Shown here in pieces: positions 1 through 64,000 of a DNA stretch of 64,000 nucleotides (position 1 is the first letter of the stretch; each line of letters starts with the position of its first letter). The stretch spans positions 323 to 64,322 of the forward strand of contig JBBQZP010000023.1 of assembly GCA_038207585.1 (NCBI GenBank), in the 5' to 3' direction. The stretch comes from Rhodobacterales bacterium (GTDB lineage: Bacteria > Pseudomonadota > Alphaproteobacteria > Rhodobacterales > Rhodobacteraceae). A program made the translations under genes and the position numbers. Below the pieces are notes generated by a model that saw nothing but the letters and a program-made list of their open reading frames with translations, made no database searches and was not told the DNA's origin.

Positions 1-1
1 G

Positions 2-256
2 ATCGCTGCAATCAAGGCACAGAAAACCACTAACGAGTTCTACCTGCCCGCAAGCGGCACGCTCACCGAAGATTACGTTGCCCGGCTCGATGAAGCCCAC
101 TCGATGCCAGTCGCTGCGCACGTAGGCAGCGGTGACCGTGAAAAGATGTTTATTCTCAGCAAAACAGTCTGTTACATGCTTGTCCTGAAGCTGTCAGTCT
201 ACTTCTGTCGGCTCCAAGAACAAGTAAATCGAAAGCTTACCGAAGCGGCAGCGTGA
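2..256 (+). CDS. 3' end of an unidentified ORF entering from the left edge (TGA at 254-256)
   Basis: Hand translation of frame 2 is open from position 2 (…TEDYVARLDEAHSMPVAAHVGSGDREKMFILSK…TEAAA*). No family recognised. Visibly AT-richer than the rest of the window. Confidence 0.3.
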   Translation: MAAIKAQKTTNEFYLPASGTLTEDYVARLDEAHSMPVAAHVGSGDREKMFILSKTVCYMLVLKLSVYFCRLQEQVNRKLTEAAA

Positions 257-309
257 AGCGGTTTTGACCTTGCGCGATTTACTCCGACCGTCTAAACGCT
301 TCCCGGTGT

Positions 310-385
310 GCCGCTTTAGCTCAGCTGGTAGAGCATCGCATTCGTAATGCGGGGGTCAGGTGTTCGAGTCACCTAAGCGGCACCA
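310..385 (+). tRNA. tRNA-Thr (anticodon CGT), CCA encoded
   Basis: GCCGCTT acceptor stem pairs with AAGCGGC. D arm GCTC/GAGC. Anticodon stem TCGCA/TGCGG with loop TTCGTAA (CGT at positions 3-5). T arm GGTGT-TCGAGTC-ACC. Ends in ACCA. 76 nt. Confidence 0.93.
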
Positions 386-508
386 TTATTTGTTGTGATT
401 GGTGATGCGTATGACTTTTTCGAAGCGCAACAACTTCGCGACAACGCCACCCATCACGGTCAGAACAGTTGCGCCTGACGGGCTTCGATATGCTGTGGTC
501 CAGAACGC

Positions 509-661
509 TTACGACAGCGGCCCGAAGTACAGCGAGGTTCGCTCCGTGGTTTGCCGCGTTTTGCTCGGCGCGCCAGATCCAAACAGTTGCAGCGAGATGC
601 CGTACATCTTCAGGCTGCGCAGCATGATGACGATGGCGCCGGCGGCTGGATCATGACGCAT
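509..661 (-). pseudogene. istB: IstB-like helper protein, N-terminal fragment only
   Basis: The ATG at 661 overlaps the istA stop. MRHDPAAGAIVIMLRSLKMYGISLQLFGSGAPS resembles the IstB N-terminus (LKxLKxxGM…EQGAP). Similarity is lost afterwards and no Walker motifs are present. Confidence 0.5.
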
Positions 662-1580
662 GGCGGCCCTCCACGATCTGGGAAAGCAGATCGTCATAGC
701 GTTCGACATTGGCCTTGGGTTCACGGTGCAGGGCCAGTGCCGGCGGCGTGTCCAATGGGGGACCGCCCACCACCTTGCCGTCGATCAGGCTGTGCAAGAG
801 GTTCAGCACATGGGTTTTGGTGGGCACGCCCTCGGTCAGCGCCAGTTCCACCGCGGTGAGAATGGCTTGTTCATCGTGATGCAGAACGAGGGCGAGGATA
901 TCGACCATCTCTCGATCGCCGCCGGGCTTGCGCAGCATGCAGTCCTGCAACTGTCTGAAGGCAAGCGGTAATTCCAGGAAGGGTGCCCCATTGCGAAGAG
1001 CCCCCGGCTTCCTTTGCACGACCGACAGATAGTGCCGCCAGTCGTAGATCGTCTTTGCTGGAAGGTGATGGCTGCGCTGAATCTCGCGCGTATGTTCGCA
1101 CAGGATGTTGCCTTCGGCCGCCACGACCGGTCGGTCTGGATAGATCCGAAGGCTGACCGGGCGATTGGCGAAGGATGCCGGAACGCTGTAGCGATTGCGC
1201 TCAAAGCTGATCAGACATGTCGGCGACAAGCGTTTGCTCAACTCGACAAAGCCGTCAAAAGCCACGGGCAGTGGCATCAGCGCTGCCTGTTCATCGGCCC
1301 AGACATCCGCAATCGAGCCGGGCTGTTTGCCGTGCGGCGACCGCTACGGCTGCGCGATCATCGCCGCGAAGGCCGATTTCATGAGCCCCCGAAATTGGCC
1401 GAGACTGAAAACCCTGAGCCGGTCGACCGCTGCGACACTATCCCGTTCCGAAAAGAATTGTGCCACCCCAAGGCCCGGCGCGGAACTCCGCCGGGTTCGG
1501 GCGTCTTCGGCCCAAAGCAGTCGTTCCGAACCTATGGAATTCCGAAGCGGAGTTTGCTGCCCGTTAAGGTCTTTTTCCAA
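651..1580 (-). pseudogene. istA: IS21-family transposase IstA, 5'-truncated and interrupted by an in-frame TAG at 1344-1346
   Basis: ORFs 1344..1580 and 651..1277 are in the same frame. The read-through is …SAFAAMIAQP*RSPHGKQPGSIADVWADEQAALMPLPVAFDGF…RNRYSVP…. This matches the conserved IstA C-terminal region (LxPLP…fd, YSVP motif). Confidence 0.7.
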
Positions 1581-1825
1581 TGCCGCAGAGTGCTGGTACG
1601 ACGTTCATGGCAGGCAGACGCCGGCTTTCCGGGTGGACGAAGCTGCATATTGTACCAACGCCCTTGCCTGCTTTTCTTTCTAGGGCTGGTGATCTTTCCG
1701 GCAGTCTTTCAAGCTGATCTTTGAGCCACTCCCCGCTGCGCGGGAACGCAGGTCGGCAGCCTCGATGGAACCGGGAAGCACTGGCCGCAGATCGGATACG
1801 CGGGCCCTATGGCCCGCGCAAGATT

Positions 1826-3142
1826 TTACAGACTGTATTGTTCGCGCGCGTAATCTCCCAGCCCTACGGCGTCGAGTTTGGCAAGCGGCGCAAGGAACGT
1901 CACCTGAATGACCCCCGGTGCGCGGCCGATCTCGATAGCGCCGTTCACGGTTGCGCGGTTGCGCACCTCGGCCACGGTCATGCCCAGCAGTTTCGCCGCA
2001 CGTTCAAGGCCGTTTTCTATGGCAAGGTTCAGGTTGGAAGCTGTGCCGATCACCGAAATCGGAGCCAGCGGTTCAATTTGCGCCACGCCCCATTTTGCAG
2101 CCAGCCGTTGCCCTTTGGCCTGCTCGGCGGCGGTAAACGGCCGCGCCATCGGCGGCAGGTCTTCTTCCAGCGGAAACAGGACCGGCCCGTCCAGCGGATA
2201 GTTCTTCACCACCTCGATCTGCAGGGTAACGCTGCCCGACACATCCATTGTATGACCTGCAATCTCGCCGTCGCCCTGTCCTGCATGCATGTCGCCCATG
2301 TAAACCCCAGCGCCCCGCACCTTGACCGGGCAAACGATGATGGCACCGGCGCGGACGGCATCAATATCCATGTGCCCATCGGTCTTGTGCTGCACCAACT
2401 GCTCGGCGGTGATCGCGTATTGATGCGGAGCGCCGACAAGGAACGACCCGAAATCACCCGCGTTGTGACTGTCGGGCATCGCCATCGACGGGCAGGTGCC
2501 AAGCTGGCCCATGAAGGGCCGCATCCGCACCAGAGTGCCTGGCATATCCGAGGGAGCAAAGGTCAGGATCGAATGCTGGCGGCTTTGGTCTGGCAGCGCC
2601 GAATAATGGTTGGCGTCGCGCGCAATGGTTTCTGCCGCCGACTTTGGCAGCGTAAGCCCGACCGAGCGGGTTTCGTCAAAGGTCACCGTATAGCCATGCA
2701 CGATCGCAAAGGGCGTCACCGCATTGCCGCAGATGTTGCACTTGACCGCATCCTGCCCGATGCCCTCGACATGCGTTTCGGGCCAGACGGTATCGCAGAC
2801 CGGGCACCGCGCCGCGACATAGGGGTCACCAAGGCAGAACCCGTCGGGCGAGGAATCGTGCCCCGACGCGGTGGCAATCGATGTGACCGTGATGTCACGG
2901 ATGCGTATGGCCACGCCGTCGCCCACTTCGGCCCCCTCGACGAACACCGGGCGTGTCACCTCATGCCCGCCGCGCAAGGATGGGGTAATCATCGGCCCCC
3001 AGCAACCCGGCGCGGTATTGGCGATGATGGTGCCGCCGTTTTCCACCGGCCCCAGCATGGGGGCGTCCGGATCAAGCACGCTGTTGGTGAATTCCGATAC
3101 CATGACACTGCGGCGTGATGGTGTGTTGCTGCCGTCTGGCAT
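1826..3142 (-). CDS. acetamidase/formamidase family amidohydrolase
   Basis: 438-aa ORF carrying the family hallmark …GDMHAGQGDGEIAGHTMDVSGSVTLQIEVVK… and DIDAVRAGAIIVCPVKVRGAG. Confidence 0.85.
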   Translation of the reverse strand: MPDGSNTPSRRSVMVSEFTNSVLDPDAPMLGPVENGGTIIANTAPGCWGPMITPSLRGGHEVTRPVFVEGAEVGDGVAIRIRDITVTSIATASGHDSSPDGFCLGDPYVAARCPVCDTVWPETHVEGIGQDAVKCNICGNAVTPFAIVHGYTVTFDETRSVGLTLPKSAAETIARDANHYSALPDQSRQHSILTFAPSDMPGTLVRMRPFMGQLGTCPSMAMPDSHNAGDFGSFLVGAPHQYAITAEQLVQHKTDGHMDIDAVRAGAIIVCPVKVRGAGVYMGDMHAGQGDGEIAGHTMDVSGSVTLQIEVVKNYPLDGPVLFPLEEDLPPMARPFTAAEQAKGQRLAAKWGVAQIEPLAPISVIGTASNLNLAIENGLERAAKLLGMTVAEVRNRATVNGAIEIGRAPGVIQVTFLAPLAKLDAVGLGDYAREQYSL

Positions 3143-3832
3143 GATAACCCCCCCTGAAATGTCCGTCCAATGCTAGGAAACCAGATCGCAGCCTGCACCG
3201 TGAAAGCCATGCTTGCAAGCACCAGAGTGCCTTGACGGGCAGGCCCCGCCAAAGCAGCACGGTCTGGACCACTGCTATCTGACCGGAAAATAGATGATCG
3301 CCCCGGCCCCACATCGGGCAGGTTCAAGTTGCAGTAGCATTCCGGAACCAGTGACGAAATCGCCTATATCTACGGGCTGGTGCTGGTGAACGGCTTTTAC
3401 GGCAGGCAGATCTTGTCGGACCGATTCCCGCTGTTTTCATCCAGCCGCACCTTTTCCGGCAATGGCGCGTTGAGCATGGCGGTTTGACCCGTGGCCACCA
3501 GCACATCGCCCCCCGGCCACGGATCGCCACCTTGCGCAGCCTCCCGATCAGACCAGCGGCACTAGACCCGCCACAATGGCGAGGGGCAATGGCAGGCAAG
3601 GCTGGGCGGCGTGAACCGCTTGTGCGCATGTCCTTGGCTCAGGTTCACCGATGAGGTCATCGGCAGGTTCACGTTCGCGGCAGAACCTTTTCGTTTTGAT
3701 CCTCGGGCAGGGCATACGGGTAGGCGCGGGCGCGCACCTGCCCGCCGTCGCGCTCCAAAATCTCGCGCATGATACGTTTGATTTTCCACGCCGGTCGGTG
3801 TCACTTCGGGAGGTCCGGTTTGGCTTTGTTGT

Positions 3833-4489
3833 TCATGGCAAATCAAGAACCCTGCTCAGTTCCCCGTAGTTCGACACACGAAACCGGCAGAACTCCTCGA
3901 ATTCCTGCGCCTGCGCGTCATGCCCTATTGCGATCACGGCCAGACCCGCCGCATGGGCGGATCGGACGCCGGGCAACGCATCCTCAACAGCAAAGGCCTC
4001 TTCGGGGCCAAGTTTCAGGCGGCGCAGCGTTTCCAGATAGGGCAAGGGGTCGGGTTTGCCGCGCGGCAGGTCGGCGCCCGAGACGAGTGTCGAAACAAAA
4101 GCGGACAGGCCCAGTTGATCCATAGCCGCGACGATGTGCCGGGAGGGTGAGGACGAACAAACGGCGATGCCAAGGCCGGACTTCGCGAGACTTTTAACGA
4201 ACTCTGACGCGCCGGGCATAATCTTGCGCATCTGAGGCAGCAGAATATCCGCTTCGGCACCGATCTGGTAGGCCAGATCGGCGCGCCGGATGTCCGAAAG
4301 ATCCGGACCCATCACTTCATTCAGAAAGCTGCGCACGCCCCGGCCAACGAAAGCATCATAGACCGCCTGCGGGACGGTGATATCAAGACGGCGCAGCACC
4401 CGCCGCTTGGCCTCTTCCCATGCGGGCTCTGACAGGACGAGCGTGCCGTCCAGATCGAAGATTGCCGCCTTGTAATCGCTTAGTTTCAT
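3833..4489 (-). CDS. HAD-superfamily hydrolase (subfamily IA, phosphatase/beta-phosphoglucomutase-like)
   Basis: Start trimmed to the ATG at 4489 (MKLSDYKAAIFDLDGTLV, DxDGT motif I). GKPDP and EDALPG motifs are also present. The upstream 103 codons of the listed ORF look non-coding (Pro/Arg-rich). Confidence 0.85.
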   Translation of the reverse strand: MKLSDYKAAIFDLDGTLVLSEPAWEEAKRRVLRRLDITVPQAVYDAFVGRGVRSFLNEVMGPDLSDIRRADLAYQIGAEADILLPQMRKIMPGASEFVKSLAKSGLGIAVCSSSPSRHIVAAMDQLGLSAFVSTLVSGADLPRGKPDPLPYLETLRRLKLGPEEAFAVEDALPGVRSAHAAGLAVIAIGHDAQAQEFEEFCRFRVSNYGELSRVLDLP

Positions 4490-4551
4490 GCGCTGAATTC
4501 CATTTGCCTGCTGGCCCTGATAAGGCTGTTGAAACTCCAGAAGGACATCCC

Positions 4552-5343
4552 ATGACTGATCTTGCCGCCCGACACGCCGCCGCCCGCCGTATAGCCGTTG
4601 ATGTGGGGGCGATGGCGCTGGATTATTTCCGCAAGTGGGACACGCTGACCATCGACGTGAAAGGTCATCAGGATTTCGTCTCGGAAGCGGACCGCAATGT
4701 CGAACTGGCCGTGCGCGCGGCGCTGGCTGCGGCTTTTCCCGATGACAGTATCGTGGGCGAGGAGGGTGCGCCGACGTCGGGCACCAGCGGATATACATGG
4801 GTGATCGACCCGATCGACGGCACGACGAACTTCATCAACGGCATTCCACAATGGTGCGTGATCCTTGCCTGTGTGCATCAGGGGCAGACGGTGATCGGTG
4901 TCGTTCATGACCCGGTGCATGACGAACTGCATCACGCCGTGCTGGGCGGTGGCGCGTTCTGCAATGACCGGGCCATCCGATGTTCGGACAAGACAAGCCT
5001 GCGCGCGGGGTCGCTGGGCGTGGGATTTTCCGGCCGCACGCATCTGGAGGGGATAAAGCGGCTGGTCAGCCTGTCGTGCGATGCGGGGACCGTGTTCTGG
5101 CGCAACGGCTCTGGCGGGCTTTCGCTGGCCTATGTGGCGACGGGCCGCATCCTTGGTTATGTCGAGGAACACATGAACGCGTGGGATTTTCTGGCCGGTC
5201 ATCTGATCGTGTCCGAAGCGGGAGGGCAAGTGGAACCCGTTAATGCCGACGAGGCGATTGCGCATGGCGGGCGGGTTGTCGTTTCCGGGGCGGGGGTGTT
5301 CGACGCAGTGGCGGCGCTGGCCAAGGCCGCCTACGACGCCTGA
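4552..5343 (+). CDS. inositol monophosphatase family protein
   Basis: Start trimmed to the ATG at 4552 (MTDLAARH…). Motifs SEADRNVE, WVIDPIDGTTNF and WDFLAGHLIVSEAGG are typical of the IMPase/SuhB family. Confidence 0.85.
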   Translation: MTDLAARHAAARRIAVDVGAMALDYFRKWDTLTIDVKGHQDFVSEADRNVELAVRAALAAAFPDDSIVGEEGAPTSGTSGYTWVIDPIDGTTNFINGIPQWCVILACVHQGQTVIGVVHDPVHDELHHAVLGGGAFCNDRAIRCSDKTSLRAGSLGVGFSGRTHLEGIKRLVSLSCDAGTVFWRNGSGGLSLAYVATGRILGYVEEHMNAWDFLAGHLIVSEAGGQVEPVNADEAIAHGGRVVVSGAGVFDAVAALAKAAYDA

Positions 5344-6413
5344 TCGGCGGGGATCAGCACAGGGCCGGAGGCCGCGAAAGAGATGGTGACGCCGTCGCCC
5401 ACCCGGAACGGCGTCACCACATCGTCCAGCACGGCAAACACCGTGCCAAAGGCGGCGGTGACGGTGTATTCCATCCGGCTTCCTACATAGGTGGCCTTGT
5501 CGATCACCGCGACCACCCCGTCGCCCGAGCCTGCCACCAGACGCATCCGCGAAGGGCGCACGGCCAGCTTTGCCGGGCCCTGCGACAACCCGCGCGAGGG
5601 CAGGCGATGGGTATAATCGGCAATCCGCACCGTGGCGATGTCGCCGTCAAGTGCGGTGATTTCCACCGGGATCAGGTTTGCCTCGCCGATGAAATCGGCC
5701 ACGAAGGCATCTGCGGGGGCCTCGTAAAGATCGCGGGGCGTGCCCTTCTGTGCGATCGCGGCGTTGCGCATCACGACGATTTCATCGGAAACGGCAAGCG
5801 CTTCTTCCTGATCGTGGGTGACATAGACCACGGTCAGACCAAGGGTCTTCTGGATGTCGCGGATTTCTTCGCGGACCTGACGGCGCAGTTTCGCGTCAAG
5901 GTTGGACAGAGGTTCATCGAACAGAAGAACCTGCGGTTCCAACACTAGGGCCCGCGCCACGGCGACACGCTGCTGCTGACCGCCGGACAGCTCTGACGGA
6001 AGCCGGTCGCCGTAACCCGTCAGACCCACCAACTCAAGCCCGGCCAGCGCCTTTGACCGAGCCTCAGCCTTGTCGAACCCCGAAAACTTCAGCCCATAGC
6101 CGACATTTTCCATCACGGTCATATGCGGGAACAATGCATAGCTCTGAAACACCATCGACACGTCCCGGTCGGTGGCGGGCAGCTTGGTCACGTCCTTGTC
6201 GCCGATGAAGATCCGTCCCTTGGTCGCCATTTCAAGCCCGGCGATCATCCTCAGGGTGGTGGTCTTGCCGCATCCGGACGGGCCCAGCAGGGTGACGAGT
6301 GTTCCCGCTGCCACCTCAAGATTGATGTTGTCCACGGCAGTGACTTTGGCACCATAGACCTTGGATACATTTTCGAACCGGACCGAGGCGGCCTTGGCGT
6401 TGATGACTGTCAT
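5331..6413 (-). CDS. ABC importer ATP-binding protein (PotA/FbpC type with C-terminal TOBE-like domain)
   Basis: Walker A GPSGCGKTT, signature LSGGQQQRVAVARAL, Walker B LLFDEPLS. The beta-rich C-terminal ~120 aa is as in Fe3+/polyamine-type ATPases. Confidence 0.85.
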   Translation of the reverse strand: MTVINAKAASVRFENVSKVYGAKVTAVDNINLEVAAGTLVTLLGPSGCGKTTTLRMIAGLEMATKGRIFIGDKDVTKLPATDRDVSMVFQSYALFPHMTVMENVGYGLKFSGFDKAEARSKALAGLELVGLTGYGDRLPSELSGGQQQRVAVARALVLEPQVLLFDEPLSNLDAKLRRQVREEIRDIQKTLGLTVVYVTHDQEEALAVSDEIVVMRNAAIAQKGTPRDLYEAPADAFVADFIGEANLIPVEITALDGDIATVRIADYTHRLPSRGLSQGPAKLAVRPSRMRLVAGSGDGVVAVIDKATYVGSRMEYTVTAAFGTVFAVLDDVVTPFRVGDGVTISFAASGPVLIPADQAS

Positions 6414-8624
6414 TCAATGTCCCTCAGCATGGCTGGTGCGCCGACCGATCCGTGTGCGCCCGACCAGCACTTGCAGCAGGCCAACGGCGGCCAGCATCAC
6501 GAAGATCAGCGCGGTTGAATAGGCGATGGCCAGCCCGTAGTCGTTGTTTTCAACCCTGCCGATGATGTAGCTTGTCGCCATGTCATAGCGGGCCGACACA
6601 AGAAAGATCACTGCCGAAATCGCCGTCATGGCCCGGACAAAACTGTAGACAAGGGCTGCCAGAATGGCGGGGCGCAGCAGCGGCAGGATCACCGCCCGGA
6701 AGGTCTGCCAGCTGTTCGCGCCCAGCGTCAGCGAGGATTCATCCAGCGATTTGTCCAGCTGGCTCATCGACGCGATGCCAGCCCGCACACCGACCGGCAT
6801 GTTGCGGAAGATAAAGCTGATGACAAGGATCAGGCCGGTTCCGGTGATCTCGATCGGTGGGACGTTGAACGCCAGAATGTAGGCGACCCCGATGACCGTG
6901 CCGGGAATGGCGAACGACAGCATGGTGCCAAATTCGAACGCGCGTTTGCCCGCAAAGCTCTGACGGGTCAGCAGATAGGCGGTGATCAGCCCGATTGCGG
7001 CGGTCAGCGGTGCGGCCAGGGTGGCGATCAAGATCGTGGTCCAGAAACTGGACCAGGCGGAACCTGTCCAGCGCAGCCCGTTTTCGCCCCACTCAATTCG
7101 GAAGGCGGTAATGTAATGCTTGAACGTCAGCGTGTCATCGACGCCCCAAAGCTGCACCACCGACCCGTAAAGGATCATGCCATAGACCACGACCGTAAAG
7201 GTCGACCACAATGCCACCACCACATAGACCGGAATCGCGAGGCCGCGCGGCATCGGCGGGTGAACGCCGCTGTCGCCCTTGCCGGTGACGGTGGTATAGC
7301 TTTTCTTGCCCAGCCAGAACCGCTGAAGATAAAACGCGCCTAGGGTAAAGCCCAACAGCACCATCGCCAGAATGGCCGCGCGGCTTTGGTCATATTGCGC
7401 GCCGACGATGGCAAAGAAGATCTCGGTCGACAGCAGGTCGAAGTTGCCTCCCAGCACCAGCGGGTTGCCGAAATCGGCCATGCTTTCGATGAAACCCAGC
7501 AGGAACGCATTCGCCAGACCAGGGCGCATCAGTGGCCAGCTGACGGTGCGGAAGGTCTGCCAGCGATTGGCGCGCAGGGTCTGCGCGGCCTCTTCCATGC
7601 TGGGGCTGACACCTTCGACCACCCCGATCAGCACCAGAAAGGCGATGGGGGTAAAGGCAAGAACCTGTGCGATCAGCACGCCGGGCATACCGTAGATCCA
7701 GCGCGACGTCTCGACGCCCAGAAAGGCCGCAACGGATGTGGTGACGGTGCCGGACAGGCCGAACAGCAGAATGATGGCAAGGCCGATCACGAAGGGCGGT
7801 GTGATGATCGGCAGCACCGACAGCGCCCGCAGCAGCCGTTTGTAGCGAAAGCCGGACCGGGTCAGGACCAGCGCGAAGGCCAACCCCAAGAGCGTGGTCA
7901 GCACGCCGACAGCAATCGCCAGCACCAGCGAATTCCACGCCACACCGCAGCGCCCCCCGGTCAGGCAGCCCAGACCCCAGATGCGATAGTCAAACAGCTT
8001 GGGAAAGAAGCCAAGGATCGAATAGCCGCCGTCATCGGTGGCGAAGGCTGCCAGCAACATCTTGGCGATCGGAAAGAACACAAAGATCGTGACAACCGCG
8101 ATCACTCCGCCGATTGCTGCGGTCACAAAGACATCGCCGTTCACCGCCCCCCGCGCTGCAATCCCTTGGGTGAACAGGAACAGGAAGGCCGAGGCGGTGA
8201 TCATCGCGCCATAGCCCATGCCGAACTGCCGGTCCTCCAGCGGCCCGAACAGTGCTGTCAGCCAGTCCGCGTTGAAGCCTCGCAAACCGATGCCCAGACC
8301 TTGCGCCACCAGCCATGAAAATCCGAACCCCCCCGCCAGGATCAGCACCCTGGCAAACCACGGGTCGGATTTGCGACGCCCCAGCACGGCAAGGGGCGCA
8401 ATCAGCGCCAGCACCATCGGGGCAAGCCACAGCTTTTGTCCCGTCGCAATCAGCATGGCTGCGGGGGCAAAATCCGCATCAAAGGGCCAGCCCTCCAGCA
8501 GCCATTCCAGCGACCAGAATTTTTCCACCCCGTACCAGGGCAGAAGGCAATAACCGATCCATCCGGCCGTGATCCAGAAGATCAGATCCGGATGGGTGGT
8601 GCGTTCAAGGCTGATTGTGCGCAA
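6414..8624 (-). CDS. ABC importer permease, fused two-domain (FbpB-like)
   Basis: 736-aa polytopic protein with two BPD-type permease halves, each with an EAA-like loop (MEEAAQTLRANRWQTFRTV and LDESSLTLGANSWQTFRAV). Its start abuts the stop of the ATPase gene. Confidence 0.8.
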   Translation of the reverse strand: MRTISLERTTHPDLIFWITAGWIGYCLLPWYGVEKFWSLEWLLEGWPFDADFAPAAMLIATGQKLWLAPMVLALIAPLAVLGRRKSDPWFARVLILAGGFGFSWLVAQGLGIGLRGFNADWLTALFGPLEDRQFGMGYGAMITASAFLFLFTQGIAARGAVNGDVFVTAAIGGVIAVVTIFVFFPIAKMLLAAFATDDGGYSILGFFPKLFDYRIWGLGCLTGGRCGVAWNSLVLAIAVGVLTTLLGLAFALVLTRSGFRYKRLLRALSVLPIITPPFVIGLAIILLFGLSGTVTTSVAAFLGVETSRWIYGMPGVLIAQVLAFTPIAFLVLIGVVEGVSPSMEEAAQTLRANRWQTFRTVSWPLMRPGLANAFLLGFIESMADFGNPLVLGGNFDLLSTEIFFAIVGAQYDQSRAAILAMVLLGFTLGAFYLQRFWLGKKSYTTVTGKGDSGVHPPMPRGLAIPVYVVVALWSTFTVVVYGMILYGSVVQLWGVDDTLTFKHYITAFRIEWGENGLRWTGSAWSSFWTTILIATLAAPLTAAIGLITAYLLTRQSFAGKRAFEFGTMLSFAIPGTVIGVAYILAFNVPPIEITGTGLILVISFIFRNMPVGVRAGIASMSQLDKSLDESSLTLGANSWQTFRAVILPLLRPAILAALVYSFVRAMTAISAVIFLVSARYDMATSYIIGRVENNDYGLAIAYSTALIFVMLAAVGLLQVLVGRTRIGRRTSHAEGH

Positions 8625-8627
8625 GGG

Positions 8628-9650
8628 TTACTGCGGCAGAGTCGAGACTTCGGTGTCCCACTTCGACAGCAGGCGTTTGCGCTCGTCCGACGAGCCATAC
8701 TTCTTGAAGTCGTAGTCGATCAGTTTCACCGTCGCGAGGTCGGGCGCCTTGTCAGATTTCGTCGCGCCGACATTCGACATCACCTGAAACGCGTTGACCT
8801 GAAGCGCGAGATTCTGCGCCTCGACGCTTAGTGCCCAGTCGTAGAACTGCTTCGCCTCGTCCGGGTTGCGCGCGCCCTTGATGATCGACATCGAACCGAT
8901 CTCATAGCCGGTGCCTTCGCAGGGGGCGACGGTAACGATCGGGAAACCCGCGACCGCCTGCGCCACAGCGTCATGCATGAAAACGATGCCGATCAGCGTC
9001 TCGCCGGTGCCGGCAGCCTTGATCGGGGCAGAACCGGATTTGGTATACTGGTTGATATTGGCATGAAGGCGCTTCATGTAGTCAAAGCCACCATCCTCGC
9101 CGAACATCTGCACCATCGAGGCCAGCGTCGTGTAAGCGGTCCCCGAGGAGTTCGGGTTCGCCATCTGCACCATGCCCTTGTATTCCGGCTTGGTCAGGTC
9201 TTCCCAGCAGGCGGGCGCGGGCAGGCCAGCCTTTGCCAGCATGTCACTGTTGTAGCCAAACCCCAGCGCGCCGGAATAGATGCCGATCGTCTTGTCGTTG
9301 GCACTGGTAGCTTGCGCGATGGCCCAGGGGTGCAGTTGCTCACGCATCGGGCTGACATAGGCTTCGGTCAGGTCTTCTTCGGCCGCCTGCAGATGCGGAT
9401 CGCCCGTGCCGCCCCACCAGACATCGCCCTTGGGATTGCTGGCTTCGGCCTGAATTTGCGCGAAGGTTTCACCGCTTGATTTGCGGGTCATCGCGACGTC
9501 AATGCCGGTCGCCTCTTCAAAGCTTTTCTCCATGATCTGGCACCACTCCTCCTGTGCCGAGCAGTAGAGATTCAGATCGGCCATGGCAGCCGTACCGGAA
9601 AGGCCGGCCCCCGTAACGAAAGCAGCCGCAGCCCAAGCGGATTTGGTCAT
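8628..9650 (-). CDS. periplasmic substrate-binding protein of the Fe(III)/organophosphonate SBP class
   Basis: Start trimmed to the ATG at 9650, preceded by a GGAGGAATACC RBS. Signal peptide MTKSAWAAAAFVTGAGLSGTAAMA. Family-1-type SBP features (WWGGTGDPH, NPNSSGTAY). The ligand cannot be read from the sequence. Confidence 0.75.
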   Translation of the reverse strand: MTKSAWAAAAFVTGAGLSGTAAMADLNLYCSAQEEWCQIMEKSFEEATGIDVAMTRKSSGETFAQIQAEASNPKGDVWWGGTGDPHLQAAEEDLTEAYVSPMREQLHPWAIAQATSANDKTIGIYSGALGFGYNSDMLAKAGLPAPACWEDLTKPEYKGMVQMANPNSSGTAYTTLASMVQMFGEDGGFDYMKRLHANINQYTKSGSAPIKAAGTGETLIGIVFMHDAVAQAVAGFPIVTVAPCEGTGYEIGSMSIIKGARNPDEAKQFYDWALSVEAQNLALQVNAFQVMSNVGATKSDKAPDLATVKLIDYDFKKYGSSDERKRLLSKWDTEVSTLPQ

Positions 9651-9961
9651 GGTATTCCTCCCAGAATATCGATGTGACGCGGCTCTTGAATGACCCGCCA
9701 TATTTTTGTTAGAAATCATAGGCCCAACATCCCGACTGTGACAATAAAAAATCGCACGGCGCGAGCGGCCCCCGGCCGGGAGTGCAAACCCGATAGTCTA
9801 CGCCCTTGTTGTGCACAGGTCTTGTCGGCGAAGAACGGGCGCATACCTATCGAATTGACTCGACGGCCCGAAAGCACCCTATTGGGGCAGGGCTGCGGAA
9901 ATTGTCGGCAAACAGCGACGCTTTGCTGCCCGGCGTGATAAAATTCTGGGAGGAGACCAAG

Positions 9962-11257
9962 ATGAAGATTGTGAACCTGTGGGCCGTCGGGATGGCACTG
10001 CTGCCGTTTGCGGCGCAGGCCCAGACCGAGATTTCCTGGTGGCATGCCATGACGGGCGCGAACTCCGAGGTCGTGGACAAAATCGCCAGCGATTTCAACG
10101 CAAGCCAGACCGAATATGTGGTCAAGCCCGTGTTCAAGGGCACCTATCCCGAAACGCTGAACGCGGGCATCGCTGCGTTCCGCGCGGGCCAGGCCCCTGA
10201 CATCATTCAGGTGTTCGATGTGGGCACCGGTGTGATGATGGGCGCGCAAGGCGCGATCAAGCCGGTCGCCGAAGTGCTGAGCGATGCGGGCTTCACCTTT
10301 GACAAAAGCGCGTATCTGCCGGGGATTGTCGGCTATTACTCCAGCCCCGAAGGCGAGATGCTGTCGTTTCCCTACAACTCTTCCTCGCCGATCCTTTACT
10401 ACAACAAGGATATCTTCGAGAAGGCCGGGCTGGACGTGAACGCCCCGCCCAAGACCTGGGCCGAAGTCTGGGCCGCTGCCCGCCAGATCAAATCCAGCGG
10501 GGCCGCCACCTGCGGCTACACCTCGACCTGGCTGACCTGGATTCACACCGAGAATTTTGCGGCGTGGAACAATGTCTCGTGGGCCAGCAACGAGAACGGT
10601 CTGGCAGGCACGCCGGAACTGGCGATCGACGGGCCGCTGTTCGTCAAGCATTTTCAGGAACTTGCCGATCTGGGCAAGGAAGGCGTCTTCGTCTACGGCG
10701 GGCGCACCTCCGAGGCCAAGCAGAACTTCACCTCGGGTGAATGTGGCATCCTGACCGAAAGCTCGGGCGGTTTGGGCGACATCGTCAAGTCGGGCATCAA
10801 CTACGGCATCGGCCAGCTGCCCTATGATGAAACCGCCGAAGGTGCGCCACAGAACACCACACCGGGCGGGGCCTCGCTCTGGGTGATGGGGGGCAAGTCG
10901 GACGAGGTTTACAAGGGCGTCGGCACTTTCTTCAACTATCTGTCGCAGACCCCGGTGCAGCAGTTCCTGCACGAACAGTCGGGTTATCTGCCGGTGACCA
11001 CGGCCGCCTACGAGGCGACCAAGGCCTCGGGCTTCTACGATACGAACCCCGCGCGTGAAGTGCCGATCCTGCAGATGTCCGGCAAGACGCCGACCGAAAA
11101 CTCCAAGGGGGTGCGGGCGCCGAACCTGCCGCAGCTGCGTGACATCCAGAACGAGGAGTACGAGAAGATGCTCGCTGGCGAGCAGACCGCCGAGCAGGCC
11201 CTGAAGGCCGCAGCCGAGCGTGGCAACGCCGCGATCAAGGAAGCATCGGGCGGCTGA
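9962..11257 (+). CDS. ugpB: sn-glycerol-3-phosphate ABC transporter substrate-binding protein
   Basis: ATG at 9962 follows GGGAGGAG. Signal peptide MKIVNLWAVGMALLPFAAQA. Strong UgpB-like sequence (EISWWHAMTG…FNASQ…PDIIQVFDVGT). Followed by ugpAEC. Confidence 0.85.
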   Translation: MKIVNLWAVGMALLPFAAQAQTEISWWHAMTGANSEVVDKIASDFNASQTEYVVKPVFKGTYPETLNAGIAAFRAGQAPDIIQVFDVGTGVMMGAQGAIKPVAEVLSDAGFTFDKSAYLPGIVGYYSSPEGEMLSFPYNSSSPILYYNKDIFEKAGLDVNAPPKTWAEVWAAARQIKSSGAATCGYTSTWLTWIHTENFAAWNNVSWASNENGLAGTPELAIDGPLFVKHFQELADLGKEGVFVYGGRTSEAKQNFTSGECGILTESSGGLGDIVKSGINYGIGQLPYDETAEGAPQNTTPGGASLWVMGGKSDEVYKGVGTFFNYLSQTPVQQFLHEQSGYLPVTTAAYEATKASGFYDTNPAREVPILQMSGKTPTENSKGVRAPNLPQLRDIQNEEYEKMLAGEQTAEQALKAAAERGNAAIKEASGG

Positions 11258-11271
11258 ACCATCTAGCGATG

Positions 11272-11304
11272 GCGCGCACCGGCGGCTAACGGTGCGCGCT
11301 TTTT
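11272..11304 (+). terminator. intra-operon stem-loop plus T-tract after ugpB
   Basis: GCGCGCACCG-(8 nt loop)-CGGTGCGCGC is a perfect 10-bp stem followed by TTTTT. It lies 15 nt after the ugpB stop and 27 nt before ugpA. Confidence 0.65.
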
Positions 11305-11330
11305 GATGGCCTGCAAGGCAAGGATTATCT

Positions 11331-12212
11331 ATGCGACGGACAGTTTTTCCGCACAAGGTTCTGCCTTGGCTCTTGCTGGCACCCCAGTTGGCAATCACGA
11401 TTATCTTCTTTTACTGGCCCGCCGCGCAGGCGTTCCGGCAATCGGTGCTGCGGGAAGACCCGTTCGGGCTAAGCAGCACTTTTGTCGGGCTGGCCAATTT
11501 CCGCAAGGTGCTGAGCGATCCCAGCTATCTGAACTCGATCAAGGTCACGGCTGTCTTTTCGATCCTGGTGGCGTTTTGTGCGCTGGCTGTCGCGCTGTTT
11601 CTGGCCGTACAGGCGGAAAAGATCGTGCGTGGCAAGGGGTTCTACCGCACCCTGATGATCTGGCCCTATGCGGTTGCCCCGGCCATAGCGGGAATGCTGT
11701 GGCTTTTCATGTTCAACCCGTCATTCGGCACCCTGGCCTGGCCGCTGCGTCAGATGGGGATTGCCTGGAACCCGCTGCTGGACAGCGAACAGGCGATGGC
11801 ATTGGTGGTGGCGGCGGCGACGTGGAAGCAGATCAGCTACAACTTCCTGTTCTTCATAGCCGGACTTCAGGCGATTCCCAAATCCCTGCTTGAGGCCGCG
11901 GCAATCGACGGCGCGAGCCGCGGGCATGCGTTCCGGACCATCGTCTTTCCGCTGCTGGCACCGACCACCTTTTTCCTGCTGGTGGTAAACACGGTTTATG
12001 CGCTGTTCGACACCTTTGGCATCATCCACGCCGTGACCAGCGGCGGGCCGGGAAAAGCGACTGAAACTTTGGTCTACAAGGTTTACAACGACGGTTTCGT
12101 GAACCTGATCATGGGCGATTCCGCGGCGCAATCGGTGATCCTGATGGTGATTGTCATCACGTTGACCGCCTTCCAGTTCCGCTTTATCGAAAGACGGGTG
12201 CATTATGGATAA
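11331..12212 (+). CDS. ugpA: sn-glycerol-3-phosphate ABC transporter permease
   Basis: 293-aa MalF-type permease ([27 protein letters not shown] loop). Gene order is ugpB-A-E-C. Confidence 0.85.
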
Positions 12213-13074
12213 CGCCGCGCACACGCCCCTCGCCGCGCGCGGACCGGCGCGGATGATGGCGCATTTGTGGATGATTCTTGGCGTGATCATCGTGGCCTTT
12301 CCGATTTATTACGTCGTGATCGCCTCGACCCATTCGACCCAGACCATCCTGCGCCCGCCCCTGCCTTTGCTGCCGGGGCCGGAAGCATTCCAGAACTATG
12401 ACGAGGCGTTTTCCGGTGGGATAGGCCGGATCGGCGGGGTCAGCCTGTGGCGACTGCTGGGTAACACGACGCTGATCGCGATGGGCATTGCGCTGGGGAA
12501 GATCGCGATCTCGATGGCGTCGGCCTATGCCATTGTCTTTTTCCGCTTTCCCCTGCGGATGGCCTGCTTCTGGTTGATCTTCATCACCCTGATGTTGCCG
12601 GTCGAGGTGCGGATCCAGCCGACCTACAAGGTGATGGTCGATCTGGGCCTGATCGACACCTATGCCGGTCTGATCCTGCCGCTGATCGCGTCTGCAACCG
12701 CCACGCTGCTGTTCCGGCAGTTTTTCATGACCATACCGGATGAACTGCTGGAGGCCGCGCGGGTCGATGGTGCGGGGCCGTGGCGGTTTTTCAAGGATAT
12801 CCTGTGGCCGCTGTCGCTGACCAATGTGGCGGCGATCTTCGTGATCCAGTTCATCTATGGCTGGACGCAATACTTGTGGCCGCTGTTGGTCACCAATTCC
12901 AACGAGATGAACACCATCGTCATCGCGCTGAAGAAGATGATCTCTTTTGCCGATGCCGATACCCCCTGGAACCTTGTCATGGTGACTTCCGTGCTGGCCA
13001 TCCTGCCGCCGATCCTTGTGGTCGTGGTGATGCAGCGGTGGTTCGTGAAGGGCCTTGTCGAGACGGAGAAGTAA
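12205..13074 (+). CDS. ugpE: sn-glycerol-3-phosphate ABC transporter permease
   Basis: 289-aa MalG-type permease ([23 protein letters not shown]). Overlaps the ugpA stop by 8 nt. Confidence 0.85.
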
Positions 13075-14145
13075 ATGGCGCGTATCCTGCTGAACGATCT
13101 GCGGAAAAGTTATGGCGGACAACAGGTGATCCACGGCATCACCATGGACATCCCGAATGGCGAATTCGTGGTGATCGTCGGGCCATCCGGCTGCGGCAAG
13201 TCCACGCTGTTGCGTATGGTCGCGGGGCTGGAAAGCATCACCTCGGGCACCATCAAGATCAACGACAAGGTGGTGAACGATCTTGAACCGCGCCAGCGTG
13301 ACATCGCGATGGTGTTCCAGAACTACGCGCTTTATCCCCATATGAGCGTGCGCGAAAACATGGCATATGGGCTGAAGATCGCAAAGCTGTCCAAGGCCGA
13401 GATTCAGGATTCCGTCGCCCGCGTGGCCGCGATGCTGGAACTTGAGCCCTATCTCGACCGCAGGCCGCGCGATCTGTCGGGGGGGCAGCGTCAGCGGGTT
13501 GCGATGGGCCGGGCCCTTGTGCGCGAACCGTCGGCTTTTCTGCTGGACGAGCCTCTGTCAAACCTTGATGCCAAGCTGCGTGTGCAGATGCGCTTGCAGA
13601 TCAAGGAGTTGCATTTGCGGACCGGGCAGACGACGCTTTATGTGACCCACGATCAGGTCGAGGCGATGACGCTGGCCGACCGTCTGATCGTGATCAACAA
13701 GGGCGTAGCCGAGCAGATCGCCACCCCGCACGAGGTTTACATGAACCCGGCCAGCGAATTCGTCGCCAGCTTCATCGGGTCGCCGGCCATGAACATCTTC
13801 ACCGTCCGCGTCGACGGCGGCTTTGCGGTTCTGCCGGGCGGGCACCGCCTGCCGCTTTCGGGTCTTCCCGCCAACGGGGACTACCGCCTTGGACTGCGCC
13901 CCGAGGATCTGGAACTGGTGGACGCCGCCACGCCTGCTATCCCGGTCGTGCTGCGGTCGGTCGAGTGGCTGGGCGCAGACTCCTTCGGCTACGGCGTCAT
14001 CGAAGGGTCCGACGAGCTTGTGACCCTGCGTCTGTCGGGCAATACCGCTATCGCGCGCGGCGACCGCCTGCACGTCGCCCCCATAGCCGACCGGCTGCAT
14101 TTCTTTGCACCCGACACCGGCAAACGGCTTTCTATCCGGGCCTGA
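13075..14145 (+). CDS. ugpC: sn-glycerol-3-phosphate ABC transporter ATP-binding protein
   Basis: [34 protein letters not shown] and a MalK-like regulatory C-terminus. The ATG directly follows the ugpE TAA. Confidence 0.85.
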
Positions 14146-14150
14146 CTGCG

Positions 14151-15803
14151 TCAGACGGGAATCCGCTTCAACCGCGTTTCCAGCAGCTCGCCGCTTTCAG
14201 TCAGGATCGGGTAGGCGACCGTGATAAAGCATGTGTTGATCTGCTTCAATTCGCGCAACGTCTCCAGATGGATGTTTGACGTGGTCGAGGTTTCCGGATT
14301 GCCGTCCCGCAAGCGATCAAGATGTGCGTGCTGATAGAATCGCTCCAGCTGACGCGCACGCTCTTTCTGGCGCACCAATTCAAGAGCCGCTGCGGGATTG
14401 CCCGACATCTGCACATGCAGCGCCGCCTGCGCGTTGGTCAGCACAAAGTCATGGAACTCCGACAGATCGTCATATCCCCGGTCCGAAAAGTTCAGCCCCT
14501 CGGCGTTCAGCTTCTTGGCAAGGCCCAGGGTCAAGCGGACGACCGAATCTCCGGCAGATTCGTAGAGCGCGGCCTGATCCAGAAGCTCGTTCACCTGTCG
14601 CGTCAGGTCCTGATCCACACCGCGCACATCCAGTTGGGCAAGATAGGTCTTGGTGGCGCTGTACATCTGGTCCAGCCGCATTTCGGTTTCCGACAAGCTC
14701 GCCGCGACGGTCGGGTCCCATTTCGTGAAAAGCGGCATAACCGGACGCAGCATCGACTCGGCCAGCTCGCCCATGTGAAGCACCTCGCGCGCGGCGCATG
14801 CCAGCGCCCGTTGGGGATTGTCAAGGGCAGCAGGATCAAGCGCGCTTGGCCGCTCTTCGGTTGTTCCGGCGACAGGTTCGCGGATCACCATGGCGACCGC
14901 GCGCTGCAACGGTGCGATTAGCGGTAAACCCACAATCGCGACGGCCACGTTGAAGATCAGATGCAGGTTGATCACCTGCTGACCCGCCGAAGAGCCCAGC
15001 CAAGACCAGTCGTGCGGTGCCAGGATCAGCGCGGTCAGGCAGGCAGCCGCACCGCCGCCGCGCAGTATCGCATTCGACCAAACCATCTGCCGGGCCCCCG
15101 CAGCCGCGCCCAGCGTCAGCGTGATCGCGATGAAACTGCCTCCCAGATTGGCCCCCAGTACGACCGCCGCTGCCACCGGAACCGACAGAATGCCCTGTGC
15201 GGCAAAGGTCATTACCAGAAGGATCGCCGCGACCGAGGAATGGACGACCCAGGCCAGCAGCGCGCCCAGCACGAACGCCGACACAGGATCGCGCTGCAGG
15301 TAAACGGCGACGGTCTGCAACCCCGAGAATTCGCGGATCGGGCCGCTTGCCTCGGCAATCATTCCAAGCGCGACGAAGACCAACGCGAGGCCGATCAGGA
15401 TCCGTCCGATCTGCCGTCCGGGCTTTTCCTGCGACCGCAGGAACGTGGCGACCCCGGCCAGCAACAGCAATGGCGCCAGCCAAGATGGGCGCAGAACCAG
15501 AGCCTGAACGACCATCGCCGATCCGATATCAGCCCCGAGCAGCATGGAAAGACCGACACCAGCCGAAATTGCCCCCGTGGTGATGAATCCCGAAGCCATG
15601 ACCGCAAGCGCCGTCGCACTTTGCAGCAACAGTGCGACAATGGCCCCGCTCCCCGCCGCAACAATCCGATTTTCCGCCGAAGCGCGCAGCCAGCGTCGAA
15701 GCTGCACAGCAAAGGCCCGCTCGACGCCGGTTCGGACCATGCGAACTGCGTAAACAAGTAAAGCCGCCGCAGCTGCGACGTTCAAAAGAAAGACCAACAT
15801 CAT
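14151..15803 (-). CDS. Na/Pi cotransporter family protein with C-terminal PhoU-like helical domain
   Basis: Start trimmed to MMLVFLLNVAAAAALLVYAVRMVRTGVERAF (typical NptA-family N-terminus). Duplicated Na_Pi_cotrans halves are followed by a soluble ~220-aa helical domain. Confidence 0.8.
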   Translation of the reverse strand: MMLVFLLNVAAAAALLVYAVRMVRTGVERAFAVQLRRWLRASAENRIVAAGSGAIVALLLQSATALAVMASGFITTGAISAGVGLSMLLGADIGSAMVVQALVLRPSWLAPLLLLAGVATFLRSQEKPGRQIGRILIGLALVFVALGMIAEASGPIREFSGLQTVAVYLQRDPVSAFVLGALLAWVVHSSVAAILLVMTFAAQGILSVPVAAAVVLGANLGGSFIAITLTLGAAAGARQMVWSNAILRGGGAAACLTALILAPHDWSWLGSSAGQQVINLHLIFNVAVAIVGLPLIAPLQRAVAMVIREPVAGTTEERPSALDPAALDNPQRALACAAREVLHMGELAESMLRPVMPLFTKWDPTVAASLSETEMRLDQMYSATKTYLAQLDVRGVDQDLTRQVNELLDQAALYESAGDSVVRLTLGLAKKLNAEGLNFSDRGYDDLSEFHDFVLTNAQAALHVQMSGNPAAALELVRQKERARQLERFYQHAHLDRLRDGNPETSTTSNIHLETLRELKQINTCFITVAYPILTESGELLETRLKRIPV

Positions 15804-16116
15804 GTTCTCGCTACGATTTTCGCCTCGCAAGTTTGTCGTGCGAGGGCTGAGAGGCATCTGCCGCCGTTGGTATGTAACAAATTCATGACAGCCTGTCTTG
15901 TGGAAATCTGCTGCGGTTCCCATCACTTGATAAGCGGCAGGCGTGTTATATTAATGGGACTGTTGCACGCGATGGCTGTAGTGCCCGATAAAATCTCGCC
16001 TACAATTCCTGGACAACGAAGGCGCGGCCTGCCGGAACTGAAACAGATACGGCATGCGATTGCGTTGATGCACATGGCGGAAACGCTGGTGCTTTTGAAA
16101 CAAGCGGAAAGCTATT

Positions 16117-16142
16117 TTCACTTCACTTCACCTCACTTCACC
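16117..16142. repeat. short pentanucleotide tandem repeat (CTTCA/CCTCA x5)
   Basis: ttca-cttca-cttca-cctca-cttca-cc read directly. It sits in an AT-richer ORF-poor stretch between the Na/Pi gene and the truncated SDR. Confidence 0.4.
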
Positions 16143-16224
16143 TTGGGCGACGCAAGCCATAACCCGATGTTTTCGTGGGCCGAAGACGATGCCTTGGCCG
16201 ATCTATTTCGGCCCTACACGATAG

Positions 16225-16899
16225 AGCCATTCCTGCACGGGCGGGACCGTCGGCATGGGCCGCGCAGCCGGGCAGGAAGTCGCGGCGACCGGTGGTAAGG
16301 CGAACTTCATGGGCAGCGACGCCTCAGATACAGGCGCAGTTCATGCCGCAGTCGCCGGGGTTGCGGATCGTTGGGGGCGGATCGACATGTTGTTCAACCA
16401 TGCGGGCAGCAACATCGTGAAACCGCTGCATGAGACGACCAATGCGGATTGTGACCGACTCATGGCGATCAACGTCAGGTCAGCTTTCGTCACCGGCCGC
16501 GAGGTCGTGGCGCATATGCTGGACGATGGCGGCGGGTCGATTGTCATCGCCTCGTCCATCGGTGGCGAGAAGGGCTTTGCGCTGGAAAGCCTGTATTGCA
16601 TGACCAAAGGTGCCGTCCTGCAACTGGCCCGTTCCATCGCGGCCAAATACCGCGACCGGGTCATCCGCGCCAATGCGGTGTGTCCGGCATTTGTGAAAAC
16701 CGATCACGGGTTGCGGGAAATCAAGGAATTGGACGGGCTGGACCAACAGTGGAACGAGTCAGATCTGGCCGCCGCAAAGGGCCGAATCTGCGAACCCGAA
16801 GACGTTGCCGCAGCCGCAATATTTCTCGCATCTGACGAGGCCAGCTTCATCAACGGAACGCCCCTTTACGTCGACAACGGCTGGAATGCCAAAGGCTGA
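16225..16899 (+). pseudogene. short-chain dehydrogenase/reductase, apparently 5'-truncated
   Basis: The frame opens right after the TAG at 16222-16224 as SHSCTGGTVGMGRAAG…. The TGxxxGxG cofactor motif therefore sits at the very start, with no start codon upstream and no first beta-strand. The only ATG (16255) lies inside the motif. The rest is a normal SDR (NHAGS, YCMTKGAV catalytic Y-x3-K). Confidence 0.55.
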
Positions 16900-16977
16900 A
16901 CACCAACGGAAAGAGCACCATGAATATCGCTCAGTAACTGATTGACGCAACCGCTTTAAGCCTCGCTGACATTCGAG

Positions 16978-17682
16978 GTGGAGTCCACCGATCCGATCGA
17001 GGTCATGATCGCGGACTGGCCATCAATGCAGGTCCATGCTGAGTCCCTGAACATCATCCTGTCCACGGCGGGCTACAACGTGGAAAAGGTCATCGCAGAC
17101 GACAGTGCGCGGTATCCCGACTTTGAGGTGGGCGATCTGCACATCGCGCTGGAAACCTGGCAGACCACGCAGAAATCGGCGTTTACCGCCTCGGTCGCGA
17201 CCGGCAAGGTGCTGGACATCGGCGAAACTGGCACCAAGGCCAAGGAAGAGTGGTGGTATCCGATCTACATGAAAGAGCAATGCCGCGGTCTTCAGGCATG
17301 GGAGTGGTTGAAAGGCTGTGCCGAGCTGTTTTCCACCCCCGAAACCTCGCCGCAACGGCGCTAACTTTCGGGTTCCATGGCCTGGGGTGGTTGGGATGCC
17401 AAACTGAAATCCGCCTCTGAACGCAAGAGACCCATCCTTTTGTGGATCTACAAGCCGCATTGGGCCCCTTCGGTGTTCGAGGGCGAATATGTCGAATTCC
17501 CGAAATATGAGGCCGCCTGCTATGAAGACCCGGACTGGGGTGTGAACCCAGATGCACTTTATGATTGCGGCAGGCCCGAGGGTTGGATCAAGAAGATGTC
17601 CTGGGCAGAGGGCGAGGCGAAATGGCCTTGCGCGTATGAAATCGTGCGCAACTTCACCATGGATGGCAATAAAGTCGGAAAC
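16978..17682 (+). pseudogene. glycine betaine-type (ProX-like) substrate-binding protein gene, no signal peptide, in-frame TAA at 17362-17364, 3' end replaced
   Basis: ORFs 16978.. and 17377.. share one frame, separated by a TAA. Sequences such as EEWWYPIYMKEQC…AELFSTPET and EGEYVEFPKYEAACYEDPDWG…GWIKKMSWAEGEAKWPCAYEIVRNF resemble ProX-family SBPs. There is an upstream stop at 16957-16959 and no leader peptide. Confidence 0.65.
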
Positions 17683-18032
17683 CTTGCCGCCCATGGTGCA
17701 TGCAGCCGTGTTGGCCCAGCGCTCGTTGCCGTCCGAAATGCACGATTTGGCAGCGCTCTTGGGCTGCACCCGACGGCAGGCGCCGTGGCAAGTGGAGCTG
17801 TCGGTTGCCCTGCCAAAACTGGCCATCAGGTTGAACCAAGTGGTGATGATGTCGCTGAACATGGTGATCATCGCGTCGATGATCGGCGCCGGTGGCTTGG
17901 GGTTTGACGTGCCGACCGCCCTGCGCAAGCTCGATATCAGGGCAGCGTTGAAGGCGGGGCTATCTGACAGTCGTGCTGGACAGGCTGATGCAGGCCGCCG
18001 ACCGCAACAGTGCCACCGGGCGGCGCATCTGA
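17683..18032 (+). pseudogene. ProW-like ABC permease, C-terminal fragment with internal frameshift
   Basis: …QVELSVALPKLAIRLNQVVMMSLNMVIIASMIGAGGLGFDV… is the conserved ProW C-terminal region. The canonical tail VVLDRLMQAAADRNSATGRRI* is only reached in another frame (shift near 17955). Confidence 0.6.
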
Positions 18033-18700
18033 CAGCGGCGCGATCTGTGGTGGCTTCTGGCGCTGGTCGCGCTGCCCGCCATGCTTGGCCTGATGATGCC
18101 GGAACTTGCGCGCTGGACTAAGGCGCTGCTCACCACCAATGCCCCTGTCCGGAATGATCTGGTCAGCTGGATCAATGTGACCCTTTACGCCCCGCTTGAA
18201 TTCCAGAGCACCCTTTGGTTGCTGTGGATCATGTTTCCGCTGCGCGACGCCCTGCTTGCCGCACTAACGGTTGCACTGATCCTTGGCTTTCCGCTGGGTC
18301 TTGGGCTGGCCGGGCGGCCTCGGTTGGCCGAACCCGCGCGACTTGTGCTGGACACGCTTCAAACCTTGCCAGCACTTGTGTAACTGTCGCCCGCGGTGAT
18401 GCTGTTTCGCAATGGCGATTTCGCGGCGCTGATTGCGGTGGCAGGCTATGCCCTTGGTGCGCGCTACGGGATGGAGGGCTTGCCCGCCGCGATGCCGACG
18501 CTGATCCTTGGCGTCAACCAGACCATCATGATGGCGCTGTCGATGCTGGTGATTGCGGCTTTGGTTGGCACATCCGAACCGGTCCAGATGGTGTTTATCA
18601 TGCTATCCCTGGGCAAGACCGGCGCGGGGATCATGCCGGGGCTTGCCGTACAGGAGATGTCCGAAAAATGGTTCAAACATCCGTCAGATGTAAGCTCCTT
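18033..18700 (+). pseudogene. second ProW-like permease gene with stop codon and internal deletions
   Basis: The open frame starts immediately after the preceding TGA without a start codon (QRRDLWWLLALVALPAMLGL…). The sequence …LDTLQTLPALV* is followed by AVMLFRNGDFAALIAVAGYAL…LILGVNQTIMMALSMLVIAALVGTSEP. The conserved blocks are present but the loop regions between them are missing. Confidence 0.55.
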
Positions 18701-18756
18701 GCGCTCCAATGACCGATCGCGTTTGCTGATCAGAACAAGAATTTCGGGAGCGTCGC

Positions 18757-19320
18757 ATGTCACATTTTCCATCAATCCAGAATCTTGAACTTCTTGCCTT
18801 GTTCAAGAAATTCCCGGAGAGGGGCATCTTGCCGCTTTTGGAGTATCACGATGCCATTGTGCGCAACGAAAGCGAACTGACCGTTGCTGAACGCGAGCCG
18901 ATTGTAGCCTGTGTGTCATAATTCAACGGCTCCCTTTATCGCTTTTCGGCGCATCACGTTCACGCCAAGGCATGGAGCATGCTGGCTGAGGTGTTCGGAA
19001 AAGTGCAGGTTGATCTTGATCATCCCGGCGGTCCCGAGCGAATGCGCCCGGTGTTGGCCTATGTGCGCCGACTGACCGTCGATCCAGCGGCGGTGGGCAT
19101 TGCCAATGCGCAAGCTGTCTATGACGTGAGGTTCTTCGAAGAGGGGCTGTTTGACATCATCTCAATGACTTCGCTTTGCTATTTCATGAACCGCATCCTT
19201 GAAGGGGCCGGGATCAAGAAACAGATGCGCGTCATGGAAATGACTCACGAGATGCGCCGCAACTATCGCTACACGCATCTGTGGAGAACCATCTCCAAAG
19301 GTCAGACGCCGCTTGGCTGA
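18757..19320 (+). pseudogene. AhpD-like / carboxymuconolactone decarboxylase-family (peroxidase-related) gene with in-frame TAA at 18919-18921 and lost CxxC motif
   Basis: MSHFPSIQNLELLALFKKFPERGILPLLEYHDAIVRNESELTVAEREPIVACVS*FNGSLYRFSAHH… continues in frame into ORF 18979..19320. Family members have …YVSxxNxCxYCxxxH at this point. Here the cysteines are replaced by S and F. Confidence 0.65.
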
Positions 19321-19919
19321 CCAAAGACCTGCGCGGCTGCGGCAGCGACCGGTTGCAGGTTTGCTGTCGTGGCCCCGGAACGCGCCCGCAACATCAGTCC
19401 GCGCGCGACGGACGCCAGCAACACGGCCAGTACCTCGGGCGGCGTCGGCATGGCGTCTTGCGACATGCGCAGGCGTACAGCAATCTGATGCTCCAGCGCG
19501 GCATACCGGCTGTCGAGTTCAGCGCGGAATATCGGGTTTGCCCCTGCCGCATCCGACAACACGCAGGAAATCAGGCATCCGGGTGTGGTGGCATCCTGCG
19601 TGGCGAGAACGACCGCATGATCGAAAAAATCCGCCAGATCCTGCGCCAGCGTGCCTTTGGGACCAAGGGCAGCAGCCAATGGCACCAAGCGCGTTTTCGC
19701 ATAGTGGTCGATCGCCGCCAGAAATAGCCGCTCTTTGCCACCAAAGGCGCTGTAAAGCGTAGCGCGCGGCATCTGCATCGTCTTGCACAATTGATCAACC
19801 GATGCGGCCACATAGCCCACGGCCCAGAAAAGGCGGGTGGCGGCCTGAATGGCATCGACCGCTTCAAACCCCCTTGGCCGCCCACGAATGCGCGGTTCCG
19901 TTAGCCCAAATTCTGGCAT
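19302..19919 (-). CDS. TetR/AcrR family transcriptional regulator
   Basis: RGRPRGFEAVDAIQAATRLFWAVGYVAASVDQLCKTMQMPRATLYSAFGGKERLF is a typical TetR HTH. The start is ambiguous (ATG at 19919 or 19943). Overlaps the 3' end of the upstream pseudogene by 19 nt. Confidence 0.8.
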   Translation of the reverse strand: MPEFGLTEPRIRGRPRGFEAVDAIQAATRLFWAVGYVAASVDQLCKTMQMPRATLYSAFGGKERLFLAAIDHYAKTRLVPLAAALGPKGTLAQDLADFFDHAVVLATQDATTPGCLISCVLSDAAGANPIFRAELDSRYAALEHQIAVRLRMSQDAMPTPPEVLAVLLASVARGLMLRARSGATTANLQPVAAAAAQVFGQPSGV

Positions 19920-19984
19920 TACATCACTTCTTTTTGAAACCATCGTTCCGAAAATGGGTGGCGCCGAGCCACGAGTCAATTTAT

Positions 19985-19998
19985 AGAACAATCATTCT
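19985..19998. promoter_or_regulatory. candidate TetR operator (imperfect palindrome AGAACAATCATTCT)
   Basis: 10 of 14 positions are self-complementary. It lies in the AT-rich divergent spacer between the TetR gene and the frameshifted CMD gene. Purely positional inference. Confidence 0.25.
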
Positions 19999-20016
19999 TT
20001 TATTTATTAGACTGAC

Positions 20017-20570
20017 GTGACGAGAACTCCAATCCTGAAGATGGTGCCCGAAACAATCGAAACGGCCACGGGCGAGGTCAAGGCCGCACTGGAGGCCACC
20101 AAGGCGAAGCTGGGATTTGTGCCGAACATGTATGGCTACATTGGCAAGCTGTCCGGGGTTCTGATGGGATATCTGTCCGCCTATGACAGCTTTCGCAAGA
20201 CGGCGGGCTTTGAGCCTGCGGAACAGGAAGTGGTGTTCCTGACCATCAGCCGCACCAATGGCTGCACATATTGCATGCCGCCCATTCGATGATCGCCGAC
20301 AAGATGTCGGGCGTCGCCCCGGATGTGCTGCAAGCCCTTCGGGAGGGTCGGATTTTGCCCGATGGCAAGCTGCAATCACTTTCCGCCTTTGCTCAACTGA
20401 TGGTCGAAGCCCGCGGCAATCCGACCAAAGCGACACTCGATGCTTTCCTTGCAGCAGGATACGGCGAGCAACAGGTTCTGGGGATCATCCTTGCAATAAT
20501 GCGCATGGCCTTCTCGAACTATGTCAATCACTTGGCATGCACGCCGATTGATCCGGCCTTCGCCCCCTAA
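20017..20570 (+). pseudogene. carboxymuconolactone decarboxylase/AhpD-like gene, frameshifted inside the CxxC active-site motif
   Basis: Frame A ends …SRTNGCTYCMPPIR*. Frame B continues (L)HAAHSMIADKMSGV…NHLACTPIDPAF. Restoring one nucleotide after 20277 gives the canonical NGCxYCxAAHS motif. Alternatively this is a sequencing error. Confidence 0.7.
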
Positions 20571-20847
20571 AGCATGCATTGACGTATTTCCCGCAGGGCC
20601 TGTCCCGACGGATTGCACGACGCCCCGGCGCCAAGAAGCAAGCCACCGCCGCCAAGCAACGCTGGAACGGGCCGCGCCCTGATTCAAGGCAGGCGCGGCG
20701 AACCCCACCCCCTGCGCCGATACTGACGCCGTCCACCGCCGAGGCTTGCCCTTGGGTTCAGGTGATGATCACCCGTGCTTCACCATGACACTGAATGGCA
20801 CCCTTATTGTAATGTTTCAGACCATTTGAACGTGATATTCGCAGAGG

Positions 20848-23361
20848 ATGGACATCGTTCTGGTCACGGCGGTCATTGCATCTCTTTTTCTGGTCATCGG
20901 CGCGGCAGAGCCGCTCGCCGCACGTCTGCGCTTGCCTTACAGTGTGATCCTGGCGGTTCTGGGCATTCTGATCGGAGCAGGTGCCGCATTTTTCCTGCGC
21001 ACAAACCTGACAGATGCCCTTAATCCGGTGGCCGAGGCGATCCTTGGCTTGCCGATCCGGTCGAACGTTTTCATGTATGTTTTTCTGCCGACACTGCTGT
21101 TTCAGGCAACGCTGGGGATGAACCTGCGCCGGATGCTGGACGACTGGGTGCCCATTCTGGTTCTTGCGGTGGTTGCGGTGGTGGTGGCGACGCTGAGTGT
21201 CGGTTTGGCTTTGGCATGGGCCAGCGCCTTGCCTCTGGCCGCCTGCCTGCTGATCGGAGCGATCGTATCGACGACCGACCCGTCGGCGGTGGTTTCGATC
21301 TTCCGGTCGATTTCGGCCCCAAGACGGCTTGCCCGGATCATCGAGGGCGAAAGCCTGCTGAATGATGCCGCCGCCATTGCCCTGTTCGGCCTGTTCATGG
21401 GCTTCGTGATGCTGGGCACACCGGACCCGAAACTGGGCGAGGCGCTGGCCCGATTTCCGGTGTTGATCGGAGGCGGCGCAGTGACGGGATGGCTGGCTGC
21501 GCGCATTGCGGTCTGGATCATGGCGCTGTTCGGTCGCCATGAGCTTGCCCTGATATCGGTCTCGGTCGCGTTGCCCTACCTTGCCTACATCGGGGCGGAA
21601 CAGATGGTCGGGGCGTCGGGCGTGATCGCCGTCGTGGCCGCCGGTCTCACCCTTAACCTGACCGGGCCCGGGCGTTTGCCACCGCAGGCTTGGGCCAATT
21701 TGCGCGATGTCTGGAACCTGCTGGCACATTGGTCGGGTGCGCTGATTTTCATTCTTGCCGCCCTTCTGATCCCCCGGCTGCTTGAGGATGTCAGGTTCAG
21801 TGATTTCGCGCTGATCGCGGTGGTCATTCTTGCCGCAATCGGCGCGCGTGCGATTGTCCTTTACGGGTTGCTGCCGTTGCTGACGCTGCTGCGCATCTCG
21901 CCTGCGGTGGAACGTCCGTACCGGACCGCAATCCTGTGGGGCGGATTGCGCGGGGCCGTGACGCTTGCCCTTGCCCTTGCCGTTACCGAAAGCTTTCGCG
22001 TACCGGTCGAGGTCAAGCGTCTGGTCGGTATTCTGGCCACCGGATTCACATTGTTCACGCTGCTTGTTCAGGGCACGACACTTCGACCGGTCATCGGGTG
22101 GCTGGGCCTTGACCGACTGTCGCCCATAGACGAGGCGATGTCGCGCCAGGTCGTCGCGGTAGCACTTCAGACCGTGCGCGAGGATGTGGCCCACACAACC
22201 GACGCCTACAACCTGACCCACGACATCGTGCGGTCAGAGGCCAAGATTTTCGGCGAGCGGCTGGACGCGGCGATCACGGCCGCCGAGGACAGCGCCGAAA
22301 TCCTTGACCGCGACCGGGTCACGCTGGGTCTGATCGCGCTGGCGGGGTTCGAGCGCGACACTATCCTCGCACGGGTGCGGGAGCGGACGATCTCGGCCAG
22401 GATGGCGGACAAGATCCTCTCCGACGCGGACCAGTTGATCGAAGGGGCGCGCTCGGCCGGGCGCAGCGGGTATCAGCGTGCCGCCCGCCTGTCCGTTGCC
22501 TATGGGCGGGCGTTCCGGGCCGCAGTCGTGCTTCACAGCAGATTGCGCATATCTGCGCCTCTGGTGCGCATGACCGCCGACCGGTTCGAGCGACTGCTGT
22601 CGCAGCAACTGATCCTGCGGGATCTTGACACCTTCATTGACGGGCGCATCCGGCGGATTCACGGGCGGCGTGTCGCGGATCTTTTGCACGAGTTGCTGGC
22701 GCGGCGGATCGAATCTGTGGGAACCGCACTGGAGGGGCTGCGCCTGCAATACCCCGGCTACGCCGAAGAACTGGAGCGCCGGTTCATCCGCCGCACGGCC
22801 CTGCGACTGGAAGAGCGGGAATACACCGCCATCCGCGAGGATGGTTTGATCGGTGCCGAAGTCTACACGACCCTGATGCAGAACCTTTCGACCCGCCGCC
22901 GTTCGGTCGAAGCACGTCCGCGCCTTGATATTGCTGTGCAGCGGATCGACCTTGTCCGGCAGTTCCCGCTGTTTGCAGACCTCGACGATCTTGCGTTGAA
23001 GCAACTGGGGCGGGTGCTGAAGACGCTCTACGTCGATGCGGGCCGGGTCATCCTGAGCAAGGACAGCCAGGCGAAAAGCGTTTTCTTCATTGCGTCCGGG
23101 GCGGTCGAACTGGGAAGTGCGAACCAGACATGGCGTCTGGGCCGGGGCGAGATGTTTGGCCAGATGGCTATCCTGATGCGCAAGGCGCGCAGGGTAGAGG
23201 TTCAGGCCATCGCCCCCTCGACCCTTCTGGTGCTGGACGAAACGCGGTTCCGATCCCTTTTGGGGCGCAGTTCGGCGCTGCGCGACGCGGTTCGGACCAG
23301 CGCAGAGAAACGGGGCATAGATTCCCGAACGCTGGTGATCGACGGCACGCGCGATGCTTGA
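20848..23361 (+). CDS. CPA1-family Na+(K+)/H+ exchanger fused to a long cytoplasmic region ending in a cyclic-nucleotide-binding domain
   Basis: N-terminal ~400 aa are NhaP-type (…GAIVSTTDPSAVVSIF…IIEGESLLNDAAAIALF). The C-terminal ~120 aa are cNMP-type (FPLFADLDDLALKQL…FFIASGAVEL…GRGEMFGQMAIL…RRVEVQAIAPSTLLVL). Confidence 0.85.
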   Translation: MDIVLVTAVIASLFLVIGAAEPLAARLRLPYSVILAVLGILIGAGAAFFLRTNLTDALNPVAEAILGLPIRSNVFMYVFLPTLLFQATLGMNLRRMLDDWVPILVLAVVAVVVATLSVGLALAWASALPLAACLLIGAIVSTTDPSAVVSIFRSISAPRRLARIIEGESLLNDAAAIALFGLFMGFVMLGTPDPKLGEALARFPVLIGGGAVTGWLAARIAVWIMALFGRHELALISVSVALPYLAYIGAEQMVGASGVIAVVAAGLTLNLTGPGRLPPQAWANLRDVWNLLAHWSGALIFILAALLIPRLLEDVRFSDFALIAVVILAAIGARAIVLYGLLPLLTLLRISPAVERPYRTAILWGGLRGAVTLALALAVTESFRVPVEVKRLVGILATGFTLFTLLVQGTTLRPVIGWLGLDRLSPIDEAMSRQVVAVALQTVREDVAHTTDAYNLTHDIVRSEAKIFGERLDAAITAAEDSAEILDRDRVTLGLIALAGFERDTILARVRERTISARMADKILSDADQLIEGARSAGRSGYQRAARLSVAYGRAFRAAVVLHSRLRISAPLVRMTADRFERLLSQQLILRDLDTFIDGRIRRIHGRRVADLLHELLARRIESVGTALEGLRLQYPGYAEELERRFIRRTALRLEEREYTAIREDGLIGAEVYTTLMQNLSTRRRSVEARPRLDIAVQRIDLVRQFPLFADLDDLALKQLGRVLKTLYVDAGRVILSKDSQAKSVFFIASGAVELGSANQTWRLGRGEMFGQMAILMRKARRVEVQAIAPSTLLVLDETRFRSLLGRSSALRDAVRTSAEKRGIDSRTLVIDGTRDA

Positions 23362-23541
23362 CGGTGAATATCCGCTATTTGTTGGGGAATTTTACTTTTC
23401 CGTCTGACCGGGTTTTCAGCCCTTCTTTATTGAACACAGCGGCGACGCTTGCACGCTCGGTCGTCAGTGCAAGGGCGCATGGCATCATTCGGTTTCATTG
23501 CAGGCCGTCGCCACAAGTTTCCCTCAGGTTTGCGCCCGGTG

Positions 23542-23973
23542 TCATGGGGTGTTCACAATATGATGGTCATCGGCGCACAGCATGTGATTGCTCAGCACCT
23601 CGATCACCCGGCAGTCCGAAATCTTCCCGCAGGCGCATTGGTCAAGCATCCGCTCCAGCTCTGCCTCCAGCGCACGCAGGCGGGTGATGCGGGCACGGGT
23701 GGCGGCAAGCTGGGCATTGGCGATCATATCGACGGCGGCGCAAGACTGATCCGGCCGGTCCGACAGGCTCAGCAGATCGCGAATGGCTTCAAGCGGAAAA
23801 CCCAACTCCCGCGCGTGTCGGATGAAAGCAAGCCGGTCGAGGGCGGCCTTGGGATATAATCGCTGGTTACCAGCACTACGATCCGGGTGCGGCAGCAGGC
23901 CGATCTGTTCGTAATATCGGATGGTCGGCACCTTGACCCCCGCCGATGCGCCAAGTTTTCCGATGGTCAGCAT
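23542..23973 (-). CDS. MerR-family heavy-metal-responsive regulator (ZntR/CadR/PbrR-like)
   Basis: Start trimmed to the ATG at 23973 (MLTIGKLGASAGVKVPTIRYYEQIGLL HTH). Cys at …DQSCAAV… and a C-terminal CACGKISDC metal-site pattern. Divergent from a P1B ATPase gene. Confidence 0.85.
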   Translation of the reverse strand: MLTIGKLGASAGVKVPTIRYYEQIGLLPHPDRSAGNQRLYPKAALDRLAFIRHARELGFPLEAIRDLLSLSDRPDQSCAAVDMIANAQLAATRARITRLRALEAELERMLDQCACGKISDCRVIEVLSNHMLCADDHHIVNTP

Positions 23974-23983
23974 GAGAAGCCTC

Positions 23984-24014
23984 TTGAAGCTATAGTCACT
24001 AGAGACATTAAGGT
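23984..24014 (+). promoter_or_regulatory. MerR-type promoter/operator: -35 TTGAAG, 19-bp spacer containing a dyad, -10 TAAGGT
   Basis: TTGAAG(23984-23989)-CTATAGTCACTAGAGACAT-TAAGGT(24009-24014). The spacer is exactly 19 nt. CTATAGTCACTAGAG is self-complementary at 12 of 14 paired positions around a central C. It lies 44 nt upstream of the ATPase ATG. Confidence 0.65.
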
Positions 24015-24057
24015 ATCGAATCAATCCGGTCCAGACCCGGCAGAAAATGAGGCAAGC

Positions 24058-26337
<2,280 letters not shown>

Positions 26338-26502
26338 TCAGGGCCGGGTTGAATGCGAACTGGCGGGCTGGGCACGGCGGGCGCAAACCGACGCAAATTG
26401 GTCAGCCCGGATGGCTCGATAGGCGCTGATCCGACTCCGGAGCAGGTTGGGCCCTTGGCCGGGTGCAGTACCCATACCTCTGGCGCTTACTACATCGTGA
26501 CT

Positions 26503-26529
26503 CCGCCGGTGAACGGCGGTAGCATTTTC
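26503..26529 (+). terminator. weak candidate terminator downstream of the ATPase gene
   Basis: CCGCCG-GTGAA-CGGCGG followed by TAGCATTTTC. Only a 6-bp stem and an interrupted T-tract, ~165 nt after the stop codon. Confidence 0.3.
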
Positions 26530-26621
26530 ACTACAGGTTGCAGCAACCAGTGGTGATCCACCACGCAGATGCTGCGGCCGATACAGCCGACCATTCGGCC
26601 AATACGTCAAAGGAATGCGCC

Positions 26622-27647
26622 ATGGATGCCCTTGTGATCGAGAAAATGGGATGCAATTCCCTGCATGGCGTGCCCGAACCCATACCCGGGCCAGGACAGG
26701 TTTTGCTGGACATCCGCCACATCGGTTTGTGTGGATCGGACCTTGCAACCTTCACCGGGCAGAACCCGCTGATCAGCTTTCCGCGCATTCCGGGGCACGA
26801 AATTGGCGCGGTGATCCTGACAGTCGGGCCTGATGTTCCGGCCCGTTTCGCACCGGGCTGCCGCGTCATCGTAACGCCCTATACCGCCTGCGGCACCTGT
26901 TCCTCCTGCCGCAAAGGCAAGACCAACGCCTGCCGGTTCAACCGCACGCTGGGGGTACAGCAGGATGGTGGACTTTGCGAACGCATCGTCATCGGCCATG
27001 AAAAGCTGATCCTGAACAACACCCTCGCCCCCCATCATCTGGCCCTGGTCGAGCCCTTGTCGGTTGGCTTTCACGCCGTCGCCCGCGGCCGCATCACCGC
27101 CGCCGACCGCGTTGTGGTGCTGGGCTGCGGCATGATCGGCATGGGCGCCATCGCCGGTTCGGTAACGCTCGGGGCCGAGGTGATTGCTGTCGATTTTGGC
27201 ACCAAGGCACAATTCGCCCTTGGGTTTGGCGCCCGCCACGCCATCGACGCCGCGACCGAGGATGTGCTTTCCCGGATCAACGCCCTGACAGATGGTGAAG
27301 GTGCAGATGTCGTAATCGAGGCGGTGGGTCTGCCCGAAACCTTTACCCGCGCCATTGATGCCGCCGGCTATGGCGGAAGGGTCGTCTATGTTGGTTACTC
27401 GAAAATGCCCGTGACTTATGACACAAAATTTTTCAACCTCAAGGAACTCGATATCATGGGGTCCCGCAACGCCCTGCCCGAGGATTTTGCCGCCGTTGTG
27501 CGCTATCTGGAAAGCCGTGGTCTCGCCAACGACAGCCTGATCAGCCGGATCATCCCCTTTACCGAGGCTGCCACTGCCCTGCCCTATTGGGTGGAAAACC
27601 GGGCCAACACGCTCAAGATCATCATCGAACGCCAGCCCCGGGATTGA
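26622..27647 (+). CDS. zinc-dependent medium-chain alcohol/polyol dehydrogenase
   Basis: Start trimmed to the ATG at 26622. CGSD…GHE catalytic zinc motif, structural zinc CGTCSSCRKGKTNAC, Rossmann VLGCGMIGMG. Confidence 0.85.
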   Translation: MDALVIEKMGCNSLHGVPEPIPGPGQVLLDIRHIGLCGSDLATFTGQNPLISFPRIPGHEIGAVILTVGPDVPARFAPGCRVIVTPYTACGTCSSCRKGKTNACRFNRTLGVQQDGGLCERIVIGHEKLILNNTLAPHHLALVEPLSVGFHAVARGRITAADRVVVLGCGMIGMGAIAGSVTLGAEVIAVDFGTKAQFALGFGARHAIDAATEDVLSRINALTDGEGADVVIEAVGLPETFTRAIDAAGYGGRVVYVGYSKMPVTYDTKFFNLKELDIMGSRNALPEDFAAVVRYLESRGLANDSLISRIIPFTEAATALPYWVENRANTLKIIIERQPRD

Positions 27648-27649
27648 CT

Positions 27650-29113
27650 ATGAACCTTGCCCGGATATCGGCCAGGCAGTTGAATGGGCGCACCCGGCCA
27701 AAGGCGCGGATTCTGCAATTCGGCGGCGGCAACTTTCTACGCGGCTTTCTGGATTGGAAGATCGACCACCTGAATGAGGCCACCGGTAGCGATTGGGGTA
27801 TCATCATCCTACGGTCCATCGGGTCAACTCATGGGTCGGCCCTGAATGCGCAGGACGGGCTTTACACCGTTGTCTCACGCGGGCTCGACGGCCAAGGGCA
27901 GGTGCGGTCCGAAGCCCGCATCGTGGCCTCGGTTCTGGGCGAGTTGTCGTGTGCTGTCGAGTGGGATCAGGTGCTGGCCCTGTCGCGTGATCCAGCGGTA
28001 CAGATCGTCGCATCAAACACCACTGAGGCGGGGATTGTCTATGAACCCGGCACGGTTCCCCAGGATGCGCCGCCCGTAAGTTTTCCCGCCAAGGTCACGC
28101 GGCTTTTGCTGGAACGGTGGCGCGCGCTCGGTCACCTGCGCGGTCAGGGATGGCAGTTTCTGCCCTGCGAACTGACCGACAATGCCGGCGATACGCTGCG
28201 CAGCATTGTCCTGCGCCACGCTACCGAATGGGAGGTAGAAGCAGGCTTTGCCGAATGGGTGGCCGACGAGAATGTGTTCTACAACACCCTGGTTGACCGC
28301 ATCGTCACTGGCCACCCCGGCCAAGACGCCGCGGCAATCGAGGACAAACTGGGCTACCACGACCCCTGCCTGACGATGGCCGAACTGTATCACCTGCTGG
28401 TCATCGAAGCGCCGAAAGGTCGCCCGCGCCCCAAACTGCGGCTGGCCGACCATGACGTCGGAACAATTGAGGTGCACGATGCTGCCCCTTACCGTCTGCG
28501 CAAAGTGGCAATCCTGAATGGTGCGCACACCGCCCTGTGCCCGTTGGCCCTGCTGTCCGGTGTGGTGACGGTGGGCGAGGCGATGCGCGACCCCGACCTG
28601 TCAGCCTTGCTGCGGCAGGTTCTGGACCGCGAGATCAAACCCTTCGTCCCGCTGCCCCCCGCCGATCTGGATGGATTTGCGGATGATGTGCTGCGCCGCT
28701 TTGCCAACCCCTACCTGCAGCACCGCTGGTATGACATCAGCCTGAACGGCCTGTCGAAATTCCGCGACCGCAATCTGGACCGGATGTTGGCCTATACTGA
28801 GCGCGCAGGAACGCCGCCGCCGATATTGTCGCTGTCGCTGGCCGCTTGGCTGGCGTTTTACGTCGGGCGGCATGGCGGCGCGGACCAGTTGCCACCGCGC
28901 GACGGTCCAGAAACGCTGGCCCTGGTGGCAGCTTTGCCAATGGATGCGCCCGCCGTAACCCTGATCGGGACCTTTCTCTCCGAGACCGCATTTTGGCACA
29001 GATCGGTGGCATTGCCAGCCTTGGTGTCCGCCGTGGCACGCGACTTTGCCTTTCTGACCCAAGCCAAAGTCACACCAACCACCCTGACGGCCCGGATTGC
29101 GGCCACGACCTGA
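27650..29113 (+). CDS. uxaB: tagaturonate/altronate oxidoreductase-like (long-chain mannitol dehydrogenase family)
   Basis: The ATG at 27650 is 2 nt after the upstream TGA. ILQFGGGNFLRGFLDWKIDHLNE…QDGLYTVVSRG…ASNTTEAGIVYEPG closely follows the UxaB N-terminal pattern. Confidence 0.75.
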   Translation: MNLARISARQLNGRTRPKARILQFGGGNFLRGFLDWKIDHLNEATGSDWGIIILRSIGSTHGSALNAQDGLYTVVSRGLDGQGQVRSEARIVASVLGELSCAVEWDQVLALSRDPAVQIVASNTTEAGIVYEPGTVPQDAPPVSFPAKVTRLLLERWRALGHLRGQGWQFLPCELTDNAGDTLRSIVLRHATEWEVEAGFAEWVADENVFYNTLVDRIVTGHPGQDAAAIEDKLGYHDPCLTMAELYHLLVIEAPKGRPRPKLRLADHDVGTIEVHDAAPYRLRKVAILNGAHTALCPLALLSGVVTVGEAMRDPDLSALLRQVLDREIKPFVPLPPADLDGFADDVLRRFANPYLQHRWYDISLNGLSKFRDRNLDRMLAYTERAGTPPPILSLSLAAWLAFYVGRHGGADQLPPRDGPETLALVAALPMDAPAVTLIGTFLSETAFWHRSVALPALVSAVARDFAFLTQAKVTPTTLTARIAATT

Positions 29114-29120
29114 CGAGGGT

Positions 29121-30095
29121 TCACCCCTCATACCATACCTTGCGCGGGTCGTCGGCGCTGCGCTGGTAGGTCCATGCGGCCTCGACCAACCTGGCCAGAT
29201 CATAGGTGGGCCGCCAGCCAAGGTCGAACTTGGCACGGGCGTTGCTTAGCCAGTTGCTGACAAATTCGCTGCGGATGCGGACCGAGGGCAAGCTGCGGGT
29301 CCGCAGCAGCAAGGCGGCCAGTTCACCATAATCCACAGGCTCATCCATGCTGATGTTGTACAGCTTTTGCCGTGCGTTTGCGGCGGTCAGGGCCAGAAGG
29401 ATGGCCGATACCAGATCATCGACATGGACAAAATTGCGCTTGATCGGTCTGCCCTCGGCATCGGTCAACAGCGGTACTGCCCCCTGTCGCAGCGCCTGCG
29501 CTGCCACCTCGGGGGGGACCATGGTTTTCCAGTCCGGCCCCCCGAAAAGGTCATCGCCGAATGACAGTGTGTGACGGAAATCGTCCTTCTCCATGATCCA
29601 GGGCGCACGCAGACAGCACCAGTCCAGCCCGTATTGCACCCCGAATTGCTGCACCATCACCTCTTCCAGCACCTTGGACAGCGCATAGCAGCCCGGATAG
29701 GCCATATGCGGCGCGGCTTCGGTGATGGGGGCTGTGTGCTGATGCACAAAATGGCCAATCCCGGCGTCGCCGCCGATCAGGATGAACCGCTGGGCATCCG
29801 GGCTTTGCCGGAACTCTTCCAACAGCCAGAACAGTCCCTTGACCGCCACATCCATCGCGTCATCCAGGGTTTCCTTGACTGTGGCCAGATGAACGACATG
29901 CGTCGCCCCCTCCACAGCAGCCCGACACACCGCGCGGTCAGACAGCGATCCGCGCAAGACCCGCAAACTGGCTGTCTCGGGCAACATGCGGTTGTGGCAC
30001 AGCGCCGTGATCCCCGCCTCTGGCATTAACCGTGCCAAAGCGTCAATCAGGACCCGGCCCACCTTGCCCGTCGCACCCGTTACCAGAATCTGCAT
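29121..30095 (-). CDS. NAD-dependent epimerase/dehydratase family protein
   Basis: Start trimmed to the ATG at 30095, after an AGGGGA RBS. MQILVTGATGKVG Rossmann motif and YALSK catalytic Y-x3-K. Confidence 0.8.
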   Translation of the reverse strand: MQILVTGATGKVGRVLIDALARLMPEAGITALCHNRMLPETASLRVLRGSLSDRAVCRAAVEGATHVVHLATVKETLDDAMDVAVKGLFWLLEEFRQSPDAQRFILIGGDAGIGHFVHQHTAPITEAAPHMAYPGCYALSKVLEEVMVQQFGVQYGLDWCCLRAPWIMEKDDFRHTLSFGDDLFGGPDWKTMVPPEVAAQALRQGAVPLLTDAEGRPIKRNFVHVDDLVSAILLALTAANARQKLYNISMDEPVDYGELAALLLRTRSLPSVRIRSEFVSNWLSNARAKFDLGWRPTYDLARLVEAAWTYQRSADDPRKVWYEG

Positions 30096-30118
30096 CGTTT
30101 CCCCTTTGCAAACCGCCC

Positions 30119-31147
30119 CTAATCCACCAATTCCGGCCCAACAGATTGCCGCTCTACCACAGGACATTCGACCTTCAACTGCTCGGGCCTCGCCGACATG
30201 CGGTTGGCCCGGTCGATCAGGATTTCGGTCGCAGTGGCGCCCATGTCATAATGCGGCAGGATCATCGTGGTCAGCGGCGGTCTGGTGTATTGCGCGATCT
30301 CGCGGTCATCAAAACCGATCACCGCCACGTCCCCCGGGATCGACAGGCCCAGTTCGCGAAGCGCCTCCAGACAGCCAACCGCCATCAGGTCATTGGCGCA
30401 AAAAATCGCCGTAGGTGGTGCTGCCTGCGCCATCAAAACCTTGGTCCCGGAAAATCCCGAATCGGGTTGCCAGTTGCCTGGGTAAACCAGCTTGGGGTCA
30501 AAGCCGATGTCCCTGCTGGCCAGCGCCTGCCGATATCCACGCAAACGCTCGCTCGCCCCCTCAACCCCGGTCTGCCCGGTGATCAACCCGATGCGTCGAT
30601 GCCCCGCCCGCAGCAACCGTTCGGTCGCGGTGCGCCCGCCCAGCAGATCGGCTGGCAGAACCGAGGGCAGACGCCGTTCTTCGTCATAGCAATTCAACAA
30701 CACCGACGGGTGATCGAACAGGGTTTGCGCCGGGGTGACGCGCCGCGTCAGAACCGTGCCATAGATCAACCCCAGCAAGGGTTGCTGGCGCATCATGCCC
30801 AGCACATGGTCTTCCATCCCTCGGTCGCCCCGCGTCACTCCCAGATGAACCGTCAGCCCAAATTCCCACGCTTTTTCGCGCACCCCGTCAAAGGCCAGCG
30901 CCATCCACGGGTCTGTCGACAACTCGTCCACCACTAGGCCAATGGCCGTCTTGTCGGTTGTGGCCTGCCGTGGCACGCGCCTGATCAGTTCATAGCCAAG
31001 CTCCCGGGCAGCCGCGAGCACCCGCTTGCGCGTCGCGTCCGATAGCCGCACGCCCTGACTGTCGTTCATCACCAACGACACCGTGGCCTGCGACACACCA
31101 GCCTTGGCGGCCACATCCATCATCGTCGCCTTTGGTCCTGTCGTCAC
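30119..31147 (-). CDS. LacI-family transcriptional regulator
   Basis: KATMMDVAAKAGVSQATVSLVMN HTH plus a periplasmic-binding-fold effector domain. The start is ambiguous: GTG at 31147 after AGGGAG, or ATG at 31177. Confidence 0.8.
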   Translation of the reverse strand: MTTGPKATMMDVAAKAGVSQATVSLVMNDSQGVRLSDATRKRVLAAARELGYELIRRVPRQATTDKTAIGLVVDELSTDPWMALAFDGVREKAWEFGLTVHLGVTRGDRGMEDHVLGMMRQQPLLGLIYGTVLTRRVTPAQTLFDHPSVLLNCYDEERRLPSVLPADLLGGRTATERLLRAGHRRIGLITGQTGVEGASERLRGYRQALASRDIGFDPKLVYPGNWQPDSGFSGTKVLMAQAAPPTAIFCANDLMAVGCLEALRELGLSIPGDVAVIGFDDREIAQYTRPPLTTMILPHYDMGATATEILIDRANRMSARPEQLKVECPVVERQSVGPELVD

Positions 31148-31279
31148 TTGTCCATGCTCCCTGAAGTCGCGACCCATGATAATGAGTTGACTAATATTAG
31201 CAACTATGTGAACTTTTATCAGCGGGCATAAGGGCCAGGACCAATTAAGCTCGCGCTACATATGTCTGGGAGGACAGAA

Positions 31280-32230
31280 ATGAACAAGACCGCTGGTCTC
31301 GCCATTACGGCGATGCTTGCGCTTGGGGCGACGCAGGCCTTGGCGCAGGAAAAGAAGCAACTCGCCTTTATCGTCAACGCGGCATCAGACTTCTGGAAAT
31401 TGTCTGAAGCTGGCGTCGCCAAGGCGCAGGCGGAACTTGGCGATGGCTACGAGTTGCAGTTCCGCTATCCGGCCCAAGGCACAGCCGCACTGCAGAACGC
31501 CCTGATGGATGATCTTGCCGCCGCTGGCACCGATGCCATCATGATCTCGTCCGCCGACCCCAAGAACTCGATCGACGCGTTCAACAGAATTGCGGCCCAG
31601 ATCCCGCTGTTCACCACCGATTCGGATGCGCCGCAATCCAACCGCGTGGCCTATCTGGGGTCGTCCAATACCCTCGCCGGTGAGCAAGCCGGGGCCGAGA
31701 TGGTCAAGGCACTTCCTTCAGGCGGCAAATGCATGGGCTTTGTCGGCTTTCTTGATGCCGACAACGCCAAAGAGCGGATCGCCGGCTTTAAAACCGCTAT
31801 CGAAGGGCACAACATCGAATTGGTCGACGTGCGCGGCGATGATGTCGATTTCGCGCGTGCCCGGTCCAACGTCGATGACGTTCTAGCCGCCAACCCCGAG
31901 ATCACCTGCATGGTGGGTTTCTACAGCTACAACCCACCCAAGATCTACGAAGCGTTGCAAGCGGCAGGCAAACTGAGCCAGATCACCGTCGTCGCCTTTG
32001 ACGAAGATCCGGTGACCCTGGGTGCCGTCAAGGAAGGTTCGTTTTCCTCGACTATCGTGCAGCAGCCGTTTGAATGGGGCTATCAGGGCATGAAGTTGAT
32101 GGCGGCCTATCTGAATGGCGACAAATCGGGCGTCCCGGCGGATGGCCTGATCATCATCCCGACCAAGGTGATCGACAAATCCAACGTTGACCAGTTCTCG
32201 GCTGATCTGAAAGCCATGATCGGCGGTTGA
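31280..32230 (+). CDS. monosaccharide ABC transporter substrate-binding protein (RbsB-like)
   Basis: ATG at 31280 after GGGAGGACAGAA. Signal peptide MNKTAGLAITAMLALGATQALA. Type-I periplasmic binding fold. Confidence 0.8.
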   Translation: MNKTAGLAITAMLALGATQALAQEKKQLAFIVNAASDFWKLSEAGVAKAQAELGDGYELQFRYPAQGTAALQNALMDDLAAAGTDAIMISSADPKNSIDAFNRIAAQIPLFTTDSDAPQSNRVAYLGSSNTLAGEQAGAEMVKALPSGGKCMGFVGFLDADNAKERIAGFKTAIEGHNIELVDVRGDDVDFARARSNVDDVLAANPEITCMVGFYSYNPPKIYEALQAAGKLSQITVVAFDEDPVTLGAVKEGSFSSTIVQQPFEWGYQGMKLMAAYLNGDKSGVPADGLIIIPTKVIDKSNVDQFSADLKAMIGG

Positions 32231-32240
32231 TCGCGGCTTG

Positions 32241-32281
32241 GGCCGATGCGGGATGCTCTCCCGCATCGGCCTCATTTTATT
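32241..32281 (+). terminator. intra-operon stem-loop plus T-rich tail after the SBP gene
   Basis: GGCCGATGCGGGA-TGCTC-TCCCGCATCGGCC is a perfect 13-bp stem followed by TCATTTTATT. It lies 10 nt after the SBP stop and 9 nt before the ATPase ATG. Confidence 0.65.
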
Positions 32282-32289
32282 GGTGATCA

Positions 32290-33810
32290 ATGGCCGAACC
32301 CTTTCTGATCTTGTCCGACATCTGCAAAGCCTATCCCGGCGTGCAAGCGCTGGACCACGTGGCCCTGCAAGCCGCCCCCGCTGAAATCATTGGCCTGGTC
32401 GGAGAAAACGGCGCTGGCAAAAGTACGCTGATGAAGATTTTGGGCGGCGTCATCCGACCCAGTTCCGGCCGCATCACCATAGACGGGCAAAGCCATGACG
32501 CCTTGAACGTGGGCCAGTCGATGGCGGCGGGTATTGCCTTTGTTCATCAGGAACTGAACCTGTTCGACAATCTTGATGTGGCCGCCAACGTCTTTATCGG
32601 TCGCGAACCGCTGATGGGTGGCCCCTTGCGGTTGGTGGATCGCAAAAAGATGGCTGCCATGGTCCAGCCCTTTCTGGATATGCTGGGAGCAGAATTCACC
32701 CCCACCACGCCAGTCTCGGCGCTGTCCATCGCAGCGCGGCAAATATTGGAAATCGCCAAGGCCCTGTCGCAAAACGCCCGCCTGCTGATATTGGACGAAC
32801 CGACCTCCAGCCTGACCATGTCCGAAACGCAGCGTTTGCTGGAGGTGATCGGCACTTTAAAGGCCCGGGGCGTCTGCGTGATCTTTGTTACCCACCGCCT
32901 GAACGAACTGACCGCCTGCGCCGACCGCATCGTGGCTCTGCGCGACGGTCGGCTGGCGGGTCATCTGGCCAAGGCCGACATCAGCCCGGCAGCGATGATC
33001 CAGTTGATGATCGGGCGCGACCTGAAATCGCTGTACACTCCACCCAGAGCCGCAGCCAGCGCCCTTCCGGTGCTTGAGACGATGGCTCTGACCACCGCCG
33101 CATGGCCCGTAGAACAGGTCAATCTGACCCTGCGCCAAGGCGAGATTCTGGGTCTGGCCGGCCTGATCGGCTCTGGCCGAACGGAACTGGCCCGCGCACT
33201 GTTTGGCATTGACCGCCCATTGCAGGGTCAGGTCCGGGTCAACGGTCAACCCGTGCCGCCGGGAGACCCGGCCAAGGCGATTGCCGCAGGCATCTTTCTG
33301 GTGCCCGAGGATCGCAAACAAACCGGTCTGTTGCTCGATCTGCCGATTGCTGAAAATGTCGTTCTGGCCAGCCTTCCCGCCCATGCGCGGGCGGGGATGG
33401 TGCAGGCCGGACGCATCCAGTCGACCGGTCAGCGGATGAAGGGCGAACTCGACATCCGCGCCGCCGATGTCGCCGTGCGGGCGGGCACCTTGTCCGGCGG
33501 CAACCAGCAAAAGGTCGTGCTGGCCAAATGGCTGTCGCTGTCGCCGCGCGTCCTGATCTGCGACGAGCCGACGCGGGGCATCGACGTGGGCGCAAAACAG
33601 GAAATCTACCTGATGCTGCGCCGCCTGGCTGACAGCGGCATCGCAGTCCTGATGATCTCGTCCGACATGGAGGAAGTCATCGGCGTATCAGACCGGGTGG
33701 CGGTCATGCACGAAGGCCGCATCAATGGCATCTTGCAACGAACAGAACTCAGCGAACACGCGGTCATGCAACTGGCCGTCTCGCGCGAAACAGAGGACGG
33801 GGCGACATGA
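32290..33810 (+). CDS. sugar ABC transporter ATP-binding protein, duplicated cassette (RbsA-like)
   Basis: Two ABC halves (GENGAGKST … LSIAARQILEIAKAL; GLIGSGRTE … LSGGNQQKVVLAKWL). Confidence 0.85.
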   Translation: MAEPFLILSDICKAYPGVQALDHVALQAAPAEIIGLVGENGAGKSTLMKILGGVIRPSSGRITIDGQSHDALNVGQSMAAGIAFVHQELNLFDNLDVAANVFIGREPLMGGPLRLVDRKKMAAMVQPFLDMLGAEFTPTTPVSALSIAARQILEIAKALSQNARLLILDEPTSSLTMSETQRLLEVIGTLKARGVCVIFVTHRLNELTACADRIVALRDGRLAGHLAKADISPAAMIQLMIGRDLKSLYTPPRAAASALPVLETMALTTAAWPVEQVNLTLRQGEILGLAGLIGSGRTELARALFGIDRPLQGQVRVNGQPVPPGDPAKAIAAGIFLVPEDRKQTGLLLDLPIAENVVLASLPAHARAGMVQAGRIQSTGQRMKGELDIRAADVAVRAGTLSGGNQQKVVLAKWLSLSPRVLICDEPTRGIDVGAKQEIYLMLRRLADSGIAVLMISSDMEEVIGVSDRVAVMHEGRINGILQRTELSEHAVMQLAVSRETEDGAT

Positions 33811-34757
33811 CCAAAAAGGATATCGGACTGCTGCTGTTGATCCTGATCGTCAGTGCTGCGGTGGCCATCAAAAACCCGCTGTTCCTGTCACCGATCAACC
33901 TTGCCAACACGGCTAACCTGATTGGCCTGTTCGGCATTGTCGCCATAGGACAGGCCGTGGTCATCATGACCGGTGGCATCGAGTTGTCGGTCGGCTCGAT
34001 CATCTGCCTGCTGGGGGTGCTGTTCGTCGATCTGCTGGTGAACTTTGGCTTGCCCTGGCCGGTGGTTCTGATCCTGATCATGTGCTTGGGCGCACTGATC
34101 GGGCTGTTGCACGGATTGATGATCACCCGGCTGGACCTGCAACCCTTTATCGTCACGCTGTGTGGCCTGTTGATCTACCGTGGTGCCGCGCGGTTTTACA
34201 CCGCTGACGCCACAGCAGGGTTCAAGTTTGGCCAGACCTTTCCCACCTTGGAACAGATGACCATCGGCCGCATCGCGGGGGTGCCGGTGTCGTTCATGGC
34301 CATGCTGGTGATCGGCGCGGTGATGTGGGTCGTGCTGCACCGGTCGGTCTTTGGCCGTTATCTGCAAGCGGTGGGTAAGAATGAGGAGGCGGCGCGCTAT
34401 TCCGGCATCCCCACTCAGCGCGTGATTGTCATGGCCTACGTGATTTGCGGTCTGCTGACCTCGCTGTCTGCAGTCTATTTTGCGATGTACACCAAATCCA
34501 TCTCGCCGTCGTCGCACGGCAACTTTTACGAACTCTACGCGATTGCCGCCGCCGTCTTGGGTGGATTTTCTCTGCGGGGTGGCGAGGGGTCGATTGTCGG
34601 CGTCGTACTGGGTGCCGTGCTGTTGCAAGTGCTGCAAAATCTGGTGAACCTGCTCGGCACCCCGTCGTCGCTGAACTTTGCAGTCACTGGCTCGGTCATT
34701 CTGATTGGCGTGCTGGCCGACACACAATACAGCAAATACCGAAAAAGACGCCTGTAA
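33807..34757 (+). CDS. sugar ABC transporter permease (RbsC-like)
   Basis: 316-aa polytopic BPD_transp_2-type protein (TGGIELSVGS motif). Overlaps the ATPase stop by 4 nt. Confidence 0.85.
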   Translation: MTKKDIGLLLLILIVSAAVAIKNPLFLSPINLANTANLIGLFGIVAIGQAVVIMTGGIELSVGSIICLLGVLFVDLLVNFGLPWPVVLILIMCLGALIGLLHGLMITRLDLQPFIVTLCGLLIYRGAARFYTADATAGFKFGQTFPTLEQMTIGRIAGVPVSFMAMLVIGAVMWVVLHRSVFGRYLQAVGKNEEAARYSGIPTQRVIVMAYVICGLLTSLSAVYFAMYTKSISPSSHGNFYELYAIAAAVLGGFSLRGGEGSIVGVVLGAVLLQVLQNLVNLLGTPSSLNFAVTGSVILIGVLADTQYSKYRKRRL

Positions 34758-34999
34758 CCTGCGCCACCATCGGTCAATGCACCTCTGGTCGCGCAACCCG
34801 GCCCGGCGTGTTCGGTCGCTTTCGGCCCTTGCAGCCGTTCGACGCTGTGAAGGGGGTGTTGACATGCGTCTTCCAGACAAACCTGGAAGCGGACAAAGAT
34901 CCGGCCATTCGGGACGGAAATGGTAGTCGCGACCGATCCGGTGATCACCAAAGACGGCGTCCTGTACGAAAAGGGTTGAAACGTTTCGATGCTGCGGCC

Positions 35000-36046
35000 A
35001 TGCAAGGTGTCGTGATCCCTTCATCCGAACAGACACCGCTCTCCCTGGACGCCCTTGGCTGGTCGGCGTATTTTGGTGATCAGATCGGGCCTGACGAGAC
35101 GCATCTTTCCCCGACGCGCATAGCGACCGTCCATCGGTCAAGACTGACGGGCGAAACCGAATTCGGCCAAGTGCGGCTGAACCTTCCGGCATCTTTCAAC
35201 ACCACGGATTTTGCGGTTGGGGATTGGGCTCTTATGGAGCTTGAGACGAACATGCTTGTGCGGCGGCTGGATCGAAAGACCCTTTTGCAGCGCCACACCG
35301 AAGGCGGCCGCGCACTGCAACTGATCGCAGCGAATGTGGATACGCTTTTCATCGTCACGTCCTGCAACAACGACTTCAACCCCGCACGGCTGGAGCGGTA
35401 TCTGGCGCTTGCGAATGAGGCGGGCACGAACCCGGTGATCGTTCTGACAAAGGCCGACCAAACCGCCGACAGCACAGCGTACCAACAGCAGGCGGCGGCT
35501 CTTCAGCGCGGTCTGGATGTTGTCGTGCTGAATGCAACAGCGCCTGAGGCGGCGCTGCCTTTGGCGCAATGGTGCGGTCCCGGGCAGACCGTTGCCCTTA
35601 TCGGGTCTTCAGGGGTCGGGAAATCAACCCTGCTGAACACGCTTTCGGCCAAGACGGGCGATGAGATGCAACCAACCGGCAGCATCCGCGAGGCCGACGC
35701 CAAGGGGCGCCACACCACCACGTCGCGTTCGTTGCATGCCATACAGGGCGGCGGCTGGGTGATCGACACGCCCGGAATGCGCACATTGCAAGTCGGCGAG
35801 GTGGCGGCGGGGCTGGATGTCCTCTTTGCCGAGATTGTCGACCTTGCGCCGGACTGCCGCTTTGCCGATTGCACGCATGACCATGAACCGGGCTGCGCGG
35901 TTCAGGCGGCGGTTGCGGCTGGAACCCTTGACCCGGCGCGCCTTGAGCGGTGGCGCAAACTTGTTGAGGAAAACCGGGCCAACTCTCCCGTTCAGACCGG
36001 GCCCCGTGGAAACAAGATCACCAAGGCACGGGGAAAGCGCGGCTGA
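35000..36046 (+). CDS. rsgA: ribosome small-subunit-dependent GTPase A
   Basis: Start trimmed to the ATG at 35000. Circularly permuted GTPase motifs VLTKADQ … GSSGVGKSTLLN … DTPGMR and a C-terminal zinc motif CRFADCTHDHEPGC. Confidence 0.85.
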   Translation: MQGVVIPSSEQTPLSLDALGWSAYFGDQIGPDETHLSPTRIATVHRSRLTGETEFGQVRLNLPASFNTTDFAVGDWALMELETNMLVRRLDRKTLLQRHTEGGRALQLIAANVDTLFIVTSCNNDFNPARLERYLALANEAGTNPVIVLTKADQTADSTAYQQQAAALQRGLDVVVLNATAPEAALPLAQWCGPGQTVALIGSSGVGKSTLLNTLSAKTGDEMQPTGSIREADAKGRHTTTSRSLHAIQGGGWVIDTPGMRTLQVGEVAAGLDVLFAEIVDLAPDCRFADCTHDHEPGCAVQAAVAAGTLDPARLERWRKLVEENRANSPVQTGPRGNKITKARGKRG

Positions 36047-36276
36047 ACTGGTTGTGAAACCAGGTCAGGCCCAAAGCTGCCGATTGGCCCGTTGAAACGA
36101 TTTGACGCAACAGTCGCATCACCCGTCGCCTTGCGTCGTTGCCCACACCTTGTGCGGCGCGCGGATTAGCAAAAGAAGATGGGTCCGGTGATATTACAGG
36201 GCTCTTTGCACCCTGCTGTTCAGACTCTCTCAAATATCATTGACTCGCAGACATCCAATATGCTGATCTTGTAAAG

Positions 36277-36291
36277 CGGTTTAGTAAACCG
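36277..36291. promoter_or_regulatory. candidate LacI-family operator (CGGTTTA-G-TAAACCG)
   Basis: Perfect 7-bp inverted arms around one central base, 22 nt upstream of the LacI-family ATG at 36314. Function is inferred from position only. Confidence 0.3.
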
Positions 36292-36313
36292 ATTCACGTG
36301 TTGGGATTGGCCG

Positions 36314-37330
36314 ATGGCAGTGGCAAGCCTGAAGGATGTGGCGCAAACGGCCGGTGTGTCCGTGACAACGGTTTCACGCTTTCTGAACGGGTCACTTGAT
36401 CTGCCAGAGCGGACGCGCACGGCGGTCGAGCAGGCAATCCTTACGCTGAATTATCTGCCCAATCCCCATGCGCGCAGGCTTAGTCGGGGGCGGTCCGATA
36501 CGATCGGTCTGGTCATTCCCGATATTGCCACGCCGTTCTTTGCGACCCTCGTCGCAGCGGTCGAGGCCGAGGCAGACCGGCGCGGGTTGGGATTGACCCT
36601 GCATGCAACCCTGAACCGGCGGGAACGCGAACTTTCATATCTGCAAGCGGTCCGGCGCAATCAGGTTGACGGTCTGATCTTCGTGACGAACCATCCCGAT
36701 GACGGAACCCTTGCCGCCGCCATCAACGCCAGTGGTCAGGTGTTGATTCTGGATGAGGATGTGGCGGGAACGTCTGCTCCCAAGCTGTTTTGCGACAATG
36801 ATCAGGGCGGCTATCTGGCGGGGCGGCATCTGGCCGAAGCCGGGCATCGCCGGGTGCTGTTCATCGGCGGAGCCGACACCATGCTCAGCGGCAAGCGCCG
36901 GTTTGCCGGATTCCGGCGCGCGATGATCGAGGTTTGGGGCCAGGACGTTCAGATCGCACGTTATGAGGGCGAGTATCTGGCCGAATTCGGGCGGGTGGCG
37001 GCAAAACGCATGCTGGCCGAAGACCAGCGTCCGACCGCAGTTTTCGCAACCTCCGATGAAATCACGATCGGCGTGCTGGAAGTTCTGAACGCCGTGGGCA
37101 TGCGTGTGCCGCACGATCTTTCGCTTGTCGGTTTCGACGATGTCGGCCCGCTGCATCTTTTCGCACCCGCCGTGACAGCGGTGCGCCAGCCGGTCCGGGC
37201 GTTGGGCGTGCGTGCCCTTGCCCTGCTTCTGGATACCGACTGGACCAACCCCGCAAATCTTCCGTCAGAGGAGATACTGCCTGTCACCCTGATCACGCGG
37301 AATTCCGTTGCACCGCTGATCCGGTCCTGA
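36314..37330 (+). CDS. LacI-family transcriptional regulator
   Basis: MAVASLKDVAQTAGVSVTTVSRFLNG HTH followed by a sugar-binding fold. Confidence 0.85.
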   Translation: MAVASLKDVAQTAGVSVTTVSRFLNGSLDLPERTRTAVEQAILTLNYLPNPHARRLSRGRSDTIGLVIPDIATPFFATLVAAVEAEADRRGLGLTLHATLNRRERELSYLQAVRRNQVDGLIFVTNHPDDGTLAAAINASGQVLILDEDVAGTSAPKLFCDNDQGGYLAGRHLAEAGHRRVLFIGGADTMLSGKRRFAGFRRAMIEVWGQDVQIARYEGEYLAEFGRVAAKRMLAEDQRPTAVFATSDEITIGVLEVLNAVGMRVPHDLSLVGFDDVGPLHLFAPAVTAVRQPVRALGVRALALLLDTDWTNPANLPSEEILPVTLITRNSVAPLIRS

Positions 37331-37347
37331 ATAGCAACTTCCAACAG

Positions 37348-38316
37348 ATGGGACACAAAATGACCACGACAAAACTGACAGCGCTTTCACGGCGAGGCCT
37401 TGGCCTTGTTCTTGGCTCGGCCGTTCTTTTGGCGGCGGTGCCCGGCATGGCACAGGACAAAAAGACGTTCGCCCTTGTCCAGATCAACCAGCAGGCCCTG
37501 TTCTTCAACCAGATGAACGAAGGCGCGCAAAAGGCAGCGGATGCCGCCGGGGTAGACCTTGTGATCTTCAACGCCAACAACGATCCGGCGGCCCAGAACA
37601 GCGCCATCGAGACGTATATTCAGGAAGGTGTGGACGGCATCGCGATTGTGGCGATTGATGTGAACGGCATCATGCCGGCGGTCGATCAGGCGGTGGCGGC
37701 GGGTATTCCGGTTGTTGCCATTGACGCCATCCTGCCCGAAGACGGCAAGCAGTCGGCGGTGATCGGGGTAGATAACGGCAAGGCGGGTGCGGACCTTGGT
37801 GCCTATTTTGTCGAATACGCAAAGGGCGCTGGCGGCGCCAAGATCGGTGTCGTGGGTGCGCTGAATTCCTTTATCCAAAACTTGCGCAAGGATGGGTTCG
37901 AGGGTGTTCTGACAGGCGTTGAAGGCATCACCATGGCTGGCACCGTCGATGGCCAGAACGTGCAGGATACCGCACTGGCCGCGGCTGAAAACCTGATGAC
38001 GGCGAACCCCGACATGACCGCGATCTATGCCACCGGCGAACCGGCCCTGCTGGGTGCCGTGGCGGCAGTCGAAAGTCAGGGGCGGCAGGCCGATGTCAAG
38101 GTCTTTGGCTGGGATCTGACCGCATCGGCGGTGGCCGGAATTGACGCAGGTTATGTCGAGGCGGTGATCCAGCAAGACCCCGCAGGTATGGGCGGCGCTG
38201 CAGTTGACGCGCTTAAAACCATCACCGACGGCGGCACGGTTGAACGGAACATCGCGGTTCCCGTGACCATCGTGACCAAGGCCAATGTTGACGACTTCCG
38301 GTCCATGTTCAAATGA
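37348..38316 (+). CDS. monosaccharide ABC transporter substrate-binding protein
   Basis: Type-I PBP fold. The leader has an RR pair (LSRRGLGLVLGSAVLLAAVPGMA). The start may instead be the ATG at 37360. Confidence 0.8.
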   Translation: MGHKMTTTKLTALSRRGLGLVLGSAVLLAAVPGMAQDKKTFALVQINQQALFFNQMNEGAQKAADAAGVDLVIFNANNDPAAQNSAIETYIQEGVDGIAIVAIDVNGIMPAVDQAVAAGIPVVAIDAILPEDGKQSAVIGVDNGKAGADLGAYFVEYAKGAGGAKIGVVGALNSFIQNLRKDGFEGVLTGVEGITMAGTVDGQNVQDTALAAAENLMTANPDMTAIYATGEPALLGAVAAVESQGRQADVKVFGWDLTASAVAGIDAGYVEAVIQQDPAGMGGAAVDALKTITDGGTVERNIAVPVTIVTKANVDDFRSMFK

Positions 38317-39116
38317 CCGAAACGGCGCTTCACGCCGAAGCGCCCGCTGTGGGAGGGGGCAACCCCCTCCCGCACACGCGGGGGGCCGTGCCGCTGGTAT
38401 CGTTGCGGGGCATCAGCCTGACCTTCGGGTCGCATCAGGCCTTGCGGGGCGTTGATCTGGATGTGATGCCCGGCGAATGTCTGGGCCTGATCGGCGACAA
38501 TGCAGCCGGAAAATCGACCCTGTCCAAGGTGATGTCGGGCACCTACATTCCCGATGCCGGAACGATCCGTGTCGACGGCGAACCTGTGCGATTTTCGGGC
38601 CCGTCCGATGCCCGCGCCCGAGCCATCGAGATGGTATTTCAAGACCTGAGCCTGTGCGACCATGTCGATGTCGTGGGCAATCTTTTTCTGGGGCGTGAAC
38701 TGACTCGCGGCCCTTTTCTGGACCAGAAGCGCATGCTGACCGAGGGGCGGCAGATGCTGGACGCGCTGGAAATCCGCATCCCCCGCCTGACCGCCAAGGT
38801 TGAAAAGCTGTCGGGGGGCCAACGGCAGGCCATCGCCATCGCGCGGGCCGCCAGTTTTCAGCCGCGCGTGCTGATCATGGACGAGCCGACCTCGGCGCTT
38901 GCCGTGGCCGAGGTTGAGGCGGTTTTGGCCCTGATCAACCGGGTCAAGGCCAGGGGCGTGGGCGTGGTACTGATCACGCACCGCCTGCAGGATCTGTTCC
39001 GCGTCTGCGACCGGATTGCCGTGATGTATGAAGGCACCAAGGTCGCCGAACGCCAGATCGGCGAGACGAACCTGCAAGAACTGGTCGATCTGATTGTTGG
39101 CAAGGGGGCGCACTGA
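38313..39116 (+). CDS. sugar ABC transporter ATP-binding protein (single cassette)
   Basis: GDNAAGKST, LSGGQRQAIAIARA, LIMDEPTSAL. Overlaps the SBP stop by 4 nt. Confidence 0.85.
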   Translation: MTETALHAEAPAVGGGNPLPHTRGAVPLVSLRGISLTFGSHQALRGVDLDVMPGECLGLIGDNAAGKSTLSKVMSGTYIPDAGTIRVDGEPVRFSGPSDARARAIEMVFQDLSLCDHVDVVGNLFLGRELTRGPFLDQKRMLTEGRQMLDALEIRIPRLTAKVEKLSGGQRQAIAIARAASFQPRVLIMDEPTSALAVAEVEAVLALINRVKARGVGVVLITHRLQDLFRVCDRIAVMYEGTKVAERQIGETNLQELVDLIVGKGAH

Positions 39117-40117
39117 TGGCCGCCTATTCCGAACGCGCCAAGGGGTCTGCGTTGGCTGATTTCATTTCGGAGAACGCACAGGTGCTATCGATTGCGGTGT
39201 TCTTTGTGGCCTGCATGGTGCTGTTCAGCCTGCTGACATCCACCTTTCTTACCGCCGGGAACCTGCTGAACATCGTCCGGCAGGCGGCCCCGGTGCTGAT
39301 CGTCGCCGTGGCGATGACACTGGTGATCACCACGGCAGGCATCGATCTTTCGGTCGGGTCGACCGTGGCGCTGGTCAATGCCGTCGCGGCGATTGCGCTG
39401 GCGTCGGGGATGGGCTGGATCACCGTTCTTGTTCTGATGATGGTGCTGGGCGGGGTGATCGGGGCCATTCAGGGCTGGTTCATCGCCTATCAGGGCATCC
39501 CGGCCTTTATCGTCACCCTTGCCGGGCTGTCGATCCTGCGCGGCTATGCGCTGTATCTGACCGAAGGCTATTCGATCCCGATCACGGATGTGCCCGGCTT
39601 TTTCTGGCTGGGGCGCGGAACGCTTGCGGGCTTTCCGGTGCCCGCGCTGATCTCGATCCTGGTGGCGATCTTTGGGTTTGTCGTCATGGCGCGCACGCGC
39701 TATGGGCGGCAGGTCGTGGCTGTGGGCTCCAACATGGAGGCGGCGCGGCGCGTCGGCATGCCCGCGTTATGGACGGTAACATCGGTCTACATCGTGTCGG
39801 GTGTCGCCTGCGCCATTGCGGGCCTATTGATTGCGGCACGGCTGGGGTCGGGGTCATCCAACGCAGCGGTCGGTTTTGAACTGCAGGTCATTGCGGCCGT
39901 CGTTCTGGGCGGCACGTCGCTGATGGGGGGCAAGGCCAGCATGATCGGCACCGTTTTGGGCACGATGACCATTGCGGTTATCGGCAACGGGCTGATCCTT
40001 GTTCATATCTCGCCCTTCTTCACCCAGATCGTGACGGGGACGATCATCCTGCTGGCGATCTGGATGAACACCAAACTGTTCAGCGGTGGCTTTCGCTTTG
40101 GAAGGAAACCGAAATGA
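39116..40117 (+). CDS. sugar ABC transporter permease
   Basis: 333-aa polytopic protein with TAGIDLSVGS, RbsC-like. The start overlaps the preceding stop. Confidence 0.85.
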   Translation: MAAYSERAKGSALADFISENAQVLSIAVFFVACMVLFSLLTSTFLTAGNLLNIVRQAAPVLIVAVAMTLVITTAGIDLSVGSTVALVNAVAAIALASGMGWITVLVLMMVLGGVIGAIQGWFIAYQGIPAFIVTLAGLSILRGYALYLTEGYSIPITDVPGFFWLGRGTLAGFPVPALISILVAIFGFVVMARTRYGRQVVAVGSNMEAARRVGMPALWTVTSVYIVSGVACAIAGLLIAARLGSGSSNAAVGFELQVIAAVVLGGTSLMGGKASMIGTVLGTMTIAVIGNGLILVHISPFFTQIVTGTIILLAIWMNTKLFSGGFRFGRKPK

Positions 40118-41181
40118 CCACGGAACTGTCACCGGCGCATGTCGGGTCTGGTCTGGTGATGACGGTCAATGGCCCCATCAACAGCGCCGATCTTGGTGTG
40201 ACGCTGATGCACGAACACCTGCAAAACGATTGTTCCTGCTGGTGGAACGCGCCGAAAGACCCCGCGCGCCAGCATCTGGCAGAGGGGCCGGTGCGCATCG
40301 AAATCCTGTCCGAGTTGCGGCAAGACCCGTTTGTGAACAAGCACAACATCGCGCTGGACGAATTGGATCTGTGTATCGAGGAGATCGGGGCCTTTGCCAA
40401 GGCGGGCGGGCGCACGGTGGTGGACCCGACCTGCCGTGGCATCGGGCGTGACCCGGTGAAACTGCGCCGGATCGCGGCCGGGACGGGGTTGAACATCGTG
40501 ATGGGGGCGGGCTACTACCTTGCCTCGTCGATGCCGGGTGACGTGGCGCGGCTTTCGGTCGATGATATTGCCGATCAGATCGTGGCCGAGGCATTGCACG
40601 GCACGGATGGCACCGACGCGAAGATCGGCTTGATCGGGGAGATTGGCGTGTCGTCTGATTTCACGGCGGATGAGGAAAAATCGCTGCGCGGGGCTGCGCG
40701 CGCGCAGGTGCGCACCGGGCTGCCGCTGATGGTGCATCTGCCGGGCTGGTTCCGCCTTGGCCACCGCGTGCTGGACATGGTGGAGGCAGAGGGGGCCGAT
40801 CTTGCCCACACCGTTCTGTGCCACATGAACCCGTCGTTCGATGACTGGGACTATCAGCGCACCATCGCGGAACGCGGCGCGTTCATCGAATTCGACATGA
40901 TCGGGATGGATTACTTCTATGCCGATCAGCAGGTCCAATGCCCCGGCGATGACGATGTGGCGCGCGCAATCCTGCGGCTGGCCGATGCGGGGCATCTTGA
41001 CCGGATTTTGTTGTCGCAAGACGTGTTCATCAAGATGATGCTGACGCGCTATGGCGGAAACGGCTATGCCTTTGTGATACGCCACTTTCTGCCCCGTCTG
41101 GCGCGGCACGGAATGGATGCCGCGTCCTGCGACAGCCTGTTGACCACCAATCCGCGGCGCGTCTTTGATGCGGCTGTTTAA
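40114..41181 (+). CDS. phosphotriesterase-related protein (PHP/PTE amidohydrolase family, likely lactonase-type)
   Basis: GVTLMHEHL metal-binding motif near the N-terminus, (beta/alpha)8 length and later conserved His/Asp positions (MVHLP…, CHMN…, SQD). Confidence 0.8.
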   Translation: MTTELSPAHVGSGLVMTVNGPINSADLGVTLMHEHLQNDCSCWWNAPKDPARQHLAEGPVRIEILSELRQDPFVNKHNIALDELDLCIEEIGAFAKAGGRTVVDPTCRGIGRDPVKLRRIAAGTGLNIVMGAGYYLASSMPGDVARLSVDDIADQIVAEALHGTDGTDAKIGLIGEIGVSSDFTADEEKSLRGAARAQVRTGLPLMVHLPGWFRLGHRVLDMVEAEGADLAHTVLCHMNPSFDDWDYQRTIAERGAFIEFDMIGMDYFYADQQVQCPGDDDVARAILRLADAGHLDRILLSQDVFIKMMLTRYGGNGYAFVIRHFLPRLARHGMDAASCDSLLTTNPRRVFDAAV

Positions 41182-41202
41182 GTTGCGAGGAAGGGAATTG
41201 CC

Positions 41203-41970
41203 ATGACGACCAAGGTACTTCTGGTAGGCGAAAGCTGGGTGTCTTCGGCCACTCATTACAAGGGCTTTGACCAGTTCGGCAGCGTCACCTTCCATCTGGG
41301 CGCCGAGCCGTTGGTGGCAGCACTGAAGGGAACAGAATTCGATCTGACCTATATGACCGCCCATGACGCGGTCGAGAATTTCCCGTTCGAGATGGAAGGC
41401 CTGGATGCCTATGACGTGATCATCCTGTCCGACATCGGGGCGAATTCGTTCCTGCTGCCGCCCGCCGTGTGGCTTCGGTCGCAGACCGTGCCAAACCGGC
41501 TGCGCCTGATCAAGGCATGGGTGGAACGTGGCGGCGGGCTTTTGATGGTGGGCGGGTATTTCAGTTTTCAGGGCATCGACGGCAAGGCACGCTGGCGCAA
41601 CACGCCGGTCGAGGATGTGTTGCCCGTCACCTGCCACCCTTGGGATGACCGGGTGGAAATGCCCGAAGGCAGCGTGGCCGAGGTGCTGGAACCGGGTCAC
41701 CCCGTGATGGCGGGGCTGGATGGTGACTGGCCGTTTGTTCTGGGCGTGAACGAGGTGGAAGTCCGCCCCGGCGCGCAGGTTCTTGCGCGGATACCCCTGG
41801 CTCAGGGCGGCCATCCGCTGCTGGTTCTGGGCGGGTTCGGCAAGGGGCGGACGGCGGCGTGGACATCCGACATCGGGCCGCACTGGCTGTCACCCGCCTT
41901 TTGCGCATGGCACGGCTATGGCACGCTTTGGAAAAACCTCTTGGGCTGGCTGGCGCATGGCCGTGGCTGA
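41203..41970 (+). CDS. GATase1-like (putative glutamine amidotransferase-like) cytoplasmic protein of unknown function
   Basis: MTTKVLLVGESW…HYKGFDQF…YDVIILSDIGANSF…GGGLLMVGGYFSFQG resembles the uncharacterised class-I-amidotransferase-like family seen in rhizobial sugar loci. I could not point to a clear catalytic Cys. Confidence 0.5.
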   Translation: MTTKVLLVGESWVSSATHYKGFDQFGSVTFHLGAEPLVAALKGTEFDLTYMTAHDAVENFPFEMEGLDAYDVIILSDIGANSFLLPPAVWLRSQTVPNRLRLIKAWVERGGGLLMVGGYFSFQGIDGKARWRNTPVEDVLPVTCHPWDDRVEMPEGSVAEVLEPGHPVMAGLDGDWPFVLGVNEVEVRPGAQVLARIPLAQGGHPLLVLGGFGKGRTAAWTSDIGPHWLSPAFCAWHGYGTLWKNLLGWLAHGRG

Positions 41971-41979
41971 CAGCTGCTG

Positions 41980-42861
41980 TCACGGCTCGCTCAGGATGGC
42001 CGCCAGTTCTGCCTGCGTCGGAAGGGCCGCACCTGTGCCCGGACGTGACACGGTAATGGCCGCCGCCGCCGCCGCATGGCGCAGGGCGCGGGCATCCATG
42101 GGCTTGCCCCGAAGCGCGGATGACGCCAGAGCGGTCGCCATGAAACAATCACCGGCACCGGTGGTATCAACGACGGTGCAGGGCTGCGCCGGAACGGTCA
42201 CGCTGCCATCCGGCGTGATCAGGTGTGCCCCCGCCGACCCCAGCGTCAGCACGATCTGCGCAACGCCAGCCGCCCCAAGTGCCGCAGTACCGCCAAGGGT
42301 TGCGGCTTCGCTTTCGTTCAGGAAAACCAGATCGACCAACGGCCAAAGCTGCGCAAAGAACGGACGCAGCGGCGAGGGGTTCAGTGCCGTCTGCATCCCC
42401 ATCGCCCGCGCCCGGCGAAACGCGGCAAGCGTGGCGTCAGCCGAAAGGTTGCCTTGCATCACCAGCAGATCGCCGGGGCGCGCCCCCGCCATCACGCTGT
42501 GCACCGTTGCCTCTGTCAGGCCCGTCGCGGCAGCATTGGTAGTGATGATCGCGTTGTCACCTGACGGGGTGCGCAGGATGATCGACAGATCACTTGCCAC
42601 CCCCTCGATTGGCACAAAATCAACCGTTACCGGTTCGGCTGCCAGCCTGCGGCGGATATCCTCTGCCCGGCTGTCCGTGCCCACGGGTGCGGCAAACCGG
42701 CAGTCCAACCCCGCACGCCCCAGCACGATCGCCTGGTTGGCCCCCTTGCCCCCCAGATCAATCTGGCTTGCTGTGCCGTGGATCGACGTGCCACGCACCG
42801 GCAGGTCGTCGACACTCAGCGCCTCGTCCAGTGCCACGTTTCCAATCACAAAGGCGCGCAT
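41980..42861 (-). CDS. PfkB-family carbohydrate kinase (ribokinase-like)
   Basis: Start trimmed to the ATG at 42861. GGKGANQA and DTTGAGDCF motifs. Confidence 0.85.
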   Translation of the reverse strand: MRAFVIGNVALDEALSVDDLPVRGTSIHGTASQIDLGGKGANQAIVLGRAGLDCRFAAPVGTDSRAEDIRRRLAAEPVTVDFVPIEGVASDLSIILRTPSGDNAIITTNAAATGLTEATVHSVMAGARPGDLLVMQGNLSADATLAAFRRARAMGMQTALNPSPLRPFFAQLWPLVDLVFLNESEAATLGGTAALGAAGVAQIVLTLGSAGAHLITPDGSVTVPAQPCTVVDTTGAGDCFMATALASSALRGKPMDARALRHAAAAAAITVSRPGTGAALPTQAELAAILSEP

Positions 42862-42894
42862 GGTGCAGCCGTACTCCATCCGGAAGGTCTTCTG

Positions 42895-43767
42895 ATGCAA
42901 ACCATATCCAACCGCAGTTCAGGGGCGATAGGCGAAATCTTCGGGCGGGAAAAGGTTTTGATCGGAATGATCCATTGCCCGCCCTTCCCCGGCGCACCGC
43001 GCTATCGCGACGCAACCGTCGAAAGCCTGTATGACGCCTGCCTGCGCGATGCCGAAGCGCTGGTGGCGGGCGGCCTGCACGGGCTGATCATCGAGAACCA
43101 CGGCGATATTCCATTCTTGAAACCTGAAGATATCGGGCCCGAGACGCCTGCCTTTCTGTCGGTGGTAACAGACCGTGTGCGGCGGGCTACGGGCGTGCCT
43201 GTGGGCATCAATGTGCTGGCGAACGCCCCCTTGCCGGCCCTTGCCACGGCGGTGGCGGGTGGCGCTGCCTTTATCCGGGTCAATCAATGGGCCAATGCCT
43301 ATGTCGCCAATGAGGGTTTCATGGAGGGTCGCGCAGGCGAAGCGCTGCGCTATCGGTCGCTGTTGCGAGCCGAGACGGTGCGCATCTTTGCCGATGCGCA
43401 TGTCAAACACGGCAGCCATGCCATCGTCGCAGATCGGTCGGTGGCAGAACTGACCCGCGACCTGGCTTTCTTCGATGCGGATTGCGTGATTGCGACGGGT
43501 CAGCGCACCGGACATTCCGCCAACCCCGAGGAAATCGACGAAATCGCTGCCGCGACGCATCTGCCGGTTCTGGTCGGGTCGGGTGTCACCGAAGACAACA
43601 TCGTGTCGATCCTGTCGCGCACCAACGGGGTGATTGTCGCCTCGTCGTTGAAAGTGGGCGGTGTCTGGTGGAACCCGGTTGATCCGGAACGGGTGCACCG
43701 TTTTACAGCGCGTGCCGCAGAAGGGTTGTCCGAGGGGTCCTCGCAAACGTCCGACCGATCTGACTAG
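42895..43767 (+). CDS. BtpA/SgcQ family protein
   Basis: Start trimmed to the ATG at 42895. LIGMIHCPPFPGAPRY…GLIIENHGDIPF…VGINVLAN…FIRVN follows the BtpA family pattern. Confidence 0.8.
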   Translation: MQTISNRSSGAIGEIFGREKVLIGMIHCPPFPGAPRYRDATVESLYDACLRDAEALVAGGLHGLIIENHGDIPFLKPEDIGPETPAFLSVVTDRVRRATGVPVGINVLANAPLPALATAVAGGAAFIRVNQWANAYVANEGFMEGRAGEALRYRSLLRAETVRIFADAHVKHGSHAIVADRSVAELTRDLAFFDADCVIATGQRTGHSANPEEIDEIAAATHLPVLVGSGVTEDNIVSILSRTNGVIVASSLKVGGVWWNPVDPERVHRFTARAAEGLSEGSSQTSDRSD

Positions 43768-44080
43768 GGTAATCTGCAATTGGTGTGAAGAGATGGCTTT
43801 TTGCGCCCGATGGTGCTGTTCCGCACAGGGCTGCATGGTCAACCAACGAAAAGGAAGCCATTTCATGATGAAGGCCAAAGATGCCACGGGAAAAGCGATC
43901 ATCAACTTTAACCCATGCCTCCTGTTCCTTGGCAAAACGCGCATTGCCTTTCATGAGTTTTTTTGTAAACAACCTCAAAAGTGACCCGTAGCCAAATCCG
44001 GTTTTCAAATTCAGCCAGTACACGATCCTGCCGTAGTCTCGGAACCAAAGTTTGACAGAAATCACGCGCGACGCAGCCAT

Positions 44081-45490
44081 ATGAGTCTGGATTTCAAAAA
44101 GCTGGACGCTTTCGCACCACTGGATGAGCAACGCGATACCTATCCGGAACGCTATTCTCCCGTCGAACTTGAATTTCCACTTTTCGGAGACTTCAGACCG
44201 TTCAGCGCCGATCCGCAAGCGCCGGCTGATGGTGACGCAATCGAGGCACCGCCGCTTCACTGCTATGCGATCGTGGATGCCGGGAGGATCGCGCAATTTG
44301 ACGGGCCGCAATCGGTGGCTCCGACCCCCTGCGAAAGCCTTTTCTTCGGAGAGGCCGCGACAGAGCTTTCCGACGTCGCCCCGTATATTCTGCAACTGTC
44401 TCCGGATGATCGTTTCTTACAACGTCTGATGACACAAAGCGACAACGCATGGGATCATTGGGATCGCGCGCCCGCCGTTTATCTGCGGACCAGCGCATCA
44501 CCGGGCGAACTTGTCCGGCATTTCCGCAGCTTCGTTCGGGTGCAGGACCCCGAGGGAAAGTGGTTCTATTTCCGCTTCTGGGAGCCGAAAAGCCTGCTTG
44601 CCGTCTTGCGTGTTCTTGCTGATCATCCATCTGATCTTGCGCGGTTCCTTTTCTTGCGTGATGGGACGCCAATCCACAGTTTCATCGTGCCGACACCCTC
44701 TGAGACCTGGGTTGTGAAGAACGCCATGGCCGAACAGCCGGAGCGCAAGCCGTTCGTTCTGCGCGCGGCCTACCGGCAGGCGTTCGATGCAAATGTCGAA
44801 GACAGATTTGCTGCAGAATTCGCCCAAAGCCTGATCACTTCGGCCCCCAGGCAGGCCGCGGCACTCGGTATTTCCGAGGCGGCACCCATCGCAGCGATGA
44901 TCCGGCAGATCGTGTCTGACCTTGCCCCGCATGGATTTGAGCGGCGAAGCGATCTGGCGCGCCTTGCGTCCTGCGCGCTTTTCTTCGGGACCAATCTCTT
45001 TCGCGACCCGCGCCATTCCGGGTGGGCCGAGTCTCATCTCACGAAAGCGCGTTTTCATGCGGTCAGCGCCAAGCGTTTTGAAGAAGTGCTGACGAGCGGC
45101 CCTCTTTTCGTGCTGGTCAGCGGTGCAGCGGGGACCGTCAAGGCACGCTCTGCACTGCAGGGCGCGTTTGCCACGACGGATTCGCTTGCGGTCTGGTTGG
45201 GGCGGCTGCTGCGGCCGGACTGGGGCTTTTCCAATCAGACGCAGGTCAACGCCTTCATCCAGTTGTGCCACGACCAGCAAATCAAGGCCGGCCTGCTGGC
45301 TCTAGGCTCGGATACGCTGAAAATTCGGGCGCATTATGTTCTGGCCTGTCTTTATGGGCCACACTTTCTGGTTGACCCATTGCACGACAGAATGCGATCC
45401 GTGTTCACTGAGTTAGCGCATTTCGAGGATTTTATTTTGTCAGAGATGAACCGTCGCGCTGACGCGCTGGACCGCCCTGCAAATGGCTGA
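44081..45490 (+). CDS. DUF4123 domain protein (T6SS adaptor/chaperone family, Tap-1/TEC-like) with ~250-aa C-terminal extension
   Basis: CYAIVDAGRIAQF…SLFFGEAATELSDVAPYILQL…APAVYLRTSASPGELVRHFRSFVRVQDPEGKWFYFRFWEPKSLLAVL follows the DUF4123 consensus (yaiLDaa…lf.g…l…gP.Lv.l…s…l…hLR…v…g…fRfyDPrvl). The stop overlaps the next ATG (ATGGCTGA). Confidence 0.8.
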   Translation: MSLDFKKLDAFAPLDEQRDTYPERYSPVELEFPLFGDFRPFSADPQAPADGDAIEAPPLHCYAIVDAGRIAQFDGPQSVAPTPCESLFFGEAATELSDVAPYILQLSPDDRFLQRLMTQSDNAWDHWDRAPAVYLRTSASPGELVRHFRSFVRVQDPEGKWFYFRFWEPKSLLAVLRVLADHPSDLARFLFLRDGTPIHSFIVPTPSETWVVKNAMAEQPERKPFVLRAAYRQAFDANVEDRFAAEFAQSLITSAPRQAAALGISEAAPIAAMIRQIVSDLAPHGFERRSDLARLASCALFFGTNLFRDPRHSGWAESHLTKARFHAVSAKRFEEVLTSGPLFVLVSGAAGTVKARSALQGAFATTDSLAVWLGRLLRPDWGFSNQTQVNAFIQLCHDQQIKAGLLALGSDTLKIRAHYVLACLYGPHFLVDPLHDRMRSVFTELAHFEDFILSEMNRRADALDRPANG

Positions 45491-47189
45491 TAGAAGCCAG
45501 GGTGAATTCGCCGCCACACAAGCGGAAGCATCCTCGCAGCACGGACAGGCCGTCGGCGGGGGCTGCGTGCGGTGCCACGAGGGCAACTGGGTTCATGTCC
45601 GCTATGAATACACAGAAGGCGATCCGGTTACGGATGCCACCTTCGTTGTGCAGACCCCGAACGGCGGCAAGCCAGGCGGGACGGTCCTGCATGAAGGCGT
45701 TGTCAGCATCGGCCCCAGTGCGTCACACAATTTTGTGCATGTCGATCTGGGTGGCCACGATGGCCCGGTCGAGGTTTTCTTTTTTGATGATCCGACCGAG
45801 CCCGTGCCCTTTACCGAACCTGCGCCGGTCAAGGATGAACGGGGCTGGCTGGAATGGGCCGCCGATGGCGTCGTGTCGGCGGGCCGCGCAGTTGGCGATG
45901 GTGCAGCATGGGTCGGCAACGTCGCGATGGGCGATTTCAACGACGATATGACCACCGGGCAGATTGTGACGAACGCCATTGTCACCGCCGTGCCCGGCAT
46001 TGATCAGGTTGCCGATGCGCGCGATCTGGTTGCCAATGGCAAAGCCCTGCTCTGGGATCGACGCTATACGGAAATTGGCGTTTGGGTCGGGGTATTTGCC
46101 TGCCTGATCGGTCTTGTTCCCTCGCTCGGGTCGCTGGCAAAGGGAGTGATCAAGATCATCTGGAAAAACGCGGGCGAGATGGGCCGCCTGCTGGTCTACA
46201 TCAACCGGGCCTTGCACAGGACCGGAATTGCGCGGATCAACGGCTACCGCTTCGTCAAGGAACTGGGCGAAGGGCTTGCCGGCAAAGTGGCCGAGGTGGC
46301 GGCCAAATTTGATGAGTTTCTGGACGATTGCGCCGCCCAAGCGCGCCGGTTCGGCATGACCGACCTGTTGGCCAGCATCGAGACAGTGCGCGGCATGGCG
46401 CGGCAGAAGTTTGATGAAGTTGCCGCAGAAATCAGCGCCCGTATCGCGCGCGGCATCGGCCAATACGCAACCAAGGCCTGGCGCCTGCTGCCGCACCAAA
46501 GCATCGTCGTGCGCCGCGCGACTGTGATGGCCCGCCAAAGCTTTGAAAGCTGGCAGGAAACGATGGCCCGGATCGGCTTTGACAAGAACGCGCTTGAGGC
46601 CGGGGCAGAGCCGATTGATGATGCGACAAAGCGGTGGATGGTCGACAGCGGCGTTCGGTCGGCGCGCTGGCGCACTGAGCTTCTGGCCGACCCCAAACTG
46701 ACACCCGAACTGCGAACATTTCTGCAACAAGACGTAGGCGGCCGGGCCACAGACATGTTGAAGACGTTCTCGACCAAACCGACTGTCGTGAACTTTTCGG
46801 AGTCGCCGCGGACTCTGTATCGCGTAATAGATGGCCCGGAAAAGATTAACGGATCGTTCTGGAGCCGGGCCGAACCTCCATCCGACGAGGCGGCATGGCG
46901 ATCGCGCGACGCCGTCCTGAACGGATGGAATGAGGGCGGAGCCTATGTCTCAGCCGCAGTTCCGCCGCCGCCTGCTGGCTTGGTCGGCACGATTGCGCCA
47001 CAAATCTCCGATGTTGATCCGACGAAAATGCTGCGAGGCGGCGGCGAGCAGGTTTACATCCCCGGTCGCCCCGCTATTCCGGAATCCCAGATGCGGCAAT
47101 ATCTTCATACCGACTGGAACGACCGTGCGCCTGTGTCTGCGACTCGGGCGACTTCGCAGGCCGGTCATGCAGGGGAATGCGATCTATGA
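45483..47189 (+). CDS. putative DUF4123-dependent secreted effector/toxin (568 aa): unassigned N-terminal region, hydrophobic segment, ~130-aa C-terminal toxin-like domain
   Basis: Translationally coupled to the DUF4123 gene upstream and to a small ORF downstream. GDFNDDMTTGQIVTNAIVTAVPGIDQVADARDL is followed by the hydrophobic stretch IGVWVGVFACLIGLVPSLGSLAKGVI. The C-terminus is LYRVIDGPEKINGSFWS…VGTIAPQ…GGGEQVYIP. Confidence 0.6.
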   Translation: MADRSQGEFAATQAEASSQHGQAVGGGCVRCHEGNWVHVRYEYTEGDPVTDATFVVQTPNGGKPGGTVLHEGVVSIGPSASHNFVHVDLGGHDGPVEVFFFDDPTEPVPFTEPAPVKDERGWLEWAADGVVSAGRAVGDGAAWVGNVAMGDFNDDMTTGQIVTNAIVTAVPGIDQVADARDLVANGKALLWDRRYTEIGVWVGVFACLIGLVPSLGSLAKGVIKIIWKNAGEMGRLLVYINRALHRTGIARINGYRFVKELGEGLAGKVAEVAAKFDEFLDDCAAQARRFGMTDLLASIETVRGMARQKFDEVAAEISARIARGIGQYATKAWRLLPHQSIVVRRATVMARQSFESWQETMARIGFDKNALEAGAEPIDDATKRWMVDSGVRSARWRTELLADPKLTPELRTFLQQDVGGRATDMLKTFSTKPTVVNFSESPRTLYRVIDGPEKINGSFWSRAEPPSDEAAWRSRDAVLNGWNEGGAYVSAAVPPPPAGLVGTIAPQISDVDPTKMLRGGGEQVYIPGRPAIPESQMRQYLHTDWNDRAPVSATRATSQAGHAGECDL

Positions 47190-47659
47190 AAGCTGAAACC
47201 GCGATCTTTGTCGATGCGATTGCCGCCATGCGCGATCACGCACGTCAGCTTGCAACGGATGAGATGATCCTTGTCGACAATACTCCGTTGCCGGATCTGA
47301 TCCAGCAGCGCTATGGGCTGTCATCGCAGAAGCGTCCCGCCAATCTGATTGCGAAGTTGCACGAAAGCGCCCTGTCGGCAGAGCGTTGGGCCGGGCATGT
47401 GGAAACCGCGTTGCACAGTGCAGATACGTTGTCGGCGCTGGCCTACATATCCTCGGCGATGACGTCGGTTGATCGCATCATGGCCGACGGCGGCCCCTAC
47501 GTTGAACCGGGCCTGTTCCAATGGCTCTCGTCACGGCTTGATCCGATCTATTGGCGGGCCGTGCCGGTGTTCAACCTGGGTTCCGAACCACCGGACAATA
47601 GCAGAATCGACGCATACTCCCGTTGGCTTGCGACACATCCGAACCCGTGGTCTGCCTGA
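47186..47659 (+). CDS. candidate cognate immunity protein (no family recognised)
   Basis: The ATG at 47186 overlaps the effector TGA (ATGA). An alternative ATG lies at 47177. ~157 aa with no signal peptide or TM segment. The call rests on position immediately 3' of the toxin domain. Confidence 0.5.
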   Translation: MKAETAIFVDAIAAMRDHARQLATDEMILVDNTPLPDLIQQRYGLSSQKRPANLIAKLHESALSAERWAGHVETALHSADTLSALAYISSAMTSVDRIMADGGPYVEPGLFQWLSSRLDPIYWRAVPVFNLGSEPPDNSRIDAYSRWLATHPNPWSA

Positions 47660-47684
47660 CCTGGCCTTGGCGAAAGGTTGCAGG

Positions 47685-47880
47685 CTGGTCGGACGAATTG
47701 CGCCGCAGCACTTTCCGAAACATCCCGACCAGATGTTGAAGGGTGGCGGCGAACAAGTCTGACTTTCCAGTCTGCGAACCGATGCAGTGTCCCAATATCG
47801 GGTCAAGCAATACTGGCATACCGACTGGAACGACCGCACACCCGTTTCCGCCACCCGGGCGACCTCGCACGGGTACTCTG
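47685..47880 (+). pseudogene. orphan, degenerate copy of the effector 3' end (toxin C-terminal remnant) with in-frame TGA at 47760-47762
   Basis: LVGRIAPQHFPKHPDQMLKGGGEQV*LSSLRTDAVSQYRVKQYWHTDWNDRTPVSATRATSH aligns with effector residues LVGTIAPQISDVDPTKMLRGGGEQVYIPGRPAIPESQMRQYLHTDWNDRAPVSATRATSQ. In the best DNA block (47106-47159 vs 47817-47870) I count 44/54 identical. Confidence 0.65.
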
Positions 47881-47900
47881 GCAACCTTAAACGCGATCGG

Positions 47901-50132
47901 TCAAACCCCGATTGCGGTCGAGAAGTTGTCGGGAATGAATTCGAGGCTATCGATCCGCAGGGGTTCTCCGCCGCCGAAGTCATCGCCGATCAGCGAGACC
48001 TGGTCACCCGCCGAAATGGAAAGATCCCGGATAATATGCGACGTCGCCGTCTTGCTGTTGGCATTGGCGCTTCCCAGTTCCTCGTCCCATCTCCATGATT
48101 CAACAATCTTTCCGTTCACCAGAAGCGAAAGCTTGCTGTTTCCGTCATTCTCGTCGAAATAGTTGACACGCACATCATAGGTGCCGGACTTTCCGGCGAA
48201 ATCAGCATCGGCACGATGCTCGCCCGTGCCATCGCGTCTTATGACGGCACCGTTCTTGGCCGCTTTGAGGCTTTCCGTCACAAAGCCGCTCAGATCAAAA
48301 CTTTCCGCTTCCAGACTGATATACTCGCCGATGGCTGCAACAGTGGTTTTTGTCGGTGCAGGCGTCACGGTATCTGCAACACTGTCAAACGTGAGCTTGT
48401 CAATCCGCAACGCTTCGCCTTTGTTCGCGACACCCGTCAGCCTGATCTCATCACCTGCGGCCAGTTTCAGCCCACTGATGACTTTGGTGCTGGCGGTCAG
48501 GTCATTGGCGTTGTTGCTGCCAAGCTTCAGGTCCCACTTCCAGTTCGCGACCTCTTTGCCGTTCACCGTCACCAGCAGCGTGCTGACACCATCGGCCTCG
48601 TCAAAGTAGTCGATCGACAGATCGTATTTACCTGCCGCACCCTTGAACGTCATACCGGCTTCGTTGATTCCATCCGTGCTGCCCTTTATCACCTTGTCGC
48701 TGGACGCCGCGCCGACTTTTTCTGTCTTGAAGCCTTGCGTCAGGATAAGGGATTCAGCTTCCACGGTGATCGTTTTGTCTGGTCCCGTCGTTGTGGCGAC
48801 CGGGCCGGAAATATCGCTTCCCACAAGGATCGCCCCGGGCTGCGGCACGTCAACCGTCACTGGGGATGCAGGCTGCCCGGTTGGTTTCGGCGCGGCGGTC
48901 TGCACGTTAAAGCCATCAAGCAGGCCGTTGATATAGTCTTCGATATTTGCATAGCCGTCGCCATCCGCGTCCTTCTGGGCATCTGCAACGGTCACATTCG
49001 ATCCGATCAGGCGCTCGTACTGATCAGGAATACCGTCTTTGTCGGTATCCAGCAGCGCACTTTGCGCTTTTGTCGTAAGATAGCCGCCCACCTGGTCTTG
49101 GGAGTCGATAATTTTCCCAGTGCCATTCAGTACAGTTTTGATGATGCGTGCATCTATTGCGTCAAGCCCGCCTGCGCTCGCTCCAGCGTTAGAAAGCACA
49201 TGGTCAACCACATCGGCGGTATCAATCACGGTTTTTGTGGCTGGGTCGAAGACATATTTACTTTGCAGTTTCGACACGGCGCTTCCGCCGATTTCGCCAA
49301 TGTTCCCTGAGGCGTAGTAGGCAGTCGACGCAGAGCCAGACTCAAAACGGATCGCTTCGCGCCCTGTGGAATCCGCGCCCGCGATGAAGACGTTGTTGAT
49401 TACATGACCGGTCGAGCCTTCATTGCTCGCGTAACCGCTGTTGCCCCAGTTGTAGACCACATTGTTTATGAACTCGATCTGCTTTGCATCGTCCTTGATC
49501 GTAGCGTTGCGGAACTTGTTGTGAGCAAGAAGATTGCCGACGATGCTTACATTGGAGCTTCCGTCGCCAACCAGCAAACCCATGCTGTGCTCTCCCTTGG
49601 AATGAATTGAATCATTAAGAGCTTCGGCAATAATATTGTTCGAGAACGTGATGTTGCTGTTATCGCCCCAAGACGACAAGGCTTCGTCCAGCGACCACGA
49701 AATGGAGTTGCTGTCGATCACCACGTTCTTGATTGTCTCGCCGGATTTTCCAACCGAGATGCCATCGCGGTCATCGGGCTTGTCGCCGTCCGGGTCATCG
49801 CCCGGACGCACGTGAACACCCCGGATAATCACTTCACTTTCCACAACCCGCAAGCGTGCCCCGGCAACCGTGATGCCGCCCGGCGCCGTCTGACCAGCGA
49901 CGGTCACGTCGCCGTTAATCTGGATCTCATCCTTGAGGTTTATGATGCCCCCGACTTCGAAAATGACAATCCGGGGCTGATCAAGGACTTCCAACGCCCA
50001 ACGTAGCGAACCGACGCCTGAGTCATTCAGATTGGTGACTTTAACCACCTCACCACCTCGGCCGCCTTGCGTTTCGGCACCAAAGCCCACTGCACCTTGG
50101 AAGGCCAACAGATTTGAATTCGTGATTGTCAT
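47901..50132 (-). CDS. pectate-lyase-like right-handed beta-helix protein with TSP3-type Ca-binding repeats and two C-terminal CBM6/35-like domains
   Basis: Start trimmed to the ATG at 50132 (MTITNSNLLAFQGAVGFGAETQGGRGGEVVKVTNLNDSGVGSLRWAL, as in PL1-type pectate lyases). Repeated NN-I/V-x beta-helix rungs, DTDKDGIPD…DADGDGYANIEDYINGL, then two ~130-aa repeats of the EAES…G-Y-D…NG…IDxLxF type. Confidence 0.7.
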   Translation of the reverse strand: MTITNSNLLAFQGAVGFGAETQGGRGGEVVKVTNLNDSGVGSLRWALEVLDQPRIVIFEVGGIINLKDEIQINGDVTVAGQTAPGGITVAGARLRVVESEVIIRGVHVRPGDDPDGDKPDDRDGISVGKSGETIKNVVIDSNSISWSLDEALSSWGDNSNITFSNNIIAEALNDSIHSKGEHSMGLLVGDGSSNVSIVGNLLAHNKFRNATIKDDAKQIEFINNVVYNWGNSGYASNEGSTGHVINNVFIAGADSTGREAIRFESGSASTAYYASGNIGEIGGSAVSKLQSKYVFDPATKTVIDTADVVDHVLSNAGASAGGLDAIDARIIKTVLNGTGKIIDSQDQVGGYLTTKAQSALLDTDKDGIPDQYERLIGSNVTVADAQKDADGDGYANIEDYINGLLDGFNVQTAAPKPTGQPASPVTVDVPQPGAILVGSDISGPVATTTGPDKTITVEAESLILTQGFKTEKVGAASSDKVIKGSTDGINEAGMTFKGAAGKYDLSIDYFDEADGVSTLLVTVNGKEVANWKWDLKLGSNNANDLTASTKVISGLKLAAGDEIRLTGVANKGEALRIDKLTFDSVADTVTPAPTKTTVAAIGEYISLEAESFDLSGFVTESLKAAKNGAVIRRDGTGEHRADADFAGKSGTYDVRVNYFDENDGNSKLSLLVNGKIVESWRWDEELGSANANSKTATSHIIRDLSISAGDQVSLIGDDFGGGEPLRIDSLEFIPDNFSTAIGV
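47931..48773 (-). repeat. tandem duplication of a ~130-aa carbohydrate-binding-module-like domain inside the lyase-like gene
   Basis: ITVEAESLILTQGF…GKYDLSIDYFDEADGVSTLLVTVNGKEVANWKWDLKLGSNNAN…ALRIDKLTF aligns with ISLEAESFDLSGF…GTYDVRVNYFDENDGNSKLSLLVNGKIVESWRWDEELGSANAN…PLRIDSLEF. Coordinates are approximate. Confidence 0.6.
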
Positions 50133-50669
50133 GCTCTTCAGGTTTCCTATTCTGTGACGATACCGCTCGTTCTCGAAGATTGGATATCCGTCGAATTCCC
50201 GAAGCGCATGGCGAAAATGTGGCAGCAAGGTGAAGCAAGTAAGAAACCGCTGATCGCCGCAGCCAAATTGTGTACAGTTCGGCACAAATGCACCGACATA
50301 ATTTCGATCGGCTGGAAAGCTCCTAAGTTTTGATCGTTCTGGCAATTTGTTGCCGTCCGCCATTTGCTGATGGGCAGGCCTGCTCCAATGGCTTGAGAAT
50401 CGACCGTAGTCATAGCGGATCGGAAATTCGCAAGCCGCCCGCCCTACGCAAGCCGGTTGCTGCAAAATGGGGCATGTGTGCGCAGGCCTGGGACGGAAGC
50501 CATCCCGGCGCGGCTAAGCCTGATTTTTTTCTGGCCGGGCATGGAACAATCCGGCATATTGATCAGGCTATTGAGCAGAAGAACAAGTTTTTTGCACGAT
50601 TCTGAATAGAAGTTGCCGCAGTAAGGCCTGCGCGTTTCAGTGGACGTTTTTGACAGAAAGGTCTTTGGC

Positions 50670-51866
50670 ATGAACGGGACGAAAATTCTCGCATTGACGA
50701 AGTCGACCGGCGGCATTGCACTTTACAACCGTCTGCTTCTGTCCGAACTCCGATTGCTTGGCGCAGACTCCCACACAATATGCCTTTCCGAAAACGCAGA
50801 AGAATACGCAAGCAATCTTTCGAAATGCGGCCTGAGCGCGCAGCCAATGGCCATGGCACGGTATCGTATTGATCCCATCGGAGACCTGAGGGTTTTGATG
50901 AGAATCCGTTCGATTGTACGGTCAATGGCGCCTGACCTGATCATCTGTCACGGCAGCAAACCCGGGTTTATCGGGCGCATCCTCGGCCGGATGACCGGCT
51001 GCCCCGTGATATACCGGCAGGCTTCATTGCCATTCCTGCGTCGCGTGCAGGGCAACAAGGCACCATTCTACTGGGTGCTCGACTATCTGGCGGGGACGCT
51101 GGGCGGGCACCTTGTGACACTTACAGAATATGCGAAACGCGAAACACTTGCCTACAAACTGGCCCGCCCTGACCGGATCACCGTTATTCGCACCGGGGTG
51201 GATGTTGATAGATTTTGTCCACCGAATGACCGCGACACTGCAGTGCGCGGCCTTGGGCTTGATGCGTCCCGACCGGTTGTCGGCTGGATGGGGCGACTGG
51301 AACCACAGAAGGCGCCGATCGATTATGTTGCGGCACTCAAAATCGTGGCGCCTAAGCATCCGCAGGCGCAGTTCGTGATTGCCGGCGACGGACGGCTTCT
51401 GGACAGTGTGGCGCAAGCGGTCAGCGATGCCGGATTGTCGGACAGGGTGACGATGCTGACGTGGCAGCAAGACCCTGTGCCGACGCTGCAGGCTTTTGAC
51501 ATCTACGCGCTGAGTTCGCTTTGGGAAGGGCTGCCCCTGACGCTTCTTGAGGCGATGGCCTGCGGGTGCTGCTGCGTATCTACGGATGTGGATGGATGCG
51601 CCGAGGCGATTGATCACGGGACCACAGGGGCGCTCTTTGCGTCGGGCGATCCGCAGTTGATGGCCAATGCGCTGGATGCGGTGCTGAGTGACCCTGATCT
51701 GCGCAAACGCTACGCAAGTCAGGGGCGGCAACGGGCCGAAACGCTGTTCAACAAAAAGACGATGGTGGCGAATTGGATCGATCTGATCGGGTCGCTGACG
51801 TCGCATTCCAGCGTCCGGGCGTCGCGGTCTGGCGCCGCCACCGAACCAGTCAGAAAGCGCGGGTAA
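50670..51866 (+). CDS. GT4-family glycosyltransferase
   Basis: Start taken at the ATG at 50670 (MNGTKILALTKSTGG). C-terminal EX7E region SLWEGLPLTLLEAMACGCCCVSTDVDGCAEAIDHGTTG. Confidence 0.8.
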   Translation: MNGTKILALTKSTGGIALYNRLLLSELRLLGADSHTICLSENAEEYASNLSKCGLSAQPMAMARYRIDPIGDLRVLMRIRSIVRSMAPDLIICHGSKPGFIGRILGRMTGCPVIYRQASLPFLRRVQGNKAPFYWVLDYLAGTLGGHLVTLTEYAKRETLAYKLARPDRITVIRTGVDVDRFCPPNDRDTAVRGLGLDASRPVVGWMGRLEPQKAPIDYVAALKIVAPKHPQAQFVIAGDGRLLDSVAQAVSDAGLSDRVTMLTWQQDPVPTLQAFDIYALSSLWEGLPLTLLEAMACGCCCVSTDVDGCAEAIDHGTTGALFASGDPQLMANALDAVLSDPDLRKRYASQGRQRAETLFNKKTMVANWIDLIGSLTSHSSVRASRSGAATEPVRKRG

Positions 51867-51932
51867 GTGCCAGATACGTCACATTCCTCTGCGACATGCG
51901 CCGTCGATCACCCGCAGCGTCTTCAGATTTGC

Positions 51933-53111
51933 ATGGTGATTTCATCGTACCACCCGATTGTCGGAGGTGCCGAGAAGCAGGTTGCGCAACTGGCCAGTCT
52001 GATGATGAAAGAGGGACATTCCGTTACCGTTGTGACCCGGCGTTATCCCGGACTGGACCGCACCGAGACGATTGACGGGATCAGTGTGGTGCGGGTCGCG
52101 GTGCGCAAGCCGTTTGGCTCCGTGGGTTTCATTCTTGGGGCGGCGGCGGCCATCCGCAAACTTCGGCCCGACGTCGTGCATTGTCATTCGCTTTTTTCAC
52201 CTGCTTTGGCGGGGGCTCTGGTCCAGCGATTGTCCGGCATCCCGTTTCTGGTCAAACCGATGTGCGGTGGCGAAGCAACCACCGTGTCCGAAAAGCCGCT
52301 GGGGCGTCAGCGACTGTCCTATATCGGCGGTGCGGTGAACACCTTTCTGGCCGTCAGCCACGAGATCGAGGAAGAACTGGTGCATCTTGGCATCCCAACG
52401 CGCAAGATCCGGTTCATCCCGAATGGCGTGGATGGCAGCCGGTTTCATCCGGCGGCAACAGCCTTGGAAAAGGCCGCCTTGCGCAAAACGCTGGGATTGC
52501 CAGCGGATCTGCTGTTTCTGTTTGCCGGTCGAATGGCGGCGCAAAAGCGACTGCCCCTGATGCTGGAAGCCTGGCGAAGCGTGATCGCGCAATTTCCCAA
52601 GGCAAAGCTGCTGATCGCGGGGGCGAACCGGTCTTCCAGTTCGGAATTTCAGGCCACGTTCGGCGAGGCGGAGGGTATCCCCGACGCGCTGCTTGACCAA
52701 CCTGGCGTGCAGCTTTTGGGTCATGTCGATGATATGCCAACCTTGTTGCGGGCATGCGATGTCTTTGTTCTGCCCTCGGCCCGCGAAGGCCTGTCGAACG
52801 CCCTGCTTGAGGCATCGGCAACTGGTCTTGCGACCGTTTCGGCGCGGATCGGGGGGGCACAGGATTTCATCGTGGAGGGCGAGAATGGTCTTCAGTTCCC
52901 GGTCGATGATCGGGATGGCCTGGCAGCGGCGCTTCTTTCGCTAGCACAGGATGCAGAGTTGCGGGCGGCTTTGGGTGCTGCCGCCCGGCGAACGGTTCTG
53001 ATCGATTACGACATTCGCCAGACGGCCGCGCGCCTGTTGCGCGAATATCAGACCCTGCTGACGGGTGACCGACACCACCCGACCGATGCGCGGCGGATCG
53101 GCAATGTCTGA
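51933..53111 (+). CDS. GT4-family glycosyltransferase
   Basis: MVISSYHPIVGGAEKQV N-terminus (alternative GTG at 51867). SAREGLSNALLEASATGLATVSARIGGAQDFIVEGENG. Confidence 0.8.
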   Translation: MVISSYHPIVGGAEKQVAQLASLMMKEGHSVTVVTRRYPGLDRTETIDGISVVRVAVRKPFGSVGFILGAAAAIRKLRPDVVHCHSLFSPALAGALVQRLSGIPFLVKPMCGGEATTVSEKPLGRQRLSYIGGAVNTFLAVSHEIEEELVHLGIPTRKIRFIPNGVDGSRFHPAATALEKAALRKTLGLPADLLFLFAGRMAAQKRLPLMLEAWRSVIAQFPKAKLLIAGANRSSSSEFQATFGEAEGIPDALLDQPGVQLLGHVDDMPTLLRACDVFVLPSAREGLSNALLEASATGLATVSARIGGAQDFIVEGENGLQFPVDDRDGLAAALLSLAQDAELRAALGAAARRTVLIDYDIRQTAARLLREYQTLLTGDRHHPTDARRIGNV

Positions 53112-54000
53112 CAAGGGCCCGATCTTTGTGCTAGGCCTGCAACGGGGCGGGACCAATCAGTTGCTGAACGCCTTGCGTTCACATGCAGATACCATCTGGC
53201 CGGACGGCGAATTCCACGAGGTGCTGCGTCCGCGTCGGCCTACGTCGCTTGATGCAATACGCAGGTTATTGGGTTATCTGCCGTTGCTGATCCGCAAGGG
53301 CGACGTGCTGAACCCGCGACGTCGGCCGGTGCCGCTTGATCCGGCGGGTCGATCCTGGGTCGCACATTCCCTGCGTCAGGCGACACAATCCAATCTGGCC
53401 AAGGTTGCGCAGTACAAGGCGGCGCTTGCAGACCACGGGCTTAGCCCGGCACATCGCACGCCGGACGCGCGGATGCTGGTCAAGTTGGTGAATTACAATG
53501 TCGGCCTGGCACAGGATCTTGCTTTGGCCTTTCCGAATGCCACGTTCGTGGGCCTGATGCGGGACCCTTTCGGTATTTGCGAAAGCATGATGGCGCGCGG
53601 CGCAGAGCCGACAGATATTCTGCCCTTGTACAGCTATGTCGGAGAAGAATTGTTGCGGCTGGAAGCTGAAGGTCTACCCGTAAAGATCGTACGTCTTGAA
53701 GACATGATCTCTGACTTCAAGCTGTCGGTCGAGGATGTGTATCGCTTCTGCGGTCTTGATGTAAGCGCGATGACGGGCATATGCCTTCAGATCAAAGAGC
53801 GGATAACCGATGCGGCGGGCGCGCTGACAAGCATCCGGAAGGTTGATCGCTTTTACAGTTTCGACCAAGTCAACACGCATATGCGCGGTGATATCAACGC
53901 AAGGGCCCTGGAACGCCTGACCCCCGAAGTCATCCGTATGGTTGAGCGTACCTGCGCGCCGATCATGGAACGTTTCGGATATGCGTCACCCGCACATTGA
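53104..54000 (+). CDS. sulfotransferase-fold protein (divergent)
   Basis: The ATG at 53104 overlaps the preceding stop (ATGTCTGA). 5'-PSB-like IFVLGLQRGGTNQL and 3'-PB-like FVGLMRDPFGICES motifs in the expected order and spacing. Confidence 0.6.
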   Translation: MSDKGPIFVLGLQRGGTNQLLNALRSHADTIWPDGEFHEVLRPRRPTSLDAIRRLLGYLPLLIRKGDVLNPRRRPVPLDPAGRSWVAHSLRQATQSNLAKVAQYKAALADHGLSPAHRTPDARMLVKLVNYNVGLAQDLALAFPNATFVGLMRDPFGICESMMARGAEPTDILPLYSYVGEELLRLEAEGLPVKIVRLEDMISDFKLSVEDVYRFCGLDVSAMTGICLQIKERITDAAGALTSIRKVDRFYSFDQVNTHMRGDINARALERLTPEVIRMVERTCAPIMERFGYASPAH

Positions 54001-54058
54001 TGCAGGCGATATGTTACCTAAGCCCGCGAAGCGCCAGCGCGCCGCAATCACGCCAGTA

Positions 54059-55528
54059 TCATGTCAGAATTAAGCGGGAAGATTCCCCTTTCTGCTGCGG
54101 TCTTGTGTGGTGCAACAGAACGATCATGTTCATCTCCACGGCAAGAGACATGACGAACCACAAGAAGCGCGGGAAACTGTCCTGCAGAAACGTCATAGAT
54201 GCCATATACCCGGCAAATCCGGCCCCGAAGGCGATCACATGCCGGGCAAGTCTTTCATCGCCGACACTGCGCGCTGTCTTGACCGCCCGGAAGATGCTTG
54301 TCGCCGCGCCGCCAATGATTGCAAGAAGCAGGCCAAGACCAAGAAGGCCCACCTCGGCCAGATACTCAAGATAAAGGCTGTGCGTTGACCGCCCCTCACC
54401 CCGAAAAATCAGGCCCAACTCAAGCGCCAGATTCTGGTAGTGCATCTTGAAGTTCCCGACACCCACACCCAGAACGGGATAATCCTTGAACAGCTCGAGC
54501 GCGACCCGCCAACTGGCAAGCCGTCCTTCGGTGCTTGTATCGACCGCCTCTCTGGAGGTGACTGCGCCTATGATCGTTCCAAAATGCTCGCGGCTTTCGG
54601 GGCTCATCGATATGATGGCGATCGCCGTCGCGATTACAAAGGCAAGACCAAACGTCATCAATTGTCTGAGCGAGAGGCCCGCGCCAAGCAGCATCAGCGC
54701 AAGCGTCAGCCCGATCAATCCGCCACGCGATTGAGTGGCAAGAAGGCCAAAGACCAGCAGGCTTGCGATGCCCGCCCAGAATACCCCGGCGACAAGCCCG
54801 CGCGCGTTCAGAACCTGAAACAGCGCCAGCGGGATCGTGAAGACAATGATCGTCGCAAAGAAATTCGCATCTTCCAGAGGGCCGGAAAAGCGACCGCTGT
54901 TCTCGATCACCAGGGCAAATCCATAAAATCCGCCTGAAAAGCGCCCGAATGCAAGCTGATACGCCCCGATGGCACAGATAAACGCAACAGATAGAACCGT
55001 CACCGTGGTCGCCGTCTCGAACCCGCGGCGGTTCGTCATGAACGCCAGCGCAAGCAGGGCCACAATCGCATCCTTGACGAAATCGAGCGAGAATTTCAGG
55101 CTCGTTTCCCAGCCCTGAGCGTAGGTGGCGCTGAACAATTTCATGCACAGGATCAGCAAAAGACAGCCAATGGCCAGCCAGCCGATGTAGGGAGGCTGAC
55201 GGTAGATCGTCCAGCGCGCAAGGATCAGCATCAAGAGCGCTGGCGCCGATATTTTAGCAATCGACGGAAGGCCGAAGTGAACGATGAGGTTATCCGACAT
55301 GTTCGTCACGATAACCATGACCAGAAGTCCAAGCGCGACCAGCGGATACCGGATCGACGTGGCGATCACGAGGAAAACCACCGGCGCCAGCAAAAGCACA
55401 AAGGGTGATTTTCCGCCGATGACAACGGCCACGGCGGCAGCGGCCAACCCGGCCAGAACAATTGCAGCCAACCCCCTGTAGCGCAGAGGCAATGATGCCG
55501 CGAACCACGGGAGGGTCTGTGCCGTCAT
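54059..55528 (-). CDS. O-antigen ligase/polymerase family membrane protein (Wzy-like)
   Basis: 489-aa protein with more than 10 predicted TM segments and a large loop region (…LATQSRGGLIGLTLALML…) typical of the Wzy_C family. The start overlaps the upstream sulfotransferase stop. Confidence 0.7.
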   Translation of the reverse strand: MTAQTLPWFAASLPLRYRGLAAIVLAGLAAAAVAVVIGGKSPFVLLLAPVVFLVIATSIRYPLVALGLLVMVIVTNMSDNLIVHFGLPSIAKISAPALLMLILARWTIYRQPPYIGWLAIGCLLLILCMKLFSATYAQGWETSLKFSLDFVKDAIVALLALAFMTNRRGFETATTVTVLSVAFICAIGAYQLAFGRFSGGFYGFALVIENSGRFSGPLEDANFFATIIVFTIPLALFQVLNARGLVAGVFWAGIASLLVFGLLATQSRGGLIGLTLALMLLGAGLSLRQLMTFGLAFVIATAIAIISMSPESREHFGTIIGAVTSREAVDTSTEGRLASWRVALELFKDYPVLGVGVGNFKMHYQNLALELGLIFRGEGRSTHSLYLEYLAEVGLLGLGLLLAIIGGAATSIFRAVKTARSVGDERLARHVIAFGAGFAGYMASMTFLQDSFPRFLWFVMSLAVEMNMIVLLHHTRPQQKGESSRLILT

Positions 55529-56511
55529 GACGGGCGACGCCGTTTTTGCAGACGGTTGCCGATGTTGATCCTGAGGCCGTCGACCAATCCCTTTTTGCGC
55601 ATGTAGCGCACGACAGATCGGATGCTGTCCTTGCCGGCAACAAAACCACGCATGGCTATCGAAAGCGGAACATGCCGAACGGCATGGTCAAGGTGATAGG
55701 GGGTTCCTGCAGCGCTGGTATAGACGATCTCTTCGATCCGGCGTTGTTGCCGGGGTGTGAGACGTTGCCGGAACTTTCCAAGATTGGACGAGTCAATAAA
55801 GCTCTTTCCGGCCGCGCTTCCGATGTTTTCCGAGGGCCGCGCCAGTGACGTCATGTCGGACACATAATCAACGCCCAGAAAATCGCAGGCCCGTTTCAAC
55901 GCAACCTCTGGATTGCCAAGCAGATCTTCATAAAAGATCTCCATATAGTCGCCGCTCAGAACCGCTCCGTCACGGCGGCCCGCTGCGACATTGCGGGCCC
56001 ATTTCGTGGCAGTGCGATAAATGTCATGGCGCCATGCCGCCCGGACCGAAAGCGCCACATCGCGCGGATCGCGGATGATATGGATAAACCGGGCCTGCGG
56101 CAGGATTTCCTTCAACAGTGGCATTTCCCGAACATATGACGGGGTCTTGTCGCCCCATATTGCGGTCGGCGCGGCGTCGGGATCGCCATAGAATCGCAGG
56201 ATCATGCCAAGCGCTTCCGTCCAGTTGCGCGCCGCGTTCAGCGCATCAAAATCGGTCCGCGCCATCACGGGTTTGCCCATGCGCCGCGCAAAGATCTGGA
56301 ACGGCATGCGGTCAAACTCATGAAAAAAGCTGTCGAGATCGACGTGAAACCGGTCTGCGCGCCCACCAAACTTGCGATAGAGATAGGGTATGAAGTGCGA
56401 TTCCGGGTCACACAGATTGATCTGGGAATTTCTGTTGAGAAGATCCCGCAGCAACTTGGTTCCGCTGCGCGGACTGCCGACAACAAACAAGGGGCCAGAA
56501 AACACGGTCAT
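55525..56511 (-). CDS. sulfotransferase family protein
   Basis: LFVVGSPRSGTKLLRDLL (5'-PSB) and FIHIIRDPRDVALS (3'-PB). Confidence 0.8.
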   Translation of the reverse strand: MTVFSGPLFVVGSPRSGTKLLRDLLNRNSQINLCDPESHFIPYLYRKFGGRADRFHVDLDSFFHEFDRMPFQIFARRMGKPVMARTDFDALNAARNWTEALGMILRFYGDPDAAPTAIWGDKTPSYVREMPLLKEILPQARFIHIIRDPRDVALSVRAAWRHDIYRTATKWARNVAAGRRDGAVLSGDYMEIFYEDLLGNPEVALKRACDFLGVDYVSDMTSLARPSENIGSAAGKSFIDSSNLGKFRQRLTPRQQRRIEEIVYTSAAGTPYHLDHAVRHVPLSIAMRGFVAGKDSIRSVVRYMRKKGLVDGLRINIGNRLQKRRRPS

Positions 56512-56554
56512 GGTTCTTTTTGCAACTTACTCTGCCTGAGGAAACCGGAGGTGA

Positions 56555-57463
56555 TCATGCGGGGGGTTCAAGCCAGGACGACAGATCGAGGCCCGCAAGA
56601 TCCTGCAGCCGCAAGATATCCTCCCGGTAGATCGATAGGAGCTTGTGATGAATCTCGGGCGGGATCGACGGCGCGTCGCCAAGATTGCGTGTCTTTGCCC
56701 ATCGCGCCATGTTGCGCGCCCAGCCGGGCAAGGCCGGACGCAGGACATTCCGGGTCAGCCGGTTCTCGATCAACGAATTGAAGAATTTCGAACGCGGGTA
56801 GCTGCTGACGTTGTGACGCTTGTTCAGGGACGGCTCAAATGTCGGATCGACCTCCAGAAAAGCGAAGATGCCCTGCAGGACCGCTAGATTACCACGGGCG
56901 AAATCTTCATAGCGAAACAGCATCAACTGGTCGCGCGGGAACAGGTCCAGATAGCGTTTGACCTGCGGATAGTAAAAGCTTGCCTGCACATGATGCGCGT
57001 TTTCATCAAACGACTCGTGCATCTCGCGATGCTCTCTGCCGGATCGGACCTGCATGACATAGCCCGAAAAGGCACGATGCACCGGATTGCGCAGACTTGC
57101 GATTAGCTTCACATTCGGAACATGTTCCCTGATTCGTTGCGGCGCGCTTGGGCTTTCCAGATAGATAGGCGAGTTCTCGCCCCAAGCCTGTGACGGATCG
57201 GCGTCCCTGAACAGGGCCTCGTAATCGTCCAGCGTCCGGATCGCGAAATGATCGTTGCCAAACCGCTCCATCCGGTCACGCGCTTCGGCACCGCCATCAT
57301 ACGCGAAAAAGCGAATTTCCTTTGCAGGCATGAAGATCTGGGGATGCTGCTCCATATAGCGATAGATCGCGCTGGTCCCTGCCTTTGCGGCACCGATGAC
57401 AAGAAAATCGGGCAGAGTTTTGGCGTTGACGCGATGCATCTTGGCGGTTGATCCACCGGTCAT
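56555..57463 (-). CDS. sulfotransferase domain protein
   Basis: Start trimmed to the ATG at 57463, which overlaps the flippase stop (ATGA). DFLVIGAAKAGTSAIYRYM (5'-PSB) and IASLRNPVHRAFSGY (3'-PB). Confidence 0.8.
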   Translation of the reverse strand: MTGGSTAKMHRVNAKTLPDFLVIGAAKAGTSAIYRYMEQHPQIFMPAKEIRFFAYDGGAEARDRMERFGNDHFAIRTLDDYEALFRDADPSQAWGENSPIYLESPSAPQRIREHVPNVKLIASLRNPVHRAFSGYVMQVRSGREHREMHESFDENAHHVQASFYYPQVKRYLDLFPRDQLMLFRYEDFARGNLAVLQGIFAFLEVDPTFEPSLNKRHNVSSYPRSKFFNSLIENRLTRNVLRPALPGWARNMARWAKTRNLGDAPSIPPEIHHKLLSIYREDILRLQDLAGLDLSSWLEPPA

Positions 57464-58908
57464 GAGGCGCTCCTTCTTCTCAGGACATAGCGCGACCCTG
57501 CCGCGCGCAGTTCGGGCACCATAAGGCCTGCCATCATGACATATGCAGCACTGAAAACCGCCGTTCCCGCCAGAAGACGGGCAAGTTCGGACCCGGCGTG
57601 CGCATAAAGCACAAAGAACGCGGCCGCAGACGCAACACCTGCACACAGGAAAGCGGGCGCCAACGACTGCAACGTATCCTGCACCGTGATGTTCACGACC
57701 CGCCGAGTGACGATATAGGTCGGGATGAACCGAAGGATCGCCAGCACCAGTTGTGCGATTGCAACAGCGGTGATGCCAAACGGAACGGCCGCACAGATCA
57801 CCACCACGAACATCGGCAGGTTGATCAATGACACGCGGAACAACAACTCGGTCCGGTTGACGGCCTTGAGCAACTTGCCGGGCACCATGTTCAAGGTGCT
57901 GATCGCGAACGACAGGGCAATGAACTGCATCGGCACAACCATGTCATACCACTTGGGCGGGTAGAGAACATGCACCAACGGCCCCGACATGACTGCAATC
58001 AGCGCCCCCACCCCAAACATCAGCAAAGCGCAATAGCGTAGCGACTGCGAGTAGTAGTGCCGCAGCATTTCAGGTTCGGCCTGAAGTTTCGACATGACCG
58101 GATGCAACACCGACCCGGCGACGGTGGTAAAGTTCTTGATCCCCATTTCCGGAATCCGGAACGCAAGCGCATAAATGCCAAGGGCGGCCGGCCCCAGAAA
58201 CTTGCCGATCAGCAGATTGTCCAGAAGGCGTGGCGTGGCGTTGATCGTCTCGGCCCCGATCAGGTGTGATCCATAGCGGAAAACCGACCGGATCGACGCC
58301 ATGTCAGGCATACGGTCCGGTCGCCACGGGCGGATGAACAAAAGGGCGATCGACCCGGCGATCCCGCCCGCAAGATAGCCAATGACCAGCGCCCAGACCC
58401 CATATCCCATGAGCGCCAGTGCGATCGACACAAGTCCCTTTGCAAGACCACGAATGACATCAGGCAATATCTTGTCGCGCAGTCGAAGCTCCCGGTACAG
58501 GAAGCTCATGTTGACCGTGGTCGAGGCGGTGATGACCAGCGATATCGCGATGGTGCCAAGCAGGCCTTTCAACATGGGCAGCGCATAGGCTGTGGCAACC
58601 AGATCGGCCGCCCCCCACAGGATCAGCGCCATCATGCATGACATGCCCAGAGCACAGTAGAAAACCGCGTTTGCTATCTCGTCGACCCTGTCGCGCGCAG
58701 AAATCAGCGCAGACCCAAGCCCGAATTGCGAGATGATCTCGAAATATCCCATGATCGCAAGGCAGATCGCCATCAAGCCGAACTCGGCAGGACTGACGTA
58801 TCGGGCGATGATGATCACTGCGACAAGATTGAGCACCTTGGTCGACAGAAACGAAACGTAAGCCCAAGCCATATTGGAGGTCGTCGCTTTAGCCGACGAA
58901 AAAGACAT
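57460..58908 (-). CDS. Wzx-like polysaccharide flippase (MOP superfamily)
   Basis: ~480 aa, about 12-14 TM segments, N-terminus …NMAWAYVSFLSTKVLNLVAVIIIARYVSPAEFGL typical of Polysacc_synt proteins. ATG at 58908 after GAGAAGGA. Confidence 0.8.
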   Translation of the reverse strand: MSFSSAKATTSNMAWAYVSFLSTKVLNLVAVIIIARYVSPAEFGLMAICLAIMGYFEIISQFGLGSALISARDRVDEIANAVFYCALGMSCMMALILWGAADLVATAYALPMLKGLLGTIAISLVITASTTVNMSFLYRELRLRDKILPDVIRGLAKGLVSIALALMGYGVWALVIGYLAGGIAGSIALLFIRPWRPDRMPDMASIRSVFRYGSHLIGAETINATPRLLDNLLIGKFLGPAALGIYALAFRIPEMGIKNFTTVAGSVLHPVMSKLQAEPEMLRHYYSQSLRYCALLMFGVGALIAVMSGPLVHVLYPPKWYDMVVPMQFIALSFAISTLNMVPGKLLKAVNRTELLFRVSLINLPMFVVVICAAVPFGITAVAIAQLVLAILRFIPTYIVTRRVVNITVQDTLQSLAPAFLCAGVASAAAFFVLYAHAGSELARLLAGTAVFSAAYVMMAGLMVPELRAAGSRYVLRRRSAS

Positions 58909-59260
58909 AGACACGATCCTTCTCAAAAAAACCGGCGCGCAAGCTCGCCGTATCGATCAATAAAAATGCAATGCGGCTCAAAGAGGGGCTGACTTGAACG
59001 AACATACGAATCGCATTATTATACGTCGATTGAGTATCCTTTCCAGTTTAAATACTGCCTCATTAATAGGTAGCTTCTTGCGTGAACGCACAACATGTTG
59101 ACGCGACGCATCGTACGAACAAGCGGAAATCGCAATCGGTGCCATACGCGGCAATTGCGATGATCTGACCTGTTGTCGGATCGGCTGGCCGATGTTACGG
59201 AAGAACGACTATGAGATTGAAAACCATGAATTTATGCTCATACTGCTGTTATCTTAGAGG

Positions 59261-60433
59261 TTGGTGTACATTTTGAATCGCATTCGTCTGGCCGTCGTTG
59301 TATTTTTATGCGTGCTTGCGCCTCTGGCGTTCTATGCCGTGAAACAGGACAAAATGTATGAGGCGCGCGCGCTCATACTTTTTGCGCTCGGGTGGGAATA
59401 TACCTATGTACCAGAGGCAAATCAGGCGGGTGCAAAGGCGCCCAACACCGGTGACTTCGAAGGTTTCGTGAACGCGGAAATGTTGCTTCTGGACAATCCG
59501 CAGCTGGTCCGGTCCGCGCTTGAGACGGTAACTCTTTCAAAGGTTTACCCGGATCTTCCGAATACGGAAGAAGGGATGCTTGCGGGCATCCTTGCATTGG
59601 ATGCGGCGACGGGTGTGGAGCTTATCACGGGGTCGTACGTTGTAAAGGTTGCGGTGCGTCACCCTGATCCGTTGATTGCGGCCGAGCTTACGAACGCAAT
59701 GACGACGGCATTTCTGGAATTGCGTCGCGGGTTGTACAGCGGGCCCGAGATCCGTTCAATCACCCAAAGGCTCAAGTCCGCACGAATGGATTCGGATCTG
59801 ATTGATTCCCAGATTTCCGATATAGTTGGATCTCCGGATCCGACCGCCTTTGAAGCAAAGCTTGAGACGATTGGCCGCGACCAGCTGCAGATGACATCGG
59901 ATTTGCGCGAATCGTCATTGATGCTGATCGGATTGAAAGAGCGGCACATCAAGCTTCAAAATCAGCTCGGTCAGGATAGCGAGCTTCTGGACACCGATGT
60001 TGCAATCGCGGAAAATGAAGCACGGGTTGGATATCTTGACGAACAGATTTCAACGAATGCCGCTGAGATAAGCAAGATGTCGGCCATTATGCCGCGCGTG
60101 CGATGGCTGGGCGAAAGCCAGAAGCAGCAAGCCAACCGGACAGTCGAACTTGAAATGCGGCTGCGTGATGCGAAGGCTGTTGCCGCGTCCGGTTTCGACA
60201 ACGTGCGCGTGATTGAATCCGGTGTTCCGCCCCTGCGGCCGATCAGCATGCCGCTTTCGACGCGGCTGATACTGTCAGCCATTGTCGCCTTGGTCGCTGC
60301 CTTTGCTGCCTTTGCAATATCGGTACTTTTTGGATCCGACCGGATGCGTCGATCCGGATTTGCCGCAAACCGGGATTTCTTTTACGGCGGCGCGCAACGA
60401 GAGTCCGAAATATCGCGCACCTTTGTAAAATGA
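59261..60433 (+). CDS. polysaccharide chain-length determinant (Wzz/PCP) protein without kinase domain
   Basis: N-terminal TM followed by a Wzz-type motif (YEARALILF…NAEMLLLDNPQLVRSAL), a long coiled-coil, and a C-terminal TM (LILSAIVALVAAFAAFAISVLFG). TTG/GTG start after TAGAGG. No Walker A tyrosine-kinase module. Confidence 0.7.
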   Translation: MVYILNRIRLAVVVFLCVLAPLAFYAVKQDKMYEARALILFALGWEYTYVPEANQAGAKAPNTGDFEGFVNAEMLLLDNPQLVRSALETVTLSKVYPDLPNTEEGMLAGILALDAATGVELITGSYVVKVAVRHPDPLIAAELTNAMTTAFLELRRGLYSGPEIRSITQRLKSARMDSDLIDSQISDIVGSPDPTAFEAKLETIGRDQLQMTSDLRESSLMLIGLKERHIKLQNQLGQDSELLDTDVAIAENEARVGYLDEQISTNAAEISKMSAIMPRVRWLGESQKQQANRTVELEMRLRDAKAVAASGFDNVRVIESGVPPLRPISMPLSTRLILSAIVALVAAFAAFAISVLFGSDRMRRSGFAANRDFFYGGAQRESEISRTFVK

Positions 60434-60491
60434 CGTTCCGTGAGTGTGGCAGGACAGGCGCTTGTCTGACCAGCACAGTTACAGCCTAGGG

Positions 60492-61724
60492 ATGGACGAT
60501 CCGGCGATGGAAAAGGCCAATCCGGCGATACCCCAAAAAGTCACAGCCGGCGCGCCAGCGGTCGCGCCGTTGCAGCTTGGCTATGTGATTGACACGCTCG
60601 TCACCGGTGGCGCTGAGCGGCTTGTTCTGACCTTCGCCGAAACGGTGCGGCACCGGGATGATGTTGCGCTGACGGTTTTTGTTCTGAACGACGGCCAGAC
60701 ACAATTTCGCGACTACATCGAGGGCCTTGGCACCCGGGTCGTCACCCTGCCGGGGCGGAACCTTGTGGATTTTGGTCGGTTTTTGCGCCTGATCCGGGCC
60801 TTGAAGCAAGCCCGGATCGAATATGTTCACGGCCACTTGGCCTCATCGACAACGCTTGGGTCTTTTGCCGCGTTCTATCTGAGAATTCCGTTCGTTACGA
60901 CGATACACAACGTACGCCCCAGCGTCCAAAGGGTGCGACCCGTCCGACGGTTTCTCTATTGGGCGGCGCTGCGACTGCCCGGTGTCAAGCTGATCGCCGT
61001 GGGAAAAGCCGTTGCCGAGGCGATCCGAACCGGTGAAGGTTTGTCCGGCAGCACCGTCGTGGCGAATGCGGTTTCGCCAAATGTCGTGGCACCGGCTGGC
61101 GCACGGGAGGCGATGCGCCGTGAATTGGGGTTGCAAGACCGCGACATTGCGCTGGTCTGCGTGGGGGCCATCATCGGGCAGAAGGCCCACGACGTTCTGT
61201 TTGACGCATTTGCACTGATTGCTGCACGGGATGACCGGGCCATCTTGCTGATCGTCGGTGATGCCCGCGAACCCGACAGAATGGATCGACTGGCAAAACA
61301 GACAAAGGCGCTTGGCATTGATGGCCGCGTCCGGTTTCTGGGGATGCGACGCGACATTCCCGAAATCCTTGCGGCGAGCGATATCTTTGTCAGTTCCTCG
61401 GATTGGGAGGGGGCGCCGGTGTCACTGCTTGAGGCTATGGCAAATGGATTACCGTCGGTTGTCACCGATGTTGGTGAAAACCGGCTTGTTTTGCAGGATA
61501 CAGGTTCGGTTCTGGTGCCGACACGCAATCCCGAAGCTTTGGCGAACGGAATCTTTGAACTGATCCGTGACGAGGATCGGTGCCGCGAAACGTCTGGACA
61601 TGTGCGCCGATTGGCTTTGGGGAAATACGGCGCCGACGCCTGGGTTGAGCATCTGCTTGATTTCTATGCACGAACCGGCCAACGGAGCGACTGGCATCAC
61701 CCCGCTGCGACGCAAGACGACTAG
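60492..61724 (+). CDS. GT4-family glycosyltransferase
   Basis: LGYVIDTLVTGGAERLV N-terminal motif. SSDWEGAPVSLLEAMANGLPSVVTDVGENRLVLQDTGS. Start ambiguous (60492 or 60507). Confidence 0.8.
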   Translation: MDDPAMEKANPAIPQKVTAGAPAVAPLQLGYVIDTLVTGGAERLVLTFAETVRHRDDVALTVFVLNDGQTQFRDYIEGLGTRVVTLPGRNLVDFGRFLRLIRALKQARIEYVHGHLASSTTLGSFAAFYLRIPFVTTIHNVRPSVQRVRPVRRFLYWAALRLPGVKLIAVGKAVAEAIRTGEGLSGSTVVANAVSPNVVAPAGAREAMRRELGLQDRDIALVCVGAIIGQKAHDVLFDAFALIAARDDRAILLIVGDAREPDRMDRLAKQTKALGIDGRVRFLGMRRDIPEILAASDIFVSSSDWEGAPVSLLEAMANGLPSVVTDVGENRLVLQDTGSVLVPTRNPEALANGIFELIRDEDRCRETSGHVRRLALGKYGADAWVEHLLDFYARTGQRSDWHHPAATQDD

Positions 61725-61753
61725 TTGGATCTACGTCTTCGGATGCAACCGTC

Positions 61754-62929
61754 CTACTGCGTTTGAACTTCGAAACGCACCATCACAACGTCGTCCGGCC
61801 CAAGCGGCGTTGTCAGACCGGCGACGGTTGGCGTGGCCGAGCCTGATTTGTAGACCTCGTACACTGTTGCGATAATATCAGCACCCAGGCTTTGCGCGGC
61901 CGCCGGGTTCACGGTCTGAAGATACTGAAGGCTCGCTTCAAGTTCATTGCGGGCAAGCAAGACCTGCTGGTCCGCGTTGATCTTGTCGTCGAGAATATTG
62001 TATTCGTATTTCATCTGCTCAACGCTGAATTCACTGTCCGCATTTGCAGCCGTCTGCCGGGCGCGGGCCTCAAACGCTGCGGCTTCCAGTGCGTCCGCCC
62101 GGAAACTGTCCATCTTGACCTGCAAATCAAGGGTCTGTTCGCGCCGCACCAATCCGCGTTCCGCCAGATCTGTGACCGTGTTCAGCTGTTCTTCCGTGGC
62201 TCTCAGCTGACTGTCGATCAGGTCGCGGCGCTGCATGAAGAGTTTGGCTTCGTCATTGGCCAGTGTCTTCTTGCGTTCGGCACCTTCTGAAAACCGCTCG
62301 CTCAGCAGGCGCCGCAGACCGATCAGGTCGATCTGATTGGTCAACGTATCGTCGACGACGTTCTGCTCCGGTGCAGGGGTCTGACCGGCAAGCCGCGCAA
62401 GCTCTGCGTCCAGCCCATCGCGCTCGGCCTCGGCAAATTTCAAATGCGTCTGAGATTCCAGAACGCGGCGGCGGGCGGCGTCAATCTCACGATCAAAACT
62501 CGCCTCTGCAGCCTGTCGTTCAAACCCGCCGGCCAGAGCGACAGCTTTCATAACGTTCATACCGGGACTGTAGGCATAGGAACCCGGGGTCTGGACCGAG
62601 CCGAGAACAAAAATCTTCCGGAATTCGGCAATGTCGACCAGCGCGGATTCCTTGCTGGAAAACTTTTCGGCAGCTCGTTCGACGATGCGGTCCTCGATCA
62701 TGGTGAATGTCGCCCCGACCGCCGGAATCTCGCCCAGAAGATGCAAAACGACATTGCCGTCGGCGCGCACCGTGAAGGTGCCCGAAATCTCGGGCTTGCC
62801 GTAAACCGACACTGTCAGCTTGTCGCCCACCTGTACCTGATAATCGGGCAGACCTTGCGTGAACGCGGGCATTGCAAACAGCGTAGTGAAAACCAACCAG
62901 AGCAGGGCAATCAACCTTTTAACGGCCAT
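61754..62929 (-). CDS. outer-membrane polysaccharide export (OPX) protein, ExoF-like, with long C-terminal coiled-coil
   Basis: ATG at 62929 after AAGGAA. Signal peptide MAVKRLIALLWLVFTTLFAMPAFT. Poly_export motif YQVQVGDKLTVSVYG…FTVRADGNVVLHLLGEIPAVG, an SLBB-like segment, then ~230 aa of heptad-rich sequence. Confidence 0.7.
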   Translation of the reverse strand: MAVKRLIALLWLVFTTLFAMPAFTQGLPDYQVQVGDKLTVSVYGKPEISGTFTVRADGNVVLHLLGEIPAVGATFTMIEDRIVERAAEKFSSKESALVDIAEFRKIFVLGSVQTPGSYAYSPGMNVMKAVALAGGFERQAAEASFDREIDAARRRVLESQTHLKFAEAERDGLDAELARLAGQTPAPEQNVVDDTLTNQIDLIGLRRLLSERFSEGAERKKTLANDEAKLFMQRRDLIDSQLRATEEQLNTVTDLAERGLVRREQTLDLQVKMDSFRADALEAAAFEARARQTAANADSEFSVEQMKYEYNILDDKINADQQVLLARNELEASLQYLQTVNPAAAQSLGADIIATVYEVYKSGSATPTVAGLTTPLGPDDVVMVRFEVQTQ

Positions 62930-64000
62930 TTGGAAGTTCCTTTGCCTGGGGCGATGGTACGCGGACATCCACGGCCCGGCGATGTGCCCGGTCGGGCTCC
63001 AGGATTGTATCATAAAGTTCAAAGATGCGGCGACGCATTGCATCGCTGTCGAAGGATTTGGCGACCGTTTTCCGTGCCGCACGCCCCAGCCGAACGCGGG
63101 CCTCGTCATCGTTCAGAAAACCGGCAATCGCCGCAGCCAAGGCAGCGGGGTTCACAGCTGGAACAAGCGCGCCATTCACCCCGTTTTCAACCACATCGGG
63201 TATGCCGCCAACAGCAGTTGCGACGACGGCGCGGCTCATCGCCATTCCCTCCAGCAGGACCATCGGCAAACCTTCCCAGCGCGATGAAATCGCAAGCACG
63301 TCCACCGCCGCCAGAAGTTGCGGCATCTGGCTGATTTCGCCGGTCAGTATGATCCGGTCACGCAGCGGGCCTGCGGCGTCGATCGCAGCTGCAATCCTGT
63401 CACGAAGTGTCCCGCCACCAACGATCAGGAAATAGGGTTCTGGCTTCAGGTCCGCCAACGCGACGGCCGCCTTGATGAAATTGTCGTGGTCTTTTTGCAG
63501 GGTCAGGCTTCCGATCACCGCCACTACCGGAGCATCGGCCGGCACGCCGAATTGTGTCAGATCCATCGGCTGACACAGCGGGTCGAACTGCACAAGGTCG
63601 ATACCATTCACGATCGTCATGATCCGGTCACGGCGATACCCGGAATACTTTCCCACATGGTCGGCAACCCGGTCGGACACGGCAATGCACGCGTCTGCCT
63701 TTCCAACCGCAATGCGGTAAAGCGCGCTCATGAACCGGTTGCGGCGCCACGGGTCGGTGTTGTGCAAAGTGATCAGGCGTCGTATCCCGGTCAGCCGCGC
63801 CGCCATCTGGCCGATGAGGTCACTTTTGACAAGATGTGTGTGGACGATATCGGGCCGCAAGCGGCGCATGAGAGACAGCGTACGAAACAGGGCCATCGGA
63901 TCGCGTAATCCGCGGTGGCTCAGTCGGGTCATCGCAACGCCACGTTCGGCAATCCGCTTTTCCAGCGGGCCTGGGGTAAAATAGGCGACATGCGCGACAT
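62919..64000 (-). CDS. GT4-family glycosyltransferase (5' end beyond the right edge)
   Basis: SSRWEGLPMVLLEGMAMSRAVVATAVGGIPDVVENGVNG. The reading frame stays open upstream of the listed ATG (…VAHVAYFTPGPLEKRIAERGVAMTRL…) to the window end. The N-terminus is therefore missing from the window. Confidence 0.75.
   Translation of the reverse strand, partial: VAHVAYFTPGPLEKRIAERGVAMTRLSHRGLRDPMALFRTLSLMRRLRPDIVHTHLVKSDLIGQMAARLTGIRRLITLHNTDPWRRNRFMSALYRIAVGKADACIAVSDRVADHVGKYSGYRRDRIMTIVNGIDLVQFDPLCQPMDLTQFGVPADAPVVAVIGSLTLQKDHDNFIKAAVALADLKPEPYFLIVGGGTLRDRIAAAIDAAGPLRDRIILTGEISQMPQLLAAVDVLAISSRWEGLPMVLLEGMAMSRAVVATAVGGIPDVVENGVNGALVPAVNPAALAAAIAGFLNDDEARVRLGRAARKTVAKSFDSDAMRRRIFELYDTILEPDRAHRRAVDVRVPSPQAKELPNGR

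Follow-up and report, generated by a model that had tools for sequence, protein, structure and literature searches.

ORF1, ORF2 and ORF3, three co-directional genes, most probably make up an orphan Tap–FIX–NADase–immunity module, i.e., a T6SS effector cassette organized as one operon and probably horizontally mobile. An earlier note on this DNA had read them as an interbacterial T6SS adaptor/effector/immunity cassette, and this reading is well supported by the DUF4123 domain of ORF1, by relatives of ORF2 that are fused to VgrG or adjacent to vgrG, by the predicted NADase fold of ORF2 and by the linked, fast-diverging third gene. The features of the cassette, which lies in a window of 64 kb (the whole stretch of DNA that was analysed), are as follows:

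44081..45490, + strand: ORF1, Tap/DUF4123 adaptor, 469 aa
45483..47189, + strand: ORF2, probable FIX-class T6SS cargo effector, 568 aa
45585..45788, + strand: N-terminal beta-sandwich of ORF2 (residues ~35-102; AF2 model, five strands, pLDDT 65-86)
45897..46160, + strand: putative FIX domain of ORF2 (residues ~139-226; BLASTP against a Vibrio penaeicida FIX-PoNe effector)
46773..47117, + strand: predicted TNT-like NAD(P)+ glycohydrolase palm domain of ORF2 (residues ~431-545; predicted structure and Foldseek)
47118-47186, + strand: conserved tail of ORF2, ...HTDWN...ECDL (residues 546-568, i.e., 23 residues), following the toxin domain
47186..47659, + strand: ORF3 (157 aa), putative immunity protein against the ORF2 toxin
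47685..47885, + strand: vestigial second effector 3' end, corresponding to ORF2 residues ~500-560 (tblastn, 54% identity at E 4.9e-18)

The stop codon of ORF1 and the start codon of ORF2 overlap within 45483-45490, while the ATGA read in the sequence at 47186-47189 forms the overlap between ORF2 and ORF3; the three overlapping co-directional frames reported earlier are thus borne out by both the coordinates and the visible overlaps. An alternative ATG at 47177 would extend ORF3 to 160 aa, but 47186 is the likely start, because an AGGGGA Shine-Dalgarno sequence lies 9 nt upstream of it and because the ATGA overlap between effector and third gene is the rule in homologous loci. This arrangement suggests that ORF1 to ORF3 are co-transcribed as one operon; neither a promoter nor a terminator was recognised at the cassette.

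The adaptor and its genomic setting

Residues 61-181 of ORF1 (nt 44261-44623) match the Pfam family PF13503 (DUF4123) with 75.4 bits (E 5.5e-21; gathering threshold: 25.8 bits), which confirms its earlier assignment as a DUF4123 protein, and a weak NCBIfam match to Tla1 was also obtained. Conservation of the C-terminal ~290 aa is confined to the adaptor subfamily of ORF1 itself. Tap adaptors are bilobed, with a conserved alpha/beta N-lobe that binds VgrG and a variable helical C-lobe that binds the effector (PMC11582642), and both the position of the domain and the family-specific C-terminal region of ORF1 fit this design. The length of 469 aa, once taken as a sign of novelty, would be explained by the same design, and adaptors across the family range from 444 to 622 aa. 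A full-length ORF1 homologue (29-38% identity) is found upstream of every full-length effector homologue, the adaptor gene being adjacent to and co-directional with the effector gene here and in 15/15 related loci. As in the Tap/Tec modules of V. cholerae (Tap-1/TseL), A. tumefaciens (Tap-1/Tde1) and P. aeruginosa (Tap6, Tap14), the DUF4123 gene is located directly 5' of a cargo effector gene and is translationally coupled to it, and the C-terminal region of ORF1 is consistent with an effector-binding lobe (PMC11582642). Unlike in that survey, where vgrG lies upstream in all five neighbourhood types, neither ORF1–ORF3 nor any of the 15 related loci has a vgrG gene within 10 kb; moreover, the FIX effector class is not among its five neighbourhood classes.

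The absence of T6SS genes from the window, as first noted, holds after Pfam scans and phmmer searches with positive controls. Among the 23 ORFs scanned with Pfam (all those of at least 500 aa and all neighbours within about 10 kb), only transporter, sugar-catabolism and exopolysaccharide genes were recognised. Likewise, phmmer returned nothing at E<=1 from the 786 six-frame segments of the 64-kb window, either for two query sets from Ralstonia and Phaeobacter (TssA/B/C/E/F/G/H/J/K/L, Hcp, VgrG) or for a Vibrio PAAR; in control loci, these queries did detect TssF/G/K, VgrG and PAAR. The missing spike gene had been counted as another sign of novelty, but a stand-alone adaptor–effector–immunity triplet is the norm for the subfamily (15/15 full-length-family loci), and those hosts of homologues that are on record have 9-10/11 T6SS core genes at other places in their genomes. 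Indeed, supplementary data 3 of PMC6688995 lists FIX-containing genomes with 9-10/11 T6SS core COGs, including those of the homologue hosts Celeribacter ethanolicus TSPH2, Thioclava SK-1, Thalassospira MCCC 1A01428, Thalassospira TSL5-1, Yoonia maritima YPC211, Paracoccus sp. 4-2 and Epibacterium mobile. In T. mobilis AK171, two vgrG genes are found besides hcp and an imp cluster. IS elements, integrases or recombinases often adjoin the homologous loci.

Direct linkage to the T6SS is observed among relatives of ORF2. In two of them (P0120 and P0190), an ORF2-type module is joined to the C-terminus of a complete VgrG protein (Phage_GPD and DUF2345), the fusion continuing through the toxin domain in P0120. 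The Ralstonia protein CJO83_19720 (E 6e-34 over ORF2 residues 116-545) is encoded directly 3' of vgrG amid tssJKL, hcp, tssBC and tssEFG, and vgrG also immediately precedes the Massilia relatives and a further one (P0044). By analogy with such relatives, ORF2 would be secreted through a T6SS of the source organism.

The effector and its domains

ORF2 has no match in Pfam (at E<=1), NCBIfam or PADLOC. Its close relatives fall into 46 clusters, all devoid of annotation, while its N-terminal or central module is common to 1,219 representative clusters. Other family members carry different C-termini, such as Ntox15 or an ADP-ribosyl-cyclase-like domain (Rib_hydrolayse), and exchangeable C-termini of this kind are a polymorphic-toxin architecture. 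A regex scan of ORF2 for WHxxxH (WHIX), hRxGhhYhh with flanking MIX motifs, AARxxDxxxH (prePAAR) and PxxxxDPxGL (Rhs) was negative, as was Pfam for PAAR and Rhs, in agreement with the earlier description of an effector lacking PAAR, Rhs and MIX.

The same description had left the first ~430 residues without a place in any family, yet they include a region, at ~139-226, that corresponds to FIX, a published T6SS marker domain that simply has no Pfam model. A Vibrio penaeicida FIX-PoNe effector, verified as a reference by its PoNe motif and its PoNi immunity neighbour (a PoNi_N/PoNi_C gene downstream, with vgrG and PAAR genes near), aligns with ORF2 in BLASTP (E 2e-25), with dense identity between ORF2 residues 143-226 and its residues 44-127; FIX itself was defined as positions 43-121 of V12_14465, the FIX-PoNe protein of Vibrio parahaemolyticus (Jana et al. 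2019, PMC6688995). In ORF2, the domain reads W..GDFN.DMTTGQI...P.IDQV.D.RD..AN ... IGLVPSLGSLAKG. The FIX domain of ORF2 is assigned by transitive homology and by matching host-strain lists. Among the supplementary protein entries listed for that study, Thalassospira MCCC 1A01428 shows one, of 90 aa, on a contig different from that of our locus L006 (PMC6688995). Within the FIX region of ORF2, residues 198-218 (nt 46074-46136) make up a hydrophobic helix (Kyte-Doolittle 19-residue maximum of 2.07 at residue 198), and a conserved helical extension continues to ~residue 330 (nt 46472). Ahead of the beta-sandwich lies a conserved CxxCH-GNW[IV]H motif, with near-invariant residues in the family alignment; the vgrG-adjacent relatives of Massilia, Ralstonia and Vibrio lack such a beta-sandwich.

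ORF2 thus resembles published FIX effectors such as V12_14465 in having a FIX region of ~85 residues, with a hydrophobic helix, N-terminal to an interchangeable toxin, with a (here candidate) immunity gene directly downstream and, as is common among them, a DUF4123 (or vgrG) gene directly upstream; FIX also occurs fused to VgrG, and the host genomes of published FIX effectors have a T6SS (PMC6688995). It differs from them in that its toxin has a predicted NADase fold (not PoNe, AHH or another nuclease), in an extra N-terminal beta-sandwich region of ~105 residues with CxxCH before FIX, in the conserved C-terminal ECDL tail after the toxin, and in lacking an adjacent vgrG, hcp or PAAR.

The C-terminal toxin module proposed earlier is borne out by a predicted NADase-type fold, but its extent has to be corrected from ~130 aa to ~115 residues followed by the 23-residue tail. 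Structure prediction models this domain confidently (pLDDT 86.4, pTM 0.79), and its 16 best Foldseek matches in the PDB are all NADases (probability 0.94-1.00 for Tne2/Tse6/Rhs1-CT), with Tne2 at 1.00 (TM 0.66), Tse6 at 0.99, Rhs1-CT at 0.98 and fungal NADases also included, though with E-values of only 3e-3 to 1e-1; the matches that follow have probabilities <=0.06. With the AF2 model of the whole protein, Tne2 was the sole structural match. TNT-like NADases carry an Arg/aromatic/Gln set for NAD binding (PMC10539506). The candidate active-site residues of ORF2 are R447, F459/W460/S461 and Q523, of which R447, W460 and Q523 vary little or not at all in the family alignment; R447, F459/W460 and Q523 lie on predicted strands and agree with such a set in conservation and order. 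The domain is therefore predicted to hydrolyse NAD(P)+. The family profile retrieved no PDB NADase sequence at E<=10, and ORF2 itself has no Pfam match, TNT included, at E<=1, so that the ORF2 toxin would form a sequence group apart from Pfam TNT and Tne1/Tne2.

Tne2, Tse6 (Tne1) and Serratia Rhs1-CT have the palm-domain fold predicted for ORF2, whose candidate Arg, aromatic and Gln residues follow each other in the order expected from them; each also pairs with a small, downstream-encoded immunity protein of the cytoplasm and acts on a cytoplasmic target, as ORF2 would. In contrast, sequence similarity to the ORF2 toxin is undetectable, and the format of delivery is another one: these proteins are specialised effectors that contain PAAR or Rhs and come with Eag chaperones, while ORF2 would be a PAAR-less cargo effector with a DUF4123 adaptor. 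The ORF3 protein is also unrelated to the immunity proteins of the Tne groups, which are already unrelated to each other.

The third gene and the decayed effector fragment

ORF3 is a candidate for the cognate immunity protein that neutralises the ORF2 toxin, since a member of its family directly follows the effector in 15/15 loci whose effector homologue is full-length or nearly so. The family is fast-diverging and uncurated: third genes are 22-30% identical where the paired effectors are 52-63% identical, identity decreases from effector to adaptor to third gene, and a single-sequence search of 5.8 billion proteins yielded 2 matches only. Invariant residues are F8, L76 and a C-terminal N-P-W. 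ORF3 has no Pfam family, no NCBIfam or PADLOC match and no resemblance to any known immunity protein; it shows a weak similarity to a four-helix bundle (cytochrome b562). It is predicted to be soluble and has no signal peptide, as expected if the toxin acts in the cytoplasm. Tandem extra copies of the immunity gene are found in loci L010, L003, L024 and L025.

The vestigial effector copy downstream of ORF3 is interrupted by an in-frame stop (47760-47762) and a frameshift, and a direct repeat of 63 nt (79%) links it to the effector 3' end. Two loci of Paracoccus, L003 and L014, contain equivalent fragments, and in L003 an immunity paralogue comes next. Orphan toxin–immunity arrays of Rhs and CdiA similarly have a truncated toxin 3' fragment displaced to a position after the active pair, and extra immunity genes like those seen in relatives of our cassette; unlike these arrays, the ORF2 cassette is devoid of an Rhs or CdiA scaffold, and its kind of fragment, of 40-70 codons, is short and decayed.

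Alternative readings and proposed mechanism

At face value, the setting might suggest a stranded remnant in a host without a compatible T6SS, where the cassette would be kept as an addiction-like toxin/antidote pair or for the protection that ORF3 offers against the effectors of neighbours. There are no T6SS genes within 64 kb, the mobile elements so often found by homologous loci suggest horizontal arrival, and such loci do erode, as attested by the adjoining decayed fragment and by the disrupted effector genes of L003 and L014. We nevertheless regard this as improbable, given that the three ORFs are intact and keep the family-invariant residues, the candidate catalytic ones among them, that an adaptor gene useless without a spike is conserved at full length, and that each homologue host in supplementary data 3 of PMC6688995 has 9-10/11 T6SS core genes. 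Much less credible still is another route altogether, whether delivery by, e.g., an extracellular contractile injection system or, within the producing cell, abortive infection against phages by a toxin that depletes NAD. Defence by NAD+ depletion is common against phages, and one relative (P0144) has an ORF2-type module after an eCIS_core domain; yet PADLOC defence models match none of ORF1–ORF3, the Pfam scans of 23 ORFs found no eCIS or phage-tail genes in the window, relatives are VgrG-fused or located inside T6SS clusters, and DUF4123 adaptors are known solely in T6SS loading (PMC11582642).

It is likewise rather unlikely that the palm fold serves another chemistry, e.g., that of an ADP-ribosyltransferase acting on protein or RNA, instead of plain NAD(P)+ hydrolysis. 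NADases and ADP-ribosyltransferases have related folds and Arg / Ser-aromatic / Gln-Glu motifs, E522-Q523 and S461 of ORF2 could mimic an R-S-E arrangement, and a report of 2026 describes a FIX-Rhs effector whose ART domain targets RNA (PMC13324451). However, each of the 16 significant structural neighbours is a glycohydrolase (Tne2, Tse6, Rhs1-CT or a fungal NADase) and none is an ART.

For the T6SS cassette that we favour, the conserved N-lobe of ORF1 would bind a VgrG spike, whose gene lies at another place in the genome, by the C-terminal helix-turn-helix of that VgrG, while the family-specific helical C-lobe of ORF1 would hold ORF2. After firing, the FIX/helical module of ORF2, with its one strongly hydrophobic helix, may help the toxin to leave the spike or to reach the target cytoplasm, where the TNT-like palm domain would hydrolyse NAD(P)+ and halt growth; ORF3 would block the toxin in the cytoplasm of producer and sister cells. 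The decayed fragment after ORF3 may be the trace of a past recombinational replacement of the toxin-3'/immunity unit. More tentatively, FIX might be a post-firing translocation module, instead of or besides a spike-loading tag, whose invariant hydrophobic helix would bring toxins that act in the cytoplasm through the inner membrane of the target. This idea, which we find somewhat doubtful, fits the retention of FIX in proteins covalently fused to VgrG, where loading is unneeded, its occurrence after an eCIS_core domain, its association with cytoplasm-acting toxins (nucleases, NADase, ART) and the presence of a dedicated Tap adaptor for loading in the ORF2 subfamily. The CxxCH of the beta-sandwich and the ECDL tail could also form a metal-bridged closed state recognised by the adaptor.

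The three reasons once given for seeing an effector family not yet described, or a non-canonical way of loading, mostly fall away, the orphan setting being usual, the adaptor length fitting the published Tap design and FIX present. Within the literature searched, the predicted NADase identity of the FIX C-terminus of ORF2, the ORF3 immunity family and the N-terminal beta-sandwich remain undescribed. The cassette thus adds to known families, while its loading arrangement is not new.

Organization and setting of the cassette

The three-gene cassette is most likely an orphan Tap–FIX–NADase–immunity module, which is built of parts that are all of known kinds and presumably uses a spike encoded elsewhere.

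44081-45490, co-directional with ORF2 and ORF3: ORF1, 469 aa, DUF4123/Tap adaptor
45483-47189, co-directional with ORF1 and ORF3: ORF2, 568 aa, candidate FIX-class T6SS effector
47186-47659, co-directional with ORF1 and ORF2: ORF3, 157 aa, candidate immunity protein
47685-47885, directly after ORF3: decayed copy of the last ~60 codons of the effector (tblastn E 4.9e-18, 54% protein identity)

The start of ORF2 overlaps the stop of ORF1, while the start of ORF3 overlaps the stop of ORF2 as ATGA, an overlap that homologous loci also use between the effector and the third gene. Because of this shared overlap and of the spacing of an AGGGGA ribosome-binding site (9 nt upstream of the ATG at 47186), the 157-aa form of ORF3 was preferred over a 160-aa form starting at 47177. 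In GC, overall and by codon position, the cassette is like the adjoining genes, and a scan for promoters and terminators yielded nothing exceeding shuffled expectation. These coordinates and overlaps, along with the Pfam DUF4123 match of ORF1 (75.4 bits for a cut-off of 25.8, residues 61-181), confirm the three overlapping co-directional ORFs headed by a DUF4123 gene that the earlier note had read from the sequence. Its description of a 469-aa chaperone as unusually long did not stand: in Tap proteins, a conserved N-lobe binds the C-terminal helix-turn-helix of VgrG and a variable helical C-lobe binds the effector (Colautti et al. 2024, PMC11582642), and since the DUF4123 domain of ORF1 is complemented by a family-specific C-terminal region of ~290 residues, its length fits this bilobed design. 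The locus differs from those of the Tap survey (PMC11582642) in having no upstream vgrG.

The close relatives of ORF2 fall into 46 database clusters, none of them annotated, mostly from marine Alphaproteobacteria (Ruegeria, Litoreibacter, Thalassospira, Celeribacter, Thioclava, Sulfitobacter), with one from a Nitrincola/Osedax symbiont; a scan of species-representative genomes added Paracoccus, Yoonia and Primorskyibacter as hosts. According to custom HMMs, each full-length effector gene is directly preceded by the gene of a long adaptor (444-622 aa) and directly followed by an ORF3-family gene, and no vgrG, hcp or PAAR gene lies within 10 kb in the Pfam-annotated neighbourhoods of Ruegeria, Litoreibacter, Celeribacter and Nitrincola. 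Identity to the window proteins decreases from the effector (52-63%) and its toxin domain (46-59%) to the adaptor (32-38%) and the third gene (22-30%).

Pfam scans of 23 ORFs (every ORF of at least 500 aa and all neighbours) identified transporters, a P-type ATPase and a sugar-catabolism operon (PfkB, phosphotriesterase-like, GATase1-like, BtpA) upstream of the cassette, and a beta-helix protein followed by an exopolysaccharide cluster (GT4 glycosyltransferases, sulfotransferases, Wzy) downstream. No T6SS gene was found among them, nor at E<=1 by phmmer across 786 six-frame segments of the window, using as queries T6SS core proteins from Ralstonia and Phaeobacter, two VgrGs and one PAAR protein, a query set that recovered TssF/G/K, VgrG and PAAR in control loci; the absence of T6SS genes first noticed from the sequence therefore holds. 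The beta-helix gene (47901-50465, minus strand) converges on the cassette and encodes an 854-aa right-handed, pectate-lyase-like protein with two ~125-aa tandem repeats at its C-terminus; the surrounding stretch, at the margin of the exopolysaccharide cluster, has a lower GC content (0.53-0.56).

The sugar ABC transporter/phosphotriesterase-like/GATase1-like operon at 37000-42500 has ~74-76% nucleotide identity to plasmids of Paracoccus marcusii and Rhizobium, and a possible source of the window is a plasmid or chromid of an alphaproteobacterium; megablast of the cassette itself against plasmids returned no match. Homologous cassettes often stand beside IS elements, integrases, recombinases, RepB/ParB or ParDE, which fits horizontal mobility. 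In the window, no gene of this type was found up to ~10 kb from the cassette.

L024, 12753-19023: mobility-type neighbours
L025, 12805-15141: mobility-type neighbours
L015, 677-1876: mobility-type neighbours
L029, 4566-5692: mobility-type neighbours

The FIX module and the N-terminal half of ORF2

As anticipated from the sequence, neither ORF2 nor ORF3 matches any profile in Pfam, NCBIfam or PADLOC, the last of which also led us to reject a defence-system identity. For the N-terminal part of ORF2, this empty search is explained by FIX having no Pfam model, and the first ~430 residues, which the earlier note could not place in any family, do contain an assignable domain. The key is a relative from Vibrio penaeicida (L018), a 443-aa protein directly after vgrG that carries the published PoNe motif (KGLYGE ... 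GIDGIY ... ETK) and whose downstream genes encode a PoNi_N/PoNi_C immunity protein and a PAAR protein. Its architecture is that of V12_14465, the founding FIX effector, in which FIX corresponds to positions 43-121 (PMC6688995). Residues 143-226 of ORF2 align densely with residues 44-127 of L018 (E 2e-25), by which alignment the central module of ORF2 is assigned to FIX.

The table of FIX-containing genomes (PMC6688995) includes the strains in which we found the full-length family and credits every one of them with 9-10 of the 11 T6SS core COGs: Celeribacter ethanolicus TSPH2, Thioclava sp. SK-1, Thalassospira sp. MCCC 1A01428 and TSL5-1, Yoonia maritima YPC211, Paracoccus sp. 4-2 and many Epibacterium (Tritonibacter) mobile strains. 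Among the listed rows of the protein table of that paper, the one entry for Thalassospira MCCC 1A01428 is a 90-aa protein on a different contig from our locus L006, so this strain-level match supports FIX membership and does not establish that these homologues are the proteins in the list. For Tritonibacter mobilis AK171, an imp cluster, hcp and a pair of vgrG genes are reported (PMC11225332); in a search for TssC on the Tritonibacter replicon bearing the effector homologue, no Tritonibacter record was among the matches listed.

Other marker domains were rejected. MIX, prePAAR, Rhs, lipase and PAAR motifs are absent from ORF2, in line with the first reading of MIX, Rhs, PAAR and lipase, and WHIX, suggested by a GNW[IV]H motif, requires a WHxxxH in a bipartite ~450-aa domain that ORF2 does not have.

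Two short motifs are near-invariant in the full-length family: C28-x2-C31-H32 (CxxCH; 45564-45578) and the extreme C-terminal E-C-D-L tail (47175-47186). They co-occur there and are both missing in vgrG-adjacent relatives. The two may bind metal, for which C28, C31, H32 and C566 are proposed as a Cys/His cluster, or may contact each other within the protein. A role of the N-terminal beta-sandwich as the Tap-binding element is weakened, because some relatives with beta-sandwich and FIX are preceded by a small, unrelated ORF and not by a DUF4123 gene. This ORF (L015:1906-2358, L016:7295-7660, L029:2284-2664), of 120-150 aa and without Pfam family, stands in the place of the DUF4123 gene, its stop overlapping the next start, and could be a different, undescribed accessory protein.

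The predicted toxin domain and its candidate immunity protein

The AlphaFold model of whole ORF2 (pLDDT 72) has a single meaningful PDB neighbour, Tne2, the T6SS NADase of Pseudomonas protegens. Residues 395-568 modelled alone give a confident structure (pLDDT 86.4, pTM 0.79), and every one of its best 16 PDB neighbours belongs to the TNT-like NAD(P)+ glycohydrolases: Tne2 (prob 1.00, TM 0.66), Tse6 (0.99 and 0.94), Serratia Rhs1-CT (0.98) and NADases of Neurospora, Aspergillus and Fusarium; beyond them, prob is <=0.06. Members of this superfamily share a palm fold at very low sequence identity and an Arg/aromatic/Gln set that binds NAD, and their immunity proteins are unrelated to one another (PMC10539506). 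R447 (LYRV strand), F459/W460/S461 and Q523 (GGGEQ) show little or no variation across the family and fall on predicted strands in the expected order. ORF2 has no sequence match to Pfam TNT or to any solved NADase, and the effector family profile retrieved only noise from PDB sequences; its toxin domain would be a separate sequence group among TNT-like NADases. The model makes NAD(P)+ depletion the likely activity. To known T6SS NADase effectors, this module would add a PAAR-less, Tap-dependent cargo format.

A single-sequence search with ORF3 across 5.8 billion proteins returned two matches only, but the protein aligns full-length with the third genes of other loci, with F8, L76 and a C-terminal N-P-W as family invariants. 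It is soluble and without signal peptide, as expected for immunity against a toxin acting in the cytoplasm. The loci of Thioclava, Paracoccus, Celeribacter and Nitrincola hold additional family copies, tandem or partial. Compared with known immunity proteins, ORF3 gave nothing beyond a weak resemblance (E 1e-4 to 4e-3) of its family profile to the four-helix bundle of cytochrome b562, which is a fold hint only and not homology.

The decayed effector copy after ORF3 has an in-frame stop (47760-47762) and a frameshift, and includes a 63-nt repeat (79%). Equivalent fragments exist in the Paracoccus loci L003 and L014, in one of which an immunity paralogue follows the fragment. Such remnants suggest recurrent replacement of the toxin-3'/immunity unit, in which an incoming unit would displace the resident one and leave a decayed effector 3' fragment, the same pattern as in Rhs and CdiA orphan arrays.

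Relatives of the module and their significance

Against 1.84 billion representative proteins, the ORF2 profile retrieved 1,219 clusters (50% identity) at E<=1e-3, the majority covering only profile positions ~20-330 or ~120-330 with differing C-termini. Sub-profiles sorted the retrieved proteins into architectures.

Architectures of the retrieved relatives
Helical module with other C-terminus: 66 proteins
Helical module with the same toxin domain as ORF2: 49 proteins
Beta-sandwich, helical module and other C-terminus: 32 proteins
Complete window-type: 37 proteins

Alternative C-termini include Ntox15 (Tde-type T6SS DNase) or an ADP-ribosyl-cyclase-like domain. Two relatives (P0120 and P0190) are complete VgrGs (Phage_GPD and DUF2345) carrying the FIX/helical module at their C-terminus, with the toxin domain included in P0120, and in P0144 the module (profile match residues 677-888) lies downstream of eCIS_core (PF13699); the module thus occurs beyond cargo effectors loaded by an adaptor. 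In 92 records of Ralstonia solanacearum megaplasmids, vgrG inside the core T6SS cluster is directly followed by the gene of a relative that aligns with residues 116-545 of ORF2 (E 6e-34), and Massilia relatives and the metagenomic P0044 also directly follow vgrG, without adaptor or N-terminal beta-sandwich. Downstream of vgrG-adjacent relatives with the same NADase-like domain stands an unrelated protein of ~314-320 aa, conserved between Ralstonia and Massilia and not of the ORF3 family, so that this toxin fold may have another immunity family besides that of ORF3.

L027, 13470-14414: ~314-320-aa downstream protein
L020-L022, downstream ORFs: ~314-320-aa downstream protein
L030, 4665-5624: ~314-320-aa downstream protein

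In the literature searched, we found no description of the Tap–FIX–NADase–immunity combination, of the NADase identity of an ORF2-type FIX C-terminus, of the ORF3 immunity family, or of the N-terminal beta-sandwich and its paired CxxCH and ECDL motifs. One previously unassigned FIX effector C-terminus now receives a likely activity, predicted NAD(P)+ depletion, and a candidate cognate immunity family. The FIX-containing helical module is very widespread yet has no curated model, and consequently FIX effectors in marine Alphaproteobacteria, Ralstonia and Massilia go unannotated. As a compact, spike-independent triplet, the cassette is a convenient system for asking how a Tap adaptor picks a distally encoded VgrG, and it also suits the question of what FIX does, which has stood since 2019.

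Follow-up and report, generated by a model that had tools for sequence, protein, structure and literature searches.

A conserved Wzx/Wzy-type locus with three sulfotransferase genes, most likely for a sulfated polysaccharide, in a marine Rhodobacterales bacterium

The window, a stretch of 64,000 nucleotides of DNA from a Rhodobacterales bacterium, carries a conserved block of polysaccharide genes that starts at 47,882 and runs beyond 64,000, past the right edge. The block is composed of four GT4 glycosyltransferase genes, the genes of a Wzx flippase, a Wzy_C-family membrane protein, a kinase-less co-polymerase (PCP) and an OPX exporter, three sulfotransferase genes (ST1, ST2 and ST3) and a pectate-lyase-like gene. 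All of them (12/12) are intact ORFs, and the junctions between them overlap. The initial annotation, which placed the block at 50670-64000, had its contents right and its start wrong, the lyase gene having been left out; the continuation past the right edge that it described is borne out by GT4 d, which is truncated there. The features are the following:

47901..50150, minus strand: PL1/PelZ-like polysaccharide lyase, 749 aa (PDB 9buj, "pectate lyase", E 7e-40)
50151..50669: intergenic stretch of ~500 bp from which the lyase gene and the GT4a-GT4b-ST1 operon diverge, presumed promoter region (ORF map and sequence)
50670-51866, plus strand: GT4 a, 398 aa (Glycos_transf_1 5e-36, Glyco_trans_4_4)
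51867-53111, plus strand: GT4 b (Pfam, orthologues); its GTG start abuts the GT4 a stop, alternative ATG at 51933
53104-54000, plus strand: ST1, 298 aa, divergent Sulfotransfer_3 (Pfam 1e-14, 55.7 bits against a cutoff of 27)
54059-55528, minus strand: Wzy_C-family membrane protein, putative repeat-unit polymerase, 489 aa (PF04932 1.8e-22)
55525-56511, minus strand: ST2, 328 aa, XssE / CurM-ST / TPST-like subfamily (Pfam 2.8e-31, 109.9 bits)
56555-57463, minus strand: ST3, 302 aa, XssA / heparan-sulfate-sulfotransferase-like subfamily (Pfam)
57460-58908, minus strand: Wzx MOP-family flippase, 482 aa (Polysacc_synt_3 9e-71, 239 bits; hydrophobic segments)
58909..59260: intergenic stretch from which wzx and the PCP gene diverge; it has the cluster's best promoter-like matches
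59261-60433, plus strand: kinase-less PCP (predicted fold); the public gene call starts at 59273 (386 aa)
60444-61724, plus strand: GT4 c (Pfam, orthologues); start uncertain, GTG 60444 or ATG 60492
61754-62929, minus strand: OPX exporter (Poly_export 2.8e-15, one SLBB 4.7e-9)
62919 to beyond 64000, minus strand: GT4 d (Pfam), cut by the window edge, ~33 N-terminal residues missing

Wzx, the Wzy-like protein and the OPX exporter pass the Pfam thresholds, and the four GT4 proteins are assigned by Pfam; all were named in the initial annotation. GT4 a has orthologues of 55-90% identity in the related loci L005-L011, and the frame of GT4 d is open to base 63998, its full-length orthologue in L005 being 392 aa long. 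Wzx also matches the NCBIfam MOP flippase model (1.5e-55). The Wzy_C protein, which scores 80 bits against the PF04932 cutoff of 31.7, has multiple TM-like hydrophobic segments, which a simple scan merges into nine stretches; the Wzy_C family takes in O-antigen ligases besides polymerases. The OPX protein starts with a signal-like segment in the TM scan, and its C-terminal ~220 aa have a helical or coiled-coil look, judged by eye only; the Limimaricola orthologue carries PF25994 (HH_AprE). Its earlier description as "ExoF-like" holds at the family level only, with matches to OPX proteins of rhizobial replicons at about 25-30% identity.

The PCP ORF has no significant match in Pfam or NCBIfam, and hhalign comparison with E. 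coli Wzc and WzzB is not significant. It has two TM segments, which are terminal, and in a Foldseek search with its AF2 model (pLDDT 81) the best 50 matches are Wzc, WzzE, KpsE and WzzB only (Wzc, E 2.6e-11), so that the Wzz/PCP identity proposed before is upheld by the predicted fold. Homologues number only 31, and the named ones all belong to Rhodobacteraceae. This is a lineage-restricted co-polymerase family, recognisable by predicted fold only.

The three sulfotransferase ORFs lie exactly where they had been placed, and all three exceed the Pfam gathering scores in the profile searches named beforehand as a test. ST3 scores with both Sulfotransfer_1 (4.5e-14, 52.9 bits) and Sulfotransfer_3 (1.3e-14, 55.4 bits). 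Both PAPS-binding motifs, reported earlier for each ORF, are present: ST1 has the 5'-PSB QRGGTNQ, WPDGEFHE and the 3'-PB RDPxxxCES; ST2 has GSPRSGTK, PESH, WGDKTPSY and IRDPRDVALS; and ST3 has GAAKAGTS, KEIRFF and LRNPVHRAFS. The 5'-PSB, the 3'-PB and the acidic catalytic residue are invariant among the homologues of each protein, as are K27, E49, R125 and S133 of ST3. ST2 matches PDB entries 4gox (5e-10), 4gbm and TPST, among them CurM/OLS sulfotransferase domains, and ST3 matches 3rnl (7e-47), HS 3-OST (~1e-10) and NST (6e-7). ST1, the weakest of the three by profile, has no match among PDB sequences; in its AF2 model (pLDDT 91.4) it takes the sulfotransferase fold, the best 49 Foldseek matches being PAPS sulfotransferases without exception (49/49). 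None of the three has a TM or signal segment in the TM scan. Their mutual identity is at most ~26%, in partial alignments only, and they are therefore not recent paralogues.

The coupling of two sulfotransferase genes to wzx and wzy is seen as ATGA overlaps, one between the wzx stop and ST3 and one between the ST2 stop and wzy. Since ST1 also overlaps the GT4 b stop by 8 nt, the tight linkage extends to every one of the three sulfotransferase genes. In the wzx/PCP intergenic region, promoter-like matches lie on the minus strand at 59045-59018 (10-of-12) and on the plus strand at 58994-59022 and 59217-59244; the total count of such matches across the cluster is not above that of shuffles or chance.

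The lyase has an N-terminal right-handed beta-helix domain (Pfam Beta_helix) followed by two C-terminal repeat domains of ~128 aa, which are 46.5% identical to each other, and it has neither a signal peptide nor a TM segment. It matches VexL at E 1e-3 and NCBIfam PelZ at 2.9e-55, yet with 188 bits against a cutoff of 840. Given this wide shortfall from the equivalog cutoff, and with RNATIK at the position of the RxPxxR-type motif, the enzyme's activity and its substrate are both uncertain. The gene is a conserved neighbour in all roseobacter loci compared; it belongs to the block by this conservation and hints at a uronic-acid polymer. Nucleotide collinearity with L005, the closest genome, stops at 47882, exactly at the lyase stop, and a T6SS-effector-like module adjoins it.

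The gene cluster is real and conserved among marine Roseobacter-group bacteria. At least nine Rhodobacterales genomes have it in collinear form, and in two it lies on a plasmid. Two MAGs (one Rhodobacterales, one Rhodobacteraceae), two Limimaricola species, Tritonibacter multivorans and Parasedimentitalea share the entire set, with the lyase, in collinear order. Local gene order is kept in the partly sampled locus of Ruegeria atlantica, and Ruegeria marisrubri has most of the cluster genes in a rearranged order. Each locus has one to four sulfotransferases, and their retention inside it across genera argues for a role on the locus's own product.

Genes for PAPS synthesis, a priming transferase or a tyrosine kinase, described before as missing from the window, were found there neither by Pfam on the 30 left-hand ORFs nor by six-frame tblastn with E. 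coli CysC/N/D, WcaJ, Wzc and Wzb. In ten related loci, 10-20 kb of flanking sequence likewise contains no PAPS-synthesis genes. In relatives, a Bac_transf priming enzyme, a UDP-glucose dehydrogenase or a UDP-glucuronate decarboxylase adjoins the locus.

The sulfated-polysaccharide reading is supported by the profiles, the conserved PAPS-binding and catalytic residues, the ST1 fold, the gene coupling, the synteny and the XssE and XssA subfamilies. The genes most likely serve to make and export a polysaccharide, either secreted or on the cell surface, with up to three kinds of sulfate group. The locus is probably of the Wzx/Wzy-dependent type, and its product in this marine Rhodobacterales bacterium would be a sulfated, acidic heteropolysaccharide that is either secreted or capsular. 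In the order of steps proposed here, a phosphoglycosyl transferase encoded outside the window would prime undecaprenyl phosphate, and the four GT4 enzymes, with at least one more from beyond the edge, would assemble the oligosaccharide repeat unit on the cytoplasmic side of the inner membrane. ST1, ST2 and ST3, as soluble cytoplasmic enzymes using PAPS supplied by genes elsewhere in the genome, may each add sulfate at a position of their own on the lipid-linked unit before Wzx flips it across the membrane. The Wzy_C protein would then polymerise the units under the control of the kinase-less co-polymerase, with OPX as the route across the outer membrane. The lyase, probably secreted without a signal peptide, may trim or release the polymer by beta-elimination, which would imply a uronic acid in the chain. 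Sulfated polymers have precedent in the family: the EPS of Salipiger mucosus (Rhodobacteraceae) is sulfated, at a low 0.9% w/w, the only measured value found for a Roseobacter-group EPS (PMC2953402), and a sulfated O-polysaccharide is documented for Poseidonocella (cited in PMC7281560). The lack of PAPS-synthesis genes in the window and around the related loci weighs against the sulfated reading, as does that low sulfate content.

It is unlikely that the same genes instead make a sulfated O-antigen-like polysaccharide on LPS, with the Wzy_C protein in the role of a WaaL-type ligase or working together with one. In favour of it, the protein belongs by PF04932 to the O-antigen ligase family, its best NCBIfam match is "putative O-glycosylation ligase" (under its cutoff), and the PCP lacks a kinase domain, like Wzz proteins; sulfated O-polysaccharides of Poseidonocella, also Rhodobacteraceae, are on record as cited in PMC7281560. 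However, the conserved block has an OPX (Wza-family) exporter, which is dispensable for O-antigen pathways, a dedicated lyase better suits a released polymer, and assigning the Wzy_C protein as ligase leaves the cluster without another polymerase candidate.

Somewhat less probable again is a functional locus in which at least one sulfotransferase-fold protein has no activity or modifies something other than a glycan (protein tyrosine, lipid or small molecule), which would leave the polymer with no sulfate or with fewer than three sulfates. ST1 and ST2 are as like TPST and PKS-associated enzymes as carbohydrate sulfotransferases in sequence and fold, the complement varies (ST1 is missing from loci L004 and L010, and ST3 orthologues are confined to the nearest clade), PAPS genes are absent nearby, and deletion of xssE, the ST2 homologue in synechan synthesis, has little phenotype (PMC8205485). 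Against this stand the invariant motifs and catalytic residues in all three families, the overlaps of the sulfotransferase genes with wzx, wzy and a GT4 gene, and their persistence within the locus across genera.

The lower GC of the cluster, already suspected by eye, is real but modest (0.573 for 47901-64000 and 0.579 for 50640-64000, against 0.611 in the left 47.9 kb, whose minimum in a 16-kb sliding window is 0.602). A horizontally acquired island, silent or decaying and without a product under natural conditions, is very improbable: the GC drop of 3.5-4 points, the plasmid location in relatives and the end of collinearity beside the T6SS-effector-like module would fit it, but the ORFs are intact, the Rhodobacterales MAG proteins are 89-94% identical (aa) with no frameshifts, and those of other genera are 40-73% identical with the catalytic residues conserved.

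Among the known systems closest to this probable sulfated heteropolysaccharide locus is the xss cluster for synechan on plasmid pSYSM of Synechocystis sp. PCC 6803, which has been characterised genetically and chemically (Maeda et al. 2021, PMC8205485). Both are Wzx/Wzy-dependent, have sulfotransferase genes interleaved with GT, wzx, wzy and PCP genes, and occur on plasmids, in the present case in relatives. Distant homology links ST2 to XssE (25% identity, E 7e-19) and ST3 to XssA (25% identity, E 1.5e-22), and Wzx and one GT4 are weakly homologous, whereas no similarity to the corresponding xss proteins is detectable in the sequences of Wzy and PCP. Differing from xss, which belongs to a cyanobacterium, the present locus of an alphaproteobacterial heterotroph has three sulfotransferases instead of two (ST1 has no xss counterpart), fewer GTs, a PL1-like lyase, no XssQ/R/S-type regulators seen in the locus, and its OPX gene in the cluster, whereas xssT is chromosomal. 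In synechan, the stoichiometry of sulfate and sugars roughly tracks the numbers of sulfotransferase and GT genes (PMC8205485).

Vibrio sp. KMM 8419 and Cobetia marina KMM 1449 are likewise marine Gram-negative heterotrophs with sulfotransferases inside the locus, and their polymers, of solved structure, are sulfated (PMC11641403, PMC11766843). Their loci are ABC-transporter (kpsMT-type) dependent, comprise ~70-80 genes and have their own cysDNC/cysQ PAPS genes, in-cluster cysDNC being regarded as a hallmark of sulfated-CPS loci (PMC11641403, PMC11766843), in contrast to the Wzx/Wzy-dependent locus here, with PAPS genes neither in it nor near it. PAPS-dependent sulfation of glycans, whether on the surface or secreted, by Sulfotransfer_3-type enzymes is also known from other alphaproteobacteria, the rhizobia (M. 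loti KpsS, S. meliloti NodH/LpsS, NoeE; PMC11625862). These are single sulfotransferases, not a trio in a Wzx/Wzy operon; ST2 weakly matches the NoeE model (30 bits against a cutoff of 500) and Sinorhizobium plasmid sulfotransferases (~25% identity).

ST3 shares with the animal HS 3-O-/N-sulfotransferases and bacterial PDB 3rnl, to our knowledge functionally uncharacterised, the fold, the 3'-PB, the GxxK(A/G)GT 5'-PSB and the catalytic Glu of KE(I/V)xFF. ST3 has low identity to the animal enzymes (E ~1e-10) and an Arg where their E-x-H-F-F has His. Sulfotransferase-bearing polysaccharide clusters have already been described in Synechocystis, Vibrio, Cobetia and rhizobia, and the present locus adds a further, solid example to a type of system that is known but has so far been little studied.

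The polysaccharide cluster of the window, described in the initial annotation as a Wzx/Wzy system with three sulfotransferase-fold genes (ST1 to ST3), is recovered by an ORF map and Pfam scans, which return the listed GT4 glycosyltransferases, the Wzx flippase, the Wzy-like protein and the Wza-family exporter (OPX), and place the three sulfotransferase ORFs at exactly the same coordinates. The genes of the locus are the following:

47901-50150, minus strand: lyase, a pectate-lyase-like gene
50670-51866, plus strand: GT4a, GT4 domains
51867-53111, plus strand: GT4b, GT4 domains
53104-54000, plus strand: ST1, sulfotransferase by Pfam
54059-55528, minus strand: Wzy_C protein (80.2 bits against a cutoff of 31.7), polytopic with multiple TM-like segments
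55525-56511, minus strand: ST2, sulfotransferase by Pfam
56555-57463, minus strand: ST3, sulfotransferase by Pfam
57460-58908, minus strand: Wzx (Polysacc_synt_3, 238.9 bits)
59261-60433, plus strand: PCP, polysaccharide co-polymerase by predicted fold
60444-61724, plus strand: GT4c, GT4 domains
61754-62929, minus strand: OPX (Poly_export 56.7 bits and SLBB 36.4 bits, both above cutoff)
62919 to beyond 64000, minus strand: GT4d, with 33 further N-terminal residues in its closest relative

Nucleotide collinearity with the corresponding locus of the Rhodobacterales MAG JTS-AC362 (L005; 89-90% identity) runs from position 64000 down to 47882 and ends 19 nt beyond the lyase stop codon. The locus therefore starts about 2.8 kb to the left of 50670, the boundary first proposed, and includes the lyase gene. 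On the other side it runs past the edge of the window, as anticipated: the GT4d frame is open to the last base, and L005 carries the remainder of GT4d, a fifth glycosyltransferase (412 aa) and a large protein in which the C-terminal repeat domain of the lyase recurs. This continuation is read from the 90%-identical MAG locus, as an exact-protein look-up gave no more than a 9.6-kb piece of the locus. The GC content of 47901-64000 is 0.573, against 0.611 in the left 47.9 kb and a minimum of 0.602 among equally sized left-hand windows, so that the suspected drop is real but modest. Consensus scans of the cluster for promoters and terminators gave counts not above shuffled expectation, and Pfam scans found no regulator gene between 47.9 and 64 kb.

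Junction sequences reveal ATGA stop/start overlaps at wzx/ST3 and ST2/wzy, which bears out the proposed translational coupling of two sulfotransferases to wzx and wzy. ST1 likewise overlaps GT4b, by 8 nt, and an 11-nt overlap joins GT4d to OPX. Each of the three sulfotransferase genes is thus closely coupled to genes of the assembly machinery.

In sulfotransferase profile searches, which had been named as a check, all three proteins score above the Pfam gathering cutoffs: 55.7, 109.9 and 55.4 bits for ST1, ST2 and ST3 with PF13469 (Sulfotransfer_3, cutoff 27 bits), and 43.6 and 52.9 bits for ST2 and ST3 with PF00685 (Sulfotransfer_1, cutoff 22 bits). Each also contains both of the PAPS-binding motifs attributed to it. 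The 5'-phosphosulfate-binding loops (K/R-x-G-T) read QRGGTNQ in ST1, PRSGTK in ST2 and AKAGTS in ST3, the 3'-phosphate-binding R...S motifs read RDPFGICES, RDPRDVALS and RNPVHRAFS, respectively, and the key motif residues are invariant in the homologue alignments of all three. Pairwise identity among them is at most about 26% (partial alignments), and they are therefore not recent duplicates. A TM/hydrophobicity scan finds no hydrophobic segment in any of them, which would fit cytoplasmic action on a lipid-linked unit.

The PDB matches of ST2 are the sulfotransferase domains of CurM and OLS and tyrosylprotein sulfotransferases. Across 18 homologues (44-100% identity), GSPRSGTK, PESH, WGDKTPSY and IRDPRDVALS are invariant, and by sequence alignment and motif position E37, in PESH, aligns with PELH in the CurM and OLS domains, a stretch that we take to hold their catalytic Glu. 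A conserved basic tail, KGLVDGLRINIGNRLQKRR (window 55525-55620), closes ST2 and every one of its close homologues; speculatively, it could act as an amphipathic membrane anchor that keeps the enzyme near its lipid-linked substrate. ST3 matches a bacterial sulfotransferase structure (3rnl, E 7e-47) and heparan-sulfate 3-O- and N-sulfotransferases (1e-10 to 6e-7). Its K27, E49, R125 and S133 are invariant in an alignment that includes XssA of the synechan (xss) cluster, and E49, in KEIRFF, aligns by sequence and motif position with the QEIHFF stretch of HS 3-OST-5, whose Glu, like E49, is presumably the catalytic base.

ST1 is the weak case by sequence, with 55.7 bits in Pfam, no NCBIfam match and no PDB sequence match; its identity was settled by fold comparison. 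An AF2 model built on 24 homologues (mean pLDDT 91.4, pTM 0.90) has a predicted sulfotransferase fold: Foldseek ranks 1-49 are all PAPS sulfotransferases, with probabilities of 0.99-1.00 and TM scores of about 0.3-0.55 (best ~0.5). QRGGTNQ, WPxGExH and RD...CES are invariant in its homologue alignment, as are E36 and H38 within WPDGEFHE, candidates for the catalytic base by sequence alignment and motif position. Close relatives of ST1 are few and come almost exclusively from Rhodobacteraceae (39 homologues in a word-index search); an exhaustive profile search yields 73 cluster representatives at E<=1e-30 and 312 at <=1e-10.

Among the assembly genes, the Polysacc_synt_3 match marks a predicted MOP-family Wzx flippase, and the Poly_export and SLBB matches a predicted Wza-family OPX exporter. 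The Wzy_C family also takes in WaaL ligases, and sequence does not separate polymerase from ligase. The Wzz/PCP assignment of the initial annotation stands by predicted fold and fails by every sequence profile tried (386-390 aa; Pfam GNVR E 0.19, nothing relevant in NCBIfam, hhalign probabilities of 2% against E. coli Wzc and 0.3% against WzzB). As proof by sequence failed, identity was settled by fold comparison: a TM scan places helices at the N- and C-terminus, and the top 50 Foldseek matches of an AF2 model (pLDDT 81) are exclusively Wzc (best E 2.6e-11), WzzE, KpsE and WzzB. The 390-aa ORF is thus, by its modelled structure, a predicted kinase-less PCP. None of its 31 detectable homologues has a Pfam domain; every one that bears an organism name is from Rhodobacteraceae, and most of the 31 are unnamed metagenome proteins. 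Current profile libraries miss this putative PCP clade.

The OPX protein has a single SLBB domain followed by ~220 C-terminal residues that look helical or coiled-coil by eye, an architecture noted for the window gene (61754-62929, minus strand) and its orthologues in L002 and L005-L009, related loci of other Rhodobacterales genomes. Its Limimaricola orthologue matches the HlyD-like hairpin family PF25994 (HH_AprE). The translation shows no Cys close to its signal-like N-terminal segment, which makes a lipoprotein unlikely. The protein may reach across the periplasm to contact the kinase-less PCP. Assignment to an exosortase/PEP-CTERM-type EPS system was dropped, the NCBIfam models stp2, PEP_O_lig_1 and pepcterm_export all scoring far below their cutoffs.

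Over 290 residues, the N-terminal domain of the lyase resembles a pectate lyase of known structure (9buj, E 7e-40), and it has a weak match to the Vi-antigen lyase homologue VexL. With the NCBIfam model of PelZ it scores 188 bits, far under the equivalog cutoff of 840, and in its RxPxxR-like stretch, FRNATIK, the Arg is kept and the Pro replaced. In every related locus with that side sampled, the GT4a-GT4b genes lie beside a gene for a right-handed beta-helix protein, and the lyase is its counterpart in the window. The C-terminal third of the lyase (window 47901-48800) consists of a tandem pair of ~128-aa domains with 46.5% mutual identity and no Pfam match. In related loci these domains are also found in a very large protein encoded nearby (L005 48-1172 and the upstream regions of L008 and L009; its gene measures 6.3 kb on Parasedimentitalea pQS-1). 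The domains could serve as a carbohydrate-binding module for this particular polymer. No signal peptide is present in the lyase or in the large neighbour protein.

As the initial annotation had stated, Pfam scans and six-frame tblastn find no priming transferase, PAPS-synthesis or tyrosine-kinase gene in the window. The syntenic loci of Limimaricola and Parasedimentitalea each include an initiating phosphoglycosyl transferase (Bac_transf in the former, a WcaJ-like "sugar transferase" in the latter), so that one is to be expected past the right edge of the window. The PCP lacks a kinase domain, and E. coli Wzc and Wzb give no tblastn match in the window or ten related loci; the BY-kinase plus phosphatase feature defines group-1 capsules only, not all Wzx/Wzy systems. 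PAPS genes were absent from the same window and ten loci in six-frame tblastn with E. coli CysC, CysN and CysD, a query set outside which Sat-type (non-CysDN) ATP sulfurylases fall and which leaves the APS-kinase negative unaffected, and from Pfam scans of 30 left-hand ORFs; PAPS would have to come from elsewhere. No ugd was found in the window by tblastn.

A protein search with ST2 led to the Roseobacter group, and a genome scan with contig look-ups led to the syntenic loci; megablast of the cluster against PLSDB plasmids gave no match, and relatives were reached at the protein level only. Syntenic loci occur in L005, where every protein is 89-94% identical, on a 156-kb plasmid of Limimaricola sp. 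(AA108-03 unnamed3, L006), on the 58-kb plasmid pQS-1 of Parasedimentitalea psychrophila (L063), and in L. cinnabarinus, a Rhodobacteraceae MAG, Tritonibacter multivorans, Ruegeria atlantica and R. marisrubri. In two complete genomes (L063 and L006) the orthologous locus is thus plasmid-borne. The sulfotransferase complement differs between orthologous loci: the window, L005 and Limimaricola have three each, ST1 is missing from the related locus L004 and from R. atlantica, and L008, L009 and L063 have a different ST3-like gene in another position. On pQS-1 there are four sulfotransferases, a UDP-glucuronate decarboxylase and a fused GT4a-GT4b gene (811-aa protein). The Limimaricola and Parasedimentitalea loci also carry UDP-glucose dehydrogenase or UDP-glucuronate decarboxylase, and these sugar-nucleotide genes, together with the lyase, suggest a uronic acid in the polymer.

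The left 47 kb hold transporters and ordinary metabolism genes by Pfam scans. The sole tRNA of the window, tRNA-Thr(CGT) (310-385, plus strand), RsgA (34445-36046) and many sugar ABC transporters suggest that this part is chromosomal or chromid DNA, not a small plasmid. An 837-aa fusion of a Na+/H+ exchanger domain and a C-terminal cyclic-nucleotide-binding domain (20848-23361, plus strand) precedes a heavy-metal P-type ATPase (23887-26337). The region 44081-47659 (plus strand) encodes a member of the DUF4123 family of T6SS adaptors (E 5.5e-21) and, downstream of it, two overlapping ORFs of 568 and 160 aa that match nothing in Pfam or the PDB. The scanned ORFs nearby included no VgrG or PAAR, and the group looks like an orphan adaptor-effector-immunity cassette. 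It sits at the 47882 collinearity break, where L005 has HlyD/ABC type-I secretion genes instead.

The observation behind the initial annotation is thus confirmed, and its sulfated-polysaccharide interpretation is supported as far as sequence analysis reaches: the locus is probably a newly found, well-conserved Wzx/Wzy-dependent sulfated-polysaccharide cluster of an already known kind. It is set apart by the dedicated PL1-like lyase, by the cryptic PCP, by a sulfotransferase complement that varies between orthologous loci, and by a third sulfotransferase subfamily, which is lineage-restricted. A wider reading, which we consider rather improbable, would make it an often plasmid-borne, horizontally mobile "sulfation cassette" system of the Roseobacter group, with a conserved Wzx/Wzy scaffold, one to four variable sulfotransferases including the lineage-restricted ST1, and a heavily sulfated, uronic-acid-containing, glycosaminoglycan- or ulvan-like product with its own PL1-type lyase. 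If that were true, abundant marine heterotrophs would make algal- or animal-like sulfated glycans with strain-specific sulfation patterns, with a bearing on algal-host mimicry and on the recalcitrant sulfated marine carbon pool.

Sulfated polysaccharides are valued biomaterials and a major, slowly degraded part of marine organic matter. To our knowledge, few bacterial pathways for them have been tied to genes outside cyanobacteria. As a probable sulfated-polysaccharide cluster, the locus, with its orthologues in the culturable Limimaricola cinnabarinus, Tritonibacter multivorans, Ruegeria spp. and Parasedimentitalea psychrophila, offers a concrete, testable genetic basis, and ST1-ST3 are three divergent candidate carbohydrate sulfotransferases for glyco-engineering. 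The compact cluster could also be transferred to other hosts, and the synechan cluster has already been moved in this way (PMC13125312).

A full-text literature search found no description of this locus. Within Rhodobacteraceae, the EPS of Salipiger mucosus is sulfated, with 0.9% sulfate (PMC2953402), and a sulfated O-polysaccharide is cited for Poseidonocella (in PMC7281560). The Salipiger genome paper names no sulfotransferase, and no paper was found that ties these glycans to genes. The sulfated capsule loci of Vibrio and Cobetia are ABC-dependent and carry cysDNC, whereas the block in the window has no ABC transporter by Pfam and no CysC, CysN or CysD match. The rhizobial KpsS and NodH are single enzymes, in contrast to the three sulfotransferases found here. 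The closest characterised system is the xss cluster of Synechocystis, a Wzx/Wzy system with two sulfotransferases and two sulfates per eight sugars, in which knockouts have been made (PMC8205485). A regulatory module, XssQ/XssR/XssS, adjoins that cluster, and the Pfam scans show no regulator gene in the 47.9-64 kb block here. The Wzy, PCP, ST1, lyase and in-cluster OPX of the present locus are not common to xss, whereas Wzx and one glycosyltransferase are weakly related to their xss counterparts, and ST3 and XssA (E 1.5e-22) and ST2 and XssE (E 7e-19) are reciprocal best matches among the five sulfotransferases compared.
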